Shown here: positions 1-64,000 of the stretch, piece by piece
Layout of the letters: each line of letters starts with the position of its first letter
How positions within the stretch are numbered: position 1 is the stretch's first letter
Origin: Planctomycetota bacterium
GTDB lineage: Bacteria; Planctomycetota; Phycisphaerae; Tepidisphaerales; Tepidisphaeraceae
NCBI GenBank assembly: GCA_026693085.1
Contig: JAPLNB010000316.1
Span: 21,474 to 85,473 of the forward strand
DNA length: 64,000 nt
Direction of reading: 5' to 3'
The notes under the pieces: generated by a model
The model's database searches: none
The model's input: only the letters and a program-made list of their open reading frames with translations
Told to the model about the DNA's origin: nothing
Translations under genes and position numbers: made by a program

Positions 1-1480
1 GGAGGGGATGTTCTCCACGACGGAGACAGAGCTGAGGGCCTTGGTGGAAGGTAGAATCAAGATATCGTCGGAAGCGGCGGATGCGGAAGGGCAGTATCAG
101 CGTGCGAAGCAGCAGTTTGAGTCGGGGCAGACGCCGCCGGAGGTGCAGAAGGCGATCGACAGCACTCCGCTGGTGTTAGCACTGGGCCGGGAGCTTGCGG
201 GGTATCAGATCGCGCGCGATATGAAGCGCGATTTGTATGGGAAGGAACACAAGGATGTGTTGAGCGCGACGAACCTTGCGGACCTGACGGAGAAGATGCT
301 CTCGGAGCGGAGGAATGAGCTGCGGGTGAACTTCTCGACGTTGTTGCTGTCGCAGTTGGAGGGAGTAGCGAAGGGGAAGAAAGATGAACTGGCCTCGCTA
401 GAGAAGAGCATCGCCGTTTTGAAGAATGTCCATGTGGAGTTCAGCCGCGAGCTGGCGAAGATGAACCTGGACAAGGAGAAGCAGAAAGACCTGAACGAAC
501 GTCGGCAGCAGACCGCGAATGTGTTGAGCACGATCAGCGCGACGCTGACCCCTGATAACCAGGTGCGTATTGAATGGGGGGGGCCGGCGGAGATACCGGA
601 GATTATGAGCTGGCCGAAGGTGTGGTTCATGGTGCCGGCGGGGGTGATGTTGGGGCTGATGCTGGGGTTGGGGATTGCGTTCCTGAGGGAGATGATGGAT
701 GACACGGTCCGCAGCCCGCGGGACGTGAGCCGGGTGGGACAGATGAACCTGCTGGGGATCATTGCGGACGAGGACGACGATCCGGCGGTGGCGAACGCAA
801 AGCTGCCGATTTTCGATGCGCCGCACTCGATGACGGCGGAGCAGTTCCGGCAGGTGAGGACGCGGCTGCAGCATTCGGTGGCGTTGGAGACGACGCGGAG
901 CATCATGGTGACCGGTCCGAGCCCGCTGGGCGGGAAGACGACGGTGGCGGCGAACCTGGCGGCCGGTTTGGCGCTCAACGGGCGGAAAATTCTGCTCGTG
1001 GACGCGAACTTCCGCCGGCCGGAGCTGCATCGGCTGTTCGGGTTCGGCAACGAGAAAGGGTTCAGCGATGTCCTGAACACGACGTCCGGTTTAGGCGACT
1101 GCTTGCACGCGACGCGGATACCGAATTTGTCGGTTCTGACGAGCGGGGCGAAGCCGCCGAACGCGACGGAGCTGTTCGAGAGCCAATTGCTGGCGGATTT
1201 CATCGAGCGGGCGCTGGAGGAGTTTGACCATGTGATTTTCGACACCGGGCCGTTCCTGGTGGTGTCGGAGTCGGTGGCCATGGCGCCGCGAGTGGATGGC
1301 GTGGTGACGGTGGTGCGAGCGCACGAGGAAAGCCGCGGCACGCTGCAGCGGATGCGAGACGGGCTGCGGCAGGTGAAGGCGGAGCACATCGGCGTGGTGC
1401 TGAACGCGGTGCGAGCGCAGGGCGGCGGATACTACGGGAGGAATATCAAGACCTACTACACCTATAGCAATGGCGAATGA
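1..1480 (+). CDS. Polysaccharide co-polymerase / BY-type tyrosine autokinase (Wzc/GumC/EpsG-like), probably 5'-truncated by the window edge
   Basis: The frame of ORF 8..1480 stays open to nt 2, so the ATG at 8 may be internal. Coiled-coil ectodomain, then one TM (WPKVWFMVPAGVMLGLMLGLGIAFL). P-loop 'VTGPSPLGGKTTVAANLAAGLA', 'ILLVDANFRRPELHRLFG', 'HVIFDTGP' and Tyr-rich tail 'GGGYYGRNIKTYYTYSNGE' are BY-kinase hallmarks. Confidence 0.8.
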   Translation, partial: EGMFSTTETELRALVEGRIKISSEAADAEGQYQRAKQQFESGQTPPEVQKAIDSTPLVLALGRELAGYQIARDMKRDLYGKEHKDVLSATNLADLTEKMLSERRNELRVNFSTLLLSQLEGVAKGKKDELASLEKSIAVLKNVHVEFSRELAKMNLDKEKQKDLNERRQQTANVLSTISATLTPDNQVRIEWGGPAEIPEIMSWPKVWFMVPAGVMLGLMLGLGIAFLREMMDDTVRSPRDVSRVGQMNLLGIIADEDDDPAVANAKLPIFDAPHSMTAEQFRQVRTRLQHSVALETTRSIMVTGPSPLGGKTTVAANLAAGLALNGRKILLVDANFRRPELHRLFGFGNEKGFSDVLNTTSGLGDCLHATRIPNLSVLTSGAKPPNATELFESQLLADFIERALEEFDHVIFDTGPFLVVSESVAMAPRVDGVVTVVRAHEESRGTLQRMRDGLRQVKAEHIGVVLNAVRAQGGGYYGRNIKTYYTYSNGE

Positions 1481-1960
1481 AGTAGTCGTCAGGTGTTGGT
1501 GCGGGCGGTGGATAGGCGACAACGGATAGCAGGCCCTATTTGGAAGGGGCGCCGAGACCAGAGGATCGGCGTTCCCTCTTCTTTTTCTATGGCGGGAAGA
1601 AGAGGTGTGCGAGCCGGACGATCGCGCAGATCCTGTGCGTCGATTAACGCAGCATCAGCTTGAGGGCCAAGATGGTGGCGGCGTAGAGGGCGGTGAGGAC
1701 GGCCAAGCCAATCCAGAAATGGGACCGGGCAAGAGGTTGATGGGGCAGAGACAAGACGGACTCCTTCTGCTGCGGAGAACTGAGACCCAAGGGCCGGAAC
1801 GATTATAATGCAAATGATGCGCCAAGAAAAGGGAATAAGTGAGTGTTGTAAGGATTTGTGAGATAGATGGTTAAGGCAATGGGGTTTGCGTATGCAGGCC
1901 GGGGTGGGCATGGGATGCGTGGGGTGTGTACATTGGATGGGGGTTTGGGCGGATGAGTGG

Positions 1961-2470
1961 TCAGGCGGGGATGAGGGTGGGTTGGGGGGGGCGGGCGATG
2001 GTTTTCTTCATGATTTTGTCCTGGAGGCGCATGATGCCTTCGATGAGGGCTTCGGGGCGAGGGGGGCAGCCGGGGATGTAGACATCGACGGGGACAAGGA
2101 GGTCGACGCCTTTGACGACGTTGTAGCCGTACTTGAAGTAGGGTCCGCCGCCGACGGTGCAGGCACCCATGGCGATGACGTACTTGGGGTCGGCCATTTG
2201 ATGATACAGGCGTTTGAGTCGGGAGGCCATTTTGTAGTTGACGGTGCCGGCGACGATCATCAGGTCGGCTTGTCGGGGTGTGGCGCGGAAGGCGCCAGCG
2301 CCGAAGCGGTCGAGGTCGTAGCGGGGCCCGCCGACGGCCATCATCTCGATGGCGCAGCAAGCGAGGCCAAAGGTCATGGGCCAGAGGGAGTTCTTGCGAG
2401 CCCAGTTAATGGCGAAATCGACGCTGGTGATAAGGAGGTTGGCTTCGAAACGGTTCTCAATCCCGGACAT
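1961..2470 (-). CDS. nuoB: NADH-quinone oxidoreductase subunit B (Nqo6/NuoB)
   Basis: 169 aa. '[15 protein letters not shown]', '[12 protein letters not shown]' and '[12 protein letters not shown]' carry the Cys ligands of cluster N2. No nuoA or nuoC is adjacent. Confidence 0.9.
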
Positions 2471-2643
2471 CCTGGGTACGGGCTTTCGGGGCTGGGTATT
2501 ATTGCATGGGGGTGGGGGGGGTTCAAGGGCTCAAGAGCATCCATCCCAGCGGCTGCGGGAGTTCCGCAGCTGAATAACGCCTGTGGTCGCCCGCTGCCTT
2601 GAGGGCAGCCAGACAACAGTTACGGAAGGTAGGTATTCCTAAC

Positions 2644-3144
2644 ATGACCCAGGACTTTGATGAACGTGATTTTGACGCGGCAGATGACAAGGCCGAGGGC
2701 GGCCACGCCGACGAGCCGATGGGAGGTGGGGAACGGCCAGAAGGGGAGGGGATGCACGACGATGATCGCGAGCGGCGCGAGCGGCGGCCGCGGATCGACA
2801 GCTTCGAGAAAATGAAGGTTTGGCAGGAAGCGCATTCGCTGACGATGCGGGTGTTCAAGCTCACGCCGAGTTTGCCGGGTGAGCAGCAGGCTGGCCTTGC
2901 GCAGCAGATGGAAGAAGCGGCGGTGGCGGTGCCGAAGAACATCGCGGAGGGGTTCAAGCGGCGTGGGCCGCGGAACAAGGCGCACTTCTATAACTTGGCG
3001 CAGACGGCGCTGGAATCGCTGAGGTATTACTTCATCCTTTGCCGGGATCTGAAGTTCGATATCCACTACGACGATCTGGCGATGCACACCGAGCAGGTCA
3101 GCCGCATGCTGGATGGGCTGATTCGGTCGATGATGCGGGCGTAA
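2644..3144 (+). CDS. Four-helix-bundle protein (23S rRNA intervening-sequence protein family)
   Basis: The C-terminal ~111 aa 'MKVWQEAHSLTMRVFKLT...PKNIAEGFKRRGPRNKAHFYNLAQTALESLRYYFILCRDL' match the family. The ORF opens at TTG 2599 and ATG 2644 follows GGAAGGTAGG. The family-typical start would be ATG 2812, so the acidic leader is of doubtful reality. Confidence 0.7.
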   Translation: MTQDFDERDFDAADDKAEGGHADEPMGGGERPEGEGMHDDDRERRERRPRIDSFEKMKVWQEAHSLTMRVFKLTPSLPGEQQAGLAQQMEEAAVAVPKNIAEGFKRRGPRNKAHFYNLAQTALESLRYYFILCRDLKFDIHYDDLAMHTEQVSRMLDGLIRSMMRA

Positions 3145-3464
3145 ATGCGTGGATGAAAGTGGGTTGGGGAAGCGGGCTCTTTGACAGGGGAGACAGTGAC
3201 AGTGGGGGTGCGCGCAGTGATGGCGAAGCGTGGGGGCAACGGGGGGGTAGTAACTGGGGTAGAGAAATGGGAACAATCTGGGTTTTTGTGTGTCAAATGA
3301 CATTGGCAACGACTATCTGGGAAGTAGCGACCCCTGACAGTCGTCGCGGTATGATGGCGATTTGTTGTTGGAACAACGACCTGGGAAGTCAGGGGTAGCG
3401 GCTATGCGGGGATGGCTGTTTCTTTTTTTGGGGATCGTGCTCGCGGTGACGCGGGAGGTTTGTT

Positions 3465-4205
3465 ATGACGGAAATGGTGACTCGACGTCGGTTGAGCATG
3501 CCGATGTGGCTGGCGACGGTGATTGTTCTGTTGGCAATGGGCGGCGGGGGGTGGTTTGTGTATCGGTACATAACGGCAGAGAAGACGACGCCGGATACGA
3601 TGGTGGTTGGCCAGGGGATGCCGTACGGGCCGCCGCGGTCGGCGGTGGAGGCGCGGCCGAGCTTGGCCTCGCGGTTCGGGTTTGGCGGCCCTGAGGAGGG
3701 GATCACTGCCCGTGGCGCCGGAGCGTGGACGGTTCGCCGAGGGGATGCCGTGATGCGGGCGAGTTTGGAGAAGGGAACCTACAACATTACCTCGTTTGAT
3801 TATGTGTATAGTGCCAAGCAGGCGTGGGCGACCGCGGCGCAGTGGGATCTGCATCGGCTGGCGGTGCGGGTTATTGATGATTCGGGTCTTGCGCAGCGGT
3901 TGGGGGTGACGGCGGATCAGAAGAAGCAGTTGGCGGGGTTGACCTATGCGGCAGTGATCACGGACGCGGATCGGAAGACGCTGGCGGGGTTGCTGGTGAA
4001 GCGGGACAAGACGACGGGTGTGGCGAAGGAGACGGTGGGGAAGGAATTGCTGGCGGCGGTGGCGGCGGTGGGCAGTGCGCATTTGGCGGAGACGAAGGCG
4101 GCCATGGTGAAGCGTGTGGCGGGGATTCCGAAGGTTTTGACGAGCCAGCAGATCGAGCAGGCGAAGGGCGGCGGTGGCGCGACGACGCCCCCGGTCGGGG
4201 GGTGA
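3465..4205 (+). CDS. Hypothetical protein with N-terminal membrane anchor
   Basis: ATG is preceded by GGGAGG. N-terminal TM 'WLATVIVLLAMGGGGWFVY'. Composition is protein-like, whereas the overlapping antisense ORF 3402..4238 is Arg/Pro/His-rich. No recognisable domain. Confidence 0.5.
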   Translation: MTEMVTRRRLSMPMWLATVIVLLAMGGGGWFVYRYITAEKTTPDTMVVGQGMPYGPPRSAVEARPSLASRFGFGGPEEGITARGAGAWTVRRGDAVMRASLEKGTYNITSFDYVYSAKQAWATAAQWDLHRLAVRVIDDSGLAQRLGVTADQKKQLAGLTYAAVITDADRKTLAGLLVKRDKTTGVAKETVGKELLAAVAAVGSAHLAETKAAMVKRVAGIPKVLTSQQIEQAKGGGGATTPPVGG

Positions 4206-4265
4206 GAAGTGTGGGGGCGGCACCGTGGTCGTTGTCAATTAATCAGGAGTGACCCCTTTTCTTTT

Positions 4266-6173
4266 TCAGGCCGCTTCGGACGCGATGGACAGGTCACCCG
4301 AGGCCTGAGGTTGCTGTTGGACGTCAGCGGCTGCGACGAACTCGGCGAGGTGGGCAATCGAAATCGGCCAAACAGTCGGCTGCGGCTCCGATGGTGCGGC
4401 CGGGGCATCGGCCCGCCCCACCAGCCACGAGACCGGCAAGGGGCCCGCATCGCGCATGCCCATCGTCCGACCGATGTCCGCACCGGTCATGCCGGGCGCT
4501 GACGACGTGGGCGACATGACTACCAACGCTCCGTACTCGGCAATGTCGGCTTTTGTCGCGGGCAATCGGTTGACGACAGTGACCTTGGCCAGAGACTCCA
4601 AAGCCGCCTCGATGGGATCATAAGACGAGAACACCGGCGCCCGCACCAGCAGAACGCGCACCTTTCCGCACGGATACAGCGCGGTCATGAGCTTGCTCTC
4701 CTCGCGACCCGGCAAGCGGGCCAGAAGCCCGGAGAGGCTGAAGACCTCCGAACGGATGCTGGCGCTGTCGGGGCGCGCGGGTTGGTCTTGGCCAACCGCG
4801 GCGCGCAACTGGGTGCGGGTGATGGGCTTGACGGCTGCATGGCCGCTGGATGCCAGCAGCATGCCATTGGCGGCCAACTCGGCCAGAGCCAGCACCCGGG
4901 CCAGTCGTTCGCCCGGATCATCGCGGTGATCCGAGATGCTGGCGTGGTATGCCTCAATGGGACGGAGGATGGATTCCGGCAGGCCGATGCACTGCAGTGT
5001 CAGCATCGCCAATTCGCCGTGGGTTGTGCCCAGCATGGTGCGTTCGAGTTGCTCGCGTGGCTTGCCCAAGCGGGATTCCAGTTCGAGCACCTGCTGGTAC
5101 TCGGACCCGAAATGGGTGTGGAACAGGATCTCCCCCAGATCATGGCACAGCCCAACCAGATGGGCGGTGCCGGCGTTGGTCTGATCGGAGATTGCAGCCA
5201 GCCGTTCGCACAGAATCGCCGCGGCGAAGGCATGCTGCCAGCAGCGAATCGGGTTAAACCCGTCAGCGCTCGATTCGGGCATCGCGTCGAAGATACCGAA
5301 GGTGGTGGCGATGTCGCGGATCTTGGCGCATCCGATATTCCGGACGGCGTCGGCCATGTTGGTCACCATCCCACGGCCGGTGGCATAGGCAACGCTGTTG
5401 GCCGCCTGAAGCACTCGCGCCGACAGCATCGGGTCTCTGGAGATGATGCAGGCGATCTGCGTCATATCGCTGCGTGGCGAGGCCGCCTCGGTGATGACCT
5501 CACGGACGATGCCTGAGAGCGTCTTGGCCTGAAGCGCGGTCTTGGCGCGGTGCTCGCACTGATCACGGGTCAGCAGTTGCGGGATCTGAACCTGGGCCGC
5601 GATCACCTGCGGCGATTCGGAGCGGCGGTGTTTCTCGCTTGCTCCGGCCGCGTCGGGGGGCGCGTGCCGTGGTGGCGCGGATGGCGCGGTCTTCGGCGGC
5701 TGCGTTGCGGCGTACGCGGCGGCGGCAAGCACCCGCAACGCCGCGGATGGCGCGGCGGCTGCGGACGATGGCGGCGGTGCGGCTGGCTTCTGGTCCGGCT
5801 CCGCTGCCTGCCCGACGTATTTCTCGACCCGCGCAAGCAGCTCTTTGAGCGAGAATCGCGACTTCAGGAGGTACCCTTGAACTCCGATTCTGACGGCCTC
5901 GGCCACGATGGCCTTGTCCGACACCGCCGATAGCAAGATGACGGGCAAGTCGCGCGTGCCGGGGTCTTGCCGGAGCTGCCGCAGGAAGCTCAGACCGTCC
6001 ATTTGGGGCATGGCTATATCGAGCAGGATCAGGTCGGGACGCAGGGGCAGCTTCTCCATTGCCTCGATGCCGTTCCCGGCCGTAATCACCTCGTAACCGG
6101 CCAGTTGGAGACTCGCCGCGAGCGGTTCCCGGAAGATCGGCATGTCATCAACGACTAGGATTATCGACATCAC
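4266..6173 (-). CDS. Response regulator: REC domain + Ala/Pro-rich linker + HDOD domain + unassigned C-terminal ~190 aa
   Basis: REC: 'IILVVDDMPIF...DLILLDIAMPQMDGLSFL...PVILLSA...GYLLKS'. HDOD-like: 'MTQIACIISRDPMLSARVLQAANSVAYA...MADAVRNIGCAKIRDIA...HLVGLCHDLGEILF'. The start overlaps the 3' end of the kinase gene by ~26 nt. Confidence 0.85.
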   Translation of the reverse strand: MMSIILVVDDMPIFREPLAASLQLAGYEVITAGNGIEAMEKLPLRPDLILLDIAMPQMDGLSFLRQLRQDPGTRDLPVILLSAVSDKAIVAEAVRIGVQGYLLKSRFSLKELLARVEKYVGQAAEPDQKPAAPPPSSAAAAPSAALRVLAAAAYAATQPPKTAPSAPPRHAPPDAAGASEKHRRSESPQVIAAQVQIPQLLTRDQCEHRAKTALQAKTLSGIVREVITEAASPRSDMTQIACIISRDPMLSARVLQAANSVAYATGRGMVTNMADAVRNIGCAKIRDIATTFGIFDAMPESSADGFNPIRCWQHAFAAAILCERLAAISDQTNAGTAHLVGLCHDLGEILFHTHFGSEYQQVLELESRLGKPREQLERTMLGTTHGELAMLTLQCIGLPESILRPIEAYHASISDHRDDPGERLARVLALAELAANGMLLASSGHAAVKPITRTQLRAAVGQDQPARPDSASIRSEVFSLSGLLARLPGREESKLMTALYPCGKVRVLLVRAPVFSSYDPIEAALESLAKVTVVNRLPATKADIAEYGALVVMSPTSSAPGMTGADIGRTMGMRDAGPLPVSWLVGRADAPAAPSEPQPTVWPISIAHLAEFVAAADVQQQPQASGDLSIASEAA

Positions 6174-8199
6174 ACACCTCTGCTATTCCGACCATTTCAT
6201 GGCTTGTGTCGAGTTTGGGAGCCGCCCCGTTGATGGGCGCTGCCAGGTCTGTTCGGAGGACGACTGAGACGACTGTGCCCTGCGCCTTTGCGGAATTGAT
6301 GCTCATCCGGCCGCCGTGCGCTCCAACGATTCCCTTGCAGATCGCCAGGCCCAGCCCCGTTCCGCTGACGTGATCGGTCCCGACCGCCCCCGAGTTGAGC
6401 GCAAACGCCTCGCCGAGCTTGCTCATCACGGGCGGCCTAATCCCCTCGCCGGTGTCTTGCACCCGGATTTCAGCGTGGTCGTGCTGATCGAGCCGCTGAG
6501 CCCGGATCGTGACGCGGATCTCCCCGTGCGCTGTGTGCTTTCGCGAGTTGTCCAAGAGGTTCAGCACGAGCCGGCGGACGGCATTGGAATCTCCGAGCAT
6601 CAGGATGCTGGCCGGATCGGCGTCGAATATGAGCGCCACCGCATCGTTGTGGATCAACGGCCGGATGCCGGCGATGGCCTCCTCGCAGACGGAGCGCAGA
6701 TCGAACTGTGACCAGGTCCATTGCGCGCGTCCGCTGTTGAGTCGCGCCGCCTCCAGCAGGCAGTCAACCGTGTCGGTCATGCGAACGATCTCGGCGTTCA
6801 TGTTCTCCAGGAATGTTTGACGCTGATCCGAGCCATGCGCGCCGTTTATCAGCAGGAATTCTGAAGTGACTCGCAGCCCCGCAAGCGGCGTGCGCAGCTC
6901 GTGTCCGACGACGCCCAGGACCCTTTCCATCGCGCGGACAGCCTCGTGGTGCGCCAGACGCTCCTGTTCTCGCCGGTAATCGCGGACTTGCTTCTGTTGG
7001 ATCAGCCGCCACATGCCATCCATCAGCAACTGTAGTTGCCGCACATCCGAATCGTCGTATTCGGCGACTTTGTTGCCGACAGCGGCCACAGCCACAATCC
7101 GCCCCGCGTCAAGTACCGGGATACTCATGTACCGCTTGATCTGCAGGTGTCCTGAAGGGTACCCCCGCTTAGCCGCATTCGGCGACTCGTAGTCGTTGGT
7201 GATGATTGGACGGCGATGGCGAACGGCTTCCCCCAAGAGGCCGAGCTTCTCGATCGGAAAGACGATCGGCTTGTCGTCCATGACGCACTGTGCCATCACG
7301 GACTTGGACCAGGCGTTTATCGTCAGGACTCGTTCATCTTTGCTCATGAACCCCAGGTAGCCGATCGTGCTGCCTGTGAGCCGCACCGCTTCCTCGAGGG
7401 CATGGTCGATGATCTCATGGAGCGAAGCATCGGACTTCTCCGCCAGCTTGAGCAGGGCCTCCAGGCGGCTCTCACTCAGTCGCAAGGTTCGGTTGATGTT
7501 GTCGGACAAGGCTTTCTCGCGCTGCAAGGCCAGCGACCAGTGGCGGATTGCCGCTAGAAGCATGAGCCACACGACGATTGTGAAGGCAATGAGGGCCCCC
7601 GCAATCACGACGCCCAGATAGGCTTCATGCCGCTTCTTCACGAGGTTCGCTTCGACAGAACTCGCGAGGCCTTCGGCGAGCGCGGCCATTCCTTGCGCAT
7701 AGACCCCTTTCTGGCCTTCGTATTCCGCGCCGAAAAGAACCTCCCTGGCTTGGTCTTTACGCCCCTGCCGCACCAGGTCGAAGGCCCTTTTTTCCATTGC
7801 CACCAGATTGGCGTTGGCCTGGTCAGTCACCAAGGCCGCTGCATCGCCGTTCCCTCGCGGAGCCAGTCTGGCGGCATCCTTGATCGCAGCGTCCAAGGCC
7901 GGTTCGAAACGCCGGTACCGATCTTCCCACATCCGATCGCCCGTGACAGCCGCCATGCAAGCCGACATCGTCAGCACCTCGTCCAGGTGAGCAATCGTGC
8001 TTTGCAGTTCGTGAGCTTTCAGGTTGACGCGCTCGCTTACCTCAGACTCCCGGTATACCCCGTATTGGTGCAGGCTGAACGCTATGACCGCCACTACATT
8101 CAAGGCCAACCCCACATTCAGCATGACCCTTGGCCAAAGCAGCTTCGGCGGTACCTCCGCAGCCTTGATCTTCTTCGCAAATAAGCGATGCAGCATCAT
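6148..8199 (-). CDS. Sensor histidine kinase (2 TM, extracytoplasmic helical domain, GAF, HisKA, HATPase_c)
   Basis: H-box 'VVGHELRTPLAGL'. ATP-lid 'VQDTGEGI...GTGLGLAICKGIVGAHGG'. GAF-like 'AVRLTGSTIGYLGFMSKDERVLTINAWS...YMSIPVLDAGRIVAVAAVGNK'. The ORF track extends to 8364, but ATG-ATG at 8199 is preceded by AAGGAAG and begins just before TM1. Confidence 0.85.
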   Translation of the reverse strand: MMLHRLFAKKIKAAEVPPKLLWPRVMLNVGLALNVVAVIAFSLHQYGVYRESEVSERVNLKAHELQSTIAHLDEVLTMSACMAAVTGDRMWEDRYRRFEPALDAAIKDAARLAPRGNGDAAALVTDQANANLVAMEKRAFDLVRQGRKDQAREVLFGAEYEGQKGVYAQGMAALAEGLASSVEANLVKKRHEAYLGVVIAGALIAFTIVVWLMLLAAIRHWSLALQREKALSDNINRTLRLSESRLEALLKLAEKSDASLHEIIDHALEEAVRLTGSTIGYLGFMSKDERVLTINAWSKSVMAQCVMDDKPIVFPIEKLGLLGEAVRHRRPIITNDYESPNAAKRGYPSGHLQIKRYMSIPVLDAGRIVAVAAVGNKVAEYDDSDVRQLQLLMDGMWRLIQQKQVRDYRREQERLAHHEAVRAMERVLGVVGHELRTPLAGLRVTSEFLLINGAHGSDQRQTFLENMNAEIVRMTDTVDCLLEAARLNSGRAQWTWSQFDLRSVCEEAIAGIRPLIHNDAVALIFDADPASILMLGDSNAVRRLVLNLLDNSRKHTAHGEIRVTIRAQRLDQHDHAEIRVQDTGEGIRPPVMSKLGEAFALNSGAVGTDHVSGTGLGLAICKGIVGAHGGRMSINSAKAQGTVVSVVLRTDLAAPINGAAPKLDTSHEMVGIAEVCDVDNPSR

Positions 8200-8741
8200 A
8201 GGCTTCCTTATAGGCCCTGGCGGGGCGCCATCACCGTCAACAGTGCGATGGGCAGGTTGTGCGTATGGCCTCGCTCCCCAATCTGCGCAAAGCGAGATCG
8301 CTGGCCGAACTGCGAACGCGAGATCTCCCAGCCTATCACCGTCGCCAGCAGTCCCATCGGCCACGCCATGGAAGGAAATCGGCAGATGCCGGAAGGAACT
8401 TGATGCAAAATGGGGCAGCGTAACATTATACAGCGCATCTAAAGCTCAGACTTCGAGCGTCTGCGAGCTGATGAAACCTTTGGATAACCAGGAGGTCAAG
8501 GATGACACCCCAAGAGATCGCGGGTCTCGGGCCGCCCCTGACGCTGTTCCTGCGTCCGCTGGGCCGGCACCGCCCGCATTCCCGTGAACCTCGCGCTTGC
8601 CAAAAGACCTAACTTATTTTCAACATCTCCCCTCCTCGATTGTAGTACTGATATGATCGATCGCCTGGCCAACCCGGCAGGTGGCCGGCTCGTGATCAAG
8701 CTTCTCGCTGACTTCCTGCCCCGCATCGAGTTCCCGGTGGT

Positions 8742-11700
8742 CTATCTGGTATCCGTGCGCTTCTCGCCATATACATACTCCTGCCGCAGCAGCAACGCCT
8801 TCAGTCTTTCCTTGGTTGAGGGTATGGGTGCGTCAAAGGCCAGCCGGAAGCCAACATCGGCGAACTTCTGCGACAAGTCAACCGCCCCGAGCCGTTGGGG
8901 TTCCTCAGGTTGCCATCGGGGGATGGACAGTGCCGAGCCCCCGATCACGAACAGGTCTCGCACTTTAAGGCTTCCGTTGGCACTGCTCACAAAGCGGCTT
9001 CTTAAGAACGTGCATATTGAATCAGGTTTTTGAATGGACAGTTCACGCCAGACGAGTAGGTCGTTGCACACAAACTCGGAGACATTGCCAACCAGGTCGC
9101 AGAAACAGTCGCCATGCACTGCATCGGCAGGACGGAACCAGAGGATCCCGTCATCGTATTCGTCCTCCGGGCCGGTTGTCGTCCAAGGCCCCTTCATCAA
9201 TTTGGACCAAGACGTCGGCGAGCTGCCTTCAGACAGTTTCATTGGCTGGAATATCCCCTCATGCGGCACAGCACGACCAATGCCCAACTGCATCAGATGC
9301 TCGTTCTGGATGCGCCAGGTCCGGTCCCTGAGGTTTGCTGGAGGAGGAGGATCCTGAGTCTTGTGCTTGTACGCCAGACACCACTCGTCTACCGTCGGCA
9401 GCCGACAATGCAGAAGGGAGGCCATATAGGCAGCCGCGGAGATGGAGACCTGCTGCATAGGATGCATGCGGCCAGGACGATCGACTCTGGTTTTGCTGGC
9501 CGCCGCGTAGTACTCGCCGCCGATATACCGCTCATCAATCCAGTTGTTGGCCGGGATCATCCCTTCCGGGCGTCCTCTCGGTGACCAATTCCAGCAATGC
9601 ACGCCTCGCGATCGGTCGTCCTTCTGCAGTTCCCTGAGGGCAGCCCATTGGCCATACGCGCCGACCACATCGGCGAACAGCCCGAGCGGCACTTCCGTTG
9701 CACACAGATAGAATGGTTTGGCGCTGTCGCCCGGAGGATCGATCCTGATGAACTCAACCTCGTGCCGGCGATCGCCCCCGACCGGCCAGGTGAAGTGGAT
9801 GTGGTTGCCGGAGGTGTCGGCCTTCCAGTCCGGTCGATTGGGGCCGGCGGTCGTCGGATCGGGCGTTTCGGATCCGCCGGCTTGCAGCTTTGCCAACTGC
9901 TGAAGCAACGGAGCGACGTCGCCCAGTTCTCGCGCATCCAATTTTCTCGCAGGGTCAAGAAACGCCGAGACGGCTTGACGAGCGGCAGTATCGTCCACGG
10001 ACTCGGCGGCCAAGTGTCTTTTCAGAGTGTTCAGCAGGATGTTGAAGCGTAGAGAGACGCTGATTCGATCCGCCTGGTCGTTCAAAATCCTGTCTGAAGT
10101 GAGGCCAAACACGGGTAATCGTTCCAGGACGGCCTCCAAGCTCTCCTGGCTCTTGGCCGCTTTGTAGAAGCTGAGCCAGCGGTCGATCTTGTGAGCAGCC
10201 AATTCCTGCTCCAGCAAGGTTGTGCGATCCGCCTTGTCCAAACGACCGATGCGTTTCTCAAGTTTCCCGAGGATGGCAACCTCGTCATCCATCGCTTTGA
10301 TGTCAAACGGCTCGATGGGAAGCTGCGCCTGCCGAATCGCCTCAACGGGTTGCCGCAGGGGCTTCATCGCGTCGGCCACCTTCGGATCGGCGAAAGGAGC
10401 AAGCTTCTGCGCGTCGTCCCACGCCGCAAGCAACTCCTTCTGCTCCAGCGGGAGCAGATAGCCTACATCCAGTCGTTCCGCGATGCGGGCGCAGGCCCGG
10501 ACCAGTTCGCGTGCCTGGGCCATCCAACGACTACTTTCCGCCTCCAATTTTTCGATCTCCGGGGCCGACCTGAAGGCGGGCACGCCACTGGGCTCTGCGA
10601 TCAGTTCCAGCGCTCTTGCCAAGGCGGACTGCCGTCGGGCGAGTGCCGCGGCTGCGATGGCATCCTCCCAGCTCTTGCCGCTGGATTTCGGCATCTCCAG
10701 CTTCGCATCCGTCGCCTGCAGTCGAGTCATCAGGGACTTGAGCGATTCCACCGCCTTCTGCCGGGCTGCCAGGTCCGGCACATCGTTCAACAGTCTGTCG
10801 CGCCTCGCGACCCATTGTTGGTTCAGAATGGGCAGGCCATCCAAGCGGAAGTCGCGAATCGCCAGGAGCCATTTCGCGTACTGTTCCCGTTCGGCGAGCT
10901 GGTTCGTGGCAAGCCGGATCGATCGGGCAAGGTCCTGGTCGAGTTCTTTCAGTGCATTCTCGATCGTAGCCTGCTGCTGTACGGTCCACGTGCCGGCCGC
11001 GACCTGAGCCATGCGATCCGGAAAGGTCGCCAGGGCTTTCTCCAATTCCGGGCCTGGCACCGCCGCGTGTTGGTCATTCAGCGTCTTGAGCAGGGCATTC
11101 AACTCGCCCAGTCTGGTTGGGCCTGTCCAGTTCAATCGCGGGTCCGGGGCGGATGGAGCAGGGACATTCTGGCTATTCTGGGGACCTGTGTTCTGATTCA
11201 CCGGGACTGTTTTTGAACCACTCCCCTGGGGCCTCAGGAACGAATATGCCAGCACCATCGCCACAACGGTCAGCGCGGCAACACCAACCGCTGTCGCCAG
11301 CCACTTGGAACGTGCACGACGACCACCAGCGGATACGCGCGGCTGGAACGATGGCGGATGCTGCGGGGGAAAGCGAAAATCGGGGCCTGACGTGGGCCTG
11401 GTCACGGCTGGAGGTGGTCCGACCGCCGCGGGCCCTGGCACTGGCGCCAAAGCCTGGCATTCGGCAGTTGCCGCACTGCTGGAACTCGCTGGGCCATGCG
11501 CCGGCGTTTCCGCGAAGGTTCGTCCCGCCTCGGCAGGGGGCAAGGCTGTGGCGACCGGCTCCACCGTCTGCCCCTCCGACAATGACAGACCCCGCGGTTT
11601 CGCCTCGGCAATCGCCGATACGGGGACGAACCGGGGAACGGGATCCACGGCCGTAGGGGAAGTAGGCTCGGCCATCGGTTGCGGGATCGATGGCGCCGGC

Positions 11701-13064
11701 GGTTCCGGCTCGGGCCGGGAAGACGTCAATTGCACGGTCGCGGGCGAGGGCGTCGGACCCAGAGGAACTTCCGGGGCTACGAGGGCACTTGATGGGGCTG
11801 GGGCAGCAGGCTCCAGCTCGGGGATCGGCCGCTCGGGTGCCCCAGTCTCCTTCAGAACCGCAGGGGCGGGAATTGACGGGTCCCGGTCGGACAGGCGGAC
11901 GGGCACGGACGCCGCCTGCTCTGGCGCGCGGGCTGCGGGGCGAAACTGCGGCAACGGCAGCGTAAGGGGCGGCAGCGGCACAGGCGCGGCGGATGCGGGG
12001 GACTCCTGAGGCGTGATCTCAGGCATGGGCACAGGTGGTCTTGACTTGTCTTCCGCAGCGGCAATTGTTGGAGCGGCCGCGGTTTTGAGTGGCATCGGAC
12101 CCGTCGCGGTCCGCCCGCGGGCAATCAGTTCCTGGCAACTGGCGATGAAATCCAGTCCCAAGGTGTAGGGGATGCTCGTCGTGAGGGGGATACGGGCTGC
12201 GGATGTGCGGATGCAGAAGAAACTGGAGGGAGCCGGCTCACCGACGAGAAGGTCCACCCAGTCCTGGTCCAGGGGCAGGAGGGCCACGGCCGGGCTGGCT
12301 TGGCCCATCAGGCCGGCCAGGAACTCCAGCCAGGTCCGCAGCGAGTCCTCTGGCAGGTCGCCGACACGGGGAACGCGCACGTGCTCGGCGTCGGCCGGGG
12401 ATGTCCTGGCAATTTGCGAGCTGCGGTGGCCGCTGATGACATCGTGCTTCCGGTCGATCTGGTAGAGGATGCGCAGCAGCCCCTGCGAATCGGGGCCGAG
12501 CGCGGGGTCATCGGCAAGCCGGGCAAGGGCTTTGTGGGACGGTTCGGGATCGGCCTTGGCCGCCTCCGGCGCCGCCGTCAGCCGACGCAGTTTCTTCTGG
12601 GCGGAGTCGATGATGCCCCGCACGGCATCAAGAGAGGGGGCGGCATCACAGCCCTGCTCGACAGCCTCCAGGCTAGGGAGAACGGTCCGCAGCACCCAGT
12701 CCAGCGGCAGGTTTCGGCATTCAGCGCAGACGATGAGCGGGAAGCCACGCCGGCCCCCGGCGTCGGCGGAAGGCCAGATCCGGCCTGCGAAAACGGCCTG
12801 GGCATTCCGCCATACGATGATGTGCTTGCATTCCGGCAGCCGCTCACTGGGAGCAAGTCGCTCCCATTTGGCAACCAGGGATTTCATCCCCTGGTCGTAG
12901 AGAAGGCTCCAAACAGCGGCGAGGCGAGGACTTTCGGCGGGATTATAGAGGAAGTGCTCGATGTAGGTCGGATGCTTGCCGAAGAGGCTCAGAGCCAGCC
13001 AAGGCTTAGGGTCCTTCTCATCCTGGACCAGCCTTCCAAGCAGTTTCTGGAATAAGGCGGCCAT
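8742..13064 (-). CDS. TagF(ImpM)-like N-domain, Pro/Ala/Ser-rich linker, single TM, helical ectodomain, C-terminal FGE-sulfatase-like domain (1440 aa)
   Basis: TagF signature 'LSLFGKHPTYIEHF...WPSADAGGRRGFPLIVCAE' (nt ~12735-12985). Low-complexity P/A/S region ~11280-12060. TM 'WLATAVGVAALTVVAMVLAYSFL' (~11240-11310). FGE-like 'PFYLCATEVPLGLFADVV' (9672-9713), 'GNVSEFV', 'FVIGGSAL', 'FADVGFRLAFD' (~8800-9800). AGGAGA lies 5 nt before the ATG. The gene sits directly after tssM, as tagF does in imp-type clusters. Confidence 0.75.
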   Translation of the reverse strand: MAALFQKLLGRLVQDEKDPKPWLALSLFGKHPTYIEHFLYNPAESPRLAAVWSLLYDQGMKSLVAKWERLAPSERLPECKHIIVWRNAQAVFAGRIWPSADAGGRRGFPLIVCAECRNLPLDWVLRTVLPSLEAVEQGCDAAPSLDAVRGIIDSAQKKLRRLTAAPEAAKADPEPSHKALARLADDPALGPDSQGLLRILYQIDRKHDVISGHRSSQIARTSPADAEHVRVPRVGDLPEDSLRTWLEFLAGLMGQASPAVALLPLDQDWVDLLVGEPAPSSFFCIRTSAARIPLTTSIPYTLGLDFIASCQELIARGRTATGPMPLKTAAAPTIAAAEDKSRPPVPMPEITPQESPASAAPVPLPPLTLPLPQFRPAARAPEQAASVPVRLSDRDPSIPAPAVLKETGAPERPIPELEPAAPAPSSALVAPEVPLGPTPSPATVQLTSSRPEPEPPAPSIPQPMAEPTSPTAVDPVPRFVPVSAIAEAKPRGLSLSEGQTVEPVATALPPAEAGRTFAETPAHGPASSSSAATAECQALAPVPGPAAVGPPPAVTRPTSGPDFRFPPQHPPSFQPRVSAGGRRARSKWLATAVGVAALTVVAMVLAYSFLRPQGSGSKTVPVNQNTGPQNSQNVPAPSAPDPRLNWTGPTRLGELNALLKTLNDQHAAVPGPELEKALATFPDRMAQVAAGTWTVQQQATIENALKELDQDLARSIRLATNQLAEREQYAKWLLAIRDFRLDGLPILNQQWVARRDRLLNDVPDLAARQKAVESLKSLMTRLQATDAKLEMPKSSGKSWEDAIAAAALARRQSALARALELIAEPSGVPAFRSAPEIEKLEAESSRWMAQARELVRACARIAERLDVGYLLPLEQKELLAAWDDAQKLAPFADPKVADAMKPLRQPVEAIRQAQLPIEPFDIKAMDDEVAILGKLEKRIGRLDKADRTTLLEQELAAHKIDRWLSFYKAAKSQESLEAVLERLPVFGLTSDRILNDQADRISVSLRFNILLNTLKRHLAAESVDDTAARQAVSAFLDPARKLDARELGDVAPLLQQLAKLQAGGSETPDPTTAGPNRPDWKADTSGNHIHFTWPVGGDRRHEVEFIRIDPPGDSAKPFYLCATEVPLGLFADVVGAYGQWAALRELQKDDRSRGVHCWNWSPRGRPEGMIPANNWIDERYIGGEYYAAASKTRVDRPGRMHPMQQVSISAAAYMASLLHCRLPTVDEWCLAYKHKTQDPPPPANLRDRTWRIQNEHLMQLGIGRAVPHEGIFQPMKLSEGSSPTSWSKLMKGPWTTTGPEDEYDDGILWFRPADAVHGDCFCDLVGNVSEFVCNDLLVWRELSIQKPDSICTFLRSRFVSSANGSLKVRDLFVIGGSALSIPRWQPEEPQRLGAVDLSQKFADVGFRLAFDAPIPSTKERLKALLLRQEYVYGEKRTDTR

Positions 13065-13260
13065 GGTTTCTCCTAGTGCGGCGGGCCCAATTACTGACCT
13101 GGGACTCTCTATTGCCGTTTCCAGTTCAAGACTTTCGCGTTTCGATCAATCAGCTCGCGCAGTTGGCAGTCGTACAAAGCCCATCGAACGGAACCTCTGC
13201 AGTACAGAAAGGCTGGATAGCCAGATCATCACCTGCGAAACTGTTCAACTCGAAACGGCG

Positions 13261-16200
13261 CTAGTTCCCGTCAGGGCCGGTCAGCCAATCAACGAGTGGC
13301 GTAATATTCGCATTCGCGTCAAAGGTGAAGATAAGCACCAGCGGTGCCTTACCCTCCTGGACGAGATACTCCAGGCACCATTCCTGGGGTTTCGGATTAT
13401 CAACCTTCTTCGCGCGGCCGTCGGCCATCAGGTGCAGGAGTGACCAATCGTTGCTCATCCTGCCGTTCTTATTCGGATCAGGCAATGACGCATTCGGCTG
13501 TGTGTTCTTCCACTTCGGATTCTTTTCCCCCTTATCCGCTGGTTCCACAAAAAAGCCAAACTCGAAAATCAATGGCTTTCCGGGCAACTTGAACTTCATT
13601 AAGTCGCTGCCCTTGTCATTAAGAGCATGAAGGTTAAGGACGAGGGAAGCGTCGCCCTGTTCGATCTTGAGATGCTCTGCGACCGGAACTAACGCTGACG
13701 AATTGCGACATGAGATGGTGCAGGAAATGGATTTTTGGGGATCCGGAAGTGCATTTAGGAGCTTGCTCACGCGTTTCAGATATTCGTTCTGCTTGTCATT
13801 GAGGCCGGCCGTCCACCGAATATTCTCGATGGCAGAATTGATAAGGATGATATCGGCGTCTTTGCGGGGGTTTTCGAGCCCAATCTTGGCAAGCGAGTCC
13901 GCCTCATCGCTCTTCCCAGAGTCGCCTAGAATAATGAGTTGTTCCTTCGCTTTGCCGAGTTCATTGGTGGTCAGATCACGAACACCTGGGCGCCGGACCA
14001 ACGGAAAGGCGTCCAGGCCCTCCATCGCCTTAACGGCGGCCTCGATCCTGTCCTTGCTATCCCGACCTATCAGTTCCAAGGCCTTGACACAAAGATTTCT
14101 GCAGTAGTTTTGCACGAAGCCATCGCTTGTCACGTAATACGTTCCCCGGAACTTACTGGACTTACTGGAGCGGAGATTCCTGCTCGCTTCGAGCGGATCC
14201 TTGTCCAACTTAGGCCACGCCTCTACCATGACCCCGAACTGCTTCATCCAGGCCTCGTCCTCCAAGGACGCCTGACCGGCCACGTCGACCGCATCGAGTT
14301 TCCGATCGATGACTTTGAGCGCTTCGTTCACACTCACGAACAGTTTAGTCAGCCCCTTGGAGGCAAGCGTCATGTTCGATTGCAGTTCGATGAGGTCGCC
14401 ACGCAGCCCTGGCCAATCTTTGGCGGTGACGTTCGTCCCCTCCTTAAGCTGCCCGCGCCAGTAGTTTGTGTAAGCATTCTTGTAGGATTTCTCAAAGTCA
14501 TCTTTGGACTGTGTCAGTTTCTCCGAGAGTGAGTCACGCTCGATAACCGGGGGTTTGGCGGATAGGTGTGTGTCTAGCAGCGGCCAAGCCGCCTGGATGG
14601 TTTTTACCGAGTTGGGGTCAAACTTGGCGTCGAACCTATCGTCAGCATTCCAGGCAATGAGCGGAATCTTCGTTCGTGCGGCTCCCTGGCCCCCCGCCAG
14701 TGTAGATACAAGAGCCTGCCACGGCTTAGCGTCTTTCGCCGGGGGCAGGTTGTCCAAAACTGTACTGATGAACCTGTACTTTTCGATTGGCCGGGCAAGC
14801 GTGGCAATTGCGAAGACAAACGCAGCCTTGGCCTCCGTGGCAGGGGGGTCCTCCGTAGAAGGGAACGCTTTGACCACCGCGTTTCGCTCGGCGGGCAGCC
14901 TCTCAAGTTGTGATTCCAACTTCGTGATGTCGCCCTCTGCATTCAAGGCCGCGGAGAGGCGGTTGTTGGCCCGGACAAGCAACTGCCAGTAAAGATGGTA
15001 CCGGGCGGGTTTGGTCTTCGGCTGGGTGGTGGGCTGTTCGGCCTGCTTGACGAACTCAGCCAATATCATGTCGAACTTCGTGACCTCGTCGCTGGGCGGT
15101 GGTTCAAGGCAGGCTTGCAGCTTGGCCAAGCCGTTGTCATCGGCCGCATCGTCCACACGCCACTTCGTCGCCGTCTCGATTAGCTTTTCCGCTGTTGATT
15201 TTGCCGTCTCGAGGTGCTTTCGCTTGGAAATAAGCCATGCGGGGGTCTTAGCCTCATCAGGAATCAGTGCCAGGATGTCACCCAAGTTCTTGACTCGTTC
15301 TTGGCAAGCTTCTACGCGGCGGGCATACGTGTCAGCCGGGCGCGTGGTGCTGGTCTGCTCTCGCCAGTGCTTCAATGGCTCTTCGTCCCAGGCAACTCGC
15401 GCGTTATCAATCGCCGTCACCTTTTCTCCCAGCTCACCGATCTTGGTGCTCCACTCGCCAGCGGCCGTCTCATGATCCTTCCATGTGGTGAGCGTCTGCC
15501 CGGCGACCGGGGTGAGCGACTTTAACGCAGTGTGATAGTCGGCAAGTGCGGTTTTCAGGTTGGAGGCGCATGTGTACGCCTTGTCGAGCTTCTGGCCGGA
15601 ACTCTCCAGATACGCGATGTAGGCGTCTATCCCTTTCACTACTGCGTTTTGAGCCGTCGTGCCGCCGCGGATTTGAAGGCCAGGAGGCTTCAGGAGCGGG
15701 GCGAAGTCGGACGCCTGGGTCCAAGCCCCCTGCAATGCGAGTGCGTCCTTCAGGGCCGCTTCTTTGTCCGCGCGCGGACCGGATAGGAAGAGGTATTTCA
15801 TCATCGGACCCAGGTCCGGGCTGGGAGGGGCCTCAGATGCCGACATCTCAAGCTTGATAAGCGACTGCAGAGACGTGGTTGCTTCATCGGACCATGTGGC
15901 CCCGGGTTCCTTCTGCATTTTGGAGCGGACTTCACCGAGGATCGGGTGCATTACGGTCGCACCGACGAACAGGGCATGGGCCTGCTTGCAGCGATCCTCC
16001 AATTCATTCGGTTTGCGGAGAGCCAGATAGCGAAAGACCGGAGAGATATAAATAGGCTTCTTGGCAAGTGTCTCGCTCCGCTGGATGACACCCAGCAACG
16101 TTGGCTGCTCCATGCCGGTTATCTGAGCGTTGGCGTATTTAGGGCCGGGTTCAACGATGGCTGGACGTGACGCTGGGGTCAGAGCCGGTTTCAATTTATC

Positions 16201-17631
16201 GGCGTAGAATCCGCTATGCTCGCCTATACCCGAACGGAGTGTATAAGCAGAGAATCCAATCAGGGCAGAAAGAAGAAGGATCGCGGCAAACCCGCCTCCC
16301 AGGGCGGCGGTTTTCTTTCGCCGCCGGTAGGAATCCACGTTGCCGACGCGGGTGACCAGGCCTTTCTCCGGGAAGACCTTCTCGATGAACAGGTCGCGGA
16401 GGAAGTAGGAGCGGACACGATCCCAACTGCGGCCCTTGGGCAAGTCGTTGACGGAAATGCCCAGGGCGGTGGCTAGTTCCGGGTCGTAGGGCGATCCCTT
16501 CTGGATGGACGAGGTGAAGTAGATGCCGCGGAGGAACAGGGGCTTCTGCGACCACGCACCAGCAACGAAGACGGTTTCCAGGTATTGCCGCAGCCGCGGG
16601 GCGATGCGGACCAGGTTATCTGGCAGGCCGTACAGGTTGTCCACCTGGTCGAGACGGCGGGGGGATCCATCGTCGGCCTTCATCGGTTCCAGCAGCAGCC
16701 GGAGCCGGCGCCGCAGGAGGCGCTGGCGGACGATCTCGAGGTGCTGATCGACCAGCTTGGGATCGAACTCCACGTCGAGCTTGGCGGGGTTGGACCACCC
16801 CAGCATCTGGTTTTGCCGCTGGGGATCGTCGATGCTATCGAAGAATTCGTTGAACCCGCCGATCAGGTCGCACTTGGTGATGACGACGAAGACGGGAAAG
16901 CGGATTCCCAGCGTGATCTGGACATGCTCGAACTGGGCGGCGATACGGCCGGCCTTGCGGCTGATCTCCTCCGAGGTGTCGGTGAGGAGCTTGTCGGCGG
17001 GAATCATCAGGAGCAGGCCATTGATGGGGCAGTGCGGGCGGCAGTGCTTGAGCAAGCCAAGGAACTCTTCCCACTCGCTGCCGGTGCCGGCGGGGATATC
17101 CTCGAACATCAGCCGCCCGGCGGTATCGAGAAGGACGGCATCGTGGCTGAACCACCAGTTCATGTTGACGGTGCCGCCGGAGCCCTGGAAGGGATCCTGG
17201 AGGCCGGGAATAAACCGGATCTGGGACCGGCGGATGGCCTCGCTCTTGCCGCCGGCGGGTTCTCCCACGAGCAGGAACCAGGGGGTGCTGTCGAGGCTAC
17301 GCCCCGCCTCGCGGAACTTGCGGACGGCCCCATCGAACTCCTTGCGCAGGGCGTCAAGCAGGGCAATCTGATCGACCTTGGAGATGGAGCCGGGGGTGCC
17401 TTGGGCGACTCGCTCGCCCAGGGCAGCGCCGAGTGCAGCGCCCCGCCGCCGTCGAAGCGAGTACAACCCCACCACCAGCATCGCTACGAAGACGAGGCCA
17501 GCCACCACGATGGCCACGAGCCGCCAGTCCCGGAATATGAGGTAGGCAAGCCCGATCGAGCCACAGGCGGCGGTGCCCATCCCACCCACCTTGGCCGGAA
17601 CAGGGAGGTCATTTAGGGTCGAGGATCTCAT
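13261..17631 (-). CDS. tssM: T6SS membrane-complex protein TssM (IcmF family)
   Basis: 1456 aa. N-terminal TM segments, Walker A 'LLVGEPAGGKSEAIRRS', 'AVLLDTAGR', 'FPVFVVITKCDLIGGFNEFF'. 4-nt ATGA overlap with tssL. Confidence 0.9.
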   Translation of the reverse strand: MRSSTLNDLPVPAKVGGMGTAACGSIGLAYLIFRDWRLVAIVVAGLVFVAMLVVGLYSLRRRRGAALGAALGERVAQGTPGSISKVDQIALLDALRKEFDGAVRKFREAGRSLDSTPWFLLVGEPAGGKSEAIRRSQIRFIPGLQDPFQGSGGTVNMNWWFSHDAVLLDTAGRLMFEDIPAGTGSEWEEFLGLLKHCRPHCPINGLLLMIPADKLLTDTSEEISRKAGRIAAQFEHVQITLGIRFPVFVVITKCDLIGGFNEFFDSIDDPQRQNQMLGWSNPAKLDVEFDPKLVDQHLEIVRQRLLRRRLRLLLEPMKADDGSPRRLDQVDNLYGLPDNLVRIAPRLRQYLETVFVAGAWSQKPLFLRGIYFTSSIQKGSPYDPELATALGISVNDLPKGRSWDRVRSYFLRDLFIEKVFPEKGLVTRVGNVDSYRRRKKTAALGGGFAAILLLSALIGFSAYTLRSGIGEHSGFYADKLKPALTPASRPAIVEPGPKYANAQITGMEQPTLLGVIQRSETLAKKPIYISPVFRYLALRKPNELEDRCKQAHALFVGATVMHPILGEVRSKMQKEPGATWSDEATTSLQSLIKLEMSASEAPPSPDLGPMMKYLFLSGPRADKEAALKDALALQGAWTQASDFAPLLKPPGLQIRGGTTAQNAVVKGIDAYIAYLESSGQKLDKAYTCASNLKTALADYHTALKSLTPVAGQTLTTWKDHETAAGEWSTKIGELGEKVTAIDNARVAWDEEPLKHWREQTSTTRPADTYARRVEACQERVKNLGDILALIPDEAKTPAWLISKRKHLETAKSTAEKLIETATKWRVDDAADDNGLAKLQACLEPPPSDEVTKFDMILAEFVKQAEQPTTQPKTKPARYHLYWQLLVRANNRLSAALNAEGDITKLESQLERLPAERNAVVKAFPSTEDPPATEAKAAFVFAIATLARPIEKYRFISTVLDNLPPAKDAKPWQALVSTLAGGQGAARTKIPLIAWNADDRFDAKFDPNSVKTIQAAWPLLDTHLSAKPPVIERDSLSEKLTQSKDDFEKSYKNAYTNYWRGQLKEGTNVTAKDWPGLRGDLIELQSNMTLASKGLTKLFVSVNEALKVIDRKLDAVDVAGQASLEDEAWMKQFGVMVEAWPKLDKDPLEASRNLRSSKSSKFRGTYYVTSDGFVQNYCRNLCVKALELIGRDSKDRIEAAVKAMEGLDAFPLVRRPGVRDLTTNELGKAKEQLIILGDSGKSDEADSLAKIGLENPRKDADIILINSAIENIRWTAGLNDKQNEYLKRVSKLLNALPDPQKSISCTISCRNSSALVPVAEHLKIEQGDASLVLNLHALNDKGSDLMKFKLPGKPLIFEFGFFVEPADKGEKNPKWKNTQPNASLPDPNKNGRMSNDWSLLHLMADGRAKKVDNPKPQEWCLEYLVQEGKAPLVLIFTFDANANITPLVDWLTGPDGN

Positions 17632-18359
17632 TTTGCCACCTTATCATTATCGATGATCTTCTGGCTCCAATCGGAAACGCCTTGAACCGCATCCGTAAGC
17701 GATTTAGACATTTCCCTGTACAGATAGGCGTTGACGATGAACAGAAGGAGGATCAGCCCGAGGAGCGCTACGCCGATGGGTGTCAGCGATCGAAGCGGCG
17801 GCGCCGTAAGGTTGTCCGCGATGAGCGATTCATACGCCTCCGGGCAGATGCGGGGCACGCCCTCGGGGTCCATCATACCCCTGATGCGCGCGGCGATTGC
17901 CTCTTTATGTTCGTGAACGACCTCGGGCTCATCCTCGTGCTGGCCGAGGAAGCCCAGGCCCATGCAGGTGTAGAAGACAGCCAGGCGCTCATTGACGGCG
18001 GCGACCTGTTCTCCCCTCGCCGGCTCCCCCATGGTCTTCTCCAACTCAAGAAAGAAACTCTGCTCCCCGGTGTAAATGGGCGGCGTCTCCTCCACAGCCA
18101 GTGGTTGCCACTGGCTGGCAAAAGGAAGAGGCCCGGTGCGGATGAAGTAGTCCACGGCGAACACCAGGGGAAGCCGGATCTTCTGGTACTGATCGGGCAG
18201 TCCCGGCGTGGAAAGGGAATTGACCCTGATGGATTCGAACAGGCCGCGGAGTTCGTGGCGGACCTGTTCCGCCTGCCCATGGGGACCGCTTGTGCGTGCC
18301 GAGCGGTTCAGGCGGCAGATGTATTGAAACAGCGGCTCGCACAGCTCGATCAGGGTCAT
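17628..18359 (-). CDS. tssL: T6SS membrane-complex protein TssL (DotU family, no PG-binding extension)
   Basis: 243 aa. 'LCEPLFQYICRL...LPLVFAVDYFI' DotU-like core and a C-terminal TM 'IGVALLGLILLLFIVNAYLY'. Lies between tssK and tssM. Confidence 0.85.
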   Translation of the reverse strand: MTLIELCEPLFQYICRLNRSARTSGPHGQAEQVRHELRGLFESIRVNSLSTPGLPDQYQKIRLPLVFAVDYFIRTGPLPFASQWQPLAVEETPPIYTGEQSFFLELEKTMGEPARGEQVAAVNERLAVFYTCMGLGFLGQHEDEPEVVHEHKEAIAARIRGMMDPEGVPRICPEAYESLIADNLTAPPLRSLTPIGVALLGLILLLFIVNAYLYREMSKSLTDAVQGVSDWSQKIIDNDKVAK

Positions 18360-18363
18360 GGCA

Positions 18364-19743
18364 TTACCTCGCCTGGGGGATGGTCATATACAGGGTGAAC
18401 ACGGCATCCGGAAACTTATCGGCGGGCCTAACGATGGCCACAGCGCGGTTGGGGTCATTGACGATGGCGTTCCAACGCTGCTCGCTATCGCCGGTGCGGT
18501 CCAGGCGGTAGTAGATCACCCCACCCTGGCGGAGCAGGCCGGGTGGCAGGTTGCGTTCCTCGATAAGGCGGACGCCGCGCACGAGGCGATTCTTCCACGC
18601 GTGAGCGATCAGCTTGAAGTTGTCCTGGTGCTGCACCAGTTCCGACAAGGCAGCGGGATCGCCCTGCGCGACGACGCCCAGATAGTAGGCATTGGGCTCC
18701 TTGAGCTGTTGCTCAGTGAGCCGGGCGACCAGCAGGCCCTCCTCCTCGGCGAATCGGGCCGCCCAGATGGGCTCGGGCACGGTATCCGCGATGATCGGGT
18801 CAATGCGGCGTTCGAGATCGAGGAAGACGGGTGCGGGATCGTCGTGGCGATACTGGGGGACATCAAACAGGCTGTCGGACTCCGGGTGAAGGGCAAGCAG
18901 CTCCGCCAGCAGGTCGCGCAGCTCGAGGTAGAAGAGGAACGGCGGAATTCCGGCCGTGGCGACCAGGGCAGGCAGGCGCGCGGCAAAGCGGTTCAGAACC
19001 CGCAGTCGGAGGAGCAGACCGAGCTGGGCCGGCTGAACCAACTTGAGGTTGAAGCCGGCTGCGCGAAGTTGGGGAACGAGCTCGTCGCGGCTGGCGACGA
19101 TCTTGTCCGCGATGGCCTTGACGATCCGGCGCAAGTCCCGAGAGCCGTCCAGCACCAGGCAAGGGGGAATGAAGTTTTCGTCGGGTATAGGGCGGCCCAC
19201 GGCGGCGCCGGCCGCCCGCTTGACTCGCAGGAGCGGCATTGTCTCAAACTCCCCCTCGAGTTCGCCGGCCACCAGGCGCGCGTTGATGCGGCGGATGGAA
19301 ACCGGGCGGGGGTTGGCGCCCGTGTTCTCGTCGTGCATCTCGGCATCCAGCGGCTGATAGAGCGCATCGGGCCGCCGTGGTTGCCCGTCGTTCTCGCAGG
19401 AGTTGGGGCGTCGTTCCTGCCAGACGGGAACGGCAAGGCTGATCAGAAGCGATCCGTCGGCCGCATCGAGTGCGGCCTTGATATCCAGCGGTTGCAGGTC
19501 GGCATTACCCGGAACCCTCACCTCGCGACCGCTACGGAGGATCACCCTCAGCCGGGCAAATTCCACGCGCCCGGTAGCCAGCGCCTCGTAGGACAGATCG
19601 GCCTCGATCACCCCATAGGGAAACGACCAGGCCAGCATGCGATCGCTGTCCATCCGGTCCAGCAGACGCCTCTGCATTACCTGGAGATGATGGGCCTCAA
19701 GGTACATCCCTTCACACCAATGGACCAGCTCGAAAGAAGCCAT
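18364..19743 (-). CDS. tssK: T6SS baseplate protein TssK
   Basis: 459 aa. The N-terminus 'VHWCEGMYLEAHHLQVMQRRL' matches the TssK 'W.eGm.L.pqHfQ' signature. Position is upstream of tssL. Confidence 0.9.
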   Translation of the reverse strand: MASFELVHWCEGMYLEAHHLQVMQRRLLDRMDSDRMLAWSFPYGVIEADLSYEALATGRVEFARLRVILRSGREVRVPGNADLQPLDIKAALDAADGSLLISLAVPVWQERRPNSCENDGQPRRPDALYQPLDAEMHDENTGANPRPVSIRRINARLVAGELEGEFETMPLLRVKRAAGAAVGRPIPDENFIPPCLVLDGSRDLRRIVKAIADKIVASRDELVPQLRAAGFNLKLVQPAQLGLLLRLRVLNRFAARLPALVATAGIPPFLFYLELRDLLAELLALHPESDSLFDVPQYRHDDPAPVFLDLERRIDPIIADTVPEPIWAARFAEEEGLLVARLTEQQLKEPNAYYLGVVAQGDPAALSELVQHQDNFKLIAHAWKNRLVRGVRLIEERNLPPGLLRQGGVIYYRLDRTGDSEQRWNAIVNDPNRAVAIVRPADKFPDAVFTLYMTIPQAR

Positions 19744-19758
19744 GGATCAGTCTCCACG

Positions 19759-20610
19759 CTAATGCCCCGACCCCTCGCTCTTCCGTTCTTCTATACACGC
19801 ATCGATAGCCTGGCGGATGGCCCGTTGCATCGGCGCCTCCTCCAGTTGAGGGGCCAGACGCTGGCTGTACACCTCCCAGCACCTGGCTTTGGCGTTCTTG
19901 AAAAACCCGCCCGCCTCCGCCTCCACCGCGGTTTCGATATTTTCCGGACGGAGCTTCATCAGGTGCTGCTCGCAAAGCTTGGATGCCACACCGGGCAGCG
20001 CGCTGGTTACCGCCATCGCCTTCTCGATTCTGTTCCGGAACTCGGCCAAGTTGGTCGTCAGAGATGAATCGCGTTCGTCTTTGAGGGACTGATCGACCAG
20101 TCGTTTCCACCCATCTCGCTGGCTGCTGGAGTCCACGGCCTGCACAAATTCGACGAACCTCTGCAGTGCCACCGCCACGCGGGGCAACTCAACCGGAGCA
20201 GGCAGGGGCTTGGCAGGTGGCGGCATTGGCGCGGGGCTACCGACGCGCCATGCCTCTCGCAATCGCTTCATGATCTCCTCCCGCTGGTTCGACGACAGCT
20301 TGGCCCCCTGCTCAATCACCCGCTGCAGCATGGAATCCAGATCCAATTCATCCGGTTTAACGGGCGCGCTGCCACCAGCCGCGTCACCCCAGGCAGGGAA
20401 ATGGCCGGACAGCTCGGCCAAGAACGCGCGACACTCCGAATTGGGAACGTCTTTCAAGGCGGCCATCAGCTCCCGATACAGGAACTCCTCGCGAGCTGCG
20501 CCATCCTCTTCGCTGCAATTGATCTGCACGAGGCGCAGCGCATTGGCGGTCGCGTTCACTCTCCGCAGTAGATCGTTCGACAAGGTGCCCAAAGCTGATT
20601 CTCCAGCCAA
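19759..20610 (-). CDS. Hypothetical T6SS-associated protein occupying the Fha/TagH slot, with no FHA domain
   Basis: 283 aa, protein-like composition, ends 16 nt before the tssK ATG. The start is a TTG without an obvious SD, so the start is uncertain. No FHA motif is seen. The C-terminal 'GGFFKNAKARCWEVYSQRL' weakly recalls the TagH C-terminal region (from memory). Confidence 0.55.
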   Translation of the reverse strand: MAGESALGTLSNDLLRRVNATANALRLVQINCSEEDGAAREEFLYRELMAALKDVPNSECRAFLAELSGHFPAWGDAAGGSAPVKPDELDLDSMLQRVIEQGAKLSSNQREEIMKRLREAWRVGSPAPMPPPAKPLPAPVELPRVAVALQRFVEFVQAVDSSSQRDGWKRLVDQSLKDERDSSLTTNLAEFRNRIEKAMAVTSALPGVASKLCEQHLMKLRPENIETAVEAEAGGFFKNAKARCWEVYSQRLAPQLEEAPMQRAIRQAIDACIEERKSEGSGH

Positions 20611-20929
20611 ATAGTCGAGCCCACAATTGGCCTAAAGGGCACAAGCATATATAGTCCCCTGAATCACCAATTGCAAGGTAGTGCGTTCGTGTTGCCGTAC
20701 AGGGTGCTGCATGATATCGGACGCCCCTTGCCGTGGCCTTGCCCGCATCCCGGCGTTCAGAGGTCCGATTACGCATAGCCCTTCCATATCCCGACCCGTG
20801 AGCGGAGAATGACCGGCAACCCAGGAATGGGCGTATCTCAAGTCATACCGATGAAAAGCCGATGCACGTCACGTATGGTGGCGGACAGCCGCCATTCAGT
20901 TGTCCTTAACTGGACAGAAGGATATAGCC

Positions 20930-21163
20930 ATGACGCGACGTTGGATCATCCTGACACTGGCGGCCGGTTCGGCGATTGTCCTGTGCAACGGGTGCGGCTC
21001 CAGCAGCCAGGCCCCCGCGGTCGGCGCCACCGGGTACAACTTCTCCCCCGGTCAACCTGTCGTGCTCAGTTCGGGCGACGCTATCGGCCGCCGCATGCAC
21101 GCCACTCAACGTTCCGGCCTGGCCGACAACGGCAGCGAGGCAACCGTCTCCATCAGGCCTTGA
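20930..21163 (+). CDS. Small putative secreted protein or lipoprotein (77 aa)
   Basis: ATG 20930 follows GAAGGA. Signal-like 'MTRRWIILTLAAGSAIVLCNGCGSS' has an imperfect lipobox. It is the only plus-strand ORF inside the island. The call is weak. Confidence 0.3.
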   Translation: MTRRWIILTLAAGSAIVLCNGCGSSSQAPAVGATGYNFSPGQPVVLSSGDAIGRRMHATQRSGLADNGSEATVSIRP

Positions 21164-21360
21164 ACAAGCGAGTTTCTCTCGCATCGTTGCTATGGCGGCG
21201 TAGTGTCTGTGGCGCGCAGACCACAACGGCCGCGCCGATTTTCGCTTCGGCACGTCCGTCCGGTTCTCGTCTTGTGGTTGGCTTAGGGCGGAAGACGGAT
21301 CGCCCCGAGGGTATCACCGAACCGCTCCGGTGTTGCCGTTACTCACGGTTGCGCGGGGGG

Positions 21361-24300
21361 TTATTTGGCTAAGACGTAGTTCGCCTTGGCAATGAATGTG
21401 CGGAGGGGGGATGTGGCGGGGGCGGCGCTGGCGCTAAAGGCGAGGCGGAAGCCGACGTCGGAGAATGCCTCAGGCCGGATCGCCCATGGGTTTCCGTTGA
21501 TCCTTTCAACACCTGAGGTGAGGTCTTTGGGGTCGGGCGCGGAAAGGGCGGACGCACCGATGATCAACAGTCTCACCTCTTTATTCTGAGGCTTCCCGTC
21601 CTCCCCGAGTGCCAACGGTTCATTCGTCACGAACTCGGCAACGTTCCCGATCAGATGATAGAAGTCGGTGGCCTTCCCAGGGTCTGGACAGACCTTGTCG
21701 AACCAGAGGGAACCATCCACGTAAGGCAGGCCCGGCCCTCCAGTTACGAATTTGCCGTTCAGGTTCTGGTCCCATATGTCGCCGGCAGCTTGGGGGTTGG
21801 ACGAGTACGAGCCTGAGCTTGGGTCGGGCGCGTTCAGCCAAGGGGGCTCAGCCTGCAGCAACTTTGGAACGTACTCGTGCTGTATCTGCCACACCGAGTC
21901 GCGCAGGTTCGGCTTTGCGCCGGGCGGCATCTTCTTTTCCGCCGCCTGCCATTCTTTTTCGGTCGGCAGGCGGCAGCCCAAGAGATCCGCAAGACGCACT
22001 GCTGCCTTAGAAGTAAGATACTGGATCGGGTGCTCACGTTCGGGGGGACCGCCAGGGGGCAACAGACCGTTGGCATCGCGCAAGTTCGGGGCATAGTAGT
22101 CGTTCTTCTCGCGATCCTGTCTGGGCATCCAGCCCTCTTTCTTCAATGGCTCCCTGATGGTTTGCTTGTCGAGAGACCAAGTGAGCACACTACTGCCGTC
22201 GCTCCACACACGTTGAATTTCATCCTTCTCGACTTGAGGCCACAACGCACGCGACGCCGTGTAGATATCCGCGAACAACCCCACGGACATTTCTGTGGTG
22301 CAGAGGTAGGCGCCCGGACCATGACCATCGGCCGTCTTGACGTGGCGGAAGAATAGTGTGTGTTTCTTGTTCTGGGGCGAAGACCAGGTGAACTCCAAGA
22401 CCCCGTCTTGCTCGTTCTTCTGAAGGGTCCACTTGACTTTGGCTTTTTCCGAAGCGGGGCCGGCGTCGGTCGGTTGACTGGACGGCGCAGTAGCGGGTCG
22501 CGTAGCCGGACCGTCGTTATTGAGGGCGGTCTTCAGTTCGCCCTTCAGCTTGCTGAGTGCCGAATCGTCCGGGGGCTCGTTCCCGTTCTCGATTAACTTC
22601 TTCATTAAATCCCCGACGACCTGCTTCAGTTTCTCGTCCGAGGCCTGTTTCAGGTTCTCGTCCGAGACCTGTTTCAGCAGCAGATCATGCCTAAGGTCGG
22701 CGGAAACATCCTTATCCTTCAGGGGCCATGGATCGTCATCAAGAAGAAAGCTCTTCTTGCTGGCAATCGCCGACTCCAAGTCCTTTAACGTATGAATGTT
22801 CGGCGCGCGCTTCGTCCAGAATCCCTTCACTTCCCTAAGGACATCCTCCTTTGCCTTGCCAACTAGCTCTTTGAGAAGCTGGCCTGCCAGGTCGAACTCC
22901 TCGCTGTTCTGGAAGCTGTCCTCAGACAATGCGTCAAGTCGGCGGAGCACAGCCAGCTTCACAGCCAGCTTCGCAGCGGGCTGCCGGTAGATTTCCGAGA
23001 GCGTCTTGCGATCAGTTTTGTCCGCGACCGTCTGCAGCAAAAGCTCGACTTGCGGCCAAATGGGGTTGCCGCTCAGTCCAAGCTTCACTTCATCGTCCTT
23101 GGCGATATTCTGGGCCATGTCAGTAACTTTTTTCTGTTCATCGGCAGGGAGGTACTGACCCGACAACCTCTGACAAATCAAGCTCCAGCCATCGCTTAGC
23201 GGTGTCAGCTTCTTATGCCACTCCTTGTATGCCGATTTCGCGGAAACGAACTTTTGCTCGAACCGGTTCGTCCAGTCCGCCAGCTTAGTCCAATCCGCGG
23301 GGGCGGGGACAAGTGATTTGGCCGCCTCGCTTCGCGCTGTATTCGCGAGGGTCTGGAACTCCTTCGGCCAGCCGTTCGTCGCAGCATCCTCAGAAGCCCA
23401 GGTTTCTAAATCCGTCAGGTTTTTGCCAGCCTCCTCCGCGGTCTTGATACTAGCCTCGTCTTGCGAGGACAGCCGCTTGACGTACGGTTCCCACTCTGGT
23501 TTTATCTTCAGCGCCTTGAACTCTATTTTGTCCAGAATTGCGATTCGTGCCGCAACGGTCCCACCAGCGATAGCCACATTAATCGAATCGGCCAGTTGCT
23601 TTATATTCGCATCGAGCGTCTTCAGCTCGCCTGGCCTTTCTCTAAGAGCTAGTTGACACGGCGATTTCCCTTTGATCTGGTTAAATGATAGACGGAGATT
23701 GGTATTCCGTTTCGCCAATTCGTCAATCTTCTCAGCCGCAACCTTACTCGTCTTAGCATTCTCAATCGATGCGTCGACTTGGGAAAACCGATTGCCAGGC
23801 CAGCCGGCGAGCATGTTGTCAAACCTCGTCTTCTCGTCGGGCTTCAATTTGCGGCATTCGTCAGCTAATGTCGTCCAACGCTGATACCGATCGCTCGGGC
23901 TCGTGGCAGGTTGTGTCGTCGCCAACTTGCGTTCAGCAAACACCACCCAATCGACCTCAAGCTTGCGATCTCCAACAACGTACGAGTGAATGTCACCAAT
24001 CGCCGTCCCGACTGTGCTCAGCTTTTTCTCAAGACTCCCAAGGTCATTTGCCCCGAGCAGTTCGTCTGCCATGAAGCCGGATAGTCCAGCAAGATCCGAA
24101 TCTCCTGGCCTGGCAAGAAGAACTTTCGCGATTTGGTCATTGATCTCCGTGCGCTTCTTACTCGACGTCGCAAGGCGATCGCGAAGACCCTGGACTGCGG
24201 CGGCGAGTTCGCTCGGTTTCATGTCGGACTTGAGCTTGCCATCGGGATCAATTCCCGGCCTTTCTGGAATGATGGTGCCCGCTCGGACCGAGTTGAATGC

Positions 24301-25767
24301 CTTCTGGGCAGCCTCCATCGACTCGGTGGCTTTGCTTAATTCATCAGCGAGCGCTCTGCATGCCTCCCCAAAGCCCTCCGCTGGCTGCGTGGCGGGAGCA
24401 GGTACAGTCACGGTGATGCCGAGGGACTTGGCAGCGTTCTCAAAGGCCATTCGCTTCTCGTTGATGCCCTTCCGCCACTTGACCATATCGTTACAGACGT
24501 CGGTGAGATTCTTGACGAGGGTTGCGGAAGCGATCAGACGATCAGCCGGGTGTTTGCTCTTGATGATGGCCGTCACGATTCCAGAGTCGCCGGGGACGGT
24601 CTCCGGGATGCTTGTCCGAGCATTCGACAGGTTGTTGCGAAAGGTATTTTCGTCGTCGCCGAAATCCACGCGATCCTTCAGCGTTCTCAGTTCCCCGACC
24701 AGCGCGGTGTCAAAGCTCTTCAATTCCTGCTCGAGATCCGGGATCTTGCTCTTGAGGTCAAGAACCGTGGTGATCTGAGCCGGCTGAACGATGCCATCCG
24801 GCGTTGGTTTGATGGTCGCTGCGACGAGCCTGCTGAGGCGCGGGTCTGACGACGTGACCGGCGTCCACGTCTTCGGGCTCAGGTCGCTTTTGGCCTTTGT
24901 CAGAGCTTCCCGCGCCATGTTGACTTCGCGCCGGATGCTGTGTCCTTTCCACTTGCCCGACCAGGAAAGTGAGATGGACTCAAACCAGGGCCCGGTCTGC
25001 TTCTTGCCGCCTTCTTTGTCAGACTCCCAGGGGGGCCGTTTAGCGCCACCCGACAACAGGCCAACATCTTCGCATTTGCCGATGATCAATTTGAGAGTGG
25101 GGTCACGTTCCCAGTTTTGGCGCGTACCCTCTTGAGCGACCAGTCGTGCGAATTCCCCGAACCAGGGATCATTTTTCAGGGAGGCCAGCGCGCTCCTGTC
25201 ACGCCACCCGACCAGCGCCTGGCCGATGAAATACCCGGCCAGCCCCATCACAAGGGCGATGATGAGCCAGCGAGGAGGGCGCGGCAGGCGGGGTTTCATC
25301 TCCTCCAGCGCCGCGACCAGGTCGGACAGCTTCGTCAGCCGCTGGGAGGCGTCGGGGTCCAGCAGGCGGCCGCAGAGGGAGCACCATGCGTCGACGTGTC
25401 GCCGCAGGCCGGTGAATAGCTTCGGGTCGATCGGATAGTTGAAGATCTTGTCAAACTGTTTATGCGTAACCAGGCGGAAGATCAGCAGGCCCAGCGCATA
25501 CAGGTCGTCGGCTTCCGATGCCGGCGCTATACCCGGCGGGTCGGCCAAAGCAACCCCTGCACGCGACAGCCGCCGCGGCCCGGAGATTAGGATGGTCGCT
25601 GGACTCAGATTGCCGTGGGCTCGCCCGCGAGTCCTGATGAGCTGGTCCAACCCCGCCGCCCCGCCGCTGATCAGGTTGTGCAAGGCGGCGTGTTTCAGCT
25701 CAACGCCGTACTCGAGCAGCCACTCGGCGGACTTTTCGTAGCCTTGGATGGAGCGGGAACTGGCCAT
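21361..25767 (-). CDS. PpkA-slot pseudokinase remnant (C-lobe only), TM, helical ectodomain, C-terminal FGE-sulfatase-like domain (1468 aa)
   Basis: 'RAHGNLSPATILI' replaces HRDLKPxN and 'LSRAGVAL' replaces DFG (nt ~25555-25617). 'EADDLYALGLLIFRLV' is subdomain IX-like. There is no Gly-loop or VAIK and no space for them, because the tssJ-like stop lies 41 nt upstream. TM 'WLIIALVMGLAGYFIGQALVGW' (~25205-25275). FGE-like 'GAYLCTTEMSVGLFADIY' (22261-22320), 'IGNVAEFV', 'IIGASAL', 'FSDVGFRLAFS'. The ectodomain is paralogous to 8742..13064. Confidence 0.75.
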   Translation of the reverse strand: MASSRSIQGYEKSAEWLLEYGVELKHAALHNLISGGAAGLDQLIRTRGRAHGNLSPATILISGPRRLSRAGVALADPPGIAPASEADDLYALGLLIFRLVTHKQFDKIFNYPIDPKLFTGLRRHVDAWCSLCGRLLDPDASQRLTKLSDLVAALEEMKPRLPRPPRWLIIALVMGLAGYFIGQALVGWRDRSALASLKNDPWFGEFARLVAQEGTRQNWERDPTLKLIIGKCEDVGLLSGGAKRPPWESDKEGGKKQTGPWFESISLSWSGKWKGHSIRREVNMAREALTKAKSDLSPKTWTPVTSSDPRLSRLVAATIKPTPDGIVQPAQITTVLDLKSKIPDLEQELKSFDTALVGELRTLKDRVDFGDDENTFRNNLSNARTSIPETVPGDSGIVTAIIKSKHPADRLIASATLVKNLTDVCNDMVKWRKGINEKRMAFENAAKSLGITVTVPAPATQPAEGFGEACRALADELSKATESMEAAQKAFNSVRAGTIIPERPGIDPDGKLKSDMKPSELAAAVQGLRDRLATSSKKRTEINDQIAKVLLARPGDSDLAGLSGFMADELLGANDLGSLEKKLSTVGTAIGDIHSYVVGDRKLEVDWVVFAERKLATTQPATSPSDRYQRWTTLADECRKLKPDEKTRFDNMLAGWPGNRFSQVDASIENAKTSKVAAEKIDELAKRNTNLRLSFNQIKGKSPCQLALRERPGELKTLDANIKQLADSINVAIAGGTVAARIAILDKIEFKALKIKPEWEPYVKRLSSQDEASIKTAEEAGKNLTDLETWASEDAATNGWPKEFQTLANTARSEAAKSLVPAPADWTKLADWTNRFEQKFVSAKSAYKEWHKKLTPLSDGWSLICQRLSGQYLPADEQKKVTDMAQNIAKDDEVKLGLSGNPIWPQVELLLQTVADKTDRKTLSEIYRQPAAKLAVKLAVLRRLDALSEDSFQNSEEFDLAGQLLKELVGKAKEDVLREVKGFWTKRAPNIHTLKDLESAIASKKSFLLDDDPWPLKDKDVSADLRHDLLLKQVSDENLKQASDEKLKQVVGDLMKKLIENGNEPPDDSALSKLKGELKTALNNDGPATRPATAPSSQPTDAGPASEKAKVKWTLQKNEQDGVLEFTWSSPQNKKHTLFFRHVKTADGHGPGAYLCTTEMSVGLFADIYTASRALWPQVEKDEIQRVWSDGSSVLTWSLDKQTIREPLKKEGWMPRQDREKNDYYAPNLRDANGLLPPGGPPEREHPIQYLTSKAAVRLADLLGCRLPTEKEWQAAEKKMPPGAKPNLRDSVWQIQHEYVPKLLQAEPPWLNAPDPSSGSYSSNPQAAGDIWDQNLNGKFVTGGPGLPYVDGSLWFDKVCPDPGKATDFYHLIGNVAEFVTNEPLALGEDGKPQNKEVRLLIIGASALSAPDPKDLTSGVERINGNPWAIRPEAFSDVGFRLAFSASAAPATSPLRTFIAKANYVLAK

Positions 25768-25808
25768 GAGTATCCAGCCTCGTCACTGCGGAGTCGCGGC
25801 CTGCGCAG

Positions 25809-26351
25809 TCAATCCTTCGCGGGATTGGGAGTTGGCACGATATGCATCGGCACGCCGACGGGCGAGATTGTGATGCTGATGGTGATCGGGTCGCTCCACC
25901 GCTTCTTATCCAGTGGCAGGATGCAGATCCGCGTGTCTTTCATGTCTTTCTCGTCCTTCGATGCTGGCAGGTTGGCCAGGACCACCAGCCACTTTGCCCC
26001 ATACTTCTCCCAGTTCGCCCAGATGGGGTTGTCCGCGGCAAGGACCATGGCCGGCTGCTTGTCTTTGTCCAATATCATCTCCTTCACGACGTTGTTCCGC
26101 TCTTTCGCCGCCCTCAGCAGATTGCCCGCTTTGAACCAATCGTCAACCAGCCCCAGCCCCTTCGTATTGAACCTTTCGAGATCATCGCCATCCGTGACAC
26201 CAACCAAGTGGACGCGAACCGAGGGCTGGCTGATCTCGCGATCCAGGGCCACACTGATATCCGACGGCGGCCGAGTGGGGCCGTTGCACGCGGCAGACAT
26301 CATCGTAAGGGCCAGGACCACGAATCTCACGGGAATTTTTGTCGCAGTCAT
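25809..26351 (-). CDS. tssJ: Outer-membrane lipoprotein, probable TssJ
   Basis: Lipobox 'LALTMMSAAC'. 'SVRVHLVGVTDGDDLERF' and 'AKWLVVLANLP...RICILPL' resemble the SciN/TssJ pattern (from memory). It is the only candidate for the otherwise missing 13th core gene. GGAG lies 8 nt before ATG 26351; the ORF track starts at GTG 26357. Confidence 0.55.
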   Translation of the reverse strand: MTATKIPVRFVVLALTMMSAACNGPTRPPSDISVALDREISQPSVRVHLVGVTDGDDLERFNTKGLGLVDDWFKAGNLLRAAKERNNVVKEMILDKDKQPAMVLAADNPIWANWEKYGAKWLVVLANLPASKDEKDMKDTRICILPLDKKRWSDPITISITISPVGVPMHIVPTPNPAKD

Positions 26352-26457
26352 ACGCACACTCCGGGAGTAAGATTAACTCGCCCTGTGCCCGCGCCCGGCG
26401 GGCGCGGGAAGGAGCACCGGGCTGGAAATGGCGACTCAGACATCCACCGTGGCCGGT

Positions 26458-28575
26458 TCAGTTCCGGTCCGGCGGCGCGGCGGGCGAATCGCCGAGTTCC
26501 GCCGCGCATCTGGCAATGACGCGCTGCACCTCGCGGTTCACGCGCCAGTCCACGACAATCAGGCTTCGAACGCGTCGCAACTGCTGCTGCAGCTCAGCAA
26601 TCGAGGGCTCGAACACTTTGTGGATGGTCCCGACCGGCGCTGCGCCGTAGCTGCGGCAGGCACTGTCCGGACCCATCGCCGGGATCATCCGCACGATGGC
26701 CGCCAGCACCTCGAACCACACCGCGGACGGGACCAGAATGAACGCCTCGTCCGGCGAGGTCGGTTCGCGGGTGAGCTGCTGCGGCCCGAGGTGTTCTACC
26801 CAGCGGGGGTCGGTACGGAACAGATCGGCAATGCGATCGGCCAGCGGGCGTGATTCATCGGGCATGATCGCCAGTTGCCTGGCCAGGCTCAGAATCTTGT
26901 CCATGGCGACGGCATGCGTGACGCCGGGTCCCACCAGGAGGAGGCGGACCGCCAGCACGGCCAGGGCGTAGAGGTCGCAGGGCGAGCTAAGCACAGGGAG
27001 GAGCTCGAACACCACGCCGCGGATCTCGGCCCCCTCGGCGGCGCGCAGCTTCACCATGATGCCCGGTTCGAACTGCTGAGGCACGGTTCGCAGCCGCCAC
27101 TCGCCATGCGCCATGGCAGCCTCATCGCACACCTTGGCATAGAGGGCGATGCGGGCATCGGCCAGGCTCAGTTGCAGGCGTAGGAAATCGCTGGGTGTCG
27201 GGTCGATGGCAGCCCGGGTCGTGAAGGTCACATCGATCACGATGCCGCCTCCGGGATCGGATTGGATGCGCGGTATCCTTGCTGAGCCTGTGCCCAGCGT
27301 GTAGGCATTCACGGGCGGCCGGTAGATCGGGGGAATGTATCGTTGGGACGGCAGGAAGTACTCGGACTGGCTGCCGGGCAAGACCACCGGAATAGCGTCG
27401 CTCGGATTGTTCAGGATAGCCTTGGCGGTCCAGAAGAAGGGGAGCGCCGCGGCCGGCTCATCGAAGCGGACACTGAAACTGTCGGCGGTGAGGCCGAGGA
27501 ACGGCCTCTGGAGGCGCCGCACCGTCGCATAGGCTGCTTCAACGGCGTCGTGGAGCAGGCGAAGCTTGATGAACAGAACCTCCAGGAGCCTCCCTCGCCG
27601 TCCTTCGTGGGCCGCCAGGAATCCCTCGGCGCCGGCGGTGCCGACTCCGCCGGCCTTCAGCCGCGCCGCCAGCCCGCCGGGATCGATCTCGCCTCTCCCG
27701 TGCGACATCCCGTCCCAGGAAGCCCCAGTCAGCACATCCATGAACACATCCATGCGCATGGGGCTGAAGGCGCGGACAAGCATCAGTCCGCCACCCGGAT
27801 TGAAGGGGACCAAGCCGTGCTTGCCATCCGTCAGTTCGGACGACGGCCGGGTGTCGGCGTTGACTGGTGCGTTCTCGGTGAGGGGGATGAACGGCGAGGC
27901 TGCCCCCGCCGCCTTCAGGCACAGGTAGCGGTGCAGCGAAGAGGAGTATGGGGGAAGGCCCTTGGCCGCCAACAGCGCATCGTCCTGGCACAGGGCCCAC
28001 AGCTCGCCCGAGCCCGCGTCCCGGGGCACCAGGGGCTCGCGGGCCTGCAGGTCCAGAAGGACAGGGGCCGGGTGCGACGATTCCCACCCCACGCGAACGA
28101 CCCCGTGGGGGTCCAACTGCTCCAGGGCCATGGCCTGTTCCACCCAGCGAGCATCCAGGACGGCATTGGAGAGGGATTCGCGGTAGGTCAGCAGGGACCC
28201 GGCCAGCCCGCCAACATCCTGCACCCAGATTTCGACCCACTGGCGTACCCAGCACGCCGCATCGACGATGCAGCCGAGGAACGCTCGCCCGTCGGTCATC
28301 TCCCGGAGGACGACCAGGTGTCCGGCCACGGGATCGGCCACTTCCTTGACCAGCGCGCATAGCCGCAGGGAGGCCGCCTGCTGATCGGGGCAGACTACAA
28401 TCGCGACATACCCCGCGGGAAGATCGGTTGGTAGTTGCTTGATGGCCGTTTCACCCATGACTTTCCTGACACTCAAGGGCACCTGTCGAAACACCGGCCC
28501 GTCGAGACGGCCGCGAAGCCAGATCTGATTCTTGCAGGCCAATCCGAATTCTACGGGTAAGTTGAGCCCTGTCAA
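26458..28575 (-). CDS. Large hypothetical protein (705 aa) between PAAR and the tssJ-like gene
   Basis: Long ORF with protein-like composition, whereas the antisense ORFs are R/G/P-rich. TTG start, uncertain. No signal peptide or TM seen. 'PFLGLTADSFSV' and 'SSPCDLYALAVLAVRLLL' weakly resemble kinase catalytic-loop and subdomain IX remnants. Confidence 0.6.
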   Translation of the reverse strand: MTGLNLPVEFGLACKNQIWLRGRLDGPVFRQVPLSVRKVMGETAIKQLPTDLPAGYVAIVVCPDQQAASLRLCALVKEVADPVAGHLVVLREMTDGRAFLGCIVDAACWVRQWVEIWVQDVGGLAGSLLTYRESLSNAVLDARWVEQAMALEQLDPHGVVRVGWESSHPAPVLLDLQAREPLVPRDAGSGELWALCQDDALLAAKGLPPYSSSLHRYLCLKAAGAASPFIPLTENAPVNADTRPSSELTDGKHGLVPFNPGGGLMLVRAFSPMRMDVFMDVLTGASWDGMSHGRGEIDPGGLAARLKAGGVGTAGAEGFLAAHEGRRGRLLEVLFIKLRLLHDAVEAAYATVRRLQRPFLGLTADSFSVRFDEPAAALPFFWTAKAILNNPSDAIPVVLPGSQSEYFLPSQRYIPPIYRPPVNAYTLGTGSARIPRIQSDPGGGIVIDVTFTTRAAIDPTPSDFLRLQLSLADARIALYAKVCDEAAMAHGEWRLRTVPQQFEPGIMVKLRAAEGAEIRGVVFELLPVLSSPCDLYALAVLAVRLLLVGPGVTHAVAMDKILSLARQLAIMPDESRPLADRIADLFRTDPRWVEHLGPQQLTREPTSPDEAFILVPSAVWFEVLAAIVRMIPAMGPDSACRSYGAAPVGTIHKVFEPSIAELQQQLRRVRSLIVVDWRVNREVQRVIARCAAELGDSPAAPPDRN

Positions 28576-28651
28576 AGAGCCCGACGCGAAACTGGCGCCG
28601 TAGCCAAGGGCGGCGGGGTTGGGCTGGGGGGATGTTATGGAATTTGCAGCA

Positions 28652-28945
28652 TCAGCCCCCGATGATGACCGTAAGGCAGCCGAGGACGATCACGCCGCCG
28701 TGGGCGGTATTATCTCCCATGCGGGCAGCGGGTTTACCGCCGATCAGGACGGTTGCAGAGCCTTTGGCGATGACGTCAGGGGGGCCAACGCAGACGCACA
28801 TGTCGCCGATGGCGGTGGCGGGCATGCCGCCGATGAGGACGGTGGGCATGCCGGGGCCGGTGATGGGCCCGCCGACATGGGGCACAATGCCCGTGACCAT
28901 CGGGCAGACGTGCATATCCGTCAGACGTGCAGCGGGTTGACCCAT
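28652..28945 (-). CDS. PAAR-domain spike-tip protein
   Basis: 97 aa. 'AARLTDMHVCP', 'PTVLIGGMPATAIGDM' and 'TVLIGGKPAARMGD' are the three PAAR repeats. AAAGGAGAG lies just upstream of the ATG. Confidence 0.9.
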   Translation of the reverse strand: MGQPAARLTDMHVCPMVTGIVPHVGGPITGPGMPTVLIGGMPATAIGDMCVCVGPPDVIAKGSATVLIGGKPAARMGDNTAHGGVIVLGCLTVIIGG

Positions 28946-28960
28946 TGTCTCTCCTTTACA

Positions 28961-29323
28961 TCAACGAGCGGGATAGCTCTTTAATGCATAAATCGGATCT
29001 TCCGGCTTGGCCGGTTTGAACCGCTCGCTCTCCAGGAGCTGCGGCGCCCGGCCCCAGATCGGCTTGGCACGGGCGCTTTTCTCTGCGCCATTGACCACCT
29101 GCACTGGCTGGGAGAAGTCGATGCCGGCCAAGATCTGATCGACCTGCTCGGGCGTCTTGTCGGGCAGGTGGATCTCAATGAACTGCCTGGCGACGCGCTG
29201 GCGGGCGGCAAGGTGCTCGGGGGCCTTGCCGGAGGCGGCGGCGAGTTCCGCATCGCTCATCATCCGTTCGGCGCTCTGCCGGGCCAGCTTCGATACCGGA
29301 GATTGTGATTCTGCCTCCGTCAT
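28961..29323 (-). CDS. Small hypothetical protein (~120 aa), candidate adaptor or immunity partner
   Basis: The ORF track gives 28961..29410, which overlaps the upstream gene; ATG 29323 ('MTEAESQS') removes the overlap. No signal peptide and no recognisable domain. Confidence 0.4.
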   Translation of the reverse strand: MTEAESQSPVSKLARQSAERMMSDAELAAASGKAPEHLAARQRVARQFIEIHLPDKTPEQVDQILAGIDFSQPVQVVNGAEKSARAKPIWGRAPQLLESERFKPAKPEDPIYALKSYPAR

Positions 29324-29351
29324 AGTTAGTTCTGGGCCGCGCTCCGCCCGT

Positions 29352-30602
29352 TCAAGGGGCATAGATATTCGCAGCCGTGCCGGTGAAGTCATAAGCCCGC
29401 TGGGATTCATCCAGCGTGATGTCCTGGGTCACCTGGCGGTGGATGATCATGGAGCCCATGTTGTTGCCGTATCCGACATCGGTCCGCCAGGCGTTGTTGG
29501 AGCCGCTCAGCGTGGTATAGGGATACATGAGCCGCCGCCGCGTGATGATGTCGTCGCGCGAGGAAGTGCCGTGGGTATTGCCGCCGGCGCCGGCCTGGTC
29601 GCCGGGGGTGTGCCACTGGAGGACCGCACCGACATTCGCGCCGACCGTGATGATCCTGGACAGGGAGAAGACGTGGGCGAACTCGTGGGCCAGGATGGGG
29701 CCGGTGAAGGGGGCGGCTGAGGTATCGACGATGATGCCGTTGCCGACGTTTCCGCCCGGGGCATTGGGCCAGCGAGCGCCGATGGCGATGGCCCAGGCAA
29801 TGGGCGGTCCCAGCGCGACAAAACCCAGGGCGAACGGCACGACGGCGCCATTGACCAGGTAGAGGTTAATCCTGGCAGCGGAGCGGTTTGGCGACTGCGC
29901 CATGGCCTGCATGCACCGGAGATAGGCGTCTCCGGCAGGGGGGAATGAAGCGTTGATCCAGGCGGTGTTGACGGTTTCGGAGACGCTCAACAGGATGCCG
30001 TGGGGCTCCAGGACGTGGTTGGCGTCGCGGATGATCTCGGTGACGCGGTTGGTCAGGTGCTGGGCGGGCGTCTCTACCCCCACGGCGGTGCGGCCGAGGA
30101 AACTGGCGCCTTGGCCGTTGCCATTGACGGTGACCATGTGCACGCGGACGCGAACGGTCTGGGTATCGCGAACGACGACGTAAAGGCGGCCGATGACCGG
30201 GCCATCGGGCCAGAGATAACGGATGTCGATGGAGGTGCGCCCGGCTGCCTGGGGGGAGATGCTGATGATGCACTTGCGGAAGTGGGAGAGCAGGCCCCGG
30301 TTGGGCCAGACCACCCTGGCGACACTCGGGTCGGCCGATACCGCATAGATTTGCGCGCTGTTGGAGATCTCGGTGCGCGCCAGCACGACGCGGACATTGC
30401 CCCCTCCGACGCGGGCGGAGATCACAGGCCCATGCTCGTCGGCGTGGGCATCGTCCATGTAGCCGAGCGTATCGATATCGGGGCAGCTCTTGTGCGGATG
30501 GCGGCGTTCGGCGACCGGTACCGTGGGAGAGACCGGCGCCCGCTCGAAGTCGATCATGAAGATCCGGTGGTTGTCCCCGACGTTTGCGTTGTATTCCGCC
30601 AT
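29352..30602 (-). CDS. Metzincin-like HEXXH protein, candidate T6SS effector
   Basis: 416 aa. 'AHEFAH' at nt 29673-29690. 'HEFAHVFSLSR' parallels the matrixin 'HEFGHSLGLSH' and is followed by a Met-turn-like 'RRRLMYPYT'. Ig-like N-region 'YAVSADPSVARVVW...SISPQAAGRTSIDIRY'. GGAGAA lies before the ATG. No signal peptide. Confidence 0.6.
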   Translation of the reverse strand: MAEYNANVGDNHRIFMIDFERAPVSPTVPVAERRHPHKSCPDIDTLGYMDDAHADEHGPVISARVGGGNVRVVLARTEISNSAQIYAVSADPSVARVVWPNRGLLSHFRKCIISISPQAAGRTSIDIRYLWPDGPVIGRLYVVVRDTQTVRVRVHMVTVNGNGQGASFLGRTAVGVETPAQHLTNRVTEIIRDANHVLEPHGILLSVSETVNTAWINASFPPAGDAYLRCMQAMAQSPNRSAARINLYLVNGAVVPFALGFVALGPPIAWAIAIGARWPNAPGGNVGNGIIVDTSAAPFTGPILAHEFAHVFSLSRIITVGANVGAVLQWHTPGDQAGAGGNTHGTSSRDDIITRRRLMYPYTTLSGSNNAWRTDVGYGNNMGSMIIHRQVTQDITLDESQRAYDFTGTAANIYAP

Positions 30603-30654
30603 ATGTTCTCCAGGTCAGCCCGATGGGTTGAGGCTGTTGGCTTCCGCCTGCCGA

Positions 30655-31449
30655 CTATTGCCGGTTCATCGCTTCGACCGCTTTCCTGGCCTCCTCGAGA
30701 TGCAGCTCCAATCGAGGTTGGAGGGGCTCACCGGGGTAGGAGAGCGGATGGCCAAGGTTGGCCATGACCATCACCGCAAGGTCGCACATGCGGGCGTCCT
30801 TGGGCACGGGATTCTCCGGAATGCTCACCCGCACGACCACCCGGTAGTCCTTGAGCGCCGGGCCGAAATGCTTCACGAGCGACTTGTCCCGCACGTAGAT
30901 GCAGTCCTGAAGCGCTTGATATCGTGTGCCGGCATCGGGGTCCTCGATCCGGCCAATGAGCCTGTTGCAAGCGCCCTCCTCACCCAAGCGGGCAAGAGCC
31001 AGGTCGAGGTCGCGATGTAATCGGGATTCCTTGGTCGTCGGATAGTAGCTTTGGAGGAGAGGGATCTCGGTCTTGCCGCCGACGATGCCGATCTGAAGGA
31101 CCAGCGGGCCGCGGATGGCAGGCTCGGGATGCTTCTTGCTGGACTGGACCAGGTCAGGCAGAAGAGGGGGGTAGGTGCACTTGCCGAGGAGGGCGGTGGC
31201 CAGGTCGCAAATTTCGGGGTCGGGGTCATCCAGGAACAGGATGATCACGCGGCAGTTGCCGGGATTGGCGTTCTGCCCCGCGGTTTCCATCGCGATGCGG
31301 CGGGTGTCGGCGGACTTGTGCTGAAGGAACCGCGTCAGGACGGGAGACGCGTCGGCGCCGAGCGTTTTGGCGGTCTGCTCGGCCTCGAATCCGCGGCCCT
31401 GCTCGATCTGGGCCGCCAGTTGCGTTTTGAGTTCTTCAGTCGTTGCCAT
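30655..31449 (-). CDS. Helical-repeat (HEAT/ARM-like) protein, candidate immunity or chaperone
   Basis: Repeated helical hairpins with 'DPDPEI...ATALLGK' and 'HPEPAIRGPLVLQIG'. ATG 31449 ('MATTEELK') follows GAGG. The ORF track starts at 31506. Confidence 0.45.
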   Translation of the reverse strand: MATTEELKTQLAAQIEQGRGFEAEQTAKTLGADASPVLTRFLQHKSADTRRIAMETAGQNANPGNCRVIILFLDDPDPEICDLATALLGKCTYPPLLPDLVQSSKKHPEPAIRGPLVLQIGIVGGKTEIPLLQSYYPTTKESRLHRDLDLALARLGEEGACNRLIGRIEDPDAGTRYQALQDCIYVRDKSLVKHFGPALKDYRVVVRVSIPENPVPKDARMCDLAVMVMANLGHPLSYPGEPLQPRLELHLEEARKAVEAMNRQ

Positions 31450-31528
31450 GGGGTTAGCCTCAAAAACCGCCCGAGCGGCAGGGTCCGGGGGAATTCTGTC
31501 ACGCACCTACCCGATCGGGTCGCGCCAT

Positions 31529-32206
31529 TCACGCCCCGACGTAAGCGACCAGTGCATTTTGGAAGCTCGTCGCATCCGCGGTGGAGGGATTGGCGACCGC
31601 CGTGTTGTTGTTGTACGCGTTCAGATTGTTCTGATAGTTCGCAGCGGTGTTATTGGTCCACTCGCCGCGCACCTGGAGGCGCGCCGCAGGCCCGGGCGGC
31701 AGGGGCCTGTAGGCAGCCTGGAAGCAGAGCACGGCTCGTTCGGTCCGGGCGCCGAGGGTGTTATCGATGCCGGACGCCTGGGCGCCTGCGGCGCGCAAGT
31801 GAAAGCCGAGGCGATCGAGTCTCTGCTGGACGCCGCGCAACTGGTTTACCGGCGTCATATTTACGGCCGCCGCCCACCGGGTGATGAGCCAAGTGGTGCC
31901 GAAAGCCCGCAAGGTGCCGCTGGCACCTGCCGCCAGGGGAATGGTGATGCGCCCAGAATTCATGACCCGCGTGACGGGCTCGCGGCCCTGCGGCGTCCAG
32001 GTATAGGTAATCTCCCGCCGCTGGTTGGTTATCGGATGGTCCACGACGAAAGGATTGATCCGACTGTCCGTGACGTCGGCGGCGCCCGGGTACCATACGA
32101 AGTCGATGGTCACCCGCGCGTGCAGATTGAGCGTATTGACGTAATTGGACTCGTTGGTGGAGCGCTGAAGTGTGCGCTGGATGATTTGAACGTTTGTCAT
32201 GGCCAT
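31529..32206 (-). CDS. Beta-rich protein with C-terminal peptidoglycan-binding (PG_binding_1-like) domain
   Basis: 'LRGVQQRLDRLGFHLRAAG...GIDNTLGARTERAVLCFQAAY' fits the PGB helical-bundle pattern. AGGAG lies 9 nt before the ATG. No signal peptide. Confidence 0.6.
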   Translation of the reverse strand: MAMTNVQIIQRTLQRSTNESNYVNTLNLHARVTIDFVWYPGAADVTDSRINPFVVDHPITNQRREITYTWTPQGREPVTRVMNSGRITIPLAAGASGTLRAFGTTWLITRWAAAVNMTPVNQLRGVQQRLDRLGFHLRAAGAQASGIDNTLGARTERAVLCFQAAYRPLPPGPAARLQVRGEWTNNTAANYQNNLNAYNNNTAVANPSTADATSFQNALVAYVGA

Positions 32207-32245
32207 ATGCCTGCTCCTGGTGCTCGCATCCCTTGCCTGCGCCGG

Positions 32246-33031
32246 TTATGGGCGATCCGACTGAACGGTCGGTATCTCCGGGGGGGGAGGTTCTTCCTCC
32301 AACTCGCTCTCGTTGGCCGGGCTGTCCTGCGGCGGTTCCTCAGGCCCGTTGCCGCACGCTTCGGAGGACTGGTGGGAGGAGGATGCATGTGACGCGGGAG
32401 GAGTGTGGTTCTGGTCCTGCCACTCGAGCAGCTTGTTCTTGGTCGCGTCGTCGAGTTCGCCGGTCGCCCTGATTCCCGCCCAGCTCTGAAAATCCGCAAT
32501 GGCCTCGCGGGTGTCCGGGGTGAGCTGCCCGTCGATGTCCCCATGATAGAAGCCCAGGTTCTGGAGCCTCCCCTGGACACCCTGGACTTCATCAACAGGG
32601 TCGAGGCCGCCAAGCTCCAGCTCGTAAACCAGGTCCTCGATCTCGATCCTGGCATGCTGGGCCATGGGGCTGATCGAGACCTCGACAAAACCCTTGTCAT
32701 CGGTCGTTCCCTGAGTGATCTTGCCATCGACGTCCAGCTTGTAGGATGTGTTCTTGATCGGCTGATCGTCGCGCTCGAGCATGATCCGGAGCTTGGCGGG
32801 CGTGCCCTTCTTCCGAAACCGATGCCGCTGCTCGGTGGCGGCGCTGACTTGCTTGATCCGCTTTTCCGGGATCAACACCTCGTCTCCGGGCATCAGCACG
32901 TTCGGGTTTTTCCGCTTGGACTTGAGGTCGGCGTTGTGGTCCCAGAGCGTCTGCCAGAAGAACCCCTCCGCGGTGGCAATGCTCGACATGCAATCGCCGG
33001 ACTCGACAACATGGACTCGGTCCTGGCTCAT
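32246..33031 (-). CDS. LysM + beta-sandwich + PG_binding_1 protein
   Basis: LysM: 'HVVESGDCMSSIATAEGFFWQTLWDHNADL...VLMPGDEVLIP'. PGB: 'VQGVQGRLQNLGFYHGDIDGQLTPDTREAIADFQSWAGIRATGELDDATKNKL'. TAATG stop/start overlap with the upstream ORF and GGGAGG SD. No signal peptide. Confidence 0.75.
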   Translation of the reverse strand: MSQDRVHVVESGDCMSSIATAEGFFWQTLWDHNADLKSKRKNPNVLMPGDEVLIPEKRIKQVSAATEQRHRFRKKGTPAKLRIMLERDDQPIKNTSYKLDVDGKITQGTTDDKGFVEVSISPMAQHARIEIEDLVYELELGGLDPVDEVQGVQGRLQNLGFYHGDIDGQLTPDTREAIADFQSWAGIRATGELDDATKNKLLEWQDQNHTPPASHASSSHQSSEACGNGPEEPPQDSPANESELEEEPPPPEIPTVQSDRP

Positions 33032-33465
33032 TAGGCAGCCTCCCAAGCATCCTGGTCCAGTTCTGGGAACGTGATCTTAACCGTGCCCGGTTCGATCCCT
33101 TCCACGCGGACAAAGCCTTTTTCGTCGAGGGTCCCTTCCGCCACGGTGCCATCAGCCAAGGTGATTCGGTATCGCTCGCCCGGCACCGGTTGGTCCTCTT
33201 CATCCACCATCTCAATCTCGATCCAGCTCGTCTTCTTCTTTTTCTCTTCGTTATTCTGCGGCGGGCGGTGCGCCTTCATCGGCGTCGAGCCATATTTGCC
33301 CTTCTGTTCCTGCCGCTGCTCGGCCTTGAGCTTGGCCATGTCGCCCGGATCGGCCTTGTCCGCCTCTTCCGGGGCCTTGGGCGCTGTGGGCGCGACAGCG
33401 GAACCGGCTTGACCGTCCTTAGGACTTGGCATGGTTCTCTCCAAAAGGCCGACCGGGCCGGCCAC
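33031..33465 (-). CDS. Small Lys/Glu-rich protein with CarboxypepD_reg-like beta-sandwich
   Basis: 'WIEIEMVDEEDQPVPGERYRITLADGTVAEGTLDEKGFVRVEGIEPGTVKITF'. Lies immediately downstream of vgrG. The start is either 33465 or ATG 33432. Confidence 0.5.
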   Translation of the reverse strand: MAGPVGLLERTMPSPKDGQAGSAVAPTAPKAPEEADKADPGDMAKLKAEQRQEQKGKYGSTPMKAHRPPQNNEEKKKKTSWIEIEMVDEEDQPVPGERYRITLADGTVAEGTLDEKGFVRVEGIEPGTVKITFPELDQDAWEAA

Positions 33466-33475
33466 ACGCTCCGGG

Positions 33476-35578
33476 TCAGTTGATCATCACGATGCCGCCC
33501 TTGACGGTCATCATGCCGTCACCTTTGACGGTCGTCATCGGGCTGGCCAATTCCGCCGTGCCGTCGCCCTTGAGTTTCAGCGTGGCGCCTTTGAGTTCCG
33601 CGCCGCCGGTGCCTTCCATCTTCAGCCCGGCAGTGCCTTTGATCTTCGTTTCGCCCGTCGACTCCAGATCGATCGTGCCCTTGGTCCCGATCGACAGACC
33701 GCTGGCCTCCAGAGCAATGAAGGTCTTTCCGACCTTGATCGTGATGTGGGTCAACGCCTCGATGACGATGGTATCCGCCTTGAGGAAGTACTTCTCGGTC
33801 GTCTCTTCGGAGTGATTGACTTTGAACACCTCAATGACATCGCCCTTAACGGTGAACGAGTGGCTCTGGTCGACTTGGATCGCCTCTTTGCCCTTGACGG
33901 CCAGGTGATGGTCGCGGCCGATTTCCTCGATGTGGTCGTTCTTGATCTTCTCGTGCCGATCGTGCTGGATTTCCTCGATCTGGTCATTGACGACGACGAG
34001 GTGCGTGTCGTGGCCGACCCACTCGTACACGTCGTTCTTGATCCGGATGTCCTGGTTTTTCTCGCCGTGGATGAAGATCTGCTCCTCGCCCTTCTTGTCC
34101 TCGAAGCGGATCTCGTTGAATCCCTGGCTGCCCTTGCTGGAGTTGCTCTTGATCGCGGACATCGTCTTGTTGTCGGGCAGGGCATACGGCGGTTTCTCGT
34201 CGGCGTTGTAGACGCAGCCCGTGATGATCGGCCGGTCTGGGTCGCCCTCCAGGAAACTGACGATGACCTCCTGCCCGACGCGTGGCAGGAAGACAATGCC
34301 CCAATTGTTGCCCGCCGACGCCTGGGCGACGCGCACCCAGCAGGAGCTGTTCTCGTTCTTCTGGCCCTCGCGGTCCCAGTGGAACTGGACCTTCACCTGG
34401 CCGTACTCGTTGGTGTAGATTTCCTCCCCGGCCGGTCCCACCACGACGGCGGTCTGGGAGCCATGCACGAGCGGCTTGGGAGTGAGCCGCGGCGGGCGAA
34501 AGGCGACGGAGTCGGGGATGGCGGTAAAGCGGTTGGTGTAATCGAGGGGCTTGGCGGCTTCGCCGGTCAGATACGAGCCGGGCTGGACCGCTTGGTGCTG
34601 AACCGTGACCAGCACGTAGCCCTTGCCCTCCTCCGATTGGATGTGGTGCTCGGCCACCTTGAACTTCAGGCCGGGGCTGAAGGTGCGGCACTTGCTCTGG
34701 CCCTCGACGACATCGTGCGGCACCTCCTGCTCTTCCATGCGGAGGCGTGCCTCGCTTTCGCCGTCGCCGCGGTTCTCGTATTCGCCGGGGTAGTCATAGA
34801 TTTCCAACTTGTTGGCGTTGGGCAGCTTGATCACGCTGCTGCTGCTGGTTAGCAGGTTGGTGGACGGAATCGTGAAGTTGTAGTCCGTGTGGGTATACTT
34901 GCCGGGCCGGAACTCCAGCCGGTGTTCCCATGCGGTCAGGTTGTCCTTGGGCTGGGGCGAGTTGAGGTTGTGGGCGAGGCGAGCCTCCTGCTCCGGCGCC
35001 TCCTCGTAGCCGCTAGCGCTGTCGGCCAGGACGAGCGTGTGCTTGCCGTTCTCGTGCCTGAAGTAGTAGAAGATGCCTTCGTGCTCCATGAGCCGCGAGA
35101 CGAAATTGAAGTCGCTCTCGCGGTACTGCACGCAGTATTCCCACTTGGGATGGGAGCCGCTGATCTGGGAGGTCTCGAAATCGGCGAAGTTCAGCGCGCC
35201 GAAGACCTTCTGGATGATTTCAGGGACGGAAAGCTTCTGGAAGATGCGGCACTTGGCAGTCAGGGTGAGGAACCACAACCAGGGGACCACCTCGGCCGAG
35301 TAGAGGGCCAGGCGGTCGCCGCGGCCGTGGGCGGCGAATCGGGCCACGAAGCCGTTATAGTAGCGGACGGAGTCGTCGGGCAGGCGAATGCCAAACGTCA
35401 CGTTGCGCCCCACGAGGTCAGCGGGGTCGATCGCGGCGTTCTCCGAGAGCATTTCCAGACGGTAAGTGTAAAGGCGGGAGAGTTGCTCGGTGCCGCTGAA
35501 GGAGGTCAACAGAAGAGCGTCATCCTCAAGGGGTGTCTTGAGCATCAGACGGCGGCCGGCTTGGGTGTAGACGGTCAT
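33476..35578 (-). CDS. vgrG: T6SS spike protein VgrG (TssI), no C-terminal effector extension
   Basis: 'LSRLYTYRLEMLSEN', 'YCVQYRESDFNFVSRLMEHEGIFYYF', 'RVAQASAGNNWGIVFLPRVGQEVIVSFLEGDPDRPIITG', then beta-helix repeats. ATG 35578 ('MTVYTQAG') is preferred over the ORF-track start at 35683. Confidence 0.9.
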   Translation of the reverse strand: MTVYTQAGRRLMLKTPLEDDALLLTSFSGTEQLSRLYTYRLEMLSENAAIDPADLVGRNVTFGIRLPDDSVRYYNGFVARFAAHGRGDRLALYSAEVVPWLWFLTLTAKCRIFQKLSVPEIIQKVFGALNFADFETSQISGSHPKWEYCVQYRESDFNFVSRLMEHEGIFYYFRHENGKHTLVLADSASGYEEAPEQEARLAHNLNSPQPKDNLTAWEHRLEFRPGKYTHTDYNFTIPSTNLLTSSSSVIKLPNANKLEIYDYPGEYENRGDGESEARLRMEEQEVPHDVVEGQSKCRTFSPGLKFKVAEHHIQSEEGKGYVLVTVQHQAVQPGSYLTGEAAKPLDYTNRFTAIPDSVAFRPPRLTPKPLVHGSQTAVVVGPAGEEIYTNEYGQVKVQFHWDREGQKNENSSCWVRVAQASAGNNWGIVFLPRVGQEVIVSFLEGDPDRPIITGCVYNADEKPPYALPDNKTMSAIKSNSSKGSQGFNEIRFEDKKGEEQIFIHGEKNQDIRIKNDVYEWVGHDTHLVVVNDQIEEIQHDRHEKIKNDHIEEIGRDHHLAVKGKEAIQVDQSHSFTVKGDVIEVFKVNHSEETTEKYFLKADTIVIEALTHITIKVGKTFIALEASGLSIGTKGTIDLESTGETKIKGTAGLKMEGTGGAELKGATLKLKGDGTAELASPMTTVKGDGMMTVKGGIVMIN

Positions 35579-35771
35579 GGTCGTTTCCCAGTCGATGCCA
35601 CCCCACACCCCCTCGCCAGGGGCTTGTCTCGGAATTGCCAGACATGCACGGCGACCATAAGAACTCTCCAACGGGACGCGCATCGCCTTCGGACTACGCC
35701 ACAGACGGGACCGGCCCCTCGGCCGGTCCCGTGCCCTGGCATTGCTGGCTGGCCGCTGAAAAAGCGGTCGC

Positions 35772-36257
35772 TTACGACACGCCCTCGGCGGGGTTGTACT
35801 TGGCGGGCACGTTGCCCTTCACATCCCCGGTCTGCGGATCGACAATGACGTAGGTCCACTCGATCTTGCTGAAACCGAGCGTGATCTCTTCGGATGGGAG
35901 GGGGTCGGCACTGGCATTGCCGTGGAAGCTATAGCTGGTGACGATCACGTCAAAGAGCTTGTATTTGAGGTAGGGCTCTTGCTTGTTCTTAACCGTTGTG
36001 CAGAAGTGGATCTCCACCTCCTTGATGAATGTGCCGTTGGCGCACGATTCCGCGAGCTTGGTGGACGACTTGTCCAATTGGCGGACGACAACGATGTCGC
36101 CGAGGGTTGTTTCACCCTTGGTTCTCTGCATATCTCTGGCGCCCTGGGGAATGGATCGGTGGATCGGTGAGCTCATTGACTGAAGGATGATCCAGTCCTT
36201 ATGGCCTTTATCGGTCGCCTCACCAAAGATGCTACCGAGTTTCATGTAAGCAGGCAT
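35772..36257 (-). CDS. hcp: T6SS tube protein Hcp (TssD)
   Basis: 'MPAYMKLGSIFGEATDKGHKDWIILQSMSSPI...' and 'ITLGFSKIEWTY' are Hcp1-family features. AGGAGA lies 7 nt before ATG 36257. Confidence 0.9.
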   Translation of the reverse strand: MPAYMKLGSIFGEATDKGHKDWIILQSMSSPIHRSIPQGARDMQRTKGETTLGDIVVVRQLDKSSTKLAESCANGTFIKEVEIHFCTTVKNKQEPYLKYKLFDVIVTSYSFHGNASADPLPSEEITLGFSKIEWTYVIVDPQTGDVKGNVPAKYNPAEGVS

Positions 36258-36446
36258 GGCAATCTCCTGGCTATGTTTCGTCTCGCCCCGGGGCATCAAG
36301 GCGGAACACCCGCTGTTCAGCCCCGGGCACTGTTGATTAATCGATCGTTTCGCGGCCTCAATCGCCGCAGAACACTCATACCTCTATTCTCGAAGCGCCA
36401 GGCGAAAAGTTGCGTGAATTCTCCGCAGAATTTGCGGCCGGTTCCC

Positions 36447-37565
36447 TCATCGGCACGGCACGCCCATGGCGCGGGTGATGGCTTGGACGAACTCGGGTAT
36501 CCCCAGGTAGCGCTGAACGTCATGATCACCGAAATCGAATGACCTGCCGGTCGCAACCACGGTTGCGCCCGATCCGTAGCTCTGGCCCATGCTGAGCCGG
36601 GGAACCGGGTCGCTGGTGACGGTGTAGATGTGGCAGATAACAGACAGGTGCCGGGGCCAGTTACCAGTTGGAACAGGAGAAGCCAGCGCATAGACATGGA
36701 TGGTTCCCAGGGACCGGTCGCTCCGCGCCCAGCACAGTGAGGCCAGCGCATTGCTGACGATCAGATTGCCCTGGCTGTGACAGACGATGTGGATGGCGGC
36801 GTTGCCGCGGCACTCCTCGCACAGTCGCCGGAAAAGCACGGCGGTGGCGACATTGCCGGCGCCCAGGACTGCTGCGGCGGCCTGTTCCTTGACCCGGCTG
36901 GGAAGCGCAAACGACCCGGCCGCCGGCGCAGAGCGAGCGGAAGTCGCACCGCTGCCGGTCACCGGGTGGTCCGACAGCGCCAGGTTGCCCAGGTCGGGAC
37001 TGAATCCAAGCCCCAGCGGGGCAGCAATGCGACCTGGCAAAGGCACCACACCGGGCAACAGGGGAGACCCCGGCACGAGCGTGGTGAGAGACTGCGCCGC
37101 CACCGAGGCGCTAACCGCTGCCGCACGAGCCACCGGCTGCAGAACGTAGTCCTTCAGGCACTGCTCGATGTCCAGCAGGAAGCTGGCAACGTGCGTCACG
37201 GATCCCGCCGTCGTGATGGAGGATTGGGCGAGAAACTCCCGGAGGCCGGGCACAAGCCCGGTCATTGGGACGAGGCCTCCGATGATCGCCCGCAGGGCAT
37301 GCTGAACGCCGGAATCGTTTCCCAGCCGGCCCAGGGCCGCTCCAACCTGCAGGGTCAGCGGGTTGCCTTCCATGTTGTACAACCCGAGAACCTTATGGTG
37401 GGCGATGTTGGCCAGTCTGACGGCGGCAGAGCGATGCTGCTCCGGGCTCGTGTTCATGCCGTTGACGTACCACAGGCGGTCGCCGCGGCAGACGGTGCTC
37501 GCTGTTTCGGGCTCGTAGGCGGTCCATTCGCCGTCGTGCGTCGGCAGTGCATTGGGTATGGCCAT
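36447..37565 (-). CDS. Alpha/beta-hydrolase (lipase/esterase-like), candidate Tle-type effector
   Basis: Nucleophile elbow 'IVCHSQGN'. Candidate Asp in 'YTVTSDPVP' and candidate His in 'FGDHDVQRY'. 'LWYVNGMNTSPEQH' is oxyanion-region-like. GGAGG lies 5 nt before ATG 37565. The ORF-track start 37808 would overlap the upstream gene by 119 nt. Confidence 0.55.
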   Translation of the reverse strand: MAIPNALPTHDGEWTAYEPETASTVCRGDRLWYVNGMNTSPEQHRSAAVRLANIAHHKVLGLYNMEGNPLTLQVGAALGRLGNDSGVQHALRAIIGGLVPMTGLVPGLREFLAQSSITTAGSVTHVASFLLDIEQCLKDYVLQPVARAAAVSASVAAQSLTTLVPGSPLLPGVVPLPGRIAAPLGLGFSPDLGNLALSDHPVTGSGATSARSAPAAGSFALPSRVKEQAAAAVLGAGNVATAVLFRRLCEECRGNAAIHIVCHSQGNLIVSNALASLCWARSDRSLGTIHVYALASPVPTGNWPRHLSVICHIYTVTSDPVPRLSMGQSYGSGATVVATGRSFDFGDHDVQRYLGIPEFVQAITRAMGVPCR

Positions 37566-37689
37566 TTCAACCTCCACTCCGTGTTCGACGCGAAGGCCTT
37601 GAGGGGACGGCTGCGGCCGCACTTCACAAAGCTCGTTCAAGGCTGCCTGCTTCGTCCACCGCGATGCAGTGCCGTAGTACCACATGCAC

Positions 37690-38247
37690 TCATCCCAGCA
37701 GCGCCTCGAGATAACGGGCCGGGCTTGGGATGAACAGTTGTTGACCACCCCCATGCCGATACCGAGGCGGACGATCGGGGAACCAACCGCAGTATGCATC
37801 GGACGCAACGCTTTGAAGGCACTCGAAATGGCTCTTGACCTTGAACTTGTGAAGGCGCGTCTGTTCTGGGTACATGCCGAGCTTGTCGGGATCGGTGGAC
37901 GGAAAGGTGAACCAATTCCCGGGGACAGTTCCGAGTTTCTCGGCGGGATCCCGGTAGCTGTGCAGCGGATCGCCCTTACGGAAGATGCGATTGGGGTTCA
38001 CCGGAAGCTCGAAGCAAATGCCCTGCATCCAGGAGACGACTTTGTAGCCACGGCCGTTGATCTTTCGAAGCCATGGGCTGTTCTCGGGGGTCCAAAGCAC
38101 ATCGCGACGGACATTCTCCTGGAAGAAGCCAAACGCGCTGGCCATGTTCACTCGCGCGGCATTCCCGGGAACAGGCCAATCGGCGAGGGCAATGAACTCA
38201 TCGATGGTAATGCGGCCACGGAACATGGGATTGAACACGGGTTTCAT
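37690..38247 (-). CDS. Hypothetical 185-aa protein, possible TNT-like NAD+ glycohydrolase toxin
   Basis: True ATG with AAAGG upstream. The C-terminal 'LHKFKVKSHFECLQSVASDAYCGWF...HGGGQQLFIP' resembles the TNT pattern 'y.y.v.k.l.v..g.ia.wfgqpGGG.Qy' (from memory). No signal peptide. The CDS call is firmer than the functional call. Confidence 0.5.
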   Translation of the reverse strand: MKPVFNPMFRGRITIDEFIALADWPVPGNAARVNMASAFGFFQENVRRDVLWTPENSPWLRKINGRGYKVVSWMQGICFELPVNPNRIFRKGDPLHSYRDPAEKLGTVPGNWFTFPSTDPDKLGMYPEQTRLHKFKVKSHFECLQSVASDAYCGWFPDRPPRYRHGGGQQLFIPSPARYLEALLG

Positions 38248-38463
38248 ATCGACCTTTCTCGCCGGAACGATCGAACCCAGGCAACGCAGGACTGCAGATG
38301 GCCTTTCTTGACCTCATAAGAAGTCGTCGAGAGGCACGCAGACAAGAGAGCAGGCGATCTTCTCGATGGCCGCCTGTCTCCCGGTACCTCGTGATCCTTC
38401 CTGAACACTACGGGAACCAAGTGGAGGACGAGATGTCGGATCAACGAGTACGTACCAACGCTG

Positions 38464-41178
38464 TTATTCGATTGCGTAGTTGAACTCTCCCTTCTCGTTT
38501 ATCCCCACCTTCACCACCTTGATCGGCTGGCCCTCGGCCATGCGGGCGAGGAACTCAGCGGAAAGGTCGGGCAGGAGCGTGCGGGTCAGGATGTGGTCGA
38601 TGTTGCGTGCCCCCGTGTGGACTTCCCTGCACCGCTCGGCAATGCTGCTTACGACCTCGGGGGCGTAAGTGAAGGCGGCCTTGTAGTTCTCGCGGATGCG
38701 GCGCACTATGCGGCCAAGCTGGAGCTCGATGATCTTGCGCATGTCCGAGTCGCACAGCGGGTAGTAGGGCACGAGCGTCACGCGGCCCAGGAACGCGGGC
38801 TTGAAGGTCTTCTGGAGTTCCGGGTGCAGCGTTTCGGCCAGCGCCTGTGGGCCTGGGCGGGTCTCCGGGTCGGCGCAGAGCTTCATGATCAGGTCCGTGC
38901 CGGCGTTGGAAGTCATAATGATCACCGTGTTCTTGAAATCGATGTCGCGGCCTTCCCCGTCGCGCAGCGACCCCTTGTCAAACACCTGGTAGAAGATGTC
39001 CTGCACGCCGGGATGGGCCTTTTCCATTTCATCGAGAAGCAGAATGCTGTAGGGACGCCGGCGGACCGCCTCGGTGAGCACGCCGCCCTCGCCGTAGCCG
39101 ACGGACCCGGGAGGCGAACCCATGAGCAGCGATACCTTGTGTTCCTCCTTGAACTCCGACATGTTGATGACGGTCATGTTCTGCGTGCCGCCATAGAGCA
39201 GCTCGGCCAAGGCGATGGCGGTCTCGGTCTTGCCGACGCCGCTGGTGCCCACCATGAGGAAAACGCCGATGGGCTTGCGCGGGTCGGTCATGTTGGCCCG
39301 CGAGGTGCGCATCGCCTGGGCAATGGCATCGAGGGCGTGGCTCTGGCCGATGATCCGCTCCTCCAGCTTCTGCCGCAGCGTGAGGACGGTCTTGATCTCG
39401 TCGCGGACCATCCGGCCGACGGGGATGCCGGTCCAGCCAGAGACGATCGACGCAACCGATTGCGCATCAACACAGACGGAAACCAGGGGCGATTCGCCCT
39501 GGAGGCTCTTGAGTTGGGCGGTCAGACTTCCCATTTCACTGCGCAATCGCTCGGCTTCCTGCGGCGAGACCGGTGCCCCGGAGGGAAGCGTCTTGGCCGG
39601 AGCCTTCTCCACAAGCTTCCCGCCCGCCGCCTCCGCTGGCGCCGCGGAGGCCTCCAGCGTGCCGCGAACCCTGCGGATCTCGGTAACAAGCTGCATTTCG
39701 TCTTTCCAACGCTTCTCCAGAACGGCGAACTCGCTCTCGGCCTCCGCTCTTAGTCTGTTCAGCTCCGCCAGGCGGTCGCCATGCGCAGCACCGGCGGCGG
39801 CCTCGCGGCCGAGGATCTCGATCGCTGTGACGTACTCGTCGATGCGCCGGCGGCAATCCTCGATCGCCGGCGGCGTGGAGCTGTGTCCGATCGCCACCCG
39901 AGCGCAGGCGGTATCCAGCACGCTCACGGCCTTGTCGGGGAGCTGGCGGCCGCTGAGGTGGCGGTGCGAAAGGCGGACGGCATCGACGGCCGCCTCATCC
40001 AGGATGCGCACCTGGTGGTGTTTTTCCAGCGTCCCGATCAGGCCTCGCATCATATCGATGGCCGCCTGCTCGGAAGGCTCGTCCACTCTGACAACCTGGA
40101 AGCGACGGGCCAGAGCGGCATCCTTCTCGAAGTACTTCTTGTACTCGGCCCACGTCGTGGCGGCGATGGTCCGCAGTTCGCCGCGCGCCAGGGCCGGTTT
40201 GAGCATGTTCGCCGCGTCCCCCTGCCCGGCCGCGCCGCCCGCGCCGATCAGCGTATGGGCCTCGTCGATGAACAGGATAATGGGCGAGGGGGAGGCCTTG
40301 ACCTCTTCGATCACGCCCTTGAGCCGGTTCTCGAACTCGCCCTTGATGCCAGCGCCGGCCTGCAGCAGGCCCAGGTCCAGCGAACGGACCGACGCCCCGC
40401 GCAGTGCCGGGGGCACATCGCCGGTGGCCACGCGCTGGGCGAAAGCCTCCACGACGGCCGTCTTGCCCACGCCGGCCTCACCGGTGAGGATCGGGTTGTT
40501 CTGCCGGCGGCGGGTGAGGATATCAACAATCTGCCGGACCTCCGAATTCCGCCCCAGCACCGGGTCCACCTGCCCCGACTTGACGCGGGCGATCAGGTCG
40601 ACCGTGTACTGGTCAAGGCACGGGGTCTTGCCCGCTCCGCCCGGCCGGGGCGAGGGGGCAACTCCGGCCGCCGCGGACGGCACCGCCGCGCTCCCGGCCT
40701 CGGCCGTCGAGGCGATCAGGTCCGACAGGTCCTTGCGCAGTGCCTCGGGCTGGATCCTCTGGAGTTCCGGCGACGCCTCCCTGGCCTGACGAGCCAGGGA
40801 GTCATCCGACAACAGCGCGTAGAGAAGGTGGCTCGAGCGGACGCGGTCGGCGGCGAATTCCACCGAAGCCACCAGCCAGGCCTCCCGCACCAAGCTCACC
40901 AGGGAAGGGGAGAGCGCCGGCGGCCGTGCATTGCCGGTTTTCAGCCGATCAATCACCCGCGTCAGGTCCTGCATCACCCGCGATACATCCACTTCGTAGT
41001 AGCGGAAAAGGGCTGCCAGGTCCGTGTTCGGAGCCTCGGCCAGCTTCAGCATCCAATGCTCAATCTCTACGTTGTAGTTGGTCCGCGACAGGCAAAGCCC
41101 CGCGGCGGCCTCTAGCCCGCTCCGGCAATGGTCGTCTAGCTTCCCAATCAGGGGTTTCAGATTCAACGTGGCCATCAA
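38464..41178 (-). CDS. clpV: T6SS AAA+ disaggregase ClpV (TssH)
   Basis: 904 aa. Clp N-domain plus two AAA+ modules with Walker A 'GEAGVGKTAVVE' and 'GTSGVGKTETA'. The likely true ATG is at 41175. Confidence 0.95.
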   Translation of the reverse strand: MMATLNLKPLIGKLDDHCRSGLEAAAGLCLSRTNYNVEIEHWMLKLAEAPNTDLAALFRYYEVDVSRVMQDLTRVIDRLKTGNARPPALSPSLVSLVREAWLVASVEFAADRVRSSHLLYALLSDDSLARQAREASPELQRIQPEALRKDLSDLIASTAEAGSAAVPSAAAGVAPSPRPGGAGKTPCLDQYTVDLIARVKSGQVDPVLGRNSEVRQIVDILTRRRQNNPILTGEAGVGKTAVVEAFAQRVATGDVPPALRGASVRSLDLGLLQAGAGIKGEFENRLKGVIEEVKASPSPIILFIDEAHTLIGAGGAAGQGDAANMLKPALARGELRTIAATTWAEYKKYFEKDAALARRFQVVRVDEPSEQAAIDMMRGLIGTLEKHHQVRILDEAAVDAVRLSHRHLSGRQLPDKAVSVLDTACARVAIGHSSTPPAIEDCRRRIDEYVTAIEILGREAAAGAAHGDRLAELNRLRAEAESEFAVLEKRWKDEMQLVTEIRRVRGTLEASAAPAEAAGGKLVEKAPAKTLPSGAPVSPQEAERLRSEMGSLTAQLKSLQGESPLVSVCVDAQSVASIVSGWTGIPVGRMVRDEIKTVLTLRQKLEERIIGQSHALDAIAQAMRTSRANMTDPRKPIGVFLMVGTSGVGKTETAIALAELLYGGTQNMTVINMSEFKEEHKVSLLMGSPPGSVGYGEGGVLTEAVRRRPYSILLLDEMEKAHPGVQDIFYQVFDKGSLRDGEGRDIDFKNTVIIMTSNAGTDLIMKLCADPETRPGPQALAETLHPELQKTFKPAFLGRVTLVPYYPLCDSDMRKIIELQLGRIVRRIRENYKAAFTYAPEVVSSIAERCREVHTGARNIDHILTRTLLPDLSAEFLARMAEGQPIKVVKVGINEKGEFNYAIE

Positions 41179-41207
41179 GGCTCCTTATTCAGAGTGATCC
41201 GATCCGT

Positions 41208-42323
41208 CTAGACGTCGTCCAGGCGGAATGACGCGTCATACCGATCCTGCTTGACAGGAAGCGAGCACAGCCAGATGTTGCGGCCGAGCCTGGGCCGGTC
41301 CGCCCCGACGGACGCAAGCCTGCATGCGGGAACCTGGTCCGCTTGCAGCGACGGCTCCACAGCAAAATCCACCTCGATGCCGACATAGGCGCGCACCATT
41401 TCGCAGAGGGGGCGCAGGTTTGTCCCCTCCGGAAGAAACTCGCGGAATTCCTCGTAGCCCAGTGGCCCCAGGCAGATGCGGAAGTTGGACTGCACATCCC
41501 ACACCCGCTCGCCGACCACCAGCTCGCCGGTCAATCGGGCATGCTGACCGCGCGGAAGGCCCGGGCCTGGCAGGCGCGACCGGTCGCCGGCTTCCAGCAT
41601 CAGCCACTGTCCCTGGAACTGCTTCACGCGGGCTGGCACGCCGAAGTAGTCGGACAGCATCCGCTCCAGCGAAACGGCGCACCGCGGGAAATGGGCGTAA
41701 TGGCCGGCGTAGTGGACCAGCACCTCGTCAGGCAACCGGGTGTGTCCACGCAAGCCATCAGTGCCGAGCCCGACCAGCGAATAGAGCGATTGTGTGAAGG
41801 GATCGGCAGTGCCGGGCGGGGCGTGGCACCGCGCCCATTCGTAGCCGACGTAGAAACGCTGTTTCTCCCAGGCGCGGTAGAAGAGGGAGGTTAGACGGTG
41901 ATTGAACAGGTCCAGGAAATCCTGGGACGCCGCGTCCTTGTCCCGGAGTCGCTGGATCAGGAGCGAAGTGTAGTGCCTCGGCAGGACGCCCTGTGGGCCG
42001 AAGAGGCCGAGGAACGTGACGATCATCTCGGGCGAGCGTGCGGTGGTTCCTGTGCCTTCCTGCGGCACCGGGGCAGGTCGGACCTCCGCGATCGTGGAGG
42101 CCGGAAAGGCCAGCGACGGGAGCGCCCGGAATCGCACCGCTTCGCGCTCGGGCGACTGGTCGCGCCCGACGCGCGGGTCGGTCCGGTCGTTCACGGGATT
42201 GCCCGCGCGGTGCGCAGCGTCCTTCTGGAGCAGTCGCACTGCCTGGAAGAAATCGAACTGGCTGGGCTCGGCAGACAACTGATCGATCAGAGCAGAGCCC
42301 GCTCGCCCACTCGCGGCATCCAT
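41208..42323 (-). CDS. tssG: T6SS baseplate protein TssG
   Basis: 'SQFDFFQAVRLLQ' and 'IVTFLGLFGPQGVLPRHYT...FLDLFNHRLTSLFYRAW' are TssG features. ATG 42323 follows GGGGAG. The ORF-track start at 42488 is rejected. Confidence 0.9.
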   Translation of the reverse strand: MDAASGRAGSALIDQLSAEPSQFDFFQAVRLLQKDAAHRAGNPVNDRTDPRVGRDQSPEREAVRFRALPSLAFPASTIAEVRPAPVPQEGTGTTARSPEMIVTFLGLFGPQGVLPRHYTSLLIQRLRDKDAASQDFLDLFNHRLTSLFYRAWEKQRFYVGYEWARCHAPPGTADPFTQSLYSLVGLGTDGLRGHTRLPDEVLVHYAGHYAHFPRCAVSLERMLSDYFGVPARVKQFQGQWLMLEAGDRSRLPGPGLPRGQHARLTGELVVGERVWDVQSNFRICLGPLGYEEFREFLPEGTNLRPLCEMVRAYVGIEVDFAVEPSLQADQVPACRLASVGADRPRLGRNIWLCSLPVKQDRYDASFRLDDV

Positions 42324-43901
42324 TGTCGTATCTCCCCGTCGTGTTCGCTGGCAGCCACCAGCCGGGTAAATGAGTTGATCGAGGCATACAGGGTCAGGAA
42401 CCGTTCCAGGACGGCGGTGAACAGGAACGCGCTGCGATCTGAGAATCGCTGCGGGTCCAGCTTCAAGGCGACTTCCACGCCTCGGCAAACACCGCCGGAC
42501 GTGACGCCCGCGACGCGACCCACGATGCGCCGGTGGCGAATGTCCAGGACGCCGGCGATCTTGCCTCGCGTATCAGCTGTGTCGACCAGGTCGTAAAGGG
42601 AAAGGATCTCGCGCAGGGCGTCAGGCCGCCCTTCCGCATCGCCCAGCGAGAGTTGGTTGAGGACCAGATGAGAGACCAGCCGCCAGAATATTCCCTCGCG
42701 CAGCGCCGGCCGTCGCGTGGCAGTGGGCGGCGTGAGACAGCGGGTGACGACCGGCCCGCCGGCCTGCAACTGGAATCCCGGTCGCCCCCCGCCGAACGGA
42801 GGACGGCTCAGCAGGTCGAGATTGAGGCACGTGGTATGCTCGTCCAGGACCCACTCTCCGGAGAGTGCCGGCGAGTCCAAGTCGACCTGCGCCAGGAACA
42901 TCTCCGTGCTCGCGATGGGTCAACTTGATCGGCTCGGCTTTCTTCTTGAACAGGTTGACGATTGGCGTGCACCCGAGACGGAATGTCTCGCCGGAGATGT
43001 TCGTTTCCAGGTCGGTCGAGGAGCGGTCGTGGTAGAGCCGGACCTGGAGCGTGTTTCCGAACCCCTGGAGAAGAGCCGGCTCGGGCAGGGCAATGTCCAC
43101 GAACAAGAACTTCTGCGGAAATGCAAAATACTCCGACAAGAGCCGGTAACCCGGGAACGAGCGAGCCGGGCACGGCACCAGGCCCTCGCTGAGGCCGAAT
43201 CCGACGGGGTGGAGAACGCGACTGTCCAGGACAACGGGCCTGGTGTCGCCGCCCGATCGCGCCAAGGCCACCTGGAGGGTGTTGTTGAAGATCAGCTCAT
43301 AGAGTGCGAAGGCATACGGGGCCTGGCCGTGCAGGAAAAACCGGAGGCTTGGCATCCGCAGCTTGGCAAAGGTCATCTCCTCGCCGAAGCAGCGCAGGTC
43401 GATGGCCAACATCGCGGCACATGCCGATGGCAGACCCGGCGGCGGCAGGCCCAACCGAGCCAGCTCGGCTCGCGCCACCTCGATGGGCCACACCGTGGTG
43501 GGATAGCAGGTCCTGAAGCAGCAGGCGTCCCCGTCGCTATTCGGGTTCGAACCCAACAGCGACCCGGCATCGATCGGATACCCCTGGGCCAAGTCCGCCT
43601 GCCCGCGGTTCAGCTCGAACTGCGCGACAGCCATGGACGGCCAGGGCGCCAGGTAATGGGGGTACAACGCGCCCAGCATCGCCTCGGCGATCTCCGGGAA
43701 CTCATCGTCCAGCTTGCGGCGAATGCGCGCCGTGAGGAAAGCGAACGCCTCGATCAGGCGTTCAGCATGGGGATCCTGGCAGGCCTCGGGGCTGAGGCGC
43801 AACCGCTCGGCAACTCGGGGATTCTCCTGGGCAAACTGCCCGGCCAGTCGCCGGATGAAGCTCAGCTCCTGCTTGTAGTATTGCAGCAGGTCGTCGCTCA
43901 T
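42287..43901 (-). pseudogene. tssF: tssF (ImpG/VasA family) split into two frames near nt 42,900
   Basis: ORF 42621..43901 is a canonical TssF N-half up to 'PIVNLFKKKAEPIKLTHRE', then 94 aa of R/G/A-rich nonsense. ORF 42287..42901 is a TssF C-half in another frame. The two ATGs are 1000 nt apart (333 codons + 1). Confidence 0.8.
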
Positions 43902-44413
43902 CGGGCCTCTCCCTTCACCCGGAAGATCCCGTTGGCAGGCTCAAGCGTCGAGGAATACGCGACCAGCTCGGGGTTCGGCCGGACCTTGAGGACACCGTCG
44001 ATGCGGAACCGCAGCGTGCGGGTGACGGCCTCGTCTCCCTGGAGGAAGCTGACGCGCGATTCCGCAAGGCGCGGTTCGTAGCGGCGGATGATGCTCTGTA
44101 GCAGCCGCCGGAACGCTTCGCGATTGGCCTCGATATCGAGATTCGCGCTGGAGCAGTCGGGGACGCCGTAGTTGACAAGGGAGGTTTCCAGTTCCGGGTC
44201 CACGGAAGTCCCCCGTTCCGGGTCGGGCAGCGGCGACACGCAACGCCAGCGCGTATTGAGCAGGTTCTCCAAGTCCCGCCGGAGGGATTCCTTCAACTCC
44301 CGCAGGTTCTGGCCGCCGGATGCGCCCGCGTCGTCCCGGGAGCCGGAAGGCTGGTCGGTCAGCCGATCCAGGAGCGAGGGCAAGAGCGAAAGATCAGGTT
44401 CGGTCGGGGGCAC
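43898..44413 (-). CDS. tssE: T6SS baseplate protein TssE (gp25-like)
   Basis: 'LLPSLLDRLTD', 'LRRDLENLLNTR', 'SLVNYGVPD' and 'IRRYEPRL' are gp25/TssE features. 4-nt overlap with the tssF start. Confidence 0.9.
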   Translation of the reverse strand: MPPTEPDLSLLPSLLDRLTDQPSGSRDDAGASGGQNLRELKESLRRDLENLLNTRWRCVSPLPDPERGTSVDPELETSLVNYGVPDCSSANLDIEANREAFRRLLQSIIRRYEPRLAESRVSFLQGDEAVTRTLRFRIDGVLKVRPNPELVAYSSTLEPANGIFRVKGEAR

Positions 44414-44420
44414 GGGGACC

Positions 44421-45230
44421 TCAGGATGTCGCGGCCGTCGCGTCTAAACAAACCGTGTTAATCTCAACCAGGGGCATATCCTGGTCGCCGACGAGACAGA
44501 TGCGATGGCCGGCGCCGCGGACGGGCGTGCCGTCGCCGCCATGCCACTCGGTGACGCGGCCAAGCTGCACCTGCTCGTCGGCCTCCGCGTGCGAACCGGC
44601 ATAGAGCATGGCGACATAAACCTGTCCCGCGGCCGCACCACGGAGGGAGAGGCGGGCCGGCCGCCACAGGAAATCGCGGGCATGCCGCGGGGGATCGAAC
44701 TCGACCAACTCGACCTGTTCGAACGGCACCCAGTAGTACTTCCCGTTGGCGGTCAGCACCTCCAGCACGGGCGCCAGCAGGTCGTCGAGGTCGCGGAAGT
44801 CACCAAAGCTCTGTCCGTTGCAGGTCCCGGAAATGTGAGGGCGCTGGGCTTCGGCTTGTTCCAGCAGGACGGCGGCTTCAGCGAGGGCACCCTCACGCAC
44901 GCGGATGGAGGCCTCCAAGCGGAGCCGAATCCCGGCTGAGGGCGTTGCGAGGAACTCCGGCAGCCGCCCCTGGGCAAAGAAATCCTGTCTCGCCCTCTCT
45001 GCGCGGACGAGCTGCCGGAAGAGGGCGACCCCCGTCGCCGTCCTTGGATCCTGCTGACTCACAGCGTCCAGTTGGAGGTCAGCCCGGTCCAGGTCGCCCG
45101 CAAAGCACAGCATCTCGCCGAGAAAGGAGCGGGCGGCCACGTCGGCGGGCGCGGAGCGAACCGCCTCGGTTGCCGCTGCGATCGCGTCCTTGAGCGAGCC
45201 GCTCCGATAGTGTTGTTCTGCAGATGTCAT
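44421..45230 (-). CDS. tagJ: T6SS accessory protein TagJ (ImpE family)
   Basis: TPR-like N-half 'HYRSGSLKDAIAAATEAVRSAPADVAARSFLGEMLCFAGDLDRADLQLD' plus an ImpE-type C-half. GGAGAA precedes ATG 45230. Sits between tssC2 and tssE as in imp operons. Confidence 0.85.
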   Translation of the reverse strand: MTSAEQHYRSGSLKDAIAAATEAVRSAPADVAARSFLGEMLCFAGDLDRADLQLDAVSQQDPRTATGVALFRQLVRAERARQDFFAQGRLPEFLATPSAGIRLRLEASIRVREGALAEAAVLLEQAEAQRPHISGTCNGQSFGDFRDLDDLLAPVLEVLTANGKYYWVPFEQVELVEFDPPRHARDFLWRPARLSLRGAAAGQVYVAMLYAGSHAEADEQVQLGRVTEWHGGDGTPVRGAGHRICLVGDQDMPLVEINTVCLDATAATS

Positions 45231-45256
45231 TGGTTCTCCGTGAAAGGCCATCGCGG

Positions 45257-46822
45257 TCAGATCGCCGGCGCCAACTCAGTCTTCAGCGAAATGCTCGCCG
45301 TCAGCGCATCCAGCTGCGAATGCGGCAGCAGATGTATGACGCAACTGTAACTGCCGGCCTTGCCCGGCATCTCACGCACGCGCACAGCCGCCTCGCGCAG
45401 GGGAAAACGCGCTCGGGATTCGGCGCTGGGCTGTCCGGCGGCCACGTAGTTGATCAGCCAGTTGTTCAGGAAACTCTCCAGCTCTGTCGCTTCGGAGAAC
45501 GCGCCCACCTTGTCGCGCGCCAGCACCTTGAGGTAGTGGGCGAACCGAGATGCACACAGGATGTACTGCAGCATCGCAGAGATCCGCGCGTTGGCCGTGG
45601 CTATCGGCTTGTCGTAGAGCTTCGGCTTCTGCACAGACTGGTTGCTGTAGAAGACACAGAACTTGGTGTCCATGCAGTGGCAGAGGGGGATGAACCCGAG
45701 ATCGGCCAAGTCCTTCTCGCGCAGATCCCCGATCGCGGTTTCCACAGGGAAGCGCACGGCGACGTTGGGCAGATCGGTGTGTAATGCGGGAACGGTCAGG
45801 CTGCTCACCAAGCCTTGCCCCAGGACATCGCGATCGAAGCCGCGGATATCAGCCAGCCATCCGCACTGGCCAAAGGCTCGGATCAGCACGCCGCCGAAGG
45901 ACCACGCAGCGCTGCCCCAGAGGTAGCTCGATCGGCCATCAGTCTCCTCGTGGAAGCGGAAACCATCCGCCCGCGAACCGTCGTCGGCATAGGGCAGGCG
46001 CATCAGGATGCGAGGCACGGTGAGGCCCACGAAGCGAGAGTCATCGCTGTCTCGCAGCGTTTGCCAACCTCTTGCCTTCGACTCCAGACCTGCGGCATCG
46101 ACGGGGCGTTCGAGCTGCGTAAAGTCTTCCAGCCCGAGCAGATGCGGGTCTGCCGCGGCGATGAACGGCGAGAACGCCGCCGCCGCCACCTGCGCTATCT
46201 GCTGGAGCACATTCACATCGTCCCGGTGGTCTTCGCCGGGAGCTCCGACAAAGTAGTCGCCGATGAGCACGCTGAATGGAATGCCCCCTGGGGTGGCGAA
46301 TTCTTCGCTGTAGACCAGCCGGAAGAAGTGTGTCTGGTCAAACTCGATCGTTTCCGCCTCGGCCAAGTCCTTTTCAAGTTCCTTCCAAGCCACGTTCAGG
46401 ATCCGAATGCGGACATTCTCTTCGCGATAGGCCTGCTGAACCAGGAACCGTAAACCGCGCCACGAAGCCTCCAGACGCTGAAAACGCTCGTGGTGCAGAA
46501 TGGCGTTAAGCTGACGGCTGATCATCGCGTCGAGAGTGGCGATCTGGCGGCCTAGGAAGCAAGATATTGCCTGGGCAAAGCGAGATTCTCGCCCAGAAAT
46601 CGGGGCTGCCCATCCGGCCGGTGCCACGCCAAGCCGCGCAATCTCGGTCAGCATCGTCGCCCACAGGTCCGGCTGGCCGAAGGCCGCCTGGATGACTTGG
46701 CCGAGCAGATTGCTGTCCGCAGGAGCAAGGTCCGAATCGGAAGCCTCGACGGCACCCGGCCCGGTCGCCGCTGGCTGGGTCAGCCCATGCACCGCCGTCT
46801 TGCTTTCATCCAGCCTGGACAT
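45257..46822 (-). CDS. Second TssC-family sheath paralog (ImpD / TssC40-like)
   Basis: 521 aa, collinear with TssC: 'RLEASWRGLRFLV', 'FSVLIGDYF', 'DSRFVGLTVPRILMRLPY', 'GFIPLCH'. It diverges from the neighbouring tssC. Confidence 0.85.
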   Translation of the reverse strand: MSRLDESKTAVHGLTQPAATGPGAVEASDSDLAPADSNLLGQVIQAAFGQPDLWATMLTEIARLGVAPAGWAAPISGRESRFAQAISCFLGRQIATLDAMISRQLNAILHHERFQRLEASWRGLRFLVQQAYREENVRIRILNVAWKELEKDLAEAETIEFDQTHFFRLVYSEEFATPGGIPFSVLIGDYFVGAPGEDHRDDVNVLQQIAQVAAAAFSPFIAAADPHLLGLEDFTQLERPVDAAGLESKARGWQTLRDSDDSRFVGLTVPRILMRLPYADDGSRADGFRFHEETDGRSSYLWGSAAWSFGGVLIRAFGQCGWLADIRGFDRDVLGQGLVSSLTVPALHTDLPNVAVRFPVETAIGDLREKDLADLGFIPLCHCMDTKFCVFYSNQSVQKPKLYDKPIATANARISAMLQYILCASRFAHYLKVLARDKVGAFSEATELESFLNNWLINYVAAGQPSAESRARFPLREAAVRVREMPGKAGSYSCVIHLLPHSQLDALTASISLKTELAPAI

Positions 46823-46874
46823 AACAGACCCGACCTCCCGTAATGGATCGCTCTTTGCTACTGCGGCTGCCGGC

Positions 46875-48377
46875 TCACTTGGCCGCGGCCGGCAGTTTCG
46901 CCACCAGCCGCAGAGAGGTTGATAACTCCTCCATCTGCAGCCAGGGTCTCAGCCACGCCACTGCGTTGTACGATCCAGGTGAGCCGGGAATCTCGTGGAC
47001 ATCGATCCTCGCCTCGGCCAGCGGATATCGGGCTTTCATCTCAGGCGTGGGCTTCGCGTCGGCATTCACATAGGTCGCGATCCAGCGCCTCATGAAGTCC
47101 TGGCAGTCGCTGGCCTCCATGAATGAGCCGATCTTGTCCCGGGCGATCACCTTGAGGAAGTGGGCAATGCGGGACATGGCCATGATGTAGGGCAGCCGCG
47201 CCGAGATCTGCGCGTTGTCGGTGGCATTGGTGTTGTCGTACTTCTTCGGCTTCTGCGTCGTCTGCGCCCCGACAAACACAGCGTAGTCCGTGTTCTTATA
47301 GTGGCAGAGAGGCAGGAAGCCCAACTTGCTCAGCTCGCCCTCGCGCCGCTCGGTCAACGCGATTTCGGTCGGGCACTTTAAGTCCAGGTCGCCGTCTTCG
47401 GTCAGGAACGTGTGAAGGGGCAGCCCCTCGACTTTCCCGCCGCCCTCGGCGCCACGGATGGCGGTGCACCAGCCGTAGAGCGAATAGGCCGTGGTGAGGC
47501 GCTGCACCATCGCGTATGCGGCGTTCATCCAGCAGTAGTGATCATGAGGCACCGGCTTGGATTGGCCCGAGGCATCCAGCTCCGTTTCCTCGAAGTTGAA
47601 CTCCTCCACCTGCTTGCTGTTGGCGCCGTAGGGATCGCGGGCTATGACACGTGGCATGACCAGCGTGACGAACCGGGAGTCCTCCGAGTCGCGGAACGAC
47701 CGCCACTTAGTATACTCTTTTGACTGGAAGATCTGTTCCATGTCACGAGGTTTGGCCAGTTCGGTGTACGACTTCATGCCGAACATCTTCGGCGAGGCAG
47801 CGGAGATGAACGGGCAGAATGCCCCGGCGGCGATTCCGGCCATCTTGGTCAGCACCTCGATATCCTCTGGGTGGTTGCTGAACTCGTAGTCGCCGACCAG
47901 CGCCCCGTATGGCTCGCCGCCGAACATCCCGTACTGGTCCTCGTAGAGCTTCTTGAACATCTGACTCTGGTCGAACTCTTCGGCCTTCTCCAGGTCCTTG
48001 GCCAAGTCCTGCTTCGAGACGTTAAGGACCTTGATCTTGAGCTGGCTACTCGTCTCGCTGTTATAGACAAGGTACCGAAAGCCGCGCCAGGTGCCTTCCA
48101 GCTTCTGGAACTCCGGCGCGTGCATGATGACCGCCAGTTGCTTAGACAACATCTCGTCAACGGCGGCAATGGCTTTCTTCAGTGTGCGGTTAACATTCTT
48201 GTCCCATGTGGCAATGCCCTTAAGAGCCGCATCAGCCAAGGCTTCCATCATCTCCTTCACCCGGTCCGGCGGGGTCTGGGGAGTCGCTATGATAGCCTCG
48301 TCCAACAAGCTCCGTGAGGCGGATTGGGTCTGGGCGACAGCCGATGTCTGTTCTTTTTTTGCCTCTGCCATGGTCAC
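46875..48377 (-). CDS. tssC: T6SS sheath large subunit TssC (VipB)
   Basis: 500 aa. '[13 protein letters not shown]', '[10 protein letters not shown]', '[18 protein letters not shown]', '[16 protein letters not shown]', '[18 protein letters not shown]'. Overlaps or abuts the tssB stop. Confidence 0.9.
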
Positions 48378-48892
48378 TTACCGTCCTTTCCCTCGCCCTG
48401 GTCCTTCATCAGTTCTTTGAGCTTGTCGCGCCCTTCGGTCGTTTCGAGGGTCTTTTCCAGAACCTGCTCCAGGTTCCCCGAGACGTCCACCTTTGCCTGG
48501 AGGTCCCGCAGCTTTTCCCGCATCTCCAGAAGCCTGCGCAGCGGCTCGACCTGCCTGGCAACATTGGCCGGCTCGAAGTCCGCCATCGAGCGGAAACTCA
48601 GCTCGACCCCCAATTCGGTGCCGTCGTTTTTCAGCGTGTTGGCGACCCGGAGGTTGACCCCGGGAGTCATTTTGGCCATCACGCTATCGAAGTTGTCGCG
48701 GTTGATCTCGACAAACTTGCGCTCGCCAAGGGGTTTGAGCGGCTCGGTGGGGTTTCCCGAGAAGTCCCCGATCACACCGACCACGAACGGCAACTCCTTC
48801 TGGACCACGGCACCTTCGGTTTCTACTTCGTAACTGATCTTCACCCTGGGTGGGCGGACCCGCTTCAGCTTTTCATGATACGATTCAGCCAT
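48374..48892 (-). CDS. tssB: T6SS sheath small subunit TssB (VipA)
   Basis: '[31 protein letters not shown]' is the TssB signature. GGGAGA lies 7 nt before ATG 48892. Confidence 0.9.
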
Positions 48893-48955
48893 AATTCGTC
48901 TCCCATTGCACAAAACCCGTCGGCGCTCCGCAAACGAATGTCGTTATGCCGACGG

Positions 48956-50107
48956 TTAGGATTGACTTTCTTTCTCGCTCTCCGCTGCGGCCGGCTTGAC
49001 CCGGATGCCCAGCCACTCGAATCGCTCGCGGCCGGCTCCATCGGGGATCATCTCCACGAGGAGGTCCGGCAATTCCATATGGCCCCAACGCACCACTTGC
49101 TCCAGCGCGTAGCCGATGGGACTGTGCGGCTCGTTCTGCCGAAAGAACGCCGCGATCTGCTGGAGACTCCTGATCGCATCCTCGCGGTCACCGAGACAGC
49201 CGGCCCCGTCCGGGAGCATCGATGGTCCCTGACGCGAGCCCGTCACAGCGTGCGGCAGGGCCTGCGGGGAAGCGCTGACGGCCAGCTTGTCTTTCGCGAT
49301 TGACTTGACCCCATCGAGGCACTCTTCCAGCGAATCGCGGAGTTGGGTCAGGGCGGGGGCCAGCGGCCTGCCCTCGGCGTCACTGCCGCATTTCGTCTCC
49401 AGCAATTCGCCGAGCCGCGCCAACTCATCCTGTGAGCCCTGCAGGTCGGCCACGAGATCCCGGTAGAAGGCGGCCGGCGTCGCCTGGACCGCCCGCATGA
49501 ATACATCCATGCCGACACCGCCGTCCTCCTGCTGGCGGCGCTTCTGGTCGGGGTCGGTGATTCGCTCGAGCCGCACGGCCTGCTGATAGTGGAACCAGCC
49601 CAGCCGCGTGTCTTCCCCAGCCGCGGCCATGGGCACGACCCTAAGAACCGTGGGCAGAGACCTGTTCAGGCCGGCCAGGTTCGCCAAGCGTTTGTCGGCC
49701 CCCGCACTATCGCGCGAGGGGTACAACTCATCCCAGTATTGCTCGATCAGTTCCCGCGCCAGCCGCAAGCCGTCGCGCAGTCCCGTGAACCCGTGCATCC
49801 GGACCAGCCCTTCGATCAACCACGCCACAACATCCAGATCCTTGGACTTCTCGCAGAGCACTCGCGTCGCCTTCTCGATGACGGCACGCCAATCCGGCTG
49901 CGTGAAGGAATCCGCGCCTGACTCCCCCTCGGCGGGAACCTCCAGCTTGCGCTCCATCTCGCGGTTCTTTCTCCGCAAGTCCCGCAGTTCCTCGTAGGGG
50001 GAGGTTGGCGAGGTGTCCTGGCGCAGGTCCGTCCCGCAACGAGCCGCCCCGGGAATCGGGGCCAGTATCGACGCGAAATTCAATACTTCTGGATTTGCCA
50101 TGGACAC
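48956..50107 (-). CDS. tssA: T6SS protein TssA (ImpA N-terminal domain family)
   Basis: 'ILAPIPGAARCGTDLRQDTSPTSPYEELRDLR' is the ImpA_N motif. First gene of the tssABC block. Start is GTG 50107 or ATG 50101. Confidence 0.85.
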   Translation of the reverse strand: MSMANPEVLNFASILAPIPGAARCGTDLRQDTSPTSPYEELRDLRRKNREMERKLEVPAEGESGADSFTQPDWRAVIEKATRVLCEKSKDLDVVAWLIEGLVRMHGFTGLRDGLRLARELIEQYWDELYPSRDSAGADKRLANLAGLNRSLPTVLRVVPMAAAGEDTRLGWFHYQQAVRLERITDPDQKRRQQEDGGVGMDVFMRAVQATPAAFYRDLVADLQGSQDELARLGELLETKCGSDAEGRPLAPALTQLRDSLEECLDGVKSIAKDKLAVSASPQALPHAVTGSRQGPSMLPDGAGCLGDREDAIRSLQQIAAFFRQNEPHSPIGYALEQVVRWGHMELPDLLVEMIPDGAGRERFEWLGIRVKPAAAESEKESQS

Positions 50108-50226
50108 CAGTCACTCAGGATCGATTCTACAAAACAGCCACACCCACGCATTTGCTGTACGGCTATCGATTGCCACTGTACCGGCCGGCAGCGATCGCAG
50201 CAAGCCAATTTCTCTTGGCCGACTCC

Positions 50227-50970
50227 TCATTCGTCTCCAACACCCAGCAGGCGTAGTGCATGCGCCAACCGCTTCAGGGTCCGGGCGTGCAACCGGCTCG
50301 CCCAGGCCTTGCTCACCCCTATACGTCGTCCGGCTTCGGTCAGGGTCACGCCCTCGAAATAGGCCGCCCGGATCAGCGTCCCAGCTTCCGCCGGCAACCC
50401 GTCGATCAGTTCCATGAGCTTCTGGCCGATCTCACGATCAATGGCCCGCTGGGGAGGCTCTGCGCAGTCCGTCATCGCCGGGTTGGCCATCGTCCTCGAC
50501 AAGGCCTCGTCGCTGGCCAAATAGGCGATCGAAAACGTGGCGACCGTCTCGCTCAGCCACCGCACACCGTCCTCCCTGCGCGCCGCCGAGTCATCGTCTG
50601 CCGCACTCTGAACCTCCAGCAATTCGCTGGCCCGCTGCTCGTATCGTGCCGCGTGGTACTCCCACCGGCTGAACCAGGACATCTTCGACAGCCCGTCGAA
50701 AATGGCCCCTCGGATCCGGTAATATGCGTAGGTCGTGAACTGGCCGCCGCGAGAGGGATCGAAATCCCGCGCCGCCTGCGCCAGCCCGACCTGCCCGTAG
50801 GCGACCAGGTCGTCCAAGTCCACGTGAGGCGGCAGCTTGCAATGAATCTTCCAGGCCAGCGACTTCACTATCCCCTGGTGGGTCTCTATCAGATCTTGGG
50901 AAGCCCTGGCCGCCCGCAACGTGACCGTGCCACCGCCTGTGGTCGAAGATTTCTCGGCTTCACCCATCAT
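50227..50970 (-). CDS. RNA polymerase sigma factor, group 3 (FliA/WhiG, sigma-28-like)
   Basis: Region 2: 'DLDDLVAYGQVGLAQAARDFDPSRGGQFTTYAYYRIRGAIFDGL'. Region 4 HTH: 'VTLTEAGRRIGVSKAWASRLHARTLKRL'. The ATGATG at 50965-50970 overlaps the TGA of the upstream ORF. Confidence 0.8.
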   Translation of the reverse strand: MMGEAEKSSTTGGGTVTLRAARASQDLIETHQGIVKSLAWKIHCKLPPHVDLDDLVAYGQVGLAQAARDFDPSRGGQFTTYAYYRIRGAIFDGLSKMSWFSRWEYHAARYEQRASELLEVQSAADDDSAARREDGVRWLSETVATFSIAYLASDEALSRTMANPAMTDCAEPPQRAIDREIGQKLMELIDGLPAEAGTLIRAAYFEGVTLTEAGRRIGVSKAWASRLHARTLKRLAHALRLLGVGDE

Positions 50971-51346
50971 CGGACTCGCAGAACCGCTGCCACAGGGATT
51001 CGAGCCGGCTGTGACAAACCGGATCTTCACAAAGCGTCGCCGCGACGGCCTCGGATAGGCCGCGCCAGTGGTCCCTGTCCCCTTCTCTCACGCGGAAGAA
51101 CGCACACGCCACCTCCAGGACCAGTTCGACTGCCACCGGGTTCAAGCCGAACGGCTTCCCGCGGTATCGCCGGGCTACGCGGATCACGGCCCGATCCTCC
51201 TCCGACCAGCAATCCGCGCCCGGCGGGAGCAGCGCCTCCTGGATGACCCGCTCCACCACCGCCTGCCTGGTCTCGCCCGGAGTTGCCGACGAAGGAGCCC
51301 CGGGTGCCTTCCCGCCCCGCCTCTCCGGCCGCGGCACCTGGTTCAT
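50960..51346 (-). CDS. Hypothetical 128-aa protein translationally coupled to the sigma factor
   Basis: The ATG is preceded by GGGAGG at 7 nt and lies 19 nt after the tpsA TGA. Its stop overlaps the sigma ATG (ATGATGGGTGA). The Cys/His-containing tail 'LCEDPVCHSRLESLWQRFC' has no assigned family. Confidence 0.5.
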   Translation of the reverse strand: MNQVPRPERRGGKAPGAPSSATPGETRQAVVERVIQEALLPPGADCWSEEDRAVIRVARRYRGKPFGLNPVAVELVLEVACAFFRVREGDRDHWRGLSEAVAATLCEDPVCHSRLESLWQRFCESDDG

Positions 51347-51364
51347 AGTCTGGCCTCCCGCGTT

Positions 51365-54300
51365 TCAAGGCTTTGGGCTGCCGCTCATGATGGCGGCCTT
51401 CAGTTCGTCCACCCGCCGGCCCTGCGGCCTTATCTCGTCGTTCAGCAGGATCGCGTCAACTTTCTTTGTTTCCGCCGGCGACAGGCCCAGGGCCTGCAGG
51501 CTGTTAAACAGGTCCCGCAGCGAGTTGAGGTACGTCGCAGCGTCCCTAAGTTCCTCCTTCTGTTCGACAAAGACCCTGAACTCGGCACCCAGCTTCTCCT
51601 TGCTACGATCGGGGTCGTACGCCCGCACCGCCTTCTCCATCGCAGCACGGATCTTCGGCTTCTGGTTCTCTGCCTTGCTGTCCGCGTCGGTGATGCCCAG
51701 GAAGGTCTTCTTGTACTTGGCCAGGAACTCCTCCACGACATCGTTGGCCAGACGGTCTGCGGTGACCCCTTCGGTCGCCTCGGAGCCCGTGCTGCCGGGG
51801 GTGTCATCTATCCGCTTGACACCGGTGGTCAGGTACTCGATCAGGTTCGCCGCCGCCAACTCCCGGACAGTGATGCCGATCTGCCAGAGCAGGCGGCTGG
51901 CATCGCTGGCGATGCCGCCGGACTGCATCGTGACCGGCTCCGCGTGCGGCACAGCACCGGCGATCACCGAAGCGATGTTGACGTTTGCGGGACCCTCGGG
52001 TTGGACATCAAACGGGCTGGACTTGGTCAGGCCGGTCTTGAGGTATGCCAGGGCGGCACTGCTGAGCTTGTAGCCCGTGCCTTTGGCGGCGCTCGCCGCG
52101 GAACCAGCACCGATGAAGTCGCCAAAACGCGGCACTGTGAAACCTTTTGAACCACTATCACCCGCAGTGGACACGCTGCCATCAAACGTCAGGATGCCGC
52201 CCGCCACGAAATCCACGCCAAGATCAGCGTCCTTCTGGATTCCGTCGCCCTGTGCAAAGTACAAAGGCCCTTTCGGCCGCAGCATCAGCCGGATCTCATT
52301 GGCGCGGACGGTCACATTCTCCATCGCGATGAGATCTCCGATCGTCGCCGTCGTGGAGGCGTTGATTTCCAGGCTGCCGCCGTCGATCCGGCCGTCCTTT
52401 TGTTCGTTTAAAGTGCCGGCAGCGGCGAGTTTCTGGTATGTGCCCATTTCGACGCTGTTGCCCTCAATGAGATACGTGGCACCCTTGGGCACTTCGGCAA
52501 CGATCGTCGCATTCGCCGGGATCGCTGACAGCGCCTCGCCCAGCTTGATACTGCCACCTGCCTTGATCTGTTCGCCCTGCAGCGTGATCAGGCCGGCAGC
52601 CAGATCGTCCTTGACCGTCGTGTCGGCGTGGAACTCGATATTCCCACCGACGTCCATGTTTGATACGGTGATCTTCATCGCCTCCATGACAAGGCTGCTT
52701 CCCCCAACCTGATCAGTCACCTCTCCCACAATCGTGATATCCGCGTCCGTGCTGCTCAGCGTCACATCTGCTCCAAGAGTCACGGTTCCGCGGTACATCT
52801 GATGCCCGCCCGTCCTGACCGATCCTCCGTTAATCCGCGTCGTGCCGCCCACCTCCAGGAACTCCAGGGGCGTCGCGCTCCCCACTGCTTTATCCAGCGT
52901 GGTGTTCCCGCGCAATGTCAGGCTCTCCGCGCCGGCCACTGTGCCATCCGTGGTCGATCTGAACTCAACAATCGACCCGCTCAGCGTGGTATCCTGTGTC
53001 AGAACAACGGCGTCGCCATATTCCTGTTCTTCCTTCGTCGTGATCGACCCACCCTTGATCACCGTCGTGCCGGCAGCATCTGTCAACAGGCGCAACAGCG
53101 CCGTCTTCTTGCCGACCGCCTCAAAGAACGTAGTCATCCCGGTGGCATTCACCGTCAGGGCGGATCCGCCATCCACCGTAGACACGAACGTCACCGCCGA
53201 CCCGTTCAACGTCGTGTTCGTTCCCAGAGTCACCGCGTCGTTGTATGTCTGGCCGCCGCTCGTCTTCACCGATCCGCCGTTGATGGCCGTCGTGCCAGCA
53301 GTATCCGTCAGCAGACTCGCCAGTGCCGAGGTGCTTCCCACCGCCCCGCCAAACGTCGTCCGGCCAGCGTTGACCGCCAGACTCTTCCCGCCATCCACCG
53401 TCGATGCGAACGCCACGGCCGGCCCCTTAAGCGTCGTATTCGCCCCCAGCGTCACCGGACCACTGTACTGCTGATACCCGTCCCCAGGAACCGCCGCATT
53501 GCTTGTGGCCACCGAACCGCCATTGATCCCGCTCGTCCCGTTCACCGTCAGGAACTGCAACGCCTTCCCATTGCCCACCGGGCCGCCAAACACCACGTTC
53601 CCAACTACCGCCAGGCTCTCCGTCCCCACTCCCGTCCCATTCACCGTGCTCCCGAACGTGATCGGGCTGCCCGTCAACGTCGTGTCCACGCCCAGCGTCA
53701 CCGCGTTCCCGTAGTTCTGGAAGCCATTGGTCGCGATGGCCGCCGTCCCGATCGTCGTCGTCCCCGCCCCGTTCACCGTCAGGTTGTTCACCGTCGTGAA
53801 TGCGTCGCCCAGCGTCAAAAGCCCGGAACCGGTCAGGATCAGATTCTTCCCGCCGCCTGTTACCGCGCCCAGCGTTAACGCCGTACCGCTAAGCGTCGTG
53901 TCCACGCTCAGCGTCACCGCGTTTCCGTAGTTCTGGAAGCCATTGGTCGTGATGGCCGCTGTCCCGATTGTCGTCGTCCCCGCCCCGTTCACCGTCAGGT
54001 TGTTCACCGTCGTGAATGCGTCGCCCAGTGTCAAAAGCCCGGAACCGGTCAGGATCAGATTCTTCCCGCCGCCCGTTACCGCGCCCAGCGTCAACGCCGT
54101 ACCGCTAAGCGTCGCATCCGCCCCCAGCGTCACCGGACCACTGTACTGCTGATACCCGTCCCCAGGAACCGCCGCATTGCTTGTGGCCACCGAACCGCCG
54201 TTGATCCCGCTCGTCCCGTTCACCGTCAGGAACTGCAACGCCTTCCCATTGCCCATCGGGCCGCCAAACACCACGTTCCCAACTACCGCCAGGCTCTCCG

Positions 54301-57300
54301 TCCCCACTCCCGTCCCGTTCACCGTGCTCCCGAACGTGATCGGGCTGCCCGTCAACGTCGTGTCCACGCCCAGCGTCACCGCGCCGTCATAGTCCTGCGC
54401 CCCAGCCGAGGTCACCGTGTTCGTGTTGATCCCGCTCGTCCCCGTCACGTGTAGCACGCTCAGACCCGTCACCGTGTCCGCCGCCGCATCCCCGAATACC
54501 GCGTTCCCCGTCACCGTCAGACCATTCCCGCTTCCCACCACCTTGTCCAGGAACGTCACCGTCGTGCCCGTCAGGTTCGCCGATGCCCCCAGCGTTACTT
54601 GACCACTGTACTGCTGCGCTTTTCCCGTCGTCGTCACCGATCCGCCATTCAGGTTCACTGCACCGTTGACCGTCAAATTGAACGGCCCATTCACCGTGCT
54701 CCCGAACGTGATCGGGCTGCCCGTCAACGTCGTGTCCACGCCCAGCGTCACCGCGTTCCCGTAGTCCTGGAAGCCATTGGTCGCGATGGCCGCCGTCCCG
54801 ATCGTCGTTCCGCCATCCGCTGTTGCCGCAAACGTCCCTGCCGTTACCGTTTGCGAAATCGTCAGCCCAGCCCCGTTTACGACCAGCGCGACATCCTGGC
54901 CCGCCGCGGCGATCCCCTGAACGTCCAGGGCCGCCGCATTCGTGAAGCCCAACGATCCGGTCGCGCCCACCACCTTCAGCACGCCTACCGTGTTCGCCCG
55001 GTTCAGTGTGGTCACGCCCCATGTACTCAGATCCAGTTCGCCAGCGTTGATCACTCCCGCCGTCTGGCCCAGCGTCCACGGACCACCCGCACCGGCAGTC
55101 AATGTCACCGTCTGACCGGCTGCCCCAATGCCCTGCACGTCCAGGTTGCCCGCGTTGGTGAATCCAACAGGTCCCGCCGCGCCTGTTACCTTCAACACAC
55201 CCACTGTATTCGCAGCGTTCAGCGTCGTCGTATTCCATGACGCCAGATCGAGTTCGGAACCGTTGATGATCCCGACCGTCTGCCCCAGCGTCCGCCCAGC
55301 TCCGCTCGCCGTCAACGTCACCGTCTGACCGGCCGCCCCGATCCCCTGCACATCCAGGTTACCCGCGTTCGTGAATTGAACAAAACCCGCCCCATTCGTC
55401 ACCGCCAGCTTCGCCACCGTGTTCGCGCTGTTCAGCGTCGTGTTGCCCCACTGGTCCAGCGCCAACTCGTTCGCGCCTGTATTGATAATGTCGGCCGTCT
55501 GACCCAGTGTCCACGGACCGCCCGCACCCGCTGTCAACGCCACGTCGAATCCTGACGCCCCGATGCCCTGCACATCCAGGTTACCCGCGTTCGTGAACCC
55601 GATGTTGCCCACGCCATTGGTGACCACCAGCTTCGCCACTGTGTTCTGGCGGTTTAGCGTCGTCACTCCCCATTGGTCCAACGTCAATTTTCCGGAGCCC
55701 GTATTGATCACACCCGCGGTCTGGCCCAAGCTCCACGGGCCGCCCGCTCCAGCCGTCAATGTCACGTCAAATCCCGACGCCGCGATTCCCTGAACATCCA
55801 GATTGCCGGCATCAGTAAATCCCGCATTGCCCGCCGCCGCAGCCACCTTCAGCACGCCTACCGTGTTCGCCCGGTTCAGTGTGGTTACGCCCCATGTACT
55901 CAGATCCAGTTCGCCAGCGTTGATCACTCCCGCCGTCTGGCCCAGCGTCCACGGACCACCCGCACCGGCAGTCAATGTCACCGTCTGACCGGCCCCAGCG
56001 ATCCCCTGCACGTCAAGATTCGCAGCATCCGTGAACTGCACCGACCTCGCCCCGTTCGTCACCAGCAACTTGGCCACCGTATTCGCACTGTTCAGCGTCG
56101 TGACGCCCCACCCATCCAGCGCCAACTGATTCGCCCCCGTGTTGATAATCCCGCCCTGGCCCAGTGTCCACGGGCCGCCCACATCGGCCGTCAGCGTCAC
56201 GTCGTAACCGCTGCCTGCAATCCCACCCACCATCAGGTTCGCCGCATTCGTGAACTGAACCAACCCGCCAGCGCCGCTGATCGTCAGCGTGCCCACGGCA
56301 TTGCCTGCGTCAGTCAACGTGATCGGTCCGCCGGCGCCGATGCTCAGCGCACTGGCCTCGATCTTCGCCGTCTGGTCCAGATCGCCCGTTCCGACCGTCA
56401 GCGCCGCCGTCCCGTTCACCGCCGACATCGCTCCGTCGACGTGCAAAGCCGAAGCATTGAAAACCTTGATCGCCTGGGCATTGTTGCTCGTCGTCGTCAA
56501 CGGCCCCGTCGTCACCACCCCGGCCCCGCCATCGATGGAGATCTTGCCACTGCCGGCGTCAACGGTCACCGCGGCTTGCGTGACCGTCGTGCCTTCCAAC
56601 GCCAGATTACCCGACACGCCGGTGATGCCGGCGTTGATCGTCAACAGCCCGTTCGACTTAAGGGCCACATCCTGGCTGCCGTACGTGAGCGCCTTGTTCA
56701 ACGTGACCGCCCCGCCCAGGCCGGTCTTGGTGTCCACCGTCAGCTTGTTGTTTCCCGCCGCGATTTCATCACCCAGCGTCACGAAACCGGCCCCGGTGAT
56801 CGTCAGCTCGGCGCCGAGCGCCAGCGTGCCCGGAGCGTCGGCGAATCCGCCGTTGCCCAAGAAGTGCAGCGTCACGACCTTACCGGTGTTGTCAAACGAT
56901 TCGGTAAACGTGCCCGTCGCCAGGTTGATCGTGTCCCCGCTGGCCGCCGCAGCGTTCAGCGCATCCTGAACGTTGGAGTAGTTGCCCACGCCCAGCGTCG
57001 CCGGGGCAAACGCGATGCCCGTCGGCGTGAAGCTGGGACTGGCCGAACTCGAGCCGCTTCCGTTCAGCCACGTCACAAACGTCACCAACCCGCTCGCCAC
57101 ATCCCCCTGGCTAGTCACATTGAACGTGTTGACCGCGACGTTCGGCCCATTGGCGCTGCCCCACCAGTTGTTGGTCGCATCCACCGTCACCGTCGAGTTG
57201 TTCTGGAACCCGGCCGTCGTGTTGCCGGCGACATGGTTGTTCTGCACCGTCATCGTTCCGCTGAGCCCCGGCGCTCCGCCGCCGCCGATGTAGATGCCGA

Positions 57301-59680
57301 TGTTGTTGCCGTCGATGTAGTTGTTCGCGACGGTAATGCCGCTGTTGGTGCCGTAATTACCGAACTCGCCATCCACTACCTTGATGCCATTCGACACGCC
57401 GTTCTTTATGTCATTTTCGTGGATGATCACCGTGCTGTTGTTGCCGCCCAGGTAAATCGCCGAGCCCTGCGTCGCGCTGAAGACGTTGTTGTTGATCGTC
57501 AGGTTCGTGGTGTTCACGAACACCGCCGAGTTGTCGCTGGTGAACGTGTTGTTCGACACCGTGATCTGGTCCTGCTGCCCGGCTACCCCGGCAAACACCA
57601 TCGACGCGCTGCTGTGCCCCGTGAAGGTGTTGGAGTCGATCAGGATGTTCTTGGCACCAATGTCGTTGTAGATCGCATCCCCGCTGGCCCCGCCGGCCTG
57701 GTTGTTGCTGTCCAACCAGTTGTGCGAGACCACCGTCTGGATCACCCCGTTGCTGCCCAGGTCCACGCCGAAGACGTTGTTGGTGATGATGTTGTTCTTG
57801 AGCTGGTACCCCGATAATCCCGAGGACAGCGTCACACCCGCTCCACCGCTGTTGCCCTGGATCTTGAACCCGTCGATCGTAACGTTGTTCGCCCCGACGT
57901 TGACCAGGGTCGTTACCGGCCCGGCGCTGGTGATGATGCTCTCAGCGACGCGCGCAGCATGGCCATCCACGCCGAAATTGGCGCCCTTGAGCGTCATCGC
58001 CTTGGTGATGCTCAATGACTCGCTGTAGGTCCCCGCCGCAACATTCACCGTGTTCGCCGCTCCGGCGGCCAATACATCGATGCCGTTCTGGATCTTGGCC
58101 CCGGAGAACACATTCACCGTCGTCGGCGTCCCCGACAACACACCCGTCCCCGCCAGCGTGATCCCCTCCCGCAGGTTCACGGTCGGCGTATTCAGTGTCA
58201 GGCTCGCGTTGCCCGCCCCGGTCACCGCGGCGTCCACGTCGATGTTGGTCGTCGCCGCCAGAACCAGCGTGCTGTTCCCGGTCAACAGCCCATCTACAGC
58301 CGTATTGGTGATGATACTCGCCGCCCCGGGAAACTTCGTCGCCGCATCGTCCAGATCCGTAAGTCCGGTAATATCATCGCCGGACGTCAAGTCGCCGTTG
58401 ATGTCCGGGTCGGCCGCCTGAATCGTGATCGACGCCGGGTCTATCAGCACCTGCCCCGCCACGCCCTTCGGCGCGCTGACGTCCACCCTGCCCTGATAAA
58501 TCAGCTTCTCTTTGCCCGACACTTCAACGTTCCCGCCGTTGCCTCCCGCCGCGCCACCCTTGGCGATGATCTTCCCCAGAAATCCCGTGACCTGGTCCGA
58601 CCACACGACCACCTTCCCGCCGTCGCCCTTCACCACCGCGTCGGCCTTGATCGTGCTGTCCTTGTCCACCAGCGTCTTGCTCGCCCGCGCCACGTCTCCC
58701 TTGCCCTGGAAATCCCCGCCTACCAGCACGGTCCCGCCTCCGGCCTGGCCCGAAGCGTCGATGGTGGCACCCCTGATCGCAACCTGGTCACCGAGGACTT
58801 GCACGCCGCCACCTTTTTCGCCCGCCCGTTTTTCCGAGGCGTCCAAGGCGCCCGAGACGGTGGCCGTGCCCTTGCCGGCATCCAGTACAATCTGCTTGCT
58901 CTTGACCCGCCCGCTGTTCCGGACCGCCAGGGAGATCAAGTCGCCCGAGCCAAGGCGGACGGCCCCGGGCTGCATCGTATCTCCCGCCTTCGTTTCGGAG
59001 CCCGCCAACTGCGCAGCATCGATCTTCACGAAGACGTGACCCTGCCGCTGCCCAATCAGCACCTCTTGGCCGGAAACCATCGTCACCGCGCCGTCGAGCC
59101 CGGAGATGGAACCGTAGTTGGCCACCTCCCGACCAACCAGGCTGACCGCCCCGGCCTCGATCGATCCGAAGTTCACGACGGAGCCGTGCAGACCTTCGAA
59201 ACGGTTCACGCCGCTGAGAAAATTACTGTCGGAAATCGTGCCGGCCGCCGCGAAGAGCTGCCCGACATCCAGAACTGCGTTAGGTCCGAACGTAATCCCC
59301 GCCGGGTTCACGAAATACAGCGTTCCGTTCGAGCGGATCGTCCCCTCGATCTGGGAGGGATCGGAGCTGTTGATCCGGTTGAGCACGCGGCTGGTCGAGG
59401 AGGGTTGCCGGAAGGTCACGGTTGCCGACCCGGGCACGTCAAACCGCCGGTAGTTGATGATGGTCCTGTCCGCCGCACGAATCAGCGTGTTGTCGCCACG
59501 CTGCTGAAACGTCGCCGAGCCCCTGGAAACACGCTCAACCTGGATCGTACCCTTGCCGGCCCAGGTGACCTCGGTCATGCCCATGACTGCCAGAGAGGCA
59601 GCCAACGCCAACACCCGGCGAGCCGACTTGCTCTGCCTGCTCTGATTCTGACCACGGCGATTCTGATTCTTGGTAGACAT
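51365..59680 (-). CDS. Two-partner-secretion exoprotein (TpsA, filamentous-haemagglutinin family), ~2770 aa
   Basis: Signal peptide 'RRVLALAASLAVMGMTEVTWA'. TPS domain 'IINYRRFDVPGSATVTF...VLNRINSSDPSQIEGTIRSNGTLYFVNPAGITFG' (NPNGI-like 'NPAGI'). Long beta-helical repeats. ATG 59680 follows GAGGAAA; the ORF track opens at 59722. Confidence 0.9.
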   Translation of the reverse strand: MSTKNQNRRGQNQSRQSKSARRVLALAASLAVMGMTEVTWAGKGTIQVERVSRGSATFQQRGDNTLIRAADRTIINYRRFDVPGSATVTFRQPSSTSRVLNRINSSDPSQIEGTIRSNGTLYFVNPAGITFGPNAVLDVGQLFAAAGTISDSNFLSGVNRFEGLHGSVVNFGSIEAGAVSLVGREVANYGSISGLDGAVTMVSGQEVLIGQRQGHVFVKIDAAQLAGSETKAGDTMQPGAVRLGSGDLISLAVRNSGRVKSKQIVLDAGKGTATVSGALDASEKRAGEKGGGVQVLGDQVAIRGATIDASGQAGGGTVLVGGDFQGKGDVARASKTLVDKDSTIKADAVVKGDGGKVVVWSDQVTGFLGKIIAKGGAAGGNGGNVEVSGKEKLIYQGRVDVSAPKGVAGQVLIDPASITIQAADPDINGDLTSGDDITGLTDLDDAATKFPGAASIITNTAVDGLLTGNSTLVLAATTNIDVDAAVTGAGNASLTLNTPTVNLREGITLAGTGVLSGTPTTVNVFSGAKIQNGIDVLAAGAANTVNVAAGTYSESLSITKAMTLKGANFGVDGHAARVAESIITSAGPVTTLVNVGANNVTIDGFKIQGNSGGAGVTLSSGLSGYQLKNNIITNNVFGVDLGSNGVIQTVVSHNWLDSNNQAGGASGDAIYNDIGAKNILIDSNTFTGHSSASMVFAGVAGQQDQITVSNNTFTSDNSAVFVNTTNLTINNNVFSATQGSAIYLGGNNSTVIIHENDIKNGVSNGIKVVDGEFGNYGTNSGITVANNYIDGNNIGIYIGGGGAPGLSGTMTVQNNHVAGNTTAGFQNNSTVTVDATNNWWGSANGPNVAVNTFNVTSQGDVASGLVTFVTWLNGSGSSSASPSFTPTGIAFAPATLGVGNYSNVQDALNAAAASGDTINLATGTFTESFDNTGKVVTLHFLGNGGFADAPGTLALGAELTITGAGFVTLGDEIAAGNNKLTVDTKTGLGGAVTLNKALTYGSQDVALKSNGLLTINAGITGVSGNLALEGTTVTQAAVTVDAGSGKISIDGGAGVVTTGPLTTTSNNAQAIKVFNASALHVDGAMSAVNGTAALTVGTGDLDQTAKIEASALSIGAGGPITLTDAGNAVGTLTISGAGGLVQFTNAANLMVGGIAGSGYDVTLTADVGGPWTLGQGGIINTGANQLALDGWGVTTLNSANTVAKLLVTNGARSVQFTDAANLDVQGIAGAGQTVTLTAGAGGPWTLGQTAGVINAGELDLSTWGVTTLNRANTVGVLKVAAAAGNAGFTDAGNLDVQGIAASGFDVTLTAGAGGPWSLGQTAGVINTGSGKLTLDQWGVTTLNRQNTVAKLVVTNGVGNIGFTNAGNLDVQGIGASGFDVALTAGAGGPWTLGQTADIINTGANELALDQWGNTTLNSANTVAKLAVTNGAGFVQFTNAGNLDVQGIGAAGQTVTLTASGAGRTLGQTVGIINGSELDLASWNTTTLNAANTVGVLKVTGAAGPVGFTNAGNLDVQGIGAAGQTVTLTAGAGGPWTLGQTAGVINAGELDLSTWGVTTLNRANTVGVLKVVGATGSLGFTNAAALDVQGIAAAGQDVALVVNGAGLTISQTVTAGTFAATADGGTTIGTAAIATNGFQDYGNAVTLGVDTTLTGSPITFGSTVNGPFNLTVNGAVNLNGGSVTTTGKAQQYSGQVTLGASANLTGTTVTFLDKVVGSGNGLTVTGNAVFGDAAADTVTGLSVLHVTGTSGINTNTVTSAGAQDYDGAVTLGVDTTLTGSPITFGSTVNGTGVGTESLAVVGNVVFGGPMGNGKALQFLTVNGTSGINGGSVATSNAAVPGDGYQQYSGPVTLGADATLSGTALTLGAVTGGGKNLILTGSGLLTLGDAFTTVNNLTVNGAGTTTIGTAAITTNGFQNYGNAVTLSVDTTLSGTALTLGAVTGGGKNLILTGSGLLTLGDAFTTVNNLTVNGAGTTTIGTAAIATNGFQNYGNAVTLGVDTTLTGSPITFGSTVNGTGVGTESLAVVGNVVFGGPVGNGKALQFLTVNGTSGINGGSVATSNAAVPGDGYQQYSGPVTLGANTTLKGPAVAFASTVDGGKSLAVNAGRTTFGGAVGSTSALASLLTDTAGTTAINGGSVKTSGGQTYNDAVTLGTNTTLNGSAVTFVSTVDGGSALTVNATGMTTFFEAVGKKTALLRLLTDAAGTTVIKGGSITTKEEQEYGDAVVLTQDTTLSGSIVEFRSTTDGTVAGAESLTLRGNTTLDKAVGSATPLEFLEVGGTTRINGGSVRTGGHQMYRGTVTLGADVTLSSTDADITIVGEVTDQVGGSSLVMEAMKITVSNMDVGGNIEFHADTTVKDDLAAGLITLQGEQIKAGGSIKLGEALSAIPANATIVAEVPKGATYLIEGNSVEMGTYQKLAAAGTLNEQKDGRIDGGSLEINASTTATIGDLIAMENVTVRANEIRLMLRPKGPLYFAQGDGIQKDADLGVDFVAGGILTFDGSVSTAGDSGSKGFTVPRFGDFIGAGSAASAAKGTGYKLSSAALAYLKTGLTKSSPFDVQPEGPANVNIASVIAGAVPHAEPVTMQSGGIASDASRLLWQIGITVRELAAANLIEYLTTGVKRIDDTPGSTGSEATEGVTADRLANDVVEEFLAKYKKTFLGITDADSKAENQKPKIRAAMEKAVRAYDPDRSKEKLGAEFRVFVEQKEELRDAATYLNSLRDLFNSLQALGLSPAETKKVDAILLNDEIRPQGRRVDELKAAIMSGSPKP
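53441..54393 (-). repeat. Near-identical segmental duplication inside tpsA (A-B-B'-A' pattern)
   Basis: The ~275-nt blocks 53441-53715 and 54119-54393 are almost identical (offset 678 nt). Between them is a 216-nt unit duplicated in tandem (approx 53705-53920 and 53921-54118). A third ~115-nt partial copy lies at ~54688-54805. Confidence 0.85.
54830..56300 (-). repeat. In-frame tandem array of ~7 units of 71-74 aa (213-222 nt) inside tpsA
   Basis: Protein units 'FTNAGNLDVQGIGA.G..VTLTAGAGGPWTLGQTAGVIN.G...L..WGVTTLN.ANTV..L.V'. ~155 nt at ~54972-55131 recur nearly identically at ~55848-56007. Measured offsets between homologous points are 213, 222 and 222 nt. Confidence 0.85.
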
Positions 59681-59824
59681 GGCTTTCCTCGAAGAGCACT
59701 CAGGAATTGATTGTGTCCGCACTTCCTAAATGAACCCTATCGATCCCGAAACGAGCTTCCGAGCATACGGGCCGCGGTGCTTTTGCCACAGCCGGCTCGA
59801 TCTTCCAGGACCAACGCGCATTCA

Positions 59825-61834
59825 TTAGAACAAAAACATGACGGAAAAGTGTACCCGGCTGTCCTCGATCCCGGCCTTAATCTCGTCACCCAGATCACGA
59901 AGCGGAATCCCCCAGTCCACGCGGATGCTGATATTCTGCTTCACCTGGAGTTCCACGCCGAGCCCGGCACCCACCAGCGTCTCGTCCGACTCCGGCGACT
60001 GCCGATCCGAATAAAGCGCCCGGCCAACATCCACGAAGCTGCGGAATATCAGATCCCAGTCCGGCCTGTCATAAGGCCGCGACGGCGCCCAGTGAAACTT
60101 CTTGGTGCCGACGTCTCTTGGGGAGAGCGCCCGAGGAATGTGGAAGCGGTACTCCGCAGTTCCGATGATCGCTGTGTCCGAGGCAAGCGCCGACTCTGGG
60201 TAGCCGCGGACGGTAAAGAAGCCGCCCAGTGTTTCCTCCGCCTGCGGGATCAACCGATAGTCGAATGCGTACTGCGTTCGCAACGAGCCCATGATCTCGT
60301 GCGCCAGAGTGGTCTTGGCTTCCCTGAAACGATCGGGAAATAGAAGCGGTTCCAGGAAGAACGACTGCGTCAGATCGGCGTTCAGCGTGAACCACTCATG
60401 GTCCGTATTCAGACGACCCAACAGGTTGAGATTCTCCTGTGACACATCGCCCCGCCCGTAGCTGAGCCGCACCTCTGCGACGGTTGAACTCGTATCTGCC
60501 AGCCGATCAGCCCGGATGCCCAGGTACGGGATGAGAAAGTCTCCATCGCCAGTTCCCTGCTCCTGCTTCACCTCGACAGACTGGTAGCGCATCCCACCGA
60601 ACACGTCGATGAACGCCGGGCCGATGCGCGCCACGTTCCCGATCAATTCTACGCCCCCCATCCACTCTGTTCCTTCGAACTCCTGCCCAATGTTCGTAAT
60701 CCCAACGTCCGACGCCGTGAACTCGCTCCAACTCCCGTAGGCACGCCAACGAAGTCGCTGTGTCTTCGGGATCGGCGCCTCATACGCCACGGTAAGCGCC
60801 TGCGATTGGTCAAACCCGGCGGTCGTATAGTCGAGGCTCAGGATGTCATCGTGGCCCGTCAGTTGATTGTGGACGAACCCGAATCGCTCCCGCCACTTAT
60901 TCGTCTGCGCCGTGCCGGTGTTCGAAACCTGCGCGTACACATACCAGGGCTTGTTCTCGGTCACCAGATATTCCAAAACCACCTCGTCGAGTTTCTCTCC
61001 TGACGAGACGCCCACATCCACGCGCCGCCCAGGGTGGCGAGTCAGCCGCAACAGGTAATCGTCCAGTTTGTCCCGCAGCAGTAGATCCCCTGGAACTCCC
61101 TCAGCTTTCGAGGGTTGCAGCAGCGAATTGGCGATGATCTGCTCGTGATAGCGGTGGTCGATTCGTGGTTGCGAATCCGGTACCCGATCTCCCATCGCTT
61201 TTGTGTGGATCTCCCCGACCCGCCCTGTCAAGATCACGATCTTCAGCGATGTCCGCCCCTGCCGAAGGTCGTCACCGTTACGCTCGTCAATATCACCCTC
61301 CGTCGTCGCGTAGACAGCCATCAACTTCTTCTGGATATGCTCGCGGATCTGGTCGTTGATGTCCGCGAGCGCAGTGGCGTAGAATTTCTGCGAGCCTTCC
61401 TTACCCCACTCCGACAGCTTCCTGGTCACGACAGGAAATCCCGGACGCGGCGCGGAAACTTTCAGCGACTTGTCCTTGGTCAGCCGCGAGACATACCCCT
61501 GCGACGTCTCACACAGCGACACCGGCTGCTTCAGCAGGTCTGCAATGGGCGGGTGGTCCGGGTGCGGCGTCCGATACTCCACTTGGATCTCACTGACCAA
61601 GTAGGGTCCCGGTCTATCTCCCTCCGACGGCATCGGCAGATTAGTCGCGGCCTGCGCAACCGGTGGCCCCGCATCCGACGGCACCGTGGCCGCCTGTCCC
61701 CTTGCCGCAGACTGTCCGGAGAAACACGACCACACCATCACGAACCCAAGGACCGCACGAAGGGTCCAATTTGAGGCCGCACGCAGGTGGCGCCAGACGA
61801 TCCCGCGCCCAGCCGTATCAATCCACGTACCCAT
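59825..61834 (-). CDS. Two-partner-secretion outer-membrane transporter (TpsB; ShlB/FhaC family)
   Basis: Signal-like 'WTLRAVLGFVMVWSCFSGQSAARG'. Loop-6 motif 'GGFFTVRGYPE'. Beta-barrel ends in '...RVHFSVMFLF'. AAGGAG lies 9 nt before ATG 61834. Sits directly upstream of tpsA. Confidence 0.85.
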   Translation of the reverse strand: MGTWIDTAGRGIVWRHLRAASNWTLRAVLGFVMVWSCFSGQSAARGQAATVPSDAGPPVAQAATNLPMPSEGDRPGPYLVSEIQVEYRTPHPDHPPIADLLKQPVSLCETSQGYVSRLTKDKSLKVSAPRPGFPVVTRKLSEWGKEGSQKFYATALADINDQIREHIQKKLMAVYATTEGDIDERNGDDLRQGRTSLKIVILTGRVGEIHTKAMGDRVPDSQPRIDHRYHEQIIANSLLQPSKAEGVPGDLLLRDKLDDYLLRLTRHPGRRVDVGVSSGEKLDEVVLEYLVTENKPWYVYAQVSNTGTAQTNKWRERFGFVHNQLTGHDDILSLDYTTAGFDQSQALTVAYEAPIPKTQRLRWRAYGSWSEFTASDVGITNIGQEFEGTEWMGGVELIGNVARIGPAFIDVFGGMRYQSVEVKQEQGTGDGDFLIPYLGIRADRLADTSSTVAEVRLSYGRGDVSQENLNLLGRLNTDHEWFTLNADLTQSFFLEPLLFPDRFREAKTTLAHEIMGSLRTQYAFDYRLIPQAEETLGGFFTVRGYPESALASDTAIIGTAEYRFHIPRALSPRDVGTKKFHWAPSRPYDRPDWDLIFRSFVDVGRALYSDRQSPESDETLVGAGLGVELQVKQNISIRVDWGIPLRDLGDEIKAGIEDSRVHFSVMFLF

Positions 61835-62367
61835 GCCTGAGTCTCCTTCCCTTTGCGTCCGCCCCACACCGATTTCCAACTCTTCAATGCTGCTGACAAC
61901 GAAACTACAGCGTACAACAACCCTGGGAAATCTCTGCTCCGCACCACGAAGGCGCACCAACTATCTCCGCTCGCGCAAACCAATCATCAAGTTGTCTGGC
62001 TCTCGCCAATGCCACCCGGCGCCTCATTACAATGTCTTTAATAGTAATCGGTTGCAGTACACATGATGGCACAAAGCGATCCTGAAATGAAACCCATCGA
62101 CCTGGTATTCGACACCACACGGGATACAGGCCGACCGTACTCGCCCAGCCTAAGATCCCGTACAGTCTCTTGCATGCCAAGTGACTGACCCGCACACAGA
62201 TGGCCTAACCATTTGGCCCTTACAGGCCACCGCAGTACGCCCGCTCTCGATCTGCCAGTCCACACCTTGCCACACTGACCCACTGTCGCTCGTTTGAATA
62301 GCGTTTATTTTATGTACTGTCAAGTCGCCGCACCAATAATGATTGGTGTGGGGGCTATGGGTAAGTA

Positions 62368-63438
62368 CTACATCGCCACGTCATTCACGCGAACACCGCG
62401 GCAGGCAAGACAACTTGATGCCCAGCCGGTCAAGCCGGCCCAAGGTTCTCTTGCGATGGCTCTTGCGGGCAGCAGCGTTCTTCCGCTGCGTGTAAGCGAT
62501 ATTGCGGGCCTGTTGCTGCAAGGAGTTCTGTCGCCGTTTCCCTGCCATCGATAACGCGAGAATCCCACCCGCAGCAACTCCTTGGGTTTGGTGTTCTCGG
62601 GGGCGTTGGAAACAAAATACTTCACTTCGTTGGGGTCCAAAGCGTTGCGGGCGACGAAAAGCCAGTGTGGCCGGCCTGGCGTTCCCTCGTGGCTGATGTA
62701 GAAAGTGGCGAACTTGGCCTGCTAGATAATCGGCCCCTTCGGGCTGTCTTTGATGTAAAAGTCCTGCCAGGGCTGGCCGGTGAAGGCCGCCGAACAGCGG
62801 GCCGAATCATCCACTCGGCTGGCCGGCAGATTCTTAACCTTCAGTTTCCGCCCGGAATGCAGGTGATGCTTCTTGTGTAGAGGCTGGGGCCGCTTGCACC
62901 AGCCACAGAAGTTGCAGGGTACTTCCCCCACATTCCGTTGTCCCCGCAGGTCCAACTCCAGGTGAAACTCCGGGATCCGGCCATATCCCTCGTCATAGGT
63001 CAACCAGGGGAAACACACACCATTGGCCACGGCCCGGTCCCGCAGTTCCAGAGCCATCTTCTACTTGGGGCGGTAAACCATGTCTTCTGGGATGCCTGCC
63101 TCCCGGCAACGTTCCCGATCGGCCGACCAGTCTTCGGGAAGAAACAACTCCCCGTCCAGCAGCACGCGAAAGCCCTGGGGGGCGGCATAGGCCAGGTGGA
63201 CGGTAACCGTGCAGTTGTCCTTCTTGCCAGTAGCCCCGCAATGCTGCCGCTTGACCCCCGGCGTCTGCTTGCCCTTCTTGGGGTAGCTGGTCTCGTCGAT
63301 GATCCCCACGGCATCGCCGTACGCCCGTTGGGGCACGACGGTACGGTGTTGTGGAAGCAGACCGCTGAGGACTTGGTCGTGACGCTTCAGTCCGCAAGTA
63401 CCGCGAGCGGCCGCGGTACGCCACGCATGGGCTGACAA
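62368..63438 (-). mobile_element. IS701-family DDE transposase remnant (5'-truncated, two in-frame TAG codons)
   Basis: 'IIDETSYPKKGKQTPGVKRQHCGATGKKDNCTVTVHLAYA', 'WLTYDEGYG' and 'KYFVSNAPENT' are IS701-type. TAG at 63061-63063 and TAG at 62722-62724 interrupt one continuous frame. The N-terminal ~100 aa are missing, and the C-terminal part appears degenerate. Confidence 0.7.
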
Positions 63439-63639
63439 TCTGGAGGGCTGCCATCTCTACCTCTACAACGCCGCGGGAATCCCGGCAGCGACATTCCGCA
63501 CCAACGCGGAGGAAAGACAATAAGTTACACAAGAAGAATCAAACGCGGCGTCAGCGACCGCGTCGAGCCCTTCGTCTGGCAGACTGGCATCCTCGATGCG
63601 GAACGGCAGAATCGGAATGCCGTGATGAACCGCGTGCTC

Positions 63640-63905
63640 GACTTACCATCAAGTCAGAGAGCAAGACACTGGCCGTCGGCAAGATTGAAGCCCCGTTTGA
63701 GCTCAAGAAGGGTGAAGCGTTGAATCTGCGCCTCTTCCTGGACAAAGGCATGATCGAGGTGTTTGCCAACGACCGGCAGGCCGTCGTCTATATACAGGAA
63801 CACAAGATGGAGGATGCCGGCGTCAGCCTTTTCAGCAAGGGCGGATACGTCTTGACGAAGAAGGTCAAGGGGTGGAAGATGAAATCGATCTATGCTGGCA
63901 ACTGA
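63640..63905 (+). pseudogene. 3' fragment of a GH32-type glycoside hydrolase (C-terminal beta-sandwich only)
   Basis: 'KTLAVGKIEAPFELKKGEALNLRLFLDKGMIEVFANDRQAVVYIQEH...GVSLFSKGGYVLTKKVKGWKMKSIY' fits the GH32 C-terminal pattern 'L.ifvD.s.vEvF.ndG...'. No catalytic N-domain lies upstream; that space is occupied by the IS remnant. Confidence 0.45.
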
Positions 63906-63945
63906 CCACAGGATCCATTTCACACCAAAATCGTTGAGCATAGTC

Positions 63946-64000
63946 ATGAAACTCAGAACACTCAGCATCAAGCTGTTCCTTTTTTTCAGTCTCGTTGGTT
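63946..64000 (+). CDS. 5' end of an ORF with a signal-peptide-like start, running off the window
   Basis: ATG at 63946 gives 'MKLRTLSIKLFLFFSLVG'. Only 18 codons are visible. Confidence 0.25.
   Translation, partial: MKLRTLSIKLFLFFSLVG

What the first reader, a model, noticed from the sequence alone, without database searches (positions are those of the whole stretch)
42287..43901. Core baseplate gene tssF is broken by a frame change, probably an internal deletion
The N-half frame reads sensibly up to '...PIVNLFKKKAEPIKLTHRE' and then gives 94 aa of Arg/Gly/Ala-rich nonsense. The C-half ('FLAQVDLDSPALSGEWVLDEHTTCLNLDLL...') is in a frame offset by one nucleotide: the two ATGs are 1000 nt apart.

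The second frame is closed by TGA at 42920-42922, so the switch must lie within ~42,899-42,919. No homopolymer or slippery heptamer is visible there.

The joined product would be ~535 aa. From memory, canonical TssF is ~580-620 aa, with ~70-90 aa between PIVNLF and the 'ylslvD' segment; here that gap is ~17 aa. An out-of-frame deletion of roughly 180 nt is therefore more likely than a simple indel. If real, the apparatus is inactive in this strain even though all other genes look intact.
Basis: partly seen in the sequence, partly recalled or inferred. Interest (0 to 1): 0.6.

Follow-up and report, generated by a model that had tools for sequence, protein, structure and literature searches.

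The report
Broken tssF is an assembly artefact
The type VI secretion baseplate gene tssF is split in this deposited metagenome-assembled genome by a missing 206-base piece, but independent assemblies of the same strain carry the gene whole, so the break is most likely an assembly error and not biology.

Summary
tssF (minus strand, 43901-42287) reads correctly to 42910, then changes frame. Pfam PF05947 matches positions 1-333 in the first part and 408-608 in the second.

Alignment with relatives that are 96-98% identical in DNA shows that exactly 206 nt (68 codons + 2 nt) are missing between 42910 and 42909. Only a 2-nt microhomology marks the ends.

The conclusion that this strain has a dead T6SS is not supported:
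- Logan contigs of run X1 are identical to the window over almost all of its 64 kb, and they run without gaps through the 206-nt segment.
- A second run of the same study (X14), three related strains and eleven other contigs also carry the intact 606-aa gene.
- No public run or JGI contig holds the deleted junction.
- Six substitutions found only in the deposit, at least five of them transversions, lie within 90 nt on one side of the junction.
- A second site (~2539) has the same signature: 132 nt missing plus at least nine private transversions.

Most likely, aberrant low-quality reads were built into the assembly. All other T6SS genes are intact.

The parts
42910..43901 (-). tssF, N-terminal part (codons 1-331), in frame with ATG 43901
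   Evidence: PF05947 positions 1-333/608, E 4.7e-124. 98.5% aa identity to residues 1-331 of the intact 606-aa relative. No differences from the X1 contig over this part.
42908..42911 (-). Deletion junction. 206 nt present in every other assembly are absent between 42910 and 42909. GC at 42909-42908 fits either side.
   Evidence: MAFFT gap of exactly 206 columns against L081-L089. X1, X2 and X3 contigs carry about 204-206 extra letters here. blastn block ends at 42908/42909.
42287..42909 (-). tssF, C-terminal part (residues 401-606 of the intact protein), one nucleotide out of frame with the N part; stop at 42287-42289
   Evidence: PF05947 positions 408-608/608, E 4.9e-53. 94.7% aa identity to residues 401-606 of the relative.
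42621..42909 (-). Out-of-frame tail of the N-part ORF (about 95 aa of Arg/Gly/Ala-rich junk), not a real product
   Evidence: Translation. No Pfam match beyond residue 332.
42819..42905 (.). Cluster of six deposit-only substitutions next to the junction: 42819, 42836, 42840, 42848, 42888 and one of 42905/42899. At least five are transversions. Five of the seven candidate positions change an amino acid, including the conserved R of the NRDLP motif.
   Evidence: X1 contigs and all relatives carry the other letter. X1 has only isolated differences from the window over the rest of 34-53 kb.
43898..44413 (-). tssE (GPW_gp25), intact, overlaps the tssF start
   Evidence: 171 of 171 aa aligned, 98% identity to the relative, no stops. 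PF04965 on the orthologue.
41208..42323 (-). tssG, intact, overlaps the tssF end
   Evidence: 377 of 377 aa aligned, 93% identity, no stops. PF06996 on the L087 orthologue.
38464..41178 (-). clpV (tssH), intact
   Evidence: 903 of 903 aa aligned, 98% identity, no stops.
2329..2539 (.). Second site with the same artefact signature. 132 nt present in the X1 contig are missing at about 2539, with at least nine deposit-only transversions at 2434-2497.
   Evidence: X1 823-nt contig: record 1-481 lies on 3019-2539 and record 613-823 on 2539-2329, with 10 differences. X14's 232-nt contig agrees with X1.

Best explanation
The 206-nt gap in tssF belongs to the deposited assembly and not to the organism. 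The window comes from a metagenome-assembled genome of a Planctomycetota-like bacterium from freshwater sediment. At two places in this 64-kb window, the assembler took a path that lacks 132 or 206 nt. In each case the next 90-105 nt on one side carry a run of substitutions seen in no other data set.

This is what one or a few aberrant reads would give: a chimeric or template-jumped molecule with an error-rich 3' tail, built into the contig. The real gene in this strain is a normal single-frame tssF of about 606 aa, sitting in an otherwise intact tssA-tssB-tssC-tssC-impE-tssE-tssF-tssG-clpV operon.

Shown: the intact form exists in the same strain and nothing else holds the deleted form. Inferred: the exact technical cause.
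For: 1. Same strain, intact gene. X1 contigs show only isolated single-base differences from the window over about 60 kb outside the two anomalous sites. The 8071-nt X1 contig is identical to the window over 42908-50742. It then carries the extra segment, and on the intact JGI locus L091 it aligns from 600 to 1956 with 0 gaps. The three X1 substitutions inside the segment create no stop codon.

2. Second run. X14, a different sample of the same study, has a 224-nt contig spanning the left boundary in intact form. It shares the strain's SNPs.

3. Relatives. Two related lineages, 97.6% and 96.4% identical in DNA, encode a single-frame 606-aa TssF on 9 contigs from ENA, JGI and Logan assemblies. 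Contigs of runs X2, X3, X4 and X13 also cross the boundaries in intact form.

4. The deleted form is found nowhere else. None of 25 listed runs holds more than 1 of 8 sampled words of the junction stretch. The junction pattern has 0 hits in JGI metagenome contigs, while the intact pattern has 2.

5. Error-like signature. Six deposit-only substitutions lie within 90 nt on one side of the junction, and at least five are transversions. Among natural private differences of this strain, 70% are transitions (73 of 105). The changes hit conserved residues: L to Q in LxLVDL and R to L in NRDLP.

6. Recurrence. At about 2539, near the start of nuoB, the deposit lacks 132 nt and has at least nine private transversions at 2434-2497, against both X1 and X14. 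About 11 of the roughly 15 private changes at the two sites are A<->C or G<->T.

7. No other indel separates the window from the relatives across 6994 nt of the operon. All other T6SS genes are full length.
Against: - Raw reads could not be seen. X1 and X14 are held only as Logan contigs, which drop rare variants, so a minority haplotype carrying the deletion cannot be excluded.
- It is not proven that X1 is the run the MAG was assembled from. No listed run holds the anomalous words.
- I cannot name the assembler step that would prefer an aberrant path over one covered about 8x. At site 2 the X1 contig shows no coverage break.
- Substitution clusters beside a deletion could in principle come from error-prone break repair in vivo.
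Confidence: 0.8

Rival explanations
1. Real minority haplotype. Some cells of this population carry a genuine 206-nt deletion in tssF and so lack a working T6SS. The assembler happened to follow that rare path, while the dominant genotype is intact.
For: Logan contigs cannot show rare variants (tool note). X1's contigs break at 42878-42892, right next to the junction, which could reflect a graph branch. Loss of T6SS genes within populations is known in general (my own knowledge, not tested here).
Against: A real deletion does not explain six private substitutions, nearly all transversions, confined to 90 nt on one side. It also does not explain the same pattern at an unrelated intergenic/nuoB site. 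No junction words occur in any run. There are no repeats at the endpoints, only 2 nt of microhomology.
Confidence: 0.12
2. Fixed real deletion. The MAG's source population is a distinct clone in which tssF is truly deleted and frameshifted, so its T6SS is dead.
For: The deposited sequence itself. The C-terminal 204-aa ORF is annotated as a separate protein in NCBI nr.
Against: X1 and X14, from the same study, hold the same strain with the gene intact and with almost no other differences from the window. All eight neighbouring T6SS genes are intact at 93-99% aa identity, so there is no decay. The error-like cluster recurs at a second site.
Confidence: 0.06
3. Genuinely split or recoded tssF: two polypeptides, or a programmed frameshift, giving a functional baseplate.
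For: None beyond the two open frames.
Against: Sixty-nine residues (332-400) are absent altogether, not merely shifted in frame. They match EAEC TssF residues about 319-387, most of which lie within the modelled part of the cryo-EM structure. There is no slippery site. Among the closest relatives there are two sequences of 606 aa (P0001, P0122), and the more distant homologues listed are nearly all 605-635 aa single-frame proteins.
Confidence: 0.01

Closest known systems
TssF (ImpG/VasA), T6SS baseplate wedge subunit; solved in the EAEC TssK-TssF-TssG complex (PDB 6GIY, 6GJ1, 6N38; PMC6300606)
   Same: Both halves match PF05947 and TIGR03359. The gene sits between tssE and tssG. The intact 606-aa relative (98% identical in the N part) aligns with EAEC TssF over residues 2-598, E 1.3e-60.
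   Different: The deposited copy lacks residues 332-400 and is frameshifted. The same strain's gene in independent contigs is complete.
Local misassembly in short-read metagenome-assembled genomes (chimeric or erroneous reads built into contigs, producing false pseudogenes)
   Same: The deletion is specific to the deposit. There are no repeats at the ends. Private substitutions form a one-sided cluster on the scale of a read length, and most are A<->C or G<->T. I recall these as the typical Illumina four-channel confusions; I did not check this against the literature here. The signature occurs at two places in 64 kb.
   Different: The responsible pipeline step is unknown. The intact path has normal depth in X1, so it is unclear why the aberrant path was chosen.

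Membership tests
TssF (PF05947 / TIGR03359) | Full-length match to the family profile in one reading frame (about 600 aa) | tested here: not met
   In the deposited letters the match is split: profile 1-333 in one frame and 408-608 in another, with 334-407 absent. The TIGR03359 whole-protein cut-off of 260.3 bits is passed by the N part (379) but not by the C part (165.9). X1 contigs of the same strain align without gaps to the intact gene.
TssF (PF05947 / TIGR03359) | Position in a T6SS core operon between tssE and tssG | tested here: met
   tssE at 43898-44413 and tssG at 41208-42323 flank the gene with overlapping ends. tssB, tssC x2, impE and clpV are all intact.
TssF (PF05947 / TIGR03359) | Sequence homology along the whole length of structurally solved TssF | tested here: met
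   This was tested on the intact relative P0001: residues 2-598 align with 6giy_A residues 2-579, E 1.3e-60. The deposited copy lacks the part aligned to EAEC residues about 319-387.
Programmed ribosomal frameshift or split gene | Slippery site, conservation of the two-frame arrangement in relatives, and no loss of coding content | tested here: not met
   No slippery heptamer or homopolymer. The closest relatives are single-frame 606-aa proteins, as are nearly all listed homologues. Sixty-nine codons are missing.
Assembly artefact | Absent from independent assemblies of the same strain and sample; no support in other data | tested here: met
   X1 and X14 contigs are intact. The junction is absent from the indexed runs and from JGI contigs.
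Assembly artefact | No or negligible support for the junction in the raw reads of the source run | not testable with these tools
   The runs are held only as Logan contigs. Raw reads were not available.

The most novel reading that the evidence does not exclude
The deletion and the flanking substitution cluster are both real and arose in vivo. On this reading, a mutagenic break-repair process in this planctomycete leaves deletions of 130-210 nt with about 100 nt of one-sided, transversion-rich synthesis. It struck twice in 64 kb and in one case produced a T6SS-null subclone.
Probability: 0.04. Interest if true: 0.45.

Novelty: not a real feature. Interest (0 to 1): 0.08.

Why it matters
Its main value is as a caution. 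A core T6SS gene annotated as two fragments in a public MAG would be scored as "T6SS inactive" or "pseudogenised" in comparative surveys, yet the organism almost certainly has a complete system. The recurring signature is a short deletion plus a read-length, one-sided cluster of transversions that independent contigs of the same run lack. It gives a practical way to flag false pseudogenes in low-coverage MAGs. It also matters for earlier notes on this genome's unusual T6SS regulatory genes, because the cluster should be treated as functional.

Tried and rejected
The window's own genome and its close relatives could not be searched, so a second tssF copy elsewhere in the genome was not tested.
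I fetched the same JGI contig through the DNA search instead.
- The look-up of encoding contigs found no record for the deposit's 204-aa C-terminal ORF.
- The 206-nt segment is not relocated elsewhere in the window: blastn gave only chance hits.
- A repeat-mediated or hairpin-mediated origin is not supported. There are no direct repeats at the endpoints, only a 2-nt GC microhomology. A 7-bp stem brackets the segment in the minimum-energy fold, but the fold is no better than shuffled sequence (z = 0.00).
- A foldback artefact around the 16-nt palindrome at 42852-42867 was rejected by inspection, because the flanks are not reverse complements of each other.
- A mis-join through similarity between the start of the segment and the post-junction sequence was rejected, because they are not similar.
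- No run holds the anomalous stretch of the second site either.

Full report
**1. What is in the sequence**

On the minus strand, an ORF starts at ATG 43901. It reads as a typical TssF up to '...GCTPIVNLFKKKAEPIKLTHRE' at about 42910, then continues as roughly 95 aa of Arg/Gly/Ala-rich junk to a stop at 42621. A frame offset by one nucleotide is closed by TGA (plus-strand TCA at 42920-42922). It then reads 'STEMFLAQVDLDSPALSGEWVLDEHTTCLNLDLL...' to the stop at 42287-42289.

Pfam PF05947 covers profile positions 1-333 of 608 in the first part (E 4.7e-124) and 408-608 in the second (E 4.9e-53). TIGR03359 gives 1-325 and 412-600.

**2. What is missing**

A scan of species-representative genomes found only distant relatives (at most 55% aa identity, mostly Planctomycetota MAGs), with TssF of 603-621 aa. 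In the alignment, the window has nothing between 'KLTHRE' and 'TEMFLAQVDLD', where the homologues have about 70-80 residues.

The large protein collection holds a 606-aa TssF that is 98% identical to the N part (P0001) and a sister sequence (P0122). Together they are encoded on nine contigs from ENA, JGI and Logan assemblies. A DNA alignment with these contigs (97.6% and 96.4% identity) shows one gap of exactly 206 columns, between window 42910 and 42909. The dinucleotide GC fits either side.

206 nt is 68 codons plus 2 nt, which accounts for the frame offset. Residues 332-400 are lost. The intact relative aligns end to end with the solved EAEC TssF (6GIY, 6GJ1, 6N38; E 1.3e-60). The lost residues correspond to EAEC residues about 319-387, most of which lie within the modelled part of the cryo-EM structure. 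The segment is not a dispensable linker, and no recoding could restore it.

**3. Is the deletion real in the organism?**

The window comes from a freshwater-sediment MAG. Run X1 holds 87% of the sampled words of 42400-43400. The missing share is about what the anomalous stretch alone would account for. Over about 60 kb of the window, X1's Logan contigs match the deposit apart from a few isolated single-base differences, so it is the same strain and probably the source sample.

- X1's 8071-nt contig is identical to the window from 50742 down to 42908. It then carries about 206 extra letters before rejoining at 42909-42878.
- On the intact JGI locus L091, this contig aligns from 600 to 1956 with no gap, across the whole segment. 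A second X1 contig continues from 1942 onward.
- The three X1 substitutions inside the segment are N>S, D>G and a silent change. None creates a stop.
- Run X14, another sample of the same study, has a 224-nt contig that spans the left boundary in intact form and shares the strain's SNPs.
- Contigs of X2, X3, X4 and X13 also cross the boundaries in intact form.
- Conversely, no listed run holds more than 1 of 8 sampled words of the junction stretch.
- The junction pattern has no hit in JGI metagenome contigs, whereas the intact pattern has two.

**4. An error-like signature that recurs**

The deposit differs from X1's own contigs at 42819, 42836, 42840, 42848, 42888 and at one of 42905/42899. 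These positions all lie within 90 nt on the low-coordinate side of the junction. At least five of the six changes are transversions.

By contrast, the strain's natural private differences are 70% transitions (73 of 105 over 6994 nt). The private changes replace conserved residues: L>Q in the LxLVDL motif, R>L in NRDLP and V>E.

A second place shows the same pattern. At about 2539, the X1 823-nt contig has 132 nt that the deposit lacks. The deposit also has at least nine private transversions at 2434-2497, and X14's contig agrees with X1. This site lies at and just upstream of the start of nuoB (1961-2470) and has no connection with T6SS.

About 11 of the roughly 15 private changes at the two sites are A<->C or G<->T. 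I recall these as the characteristic four-channel Illumina confusions, but I did not check that here.

A deletion followed by an error-rich stretch of about read length, seen twice and only in the deposit, points to aberrant reads built into the contig. I cannot name the exact pipeline step. The endpoints have no repeats and no significant structure.

**5. Context**

Relative to the intact relatives, there is no other indel across 6994 nt upstream. The genes tssA, tssB, two tssC paralogues, impE, tssE, tssG, clpV and two downstream ORFs are all full length, with no stops, at 83-99% aa identity. Nothing suggests a decaying system.

**6. Verdict**

The break is almost certainly not a property of the strain.

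| Reading | Probability |
|---|---|
| Assembly artefact | about 0.8 |
| Real but minor haplotype | about 0.12 |
| Fixed real deletion | about 0.06 |
| Recoding or split gene | about 0.01 |

**Limits**

- Only Logan contigs were available for the relevant runs, not raw reads.
- The identity of the MAG's source run is inferred, not known.

Noticed in passing
window 2329-2539: The deposit lacks 132 nt that X1's 823-nt contig holds at about 2539. It also carries at least nine deposit-only transversions at 2434-2497, overlapping the 5' end of nuoB (1961-2470, minus strand). X14 agrees with X1. This is the same signature as at tssF.
   Followed up: partly
window 7393-7404: Three differences between the deposit and the X1 contig within 12 nt (C>A, G>A, G>A), in the middle of a 5898-nt contig. 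Isolated single differences also occur at 4178, 11830, 39104 and 52198.
   Followed up: no
window 45260-48371 (minus strand): Two tandem tssC (VipB) paralogues of 498 and 521 aa, only about 40% identical to each other. Both are conserved in the close relatives.
   Followed up: no
window 53300-56000: Region of raised and uneven depth in X1. An X14 contig skips 873 nt (54969 to 55843) with 43 nt fitting both sides. This looks like variation in repeat copy number within a repetitive gene.
   Followed up: no
L003, L029, L070 (tssF loci of other Planctomycetota MAGs): The tssF reading frame ends early in these records (510, 564 and 437 aa instead of about 610). This suggests frame errors or breaks in other MAG deposits too.
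   Followed up: no
window 42852-42867: Perfect 16-nt palindrome CACTCTCCGGAGAGTG inside tssF, conserved in the relatives (it encodes part of 'LSGEW'). It shows no link to the deletion.
   Followed up: partly
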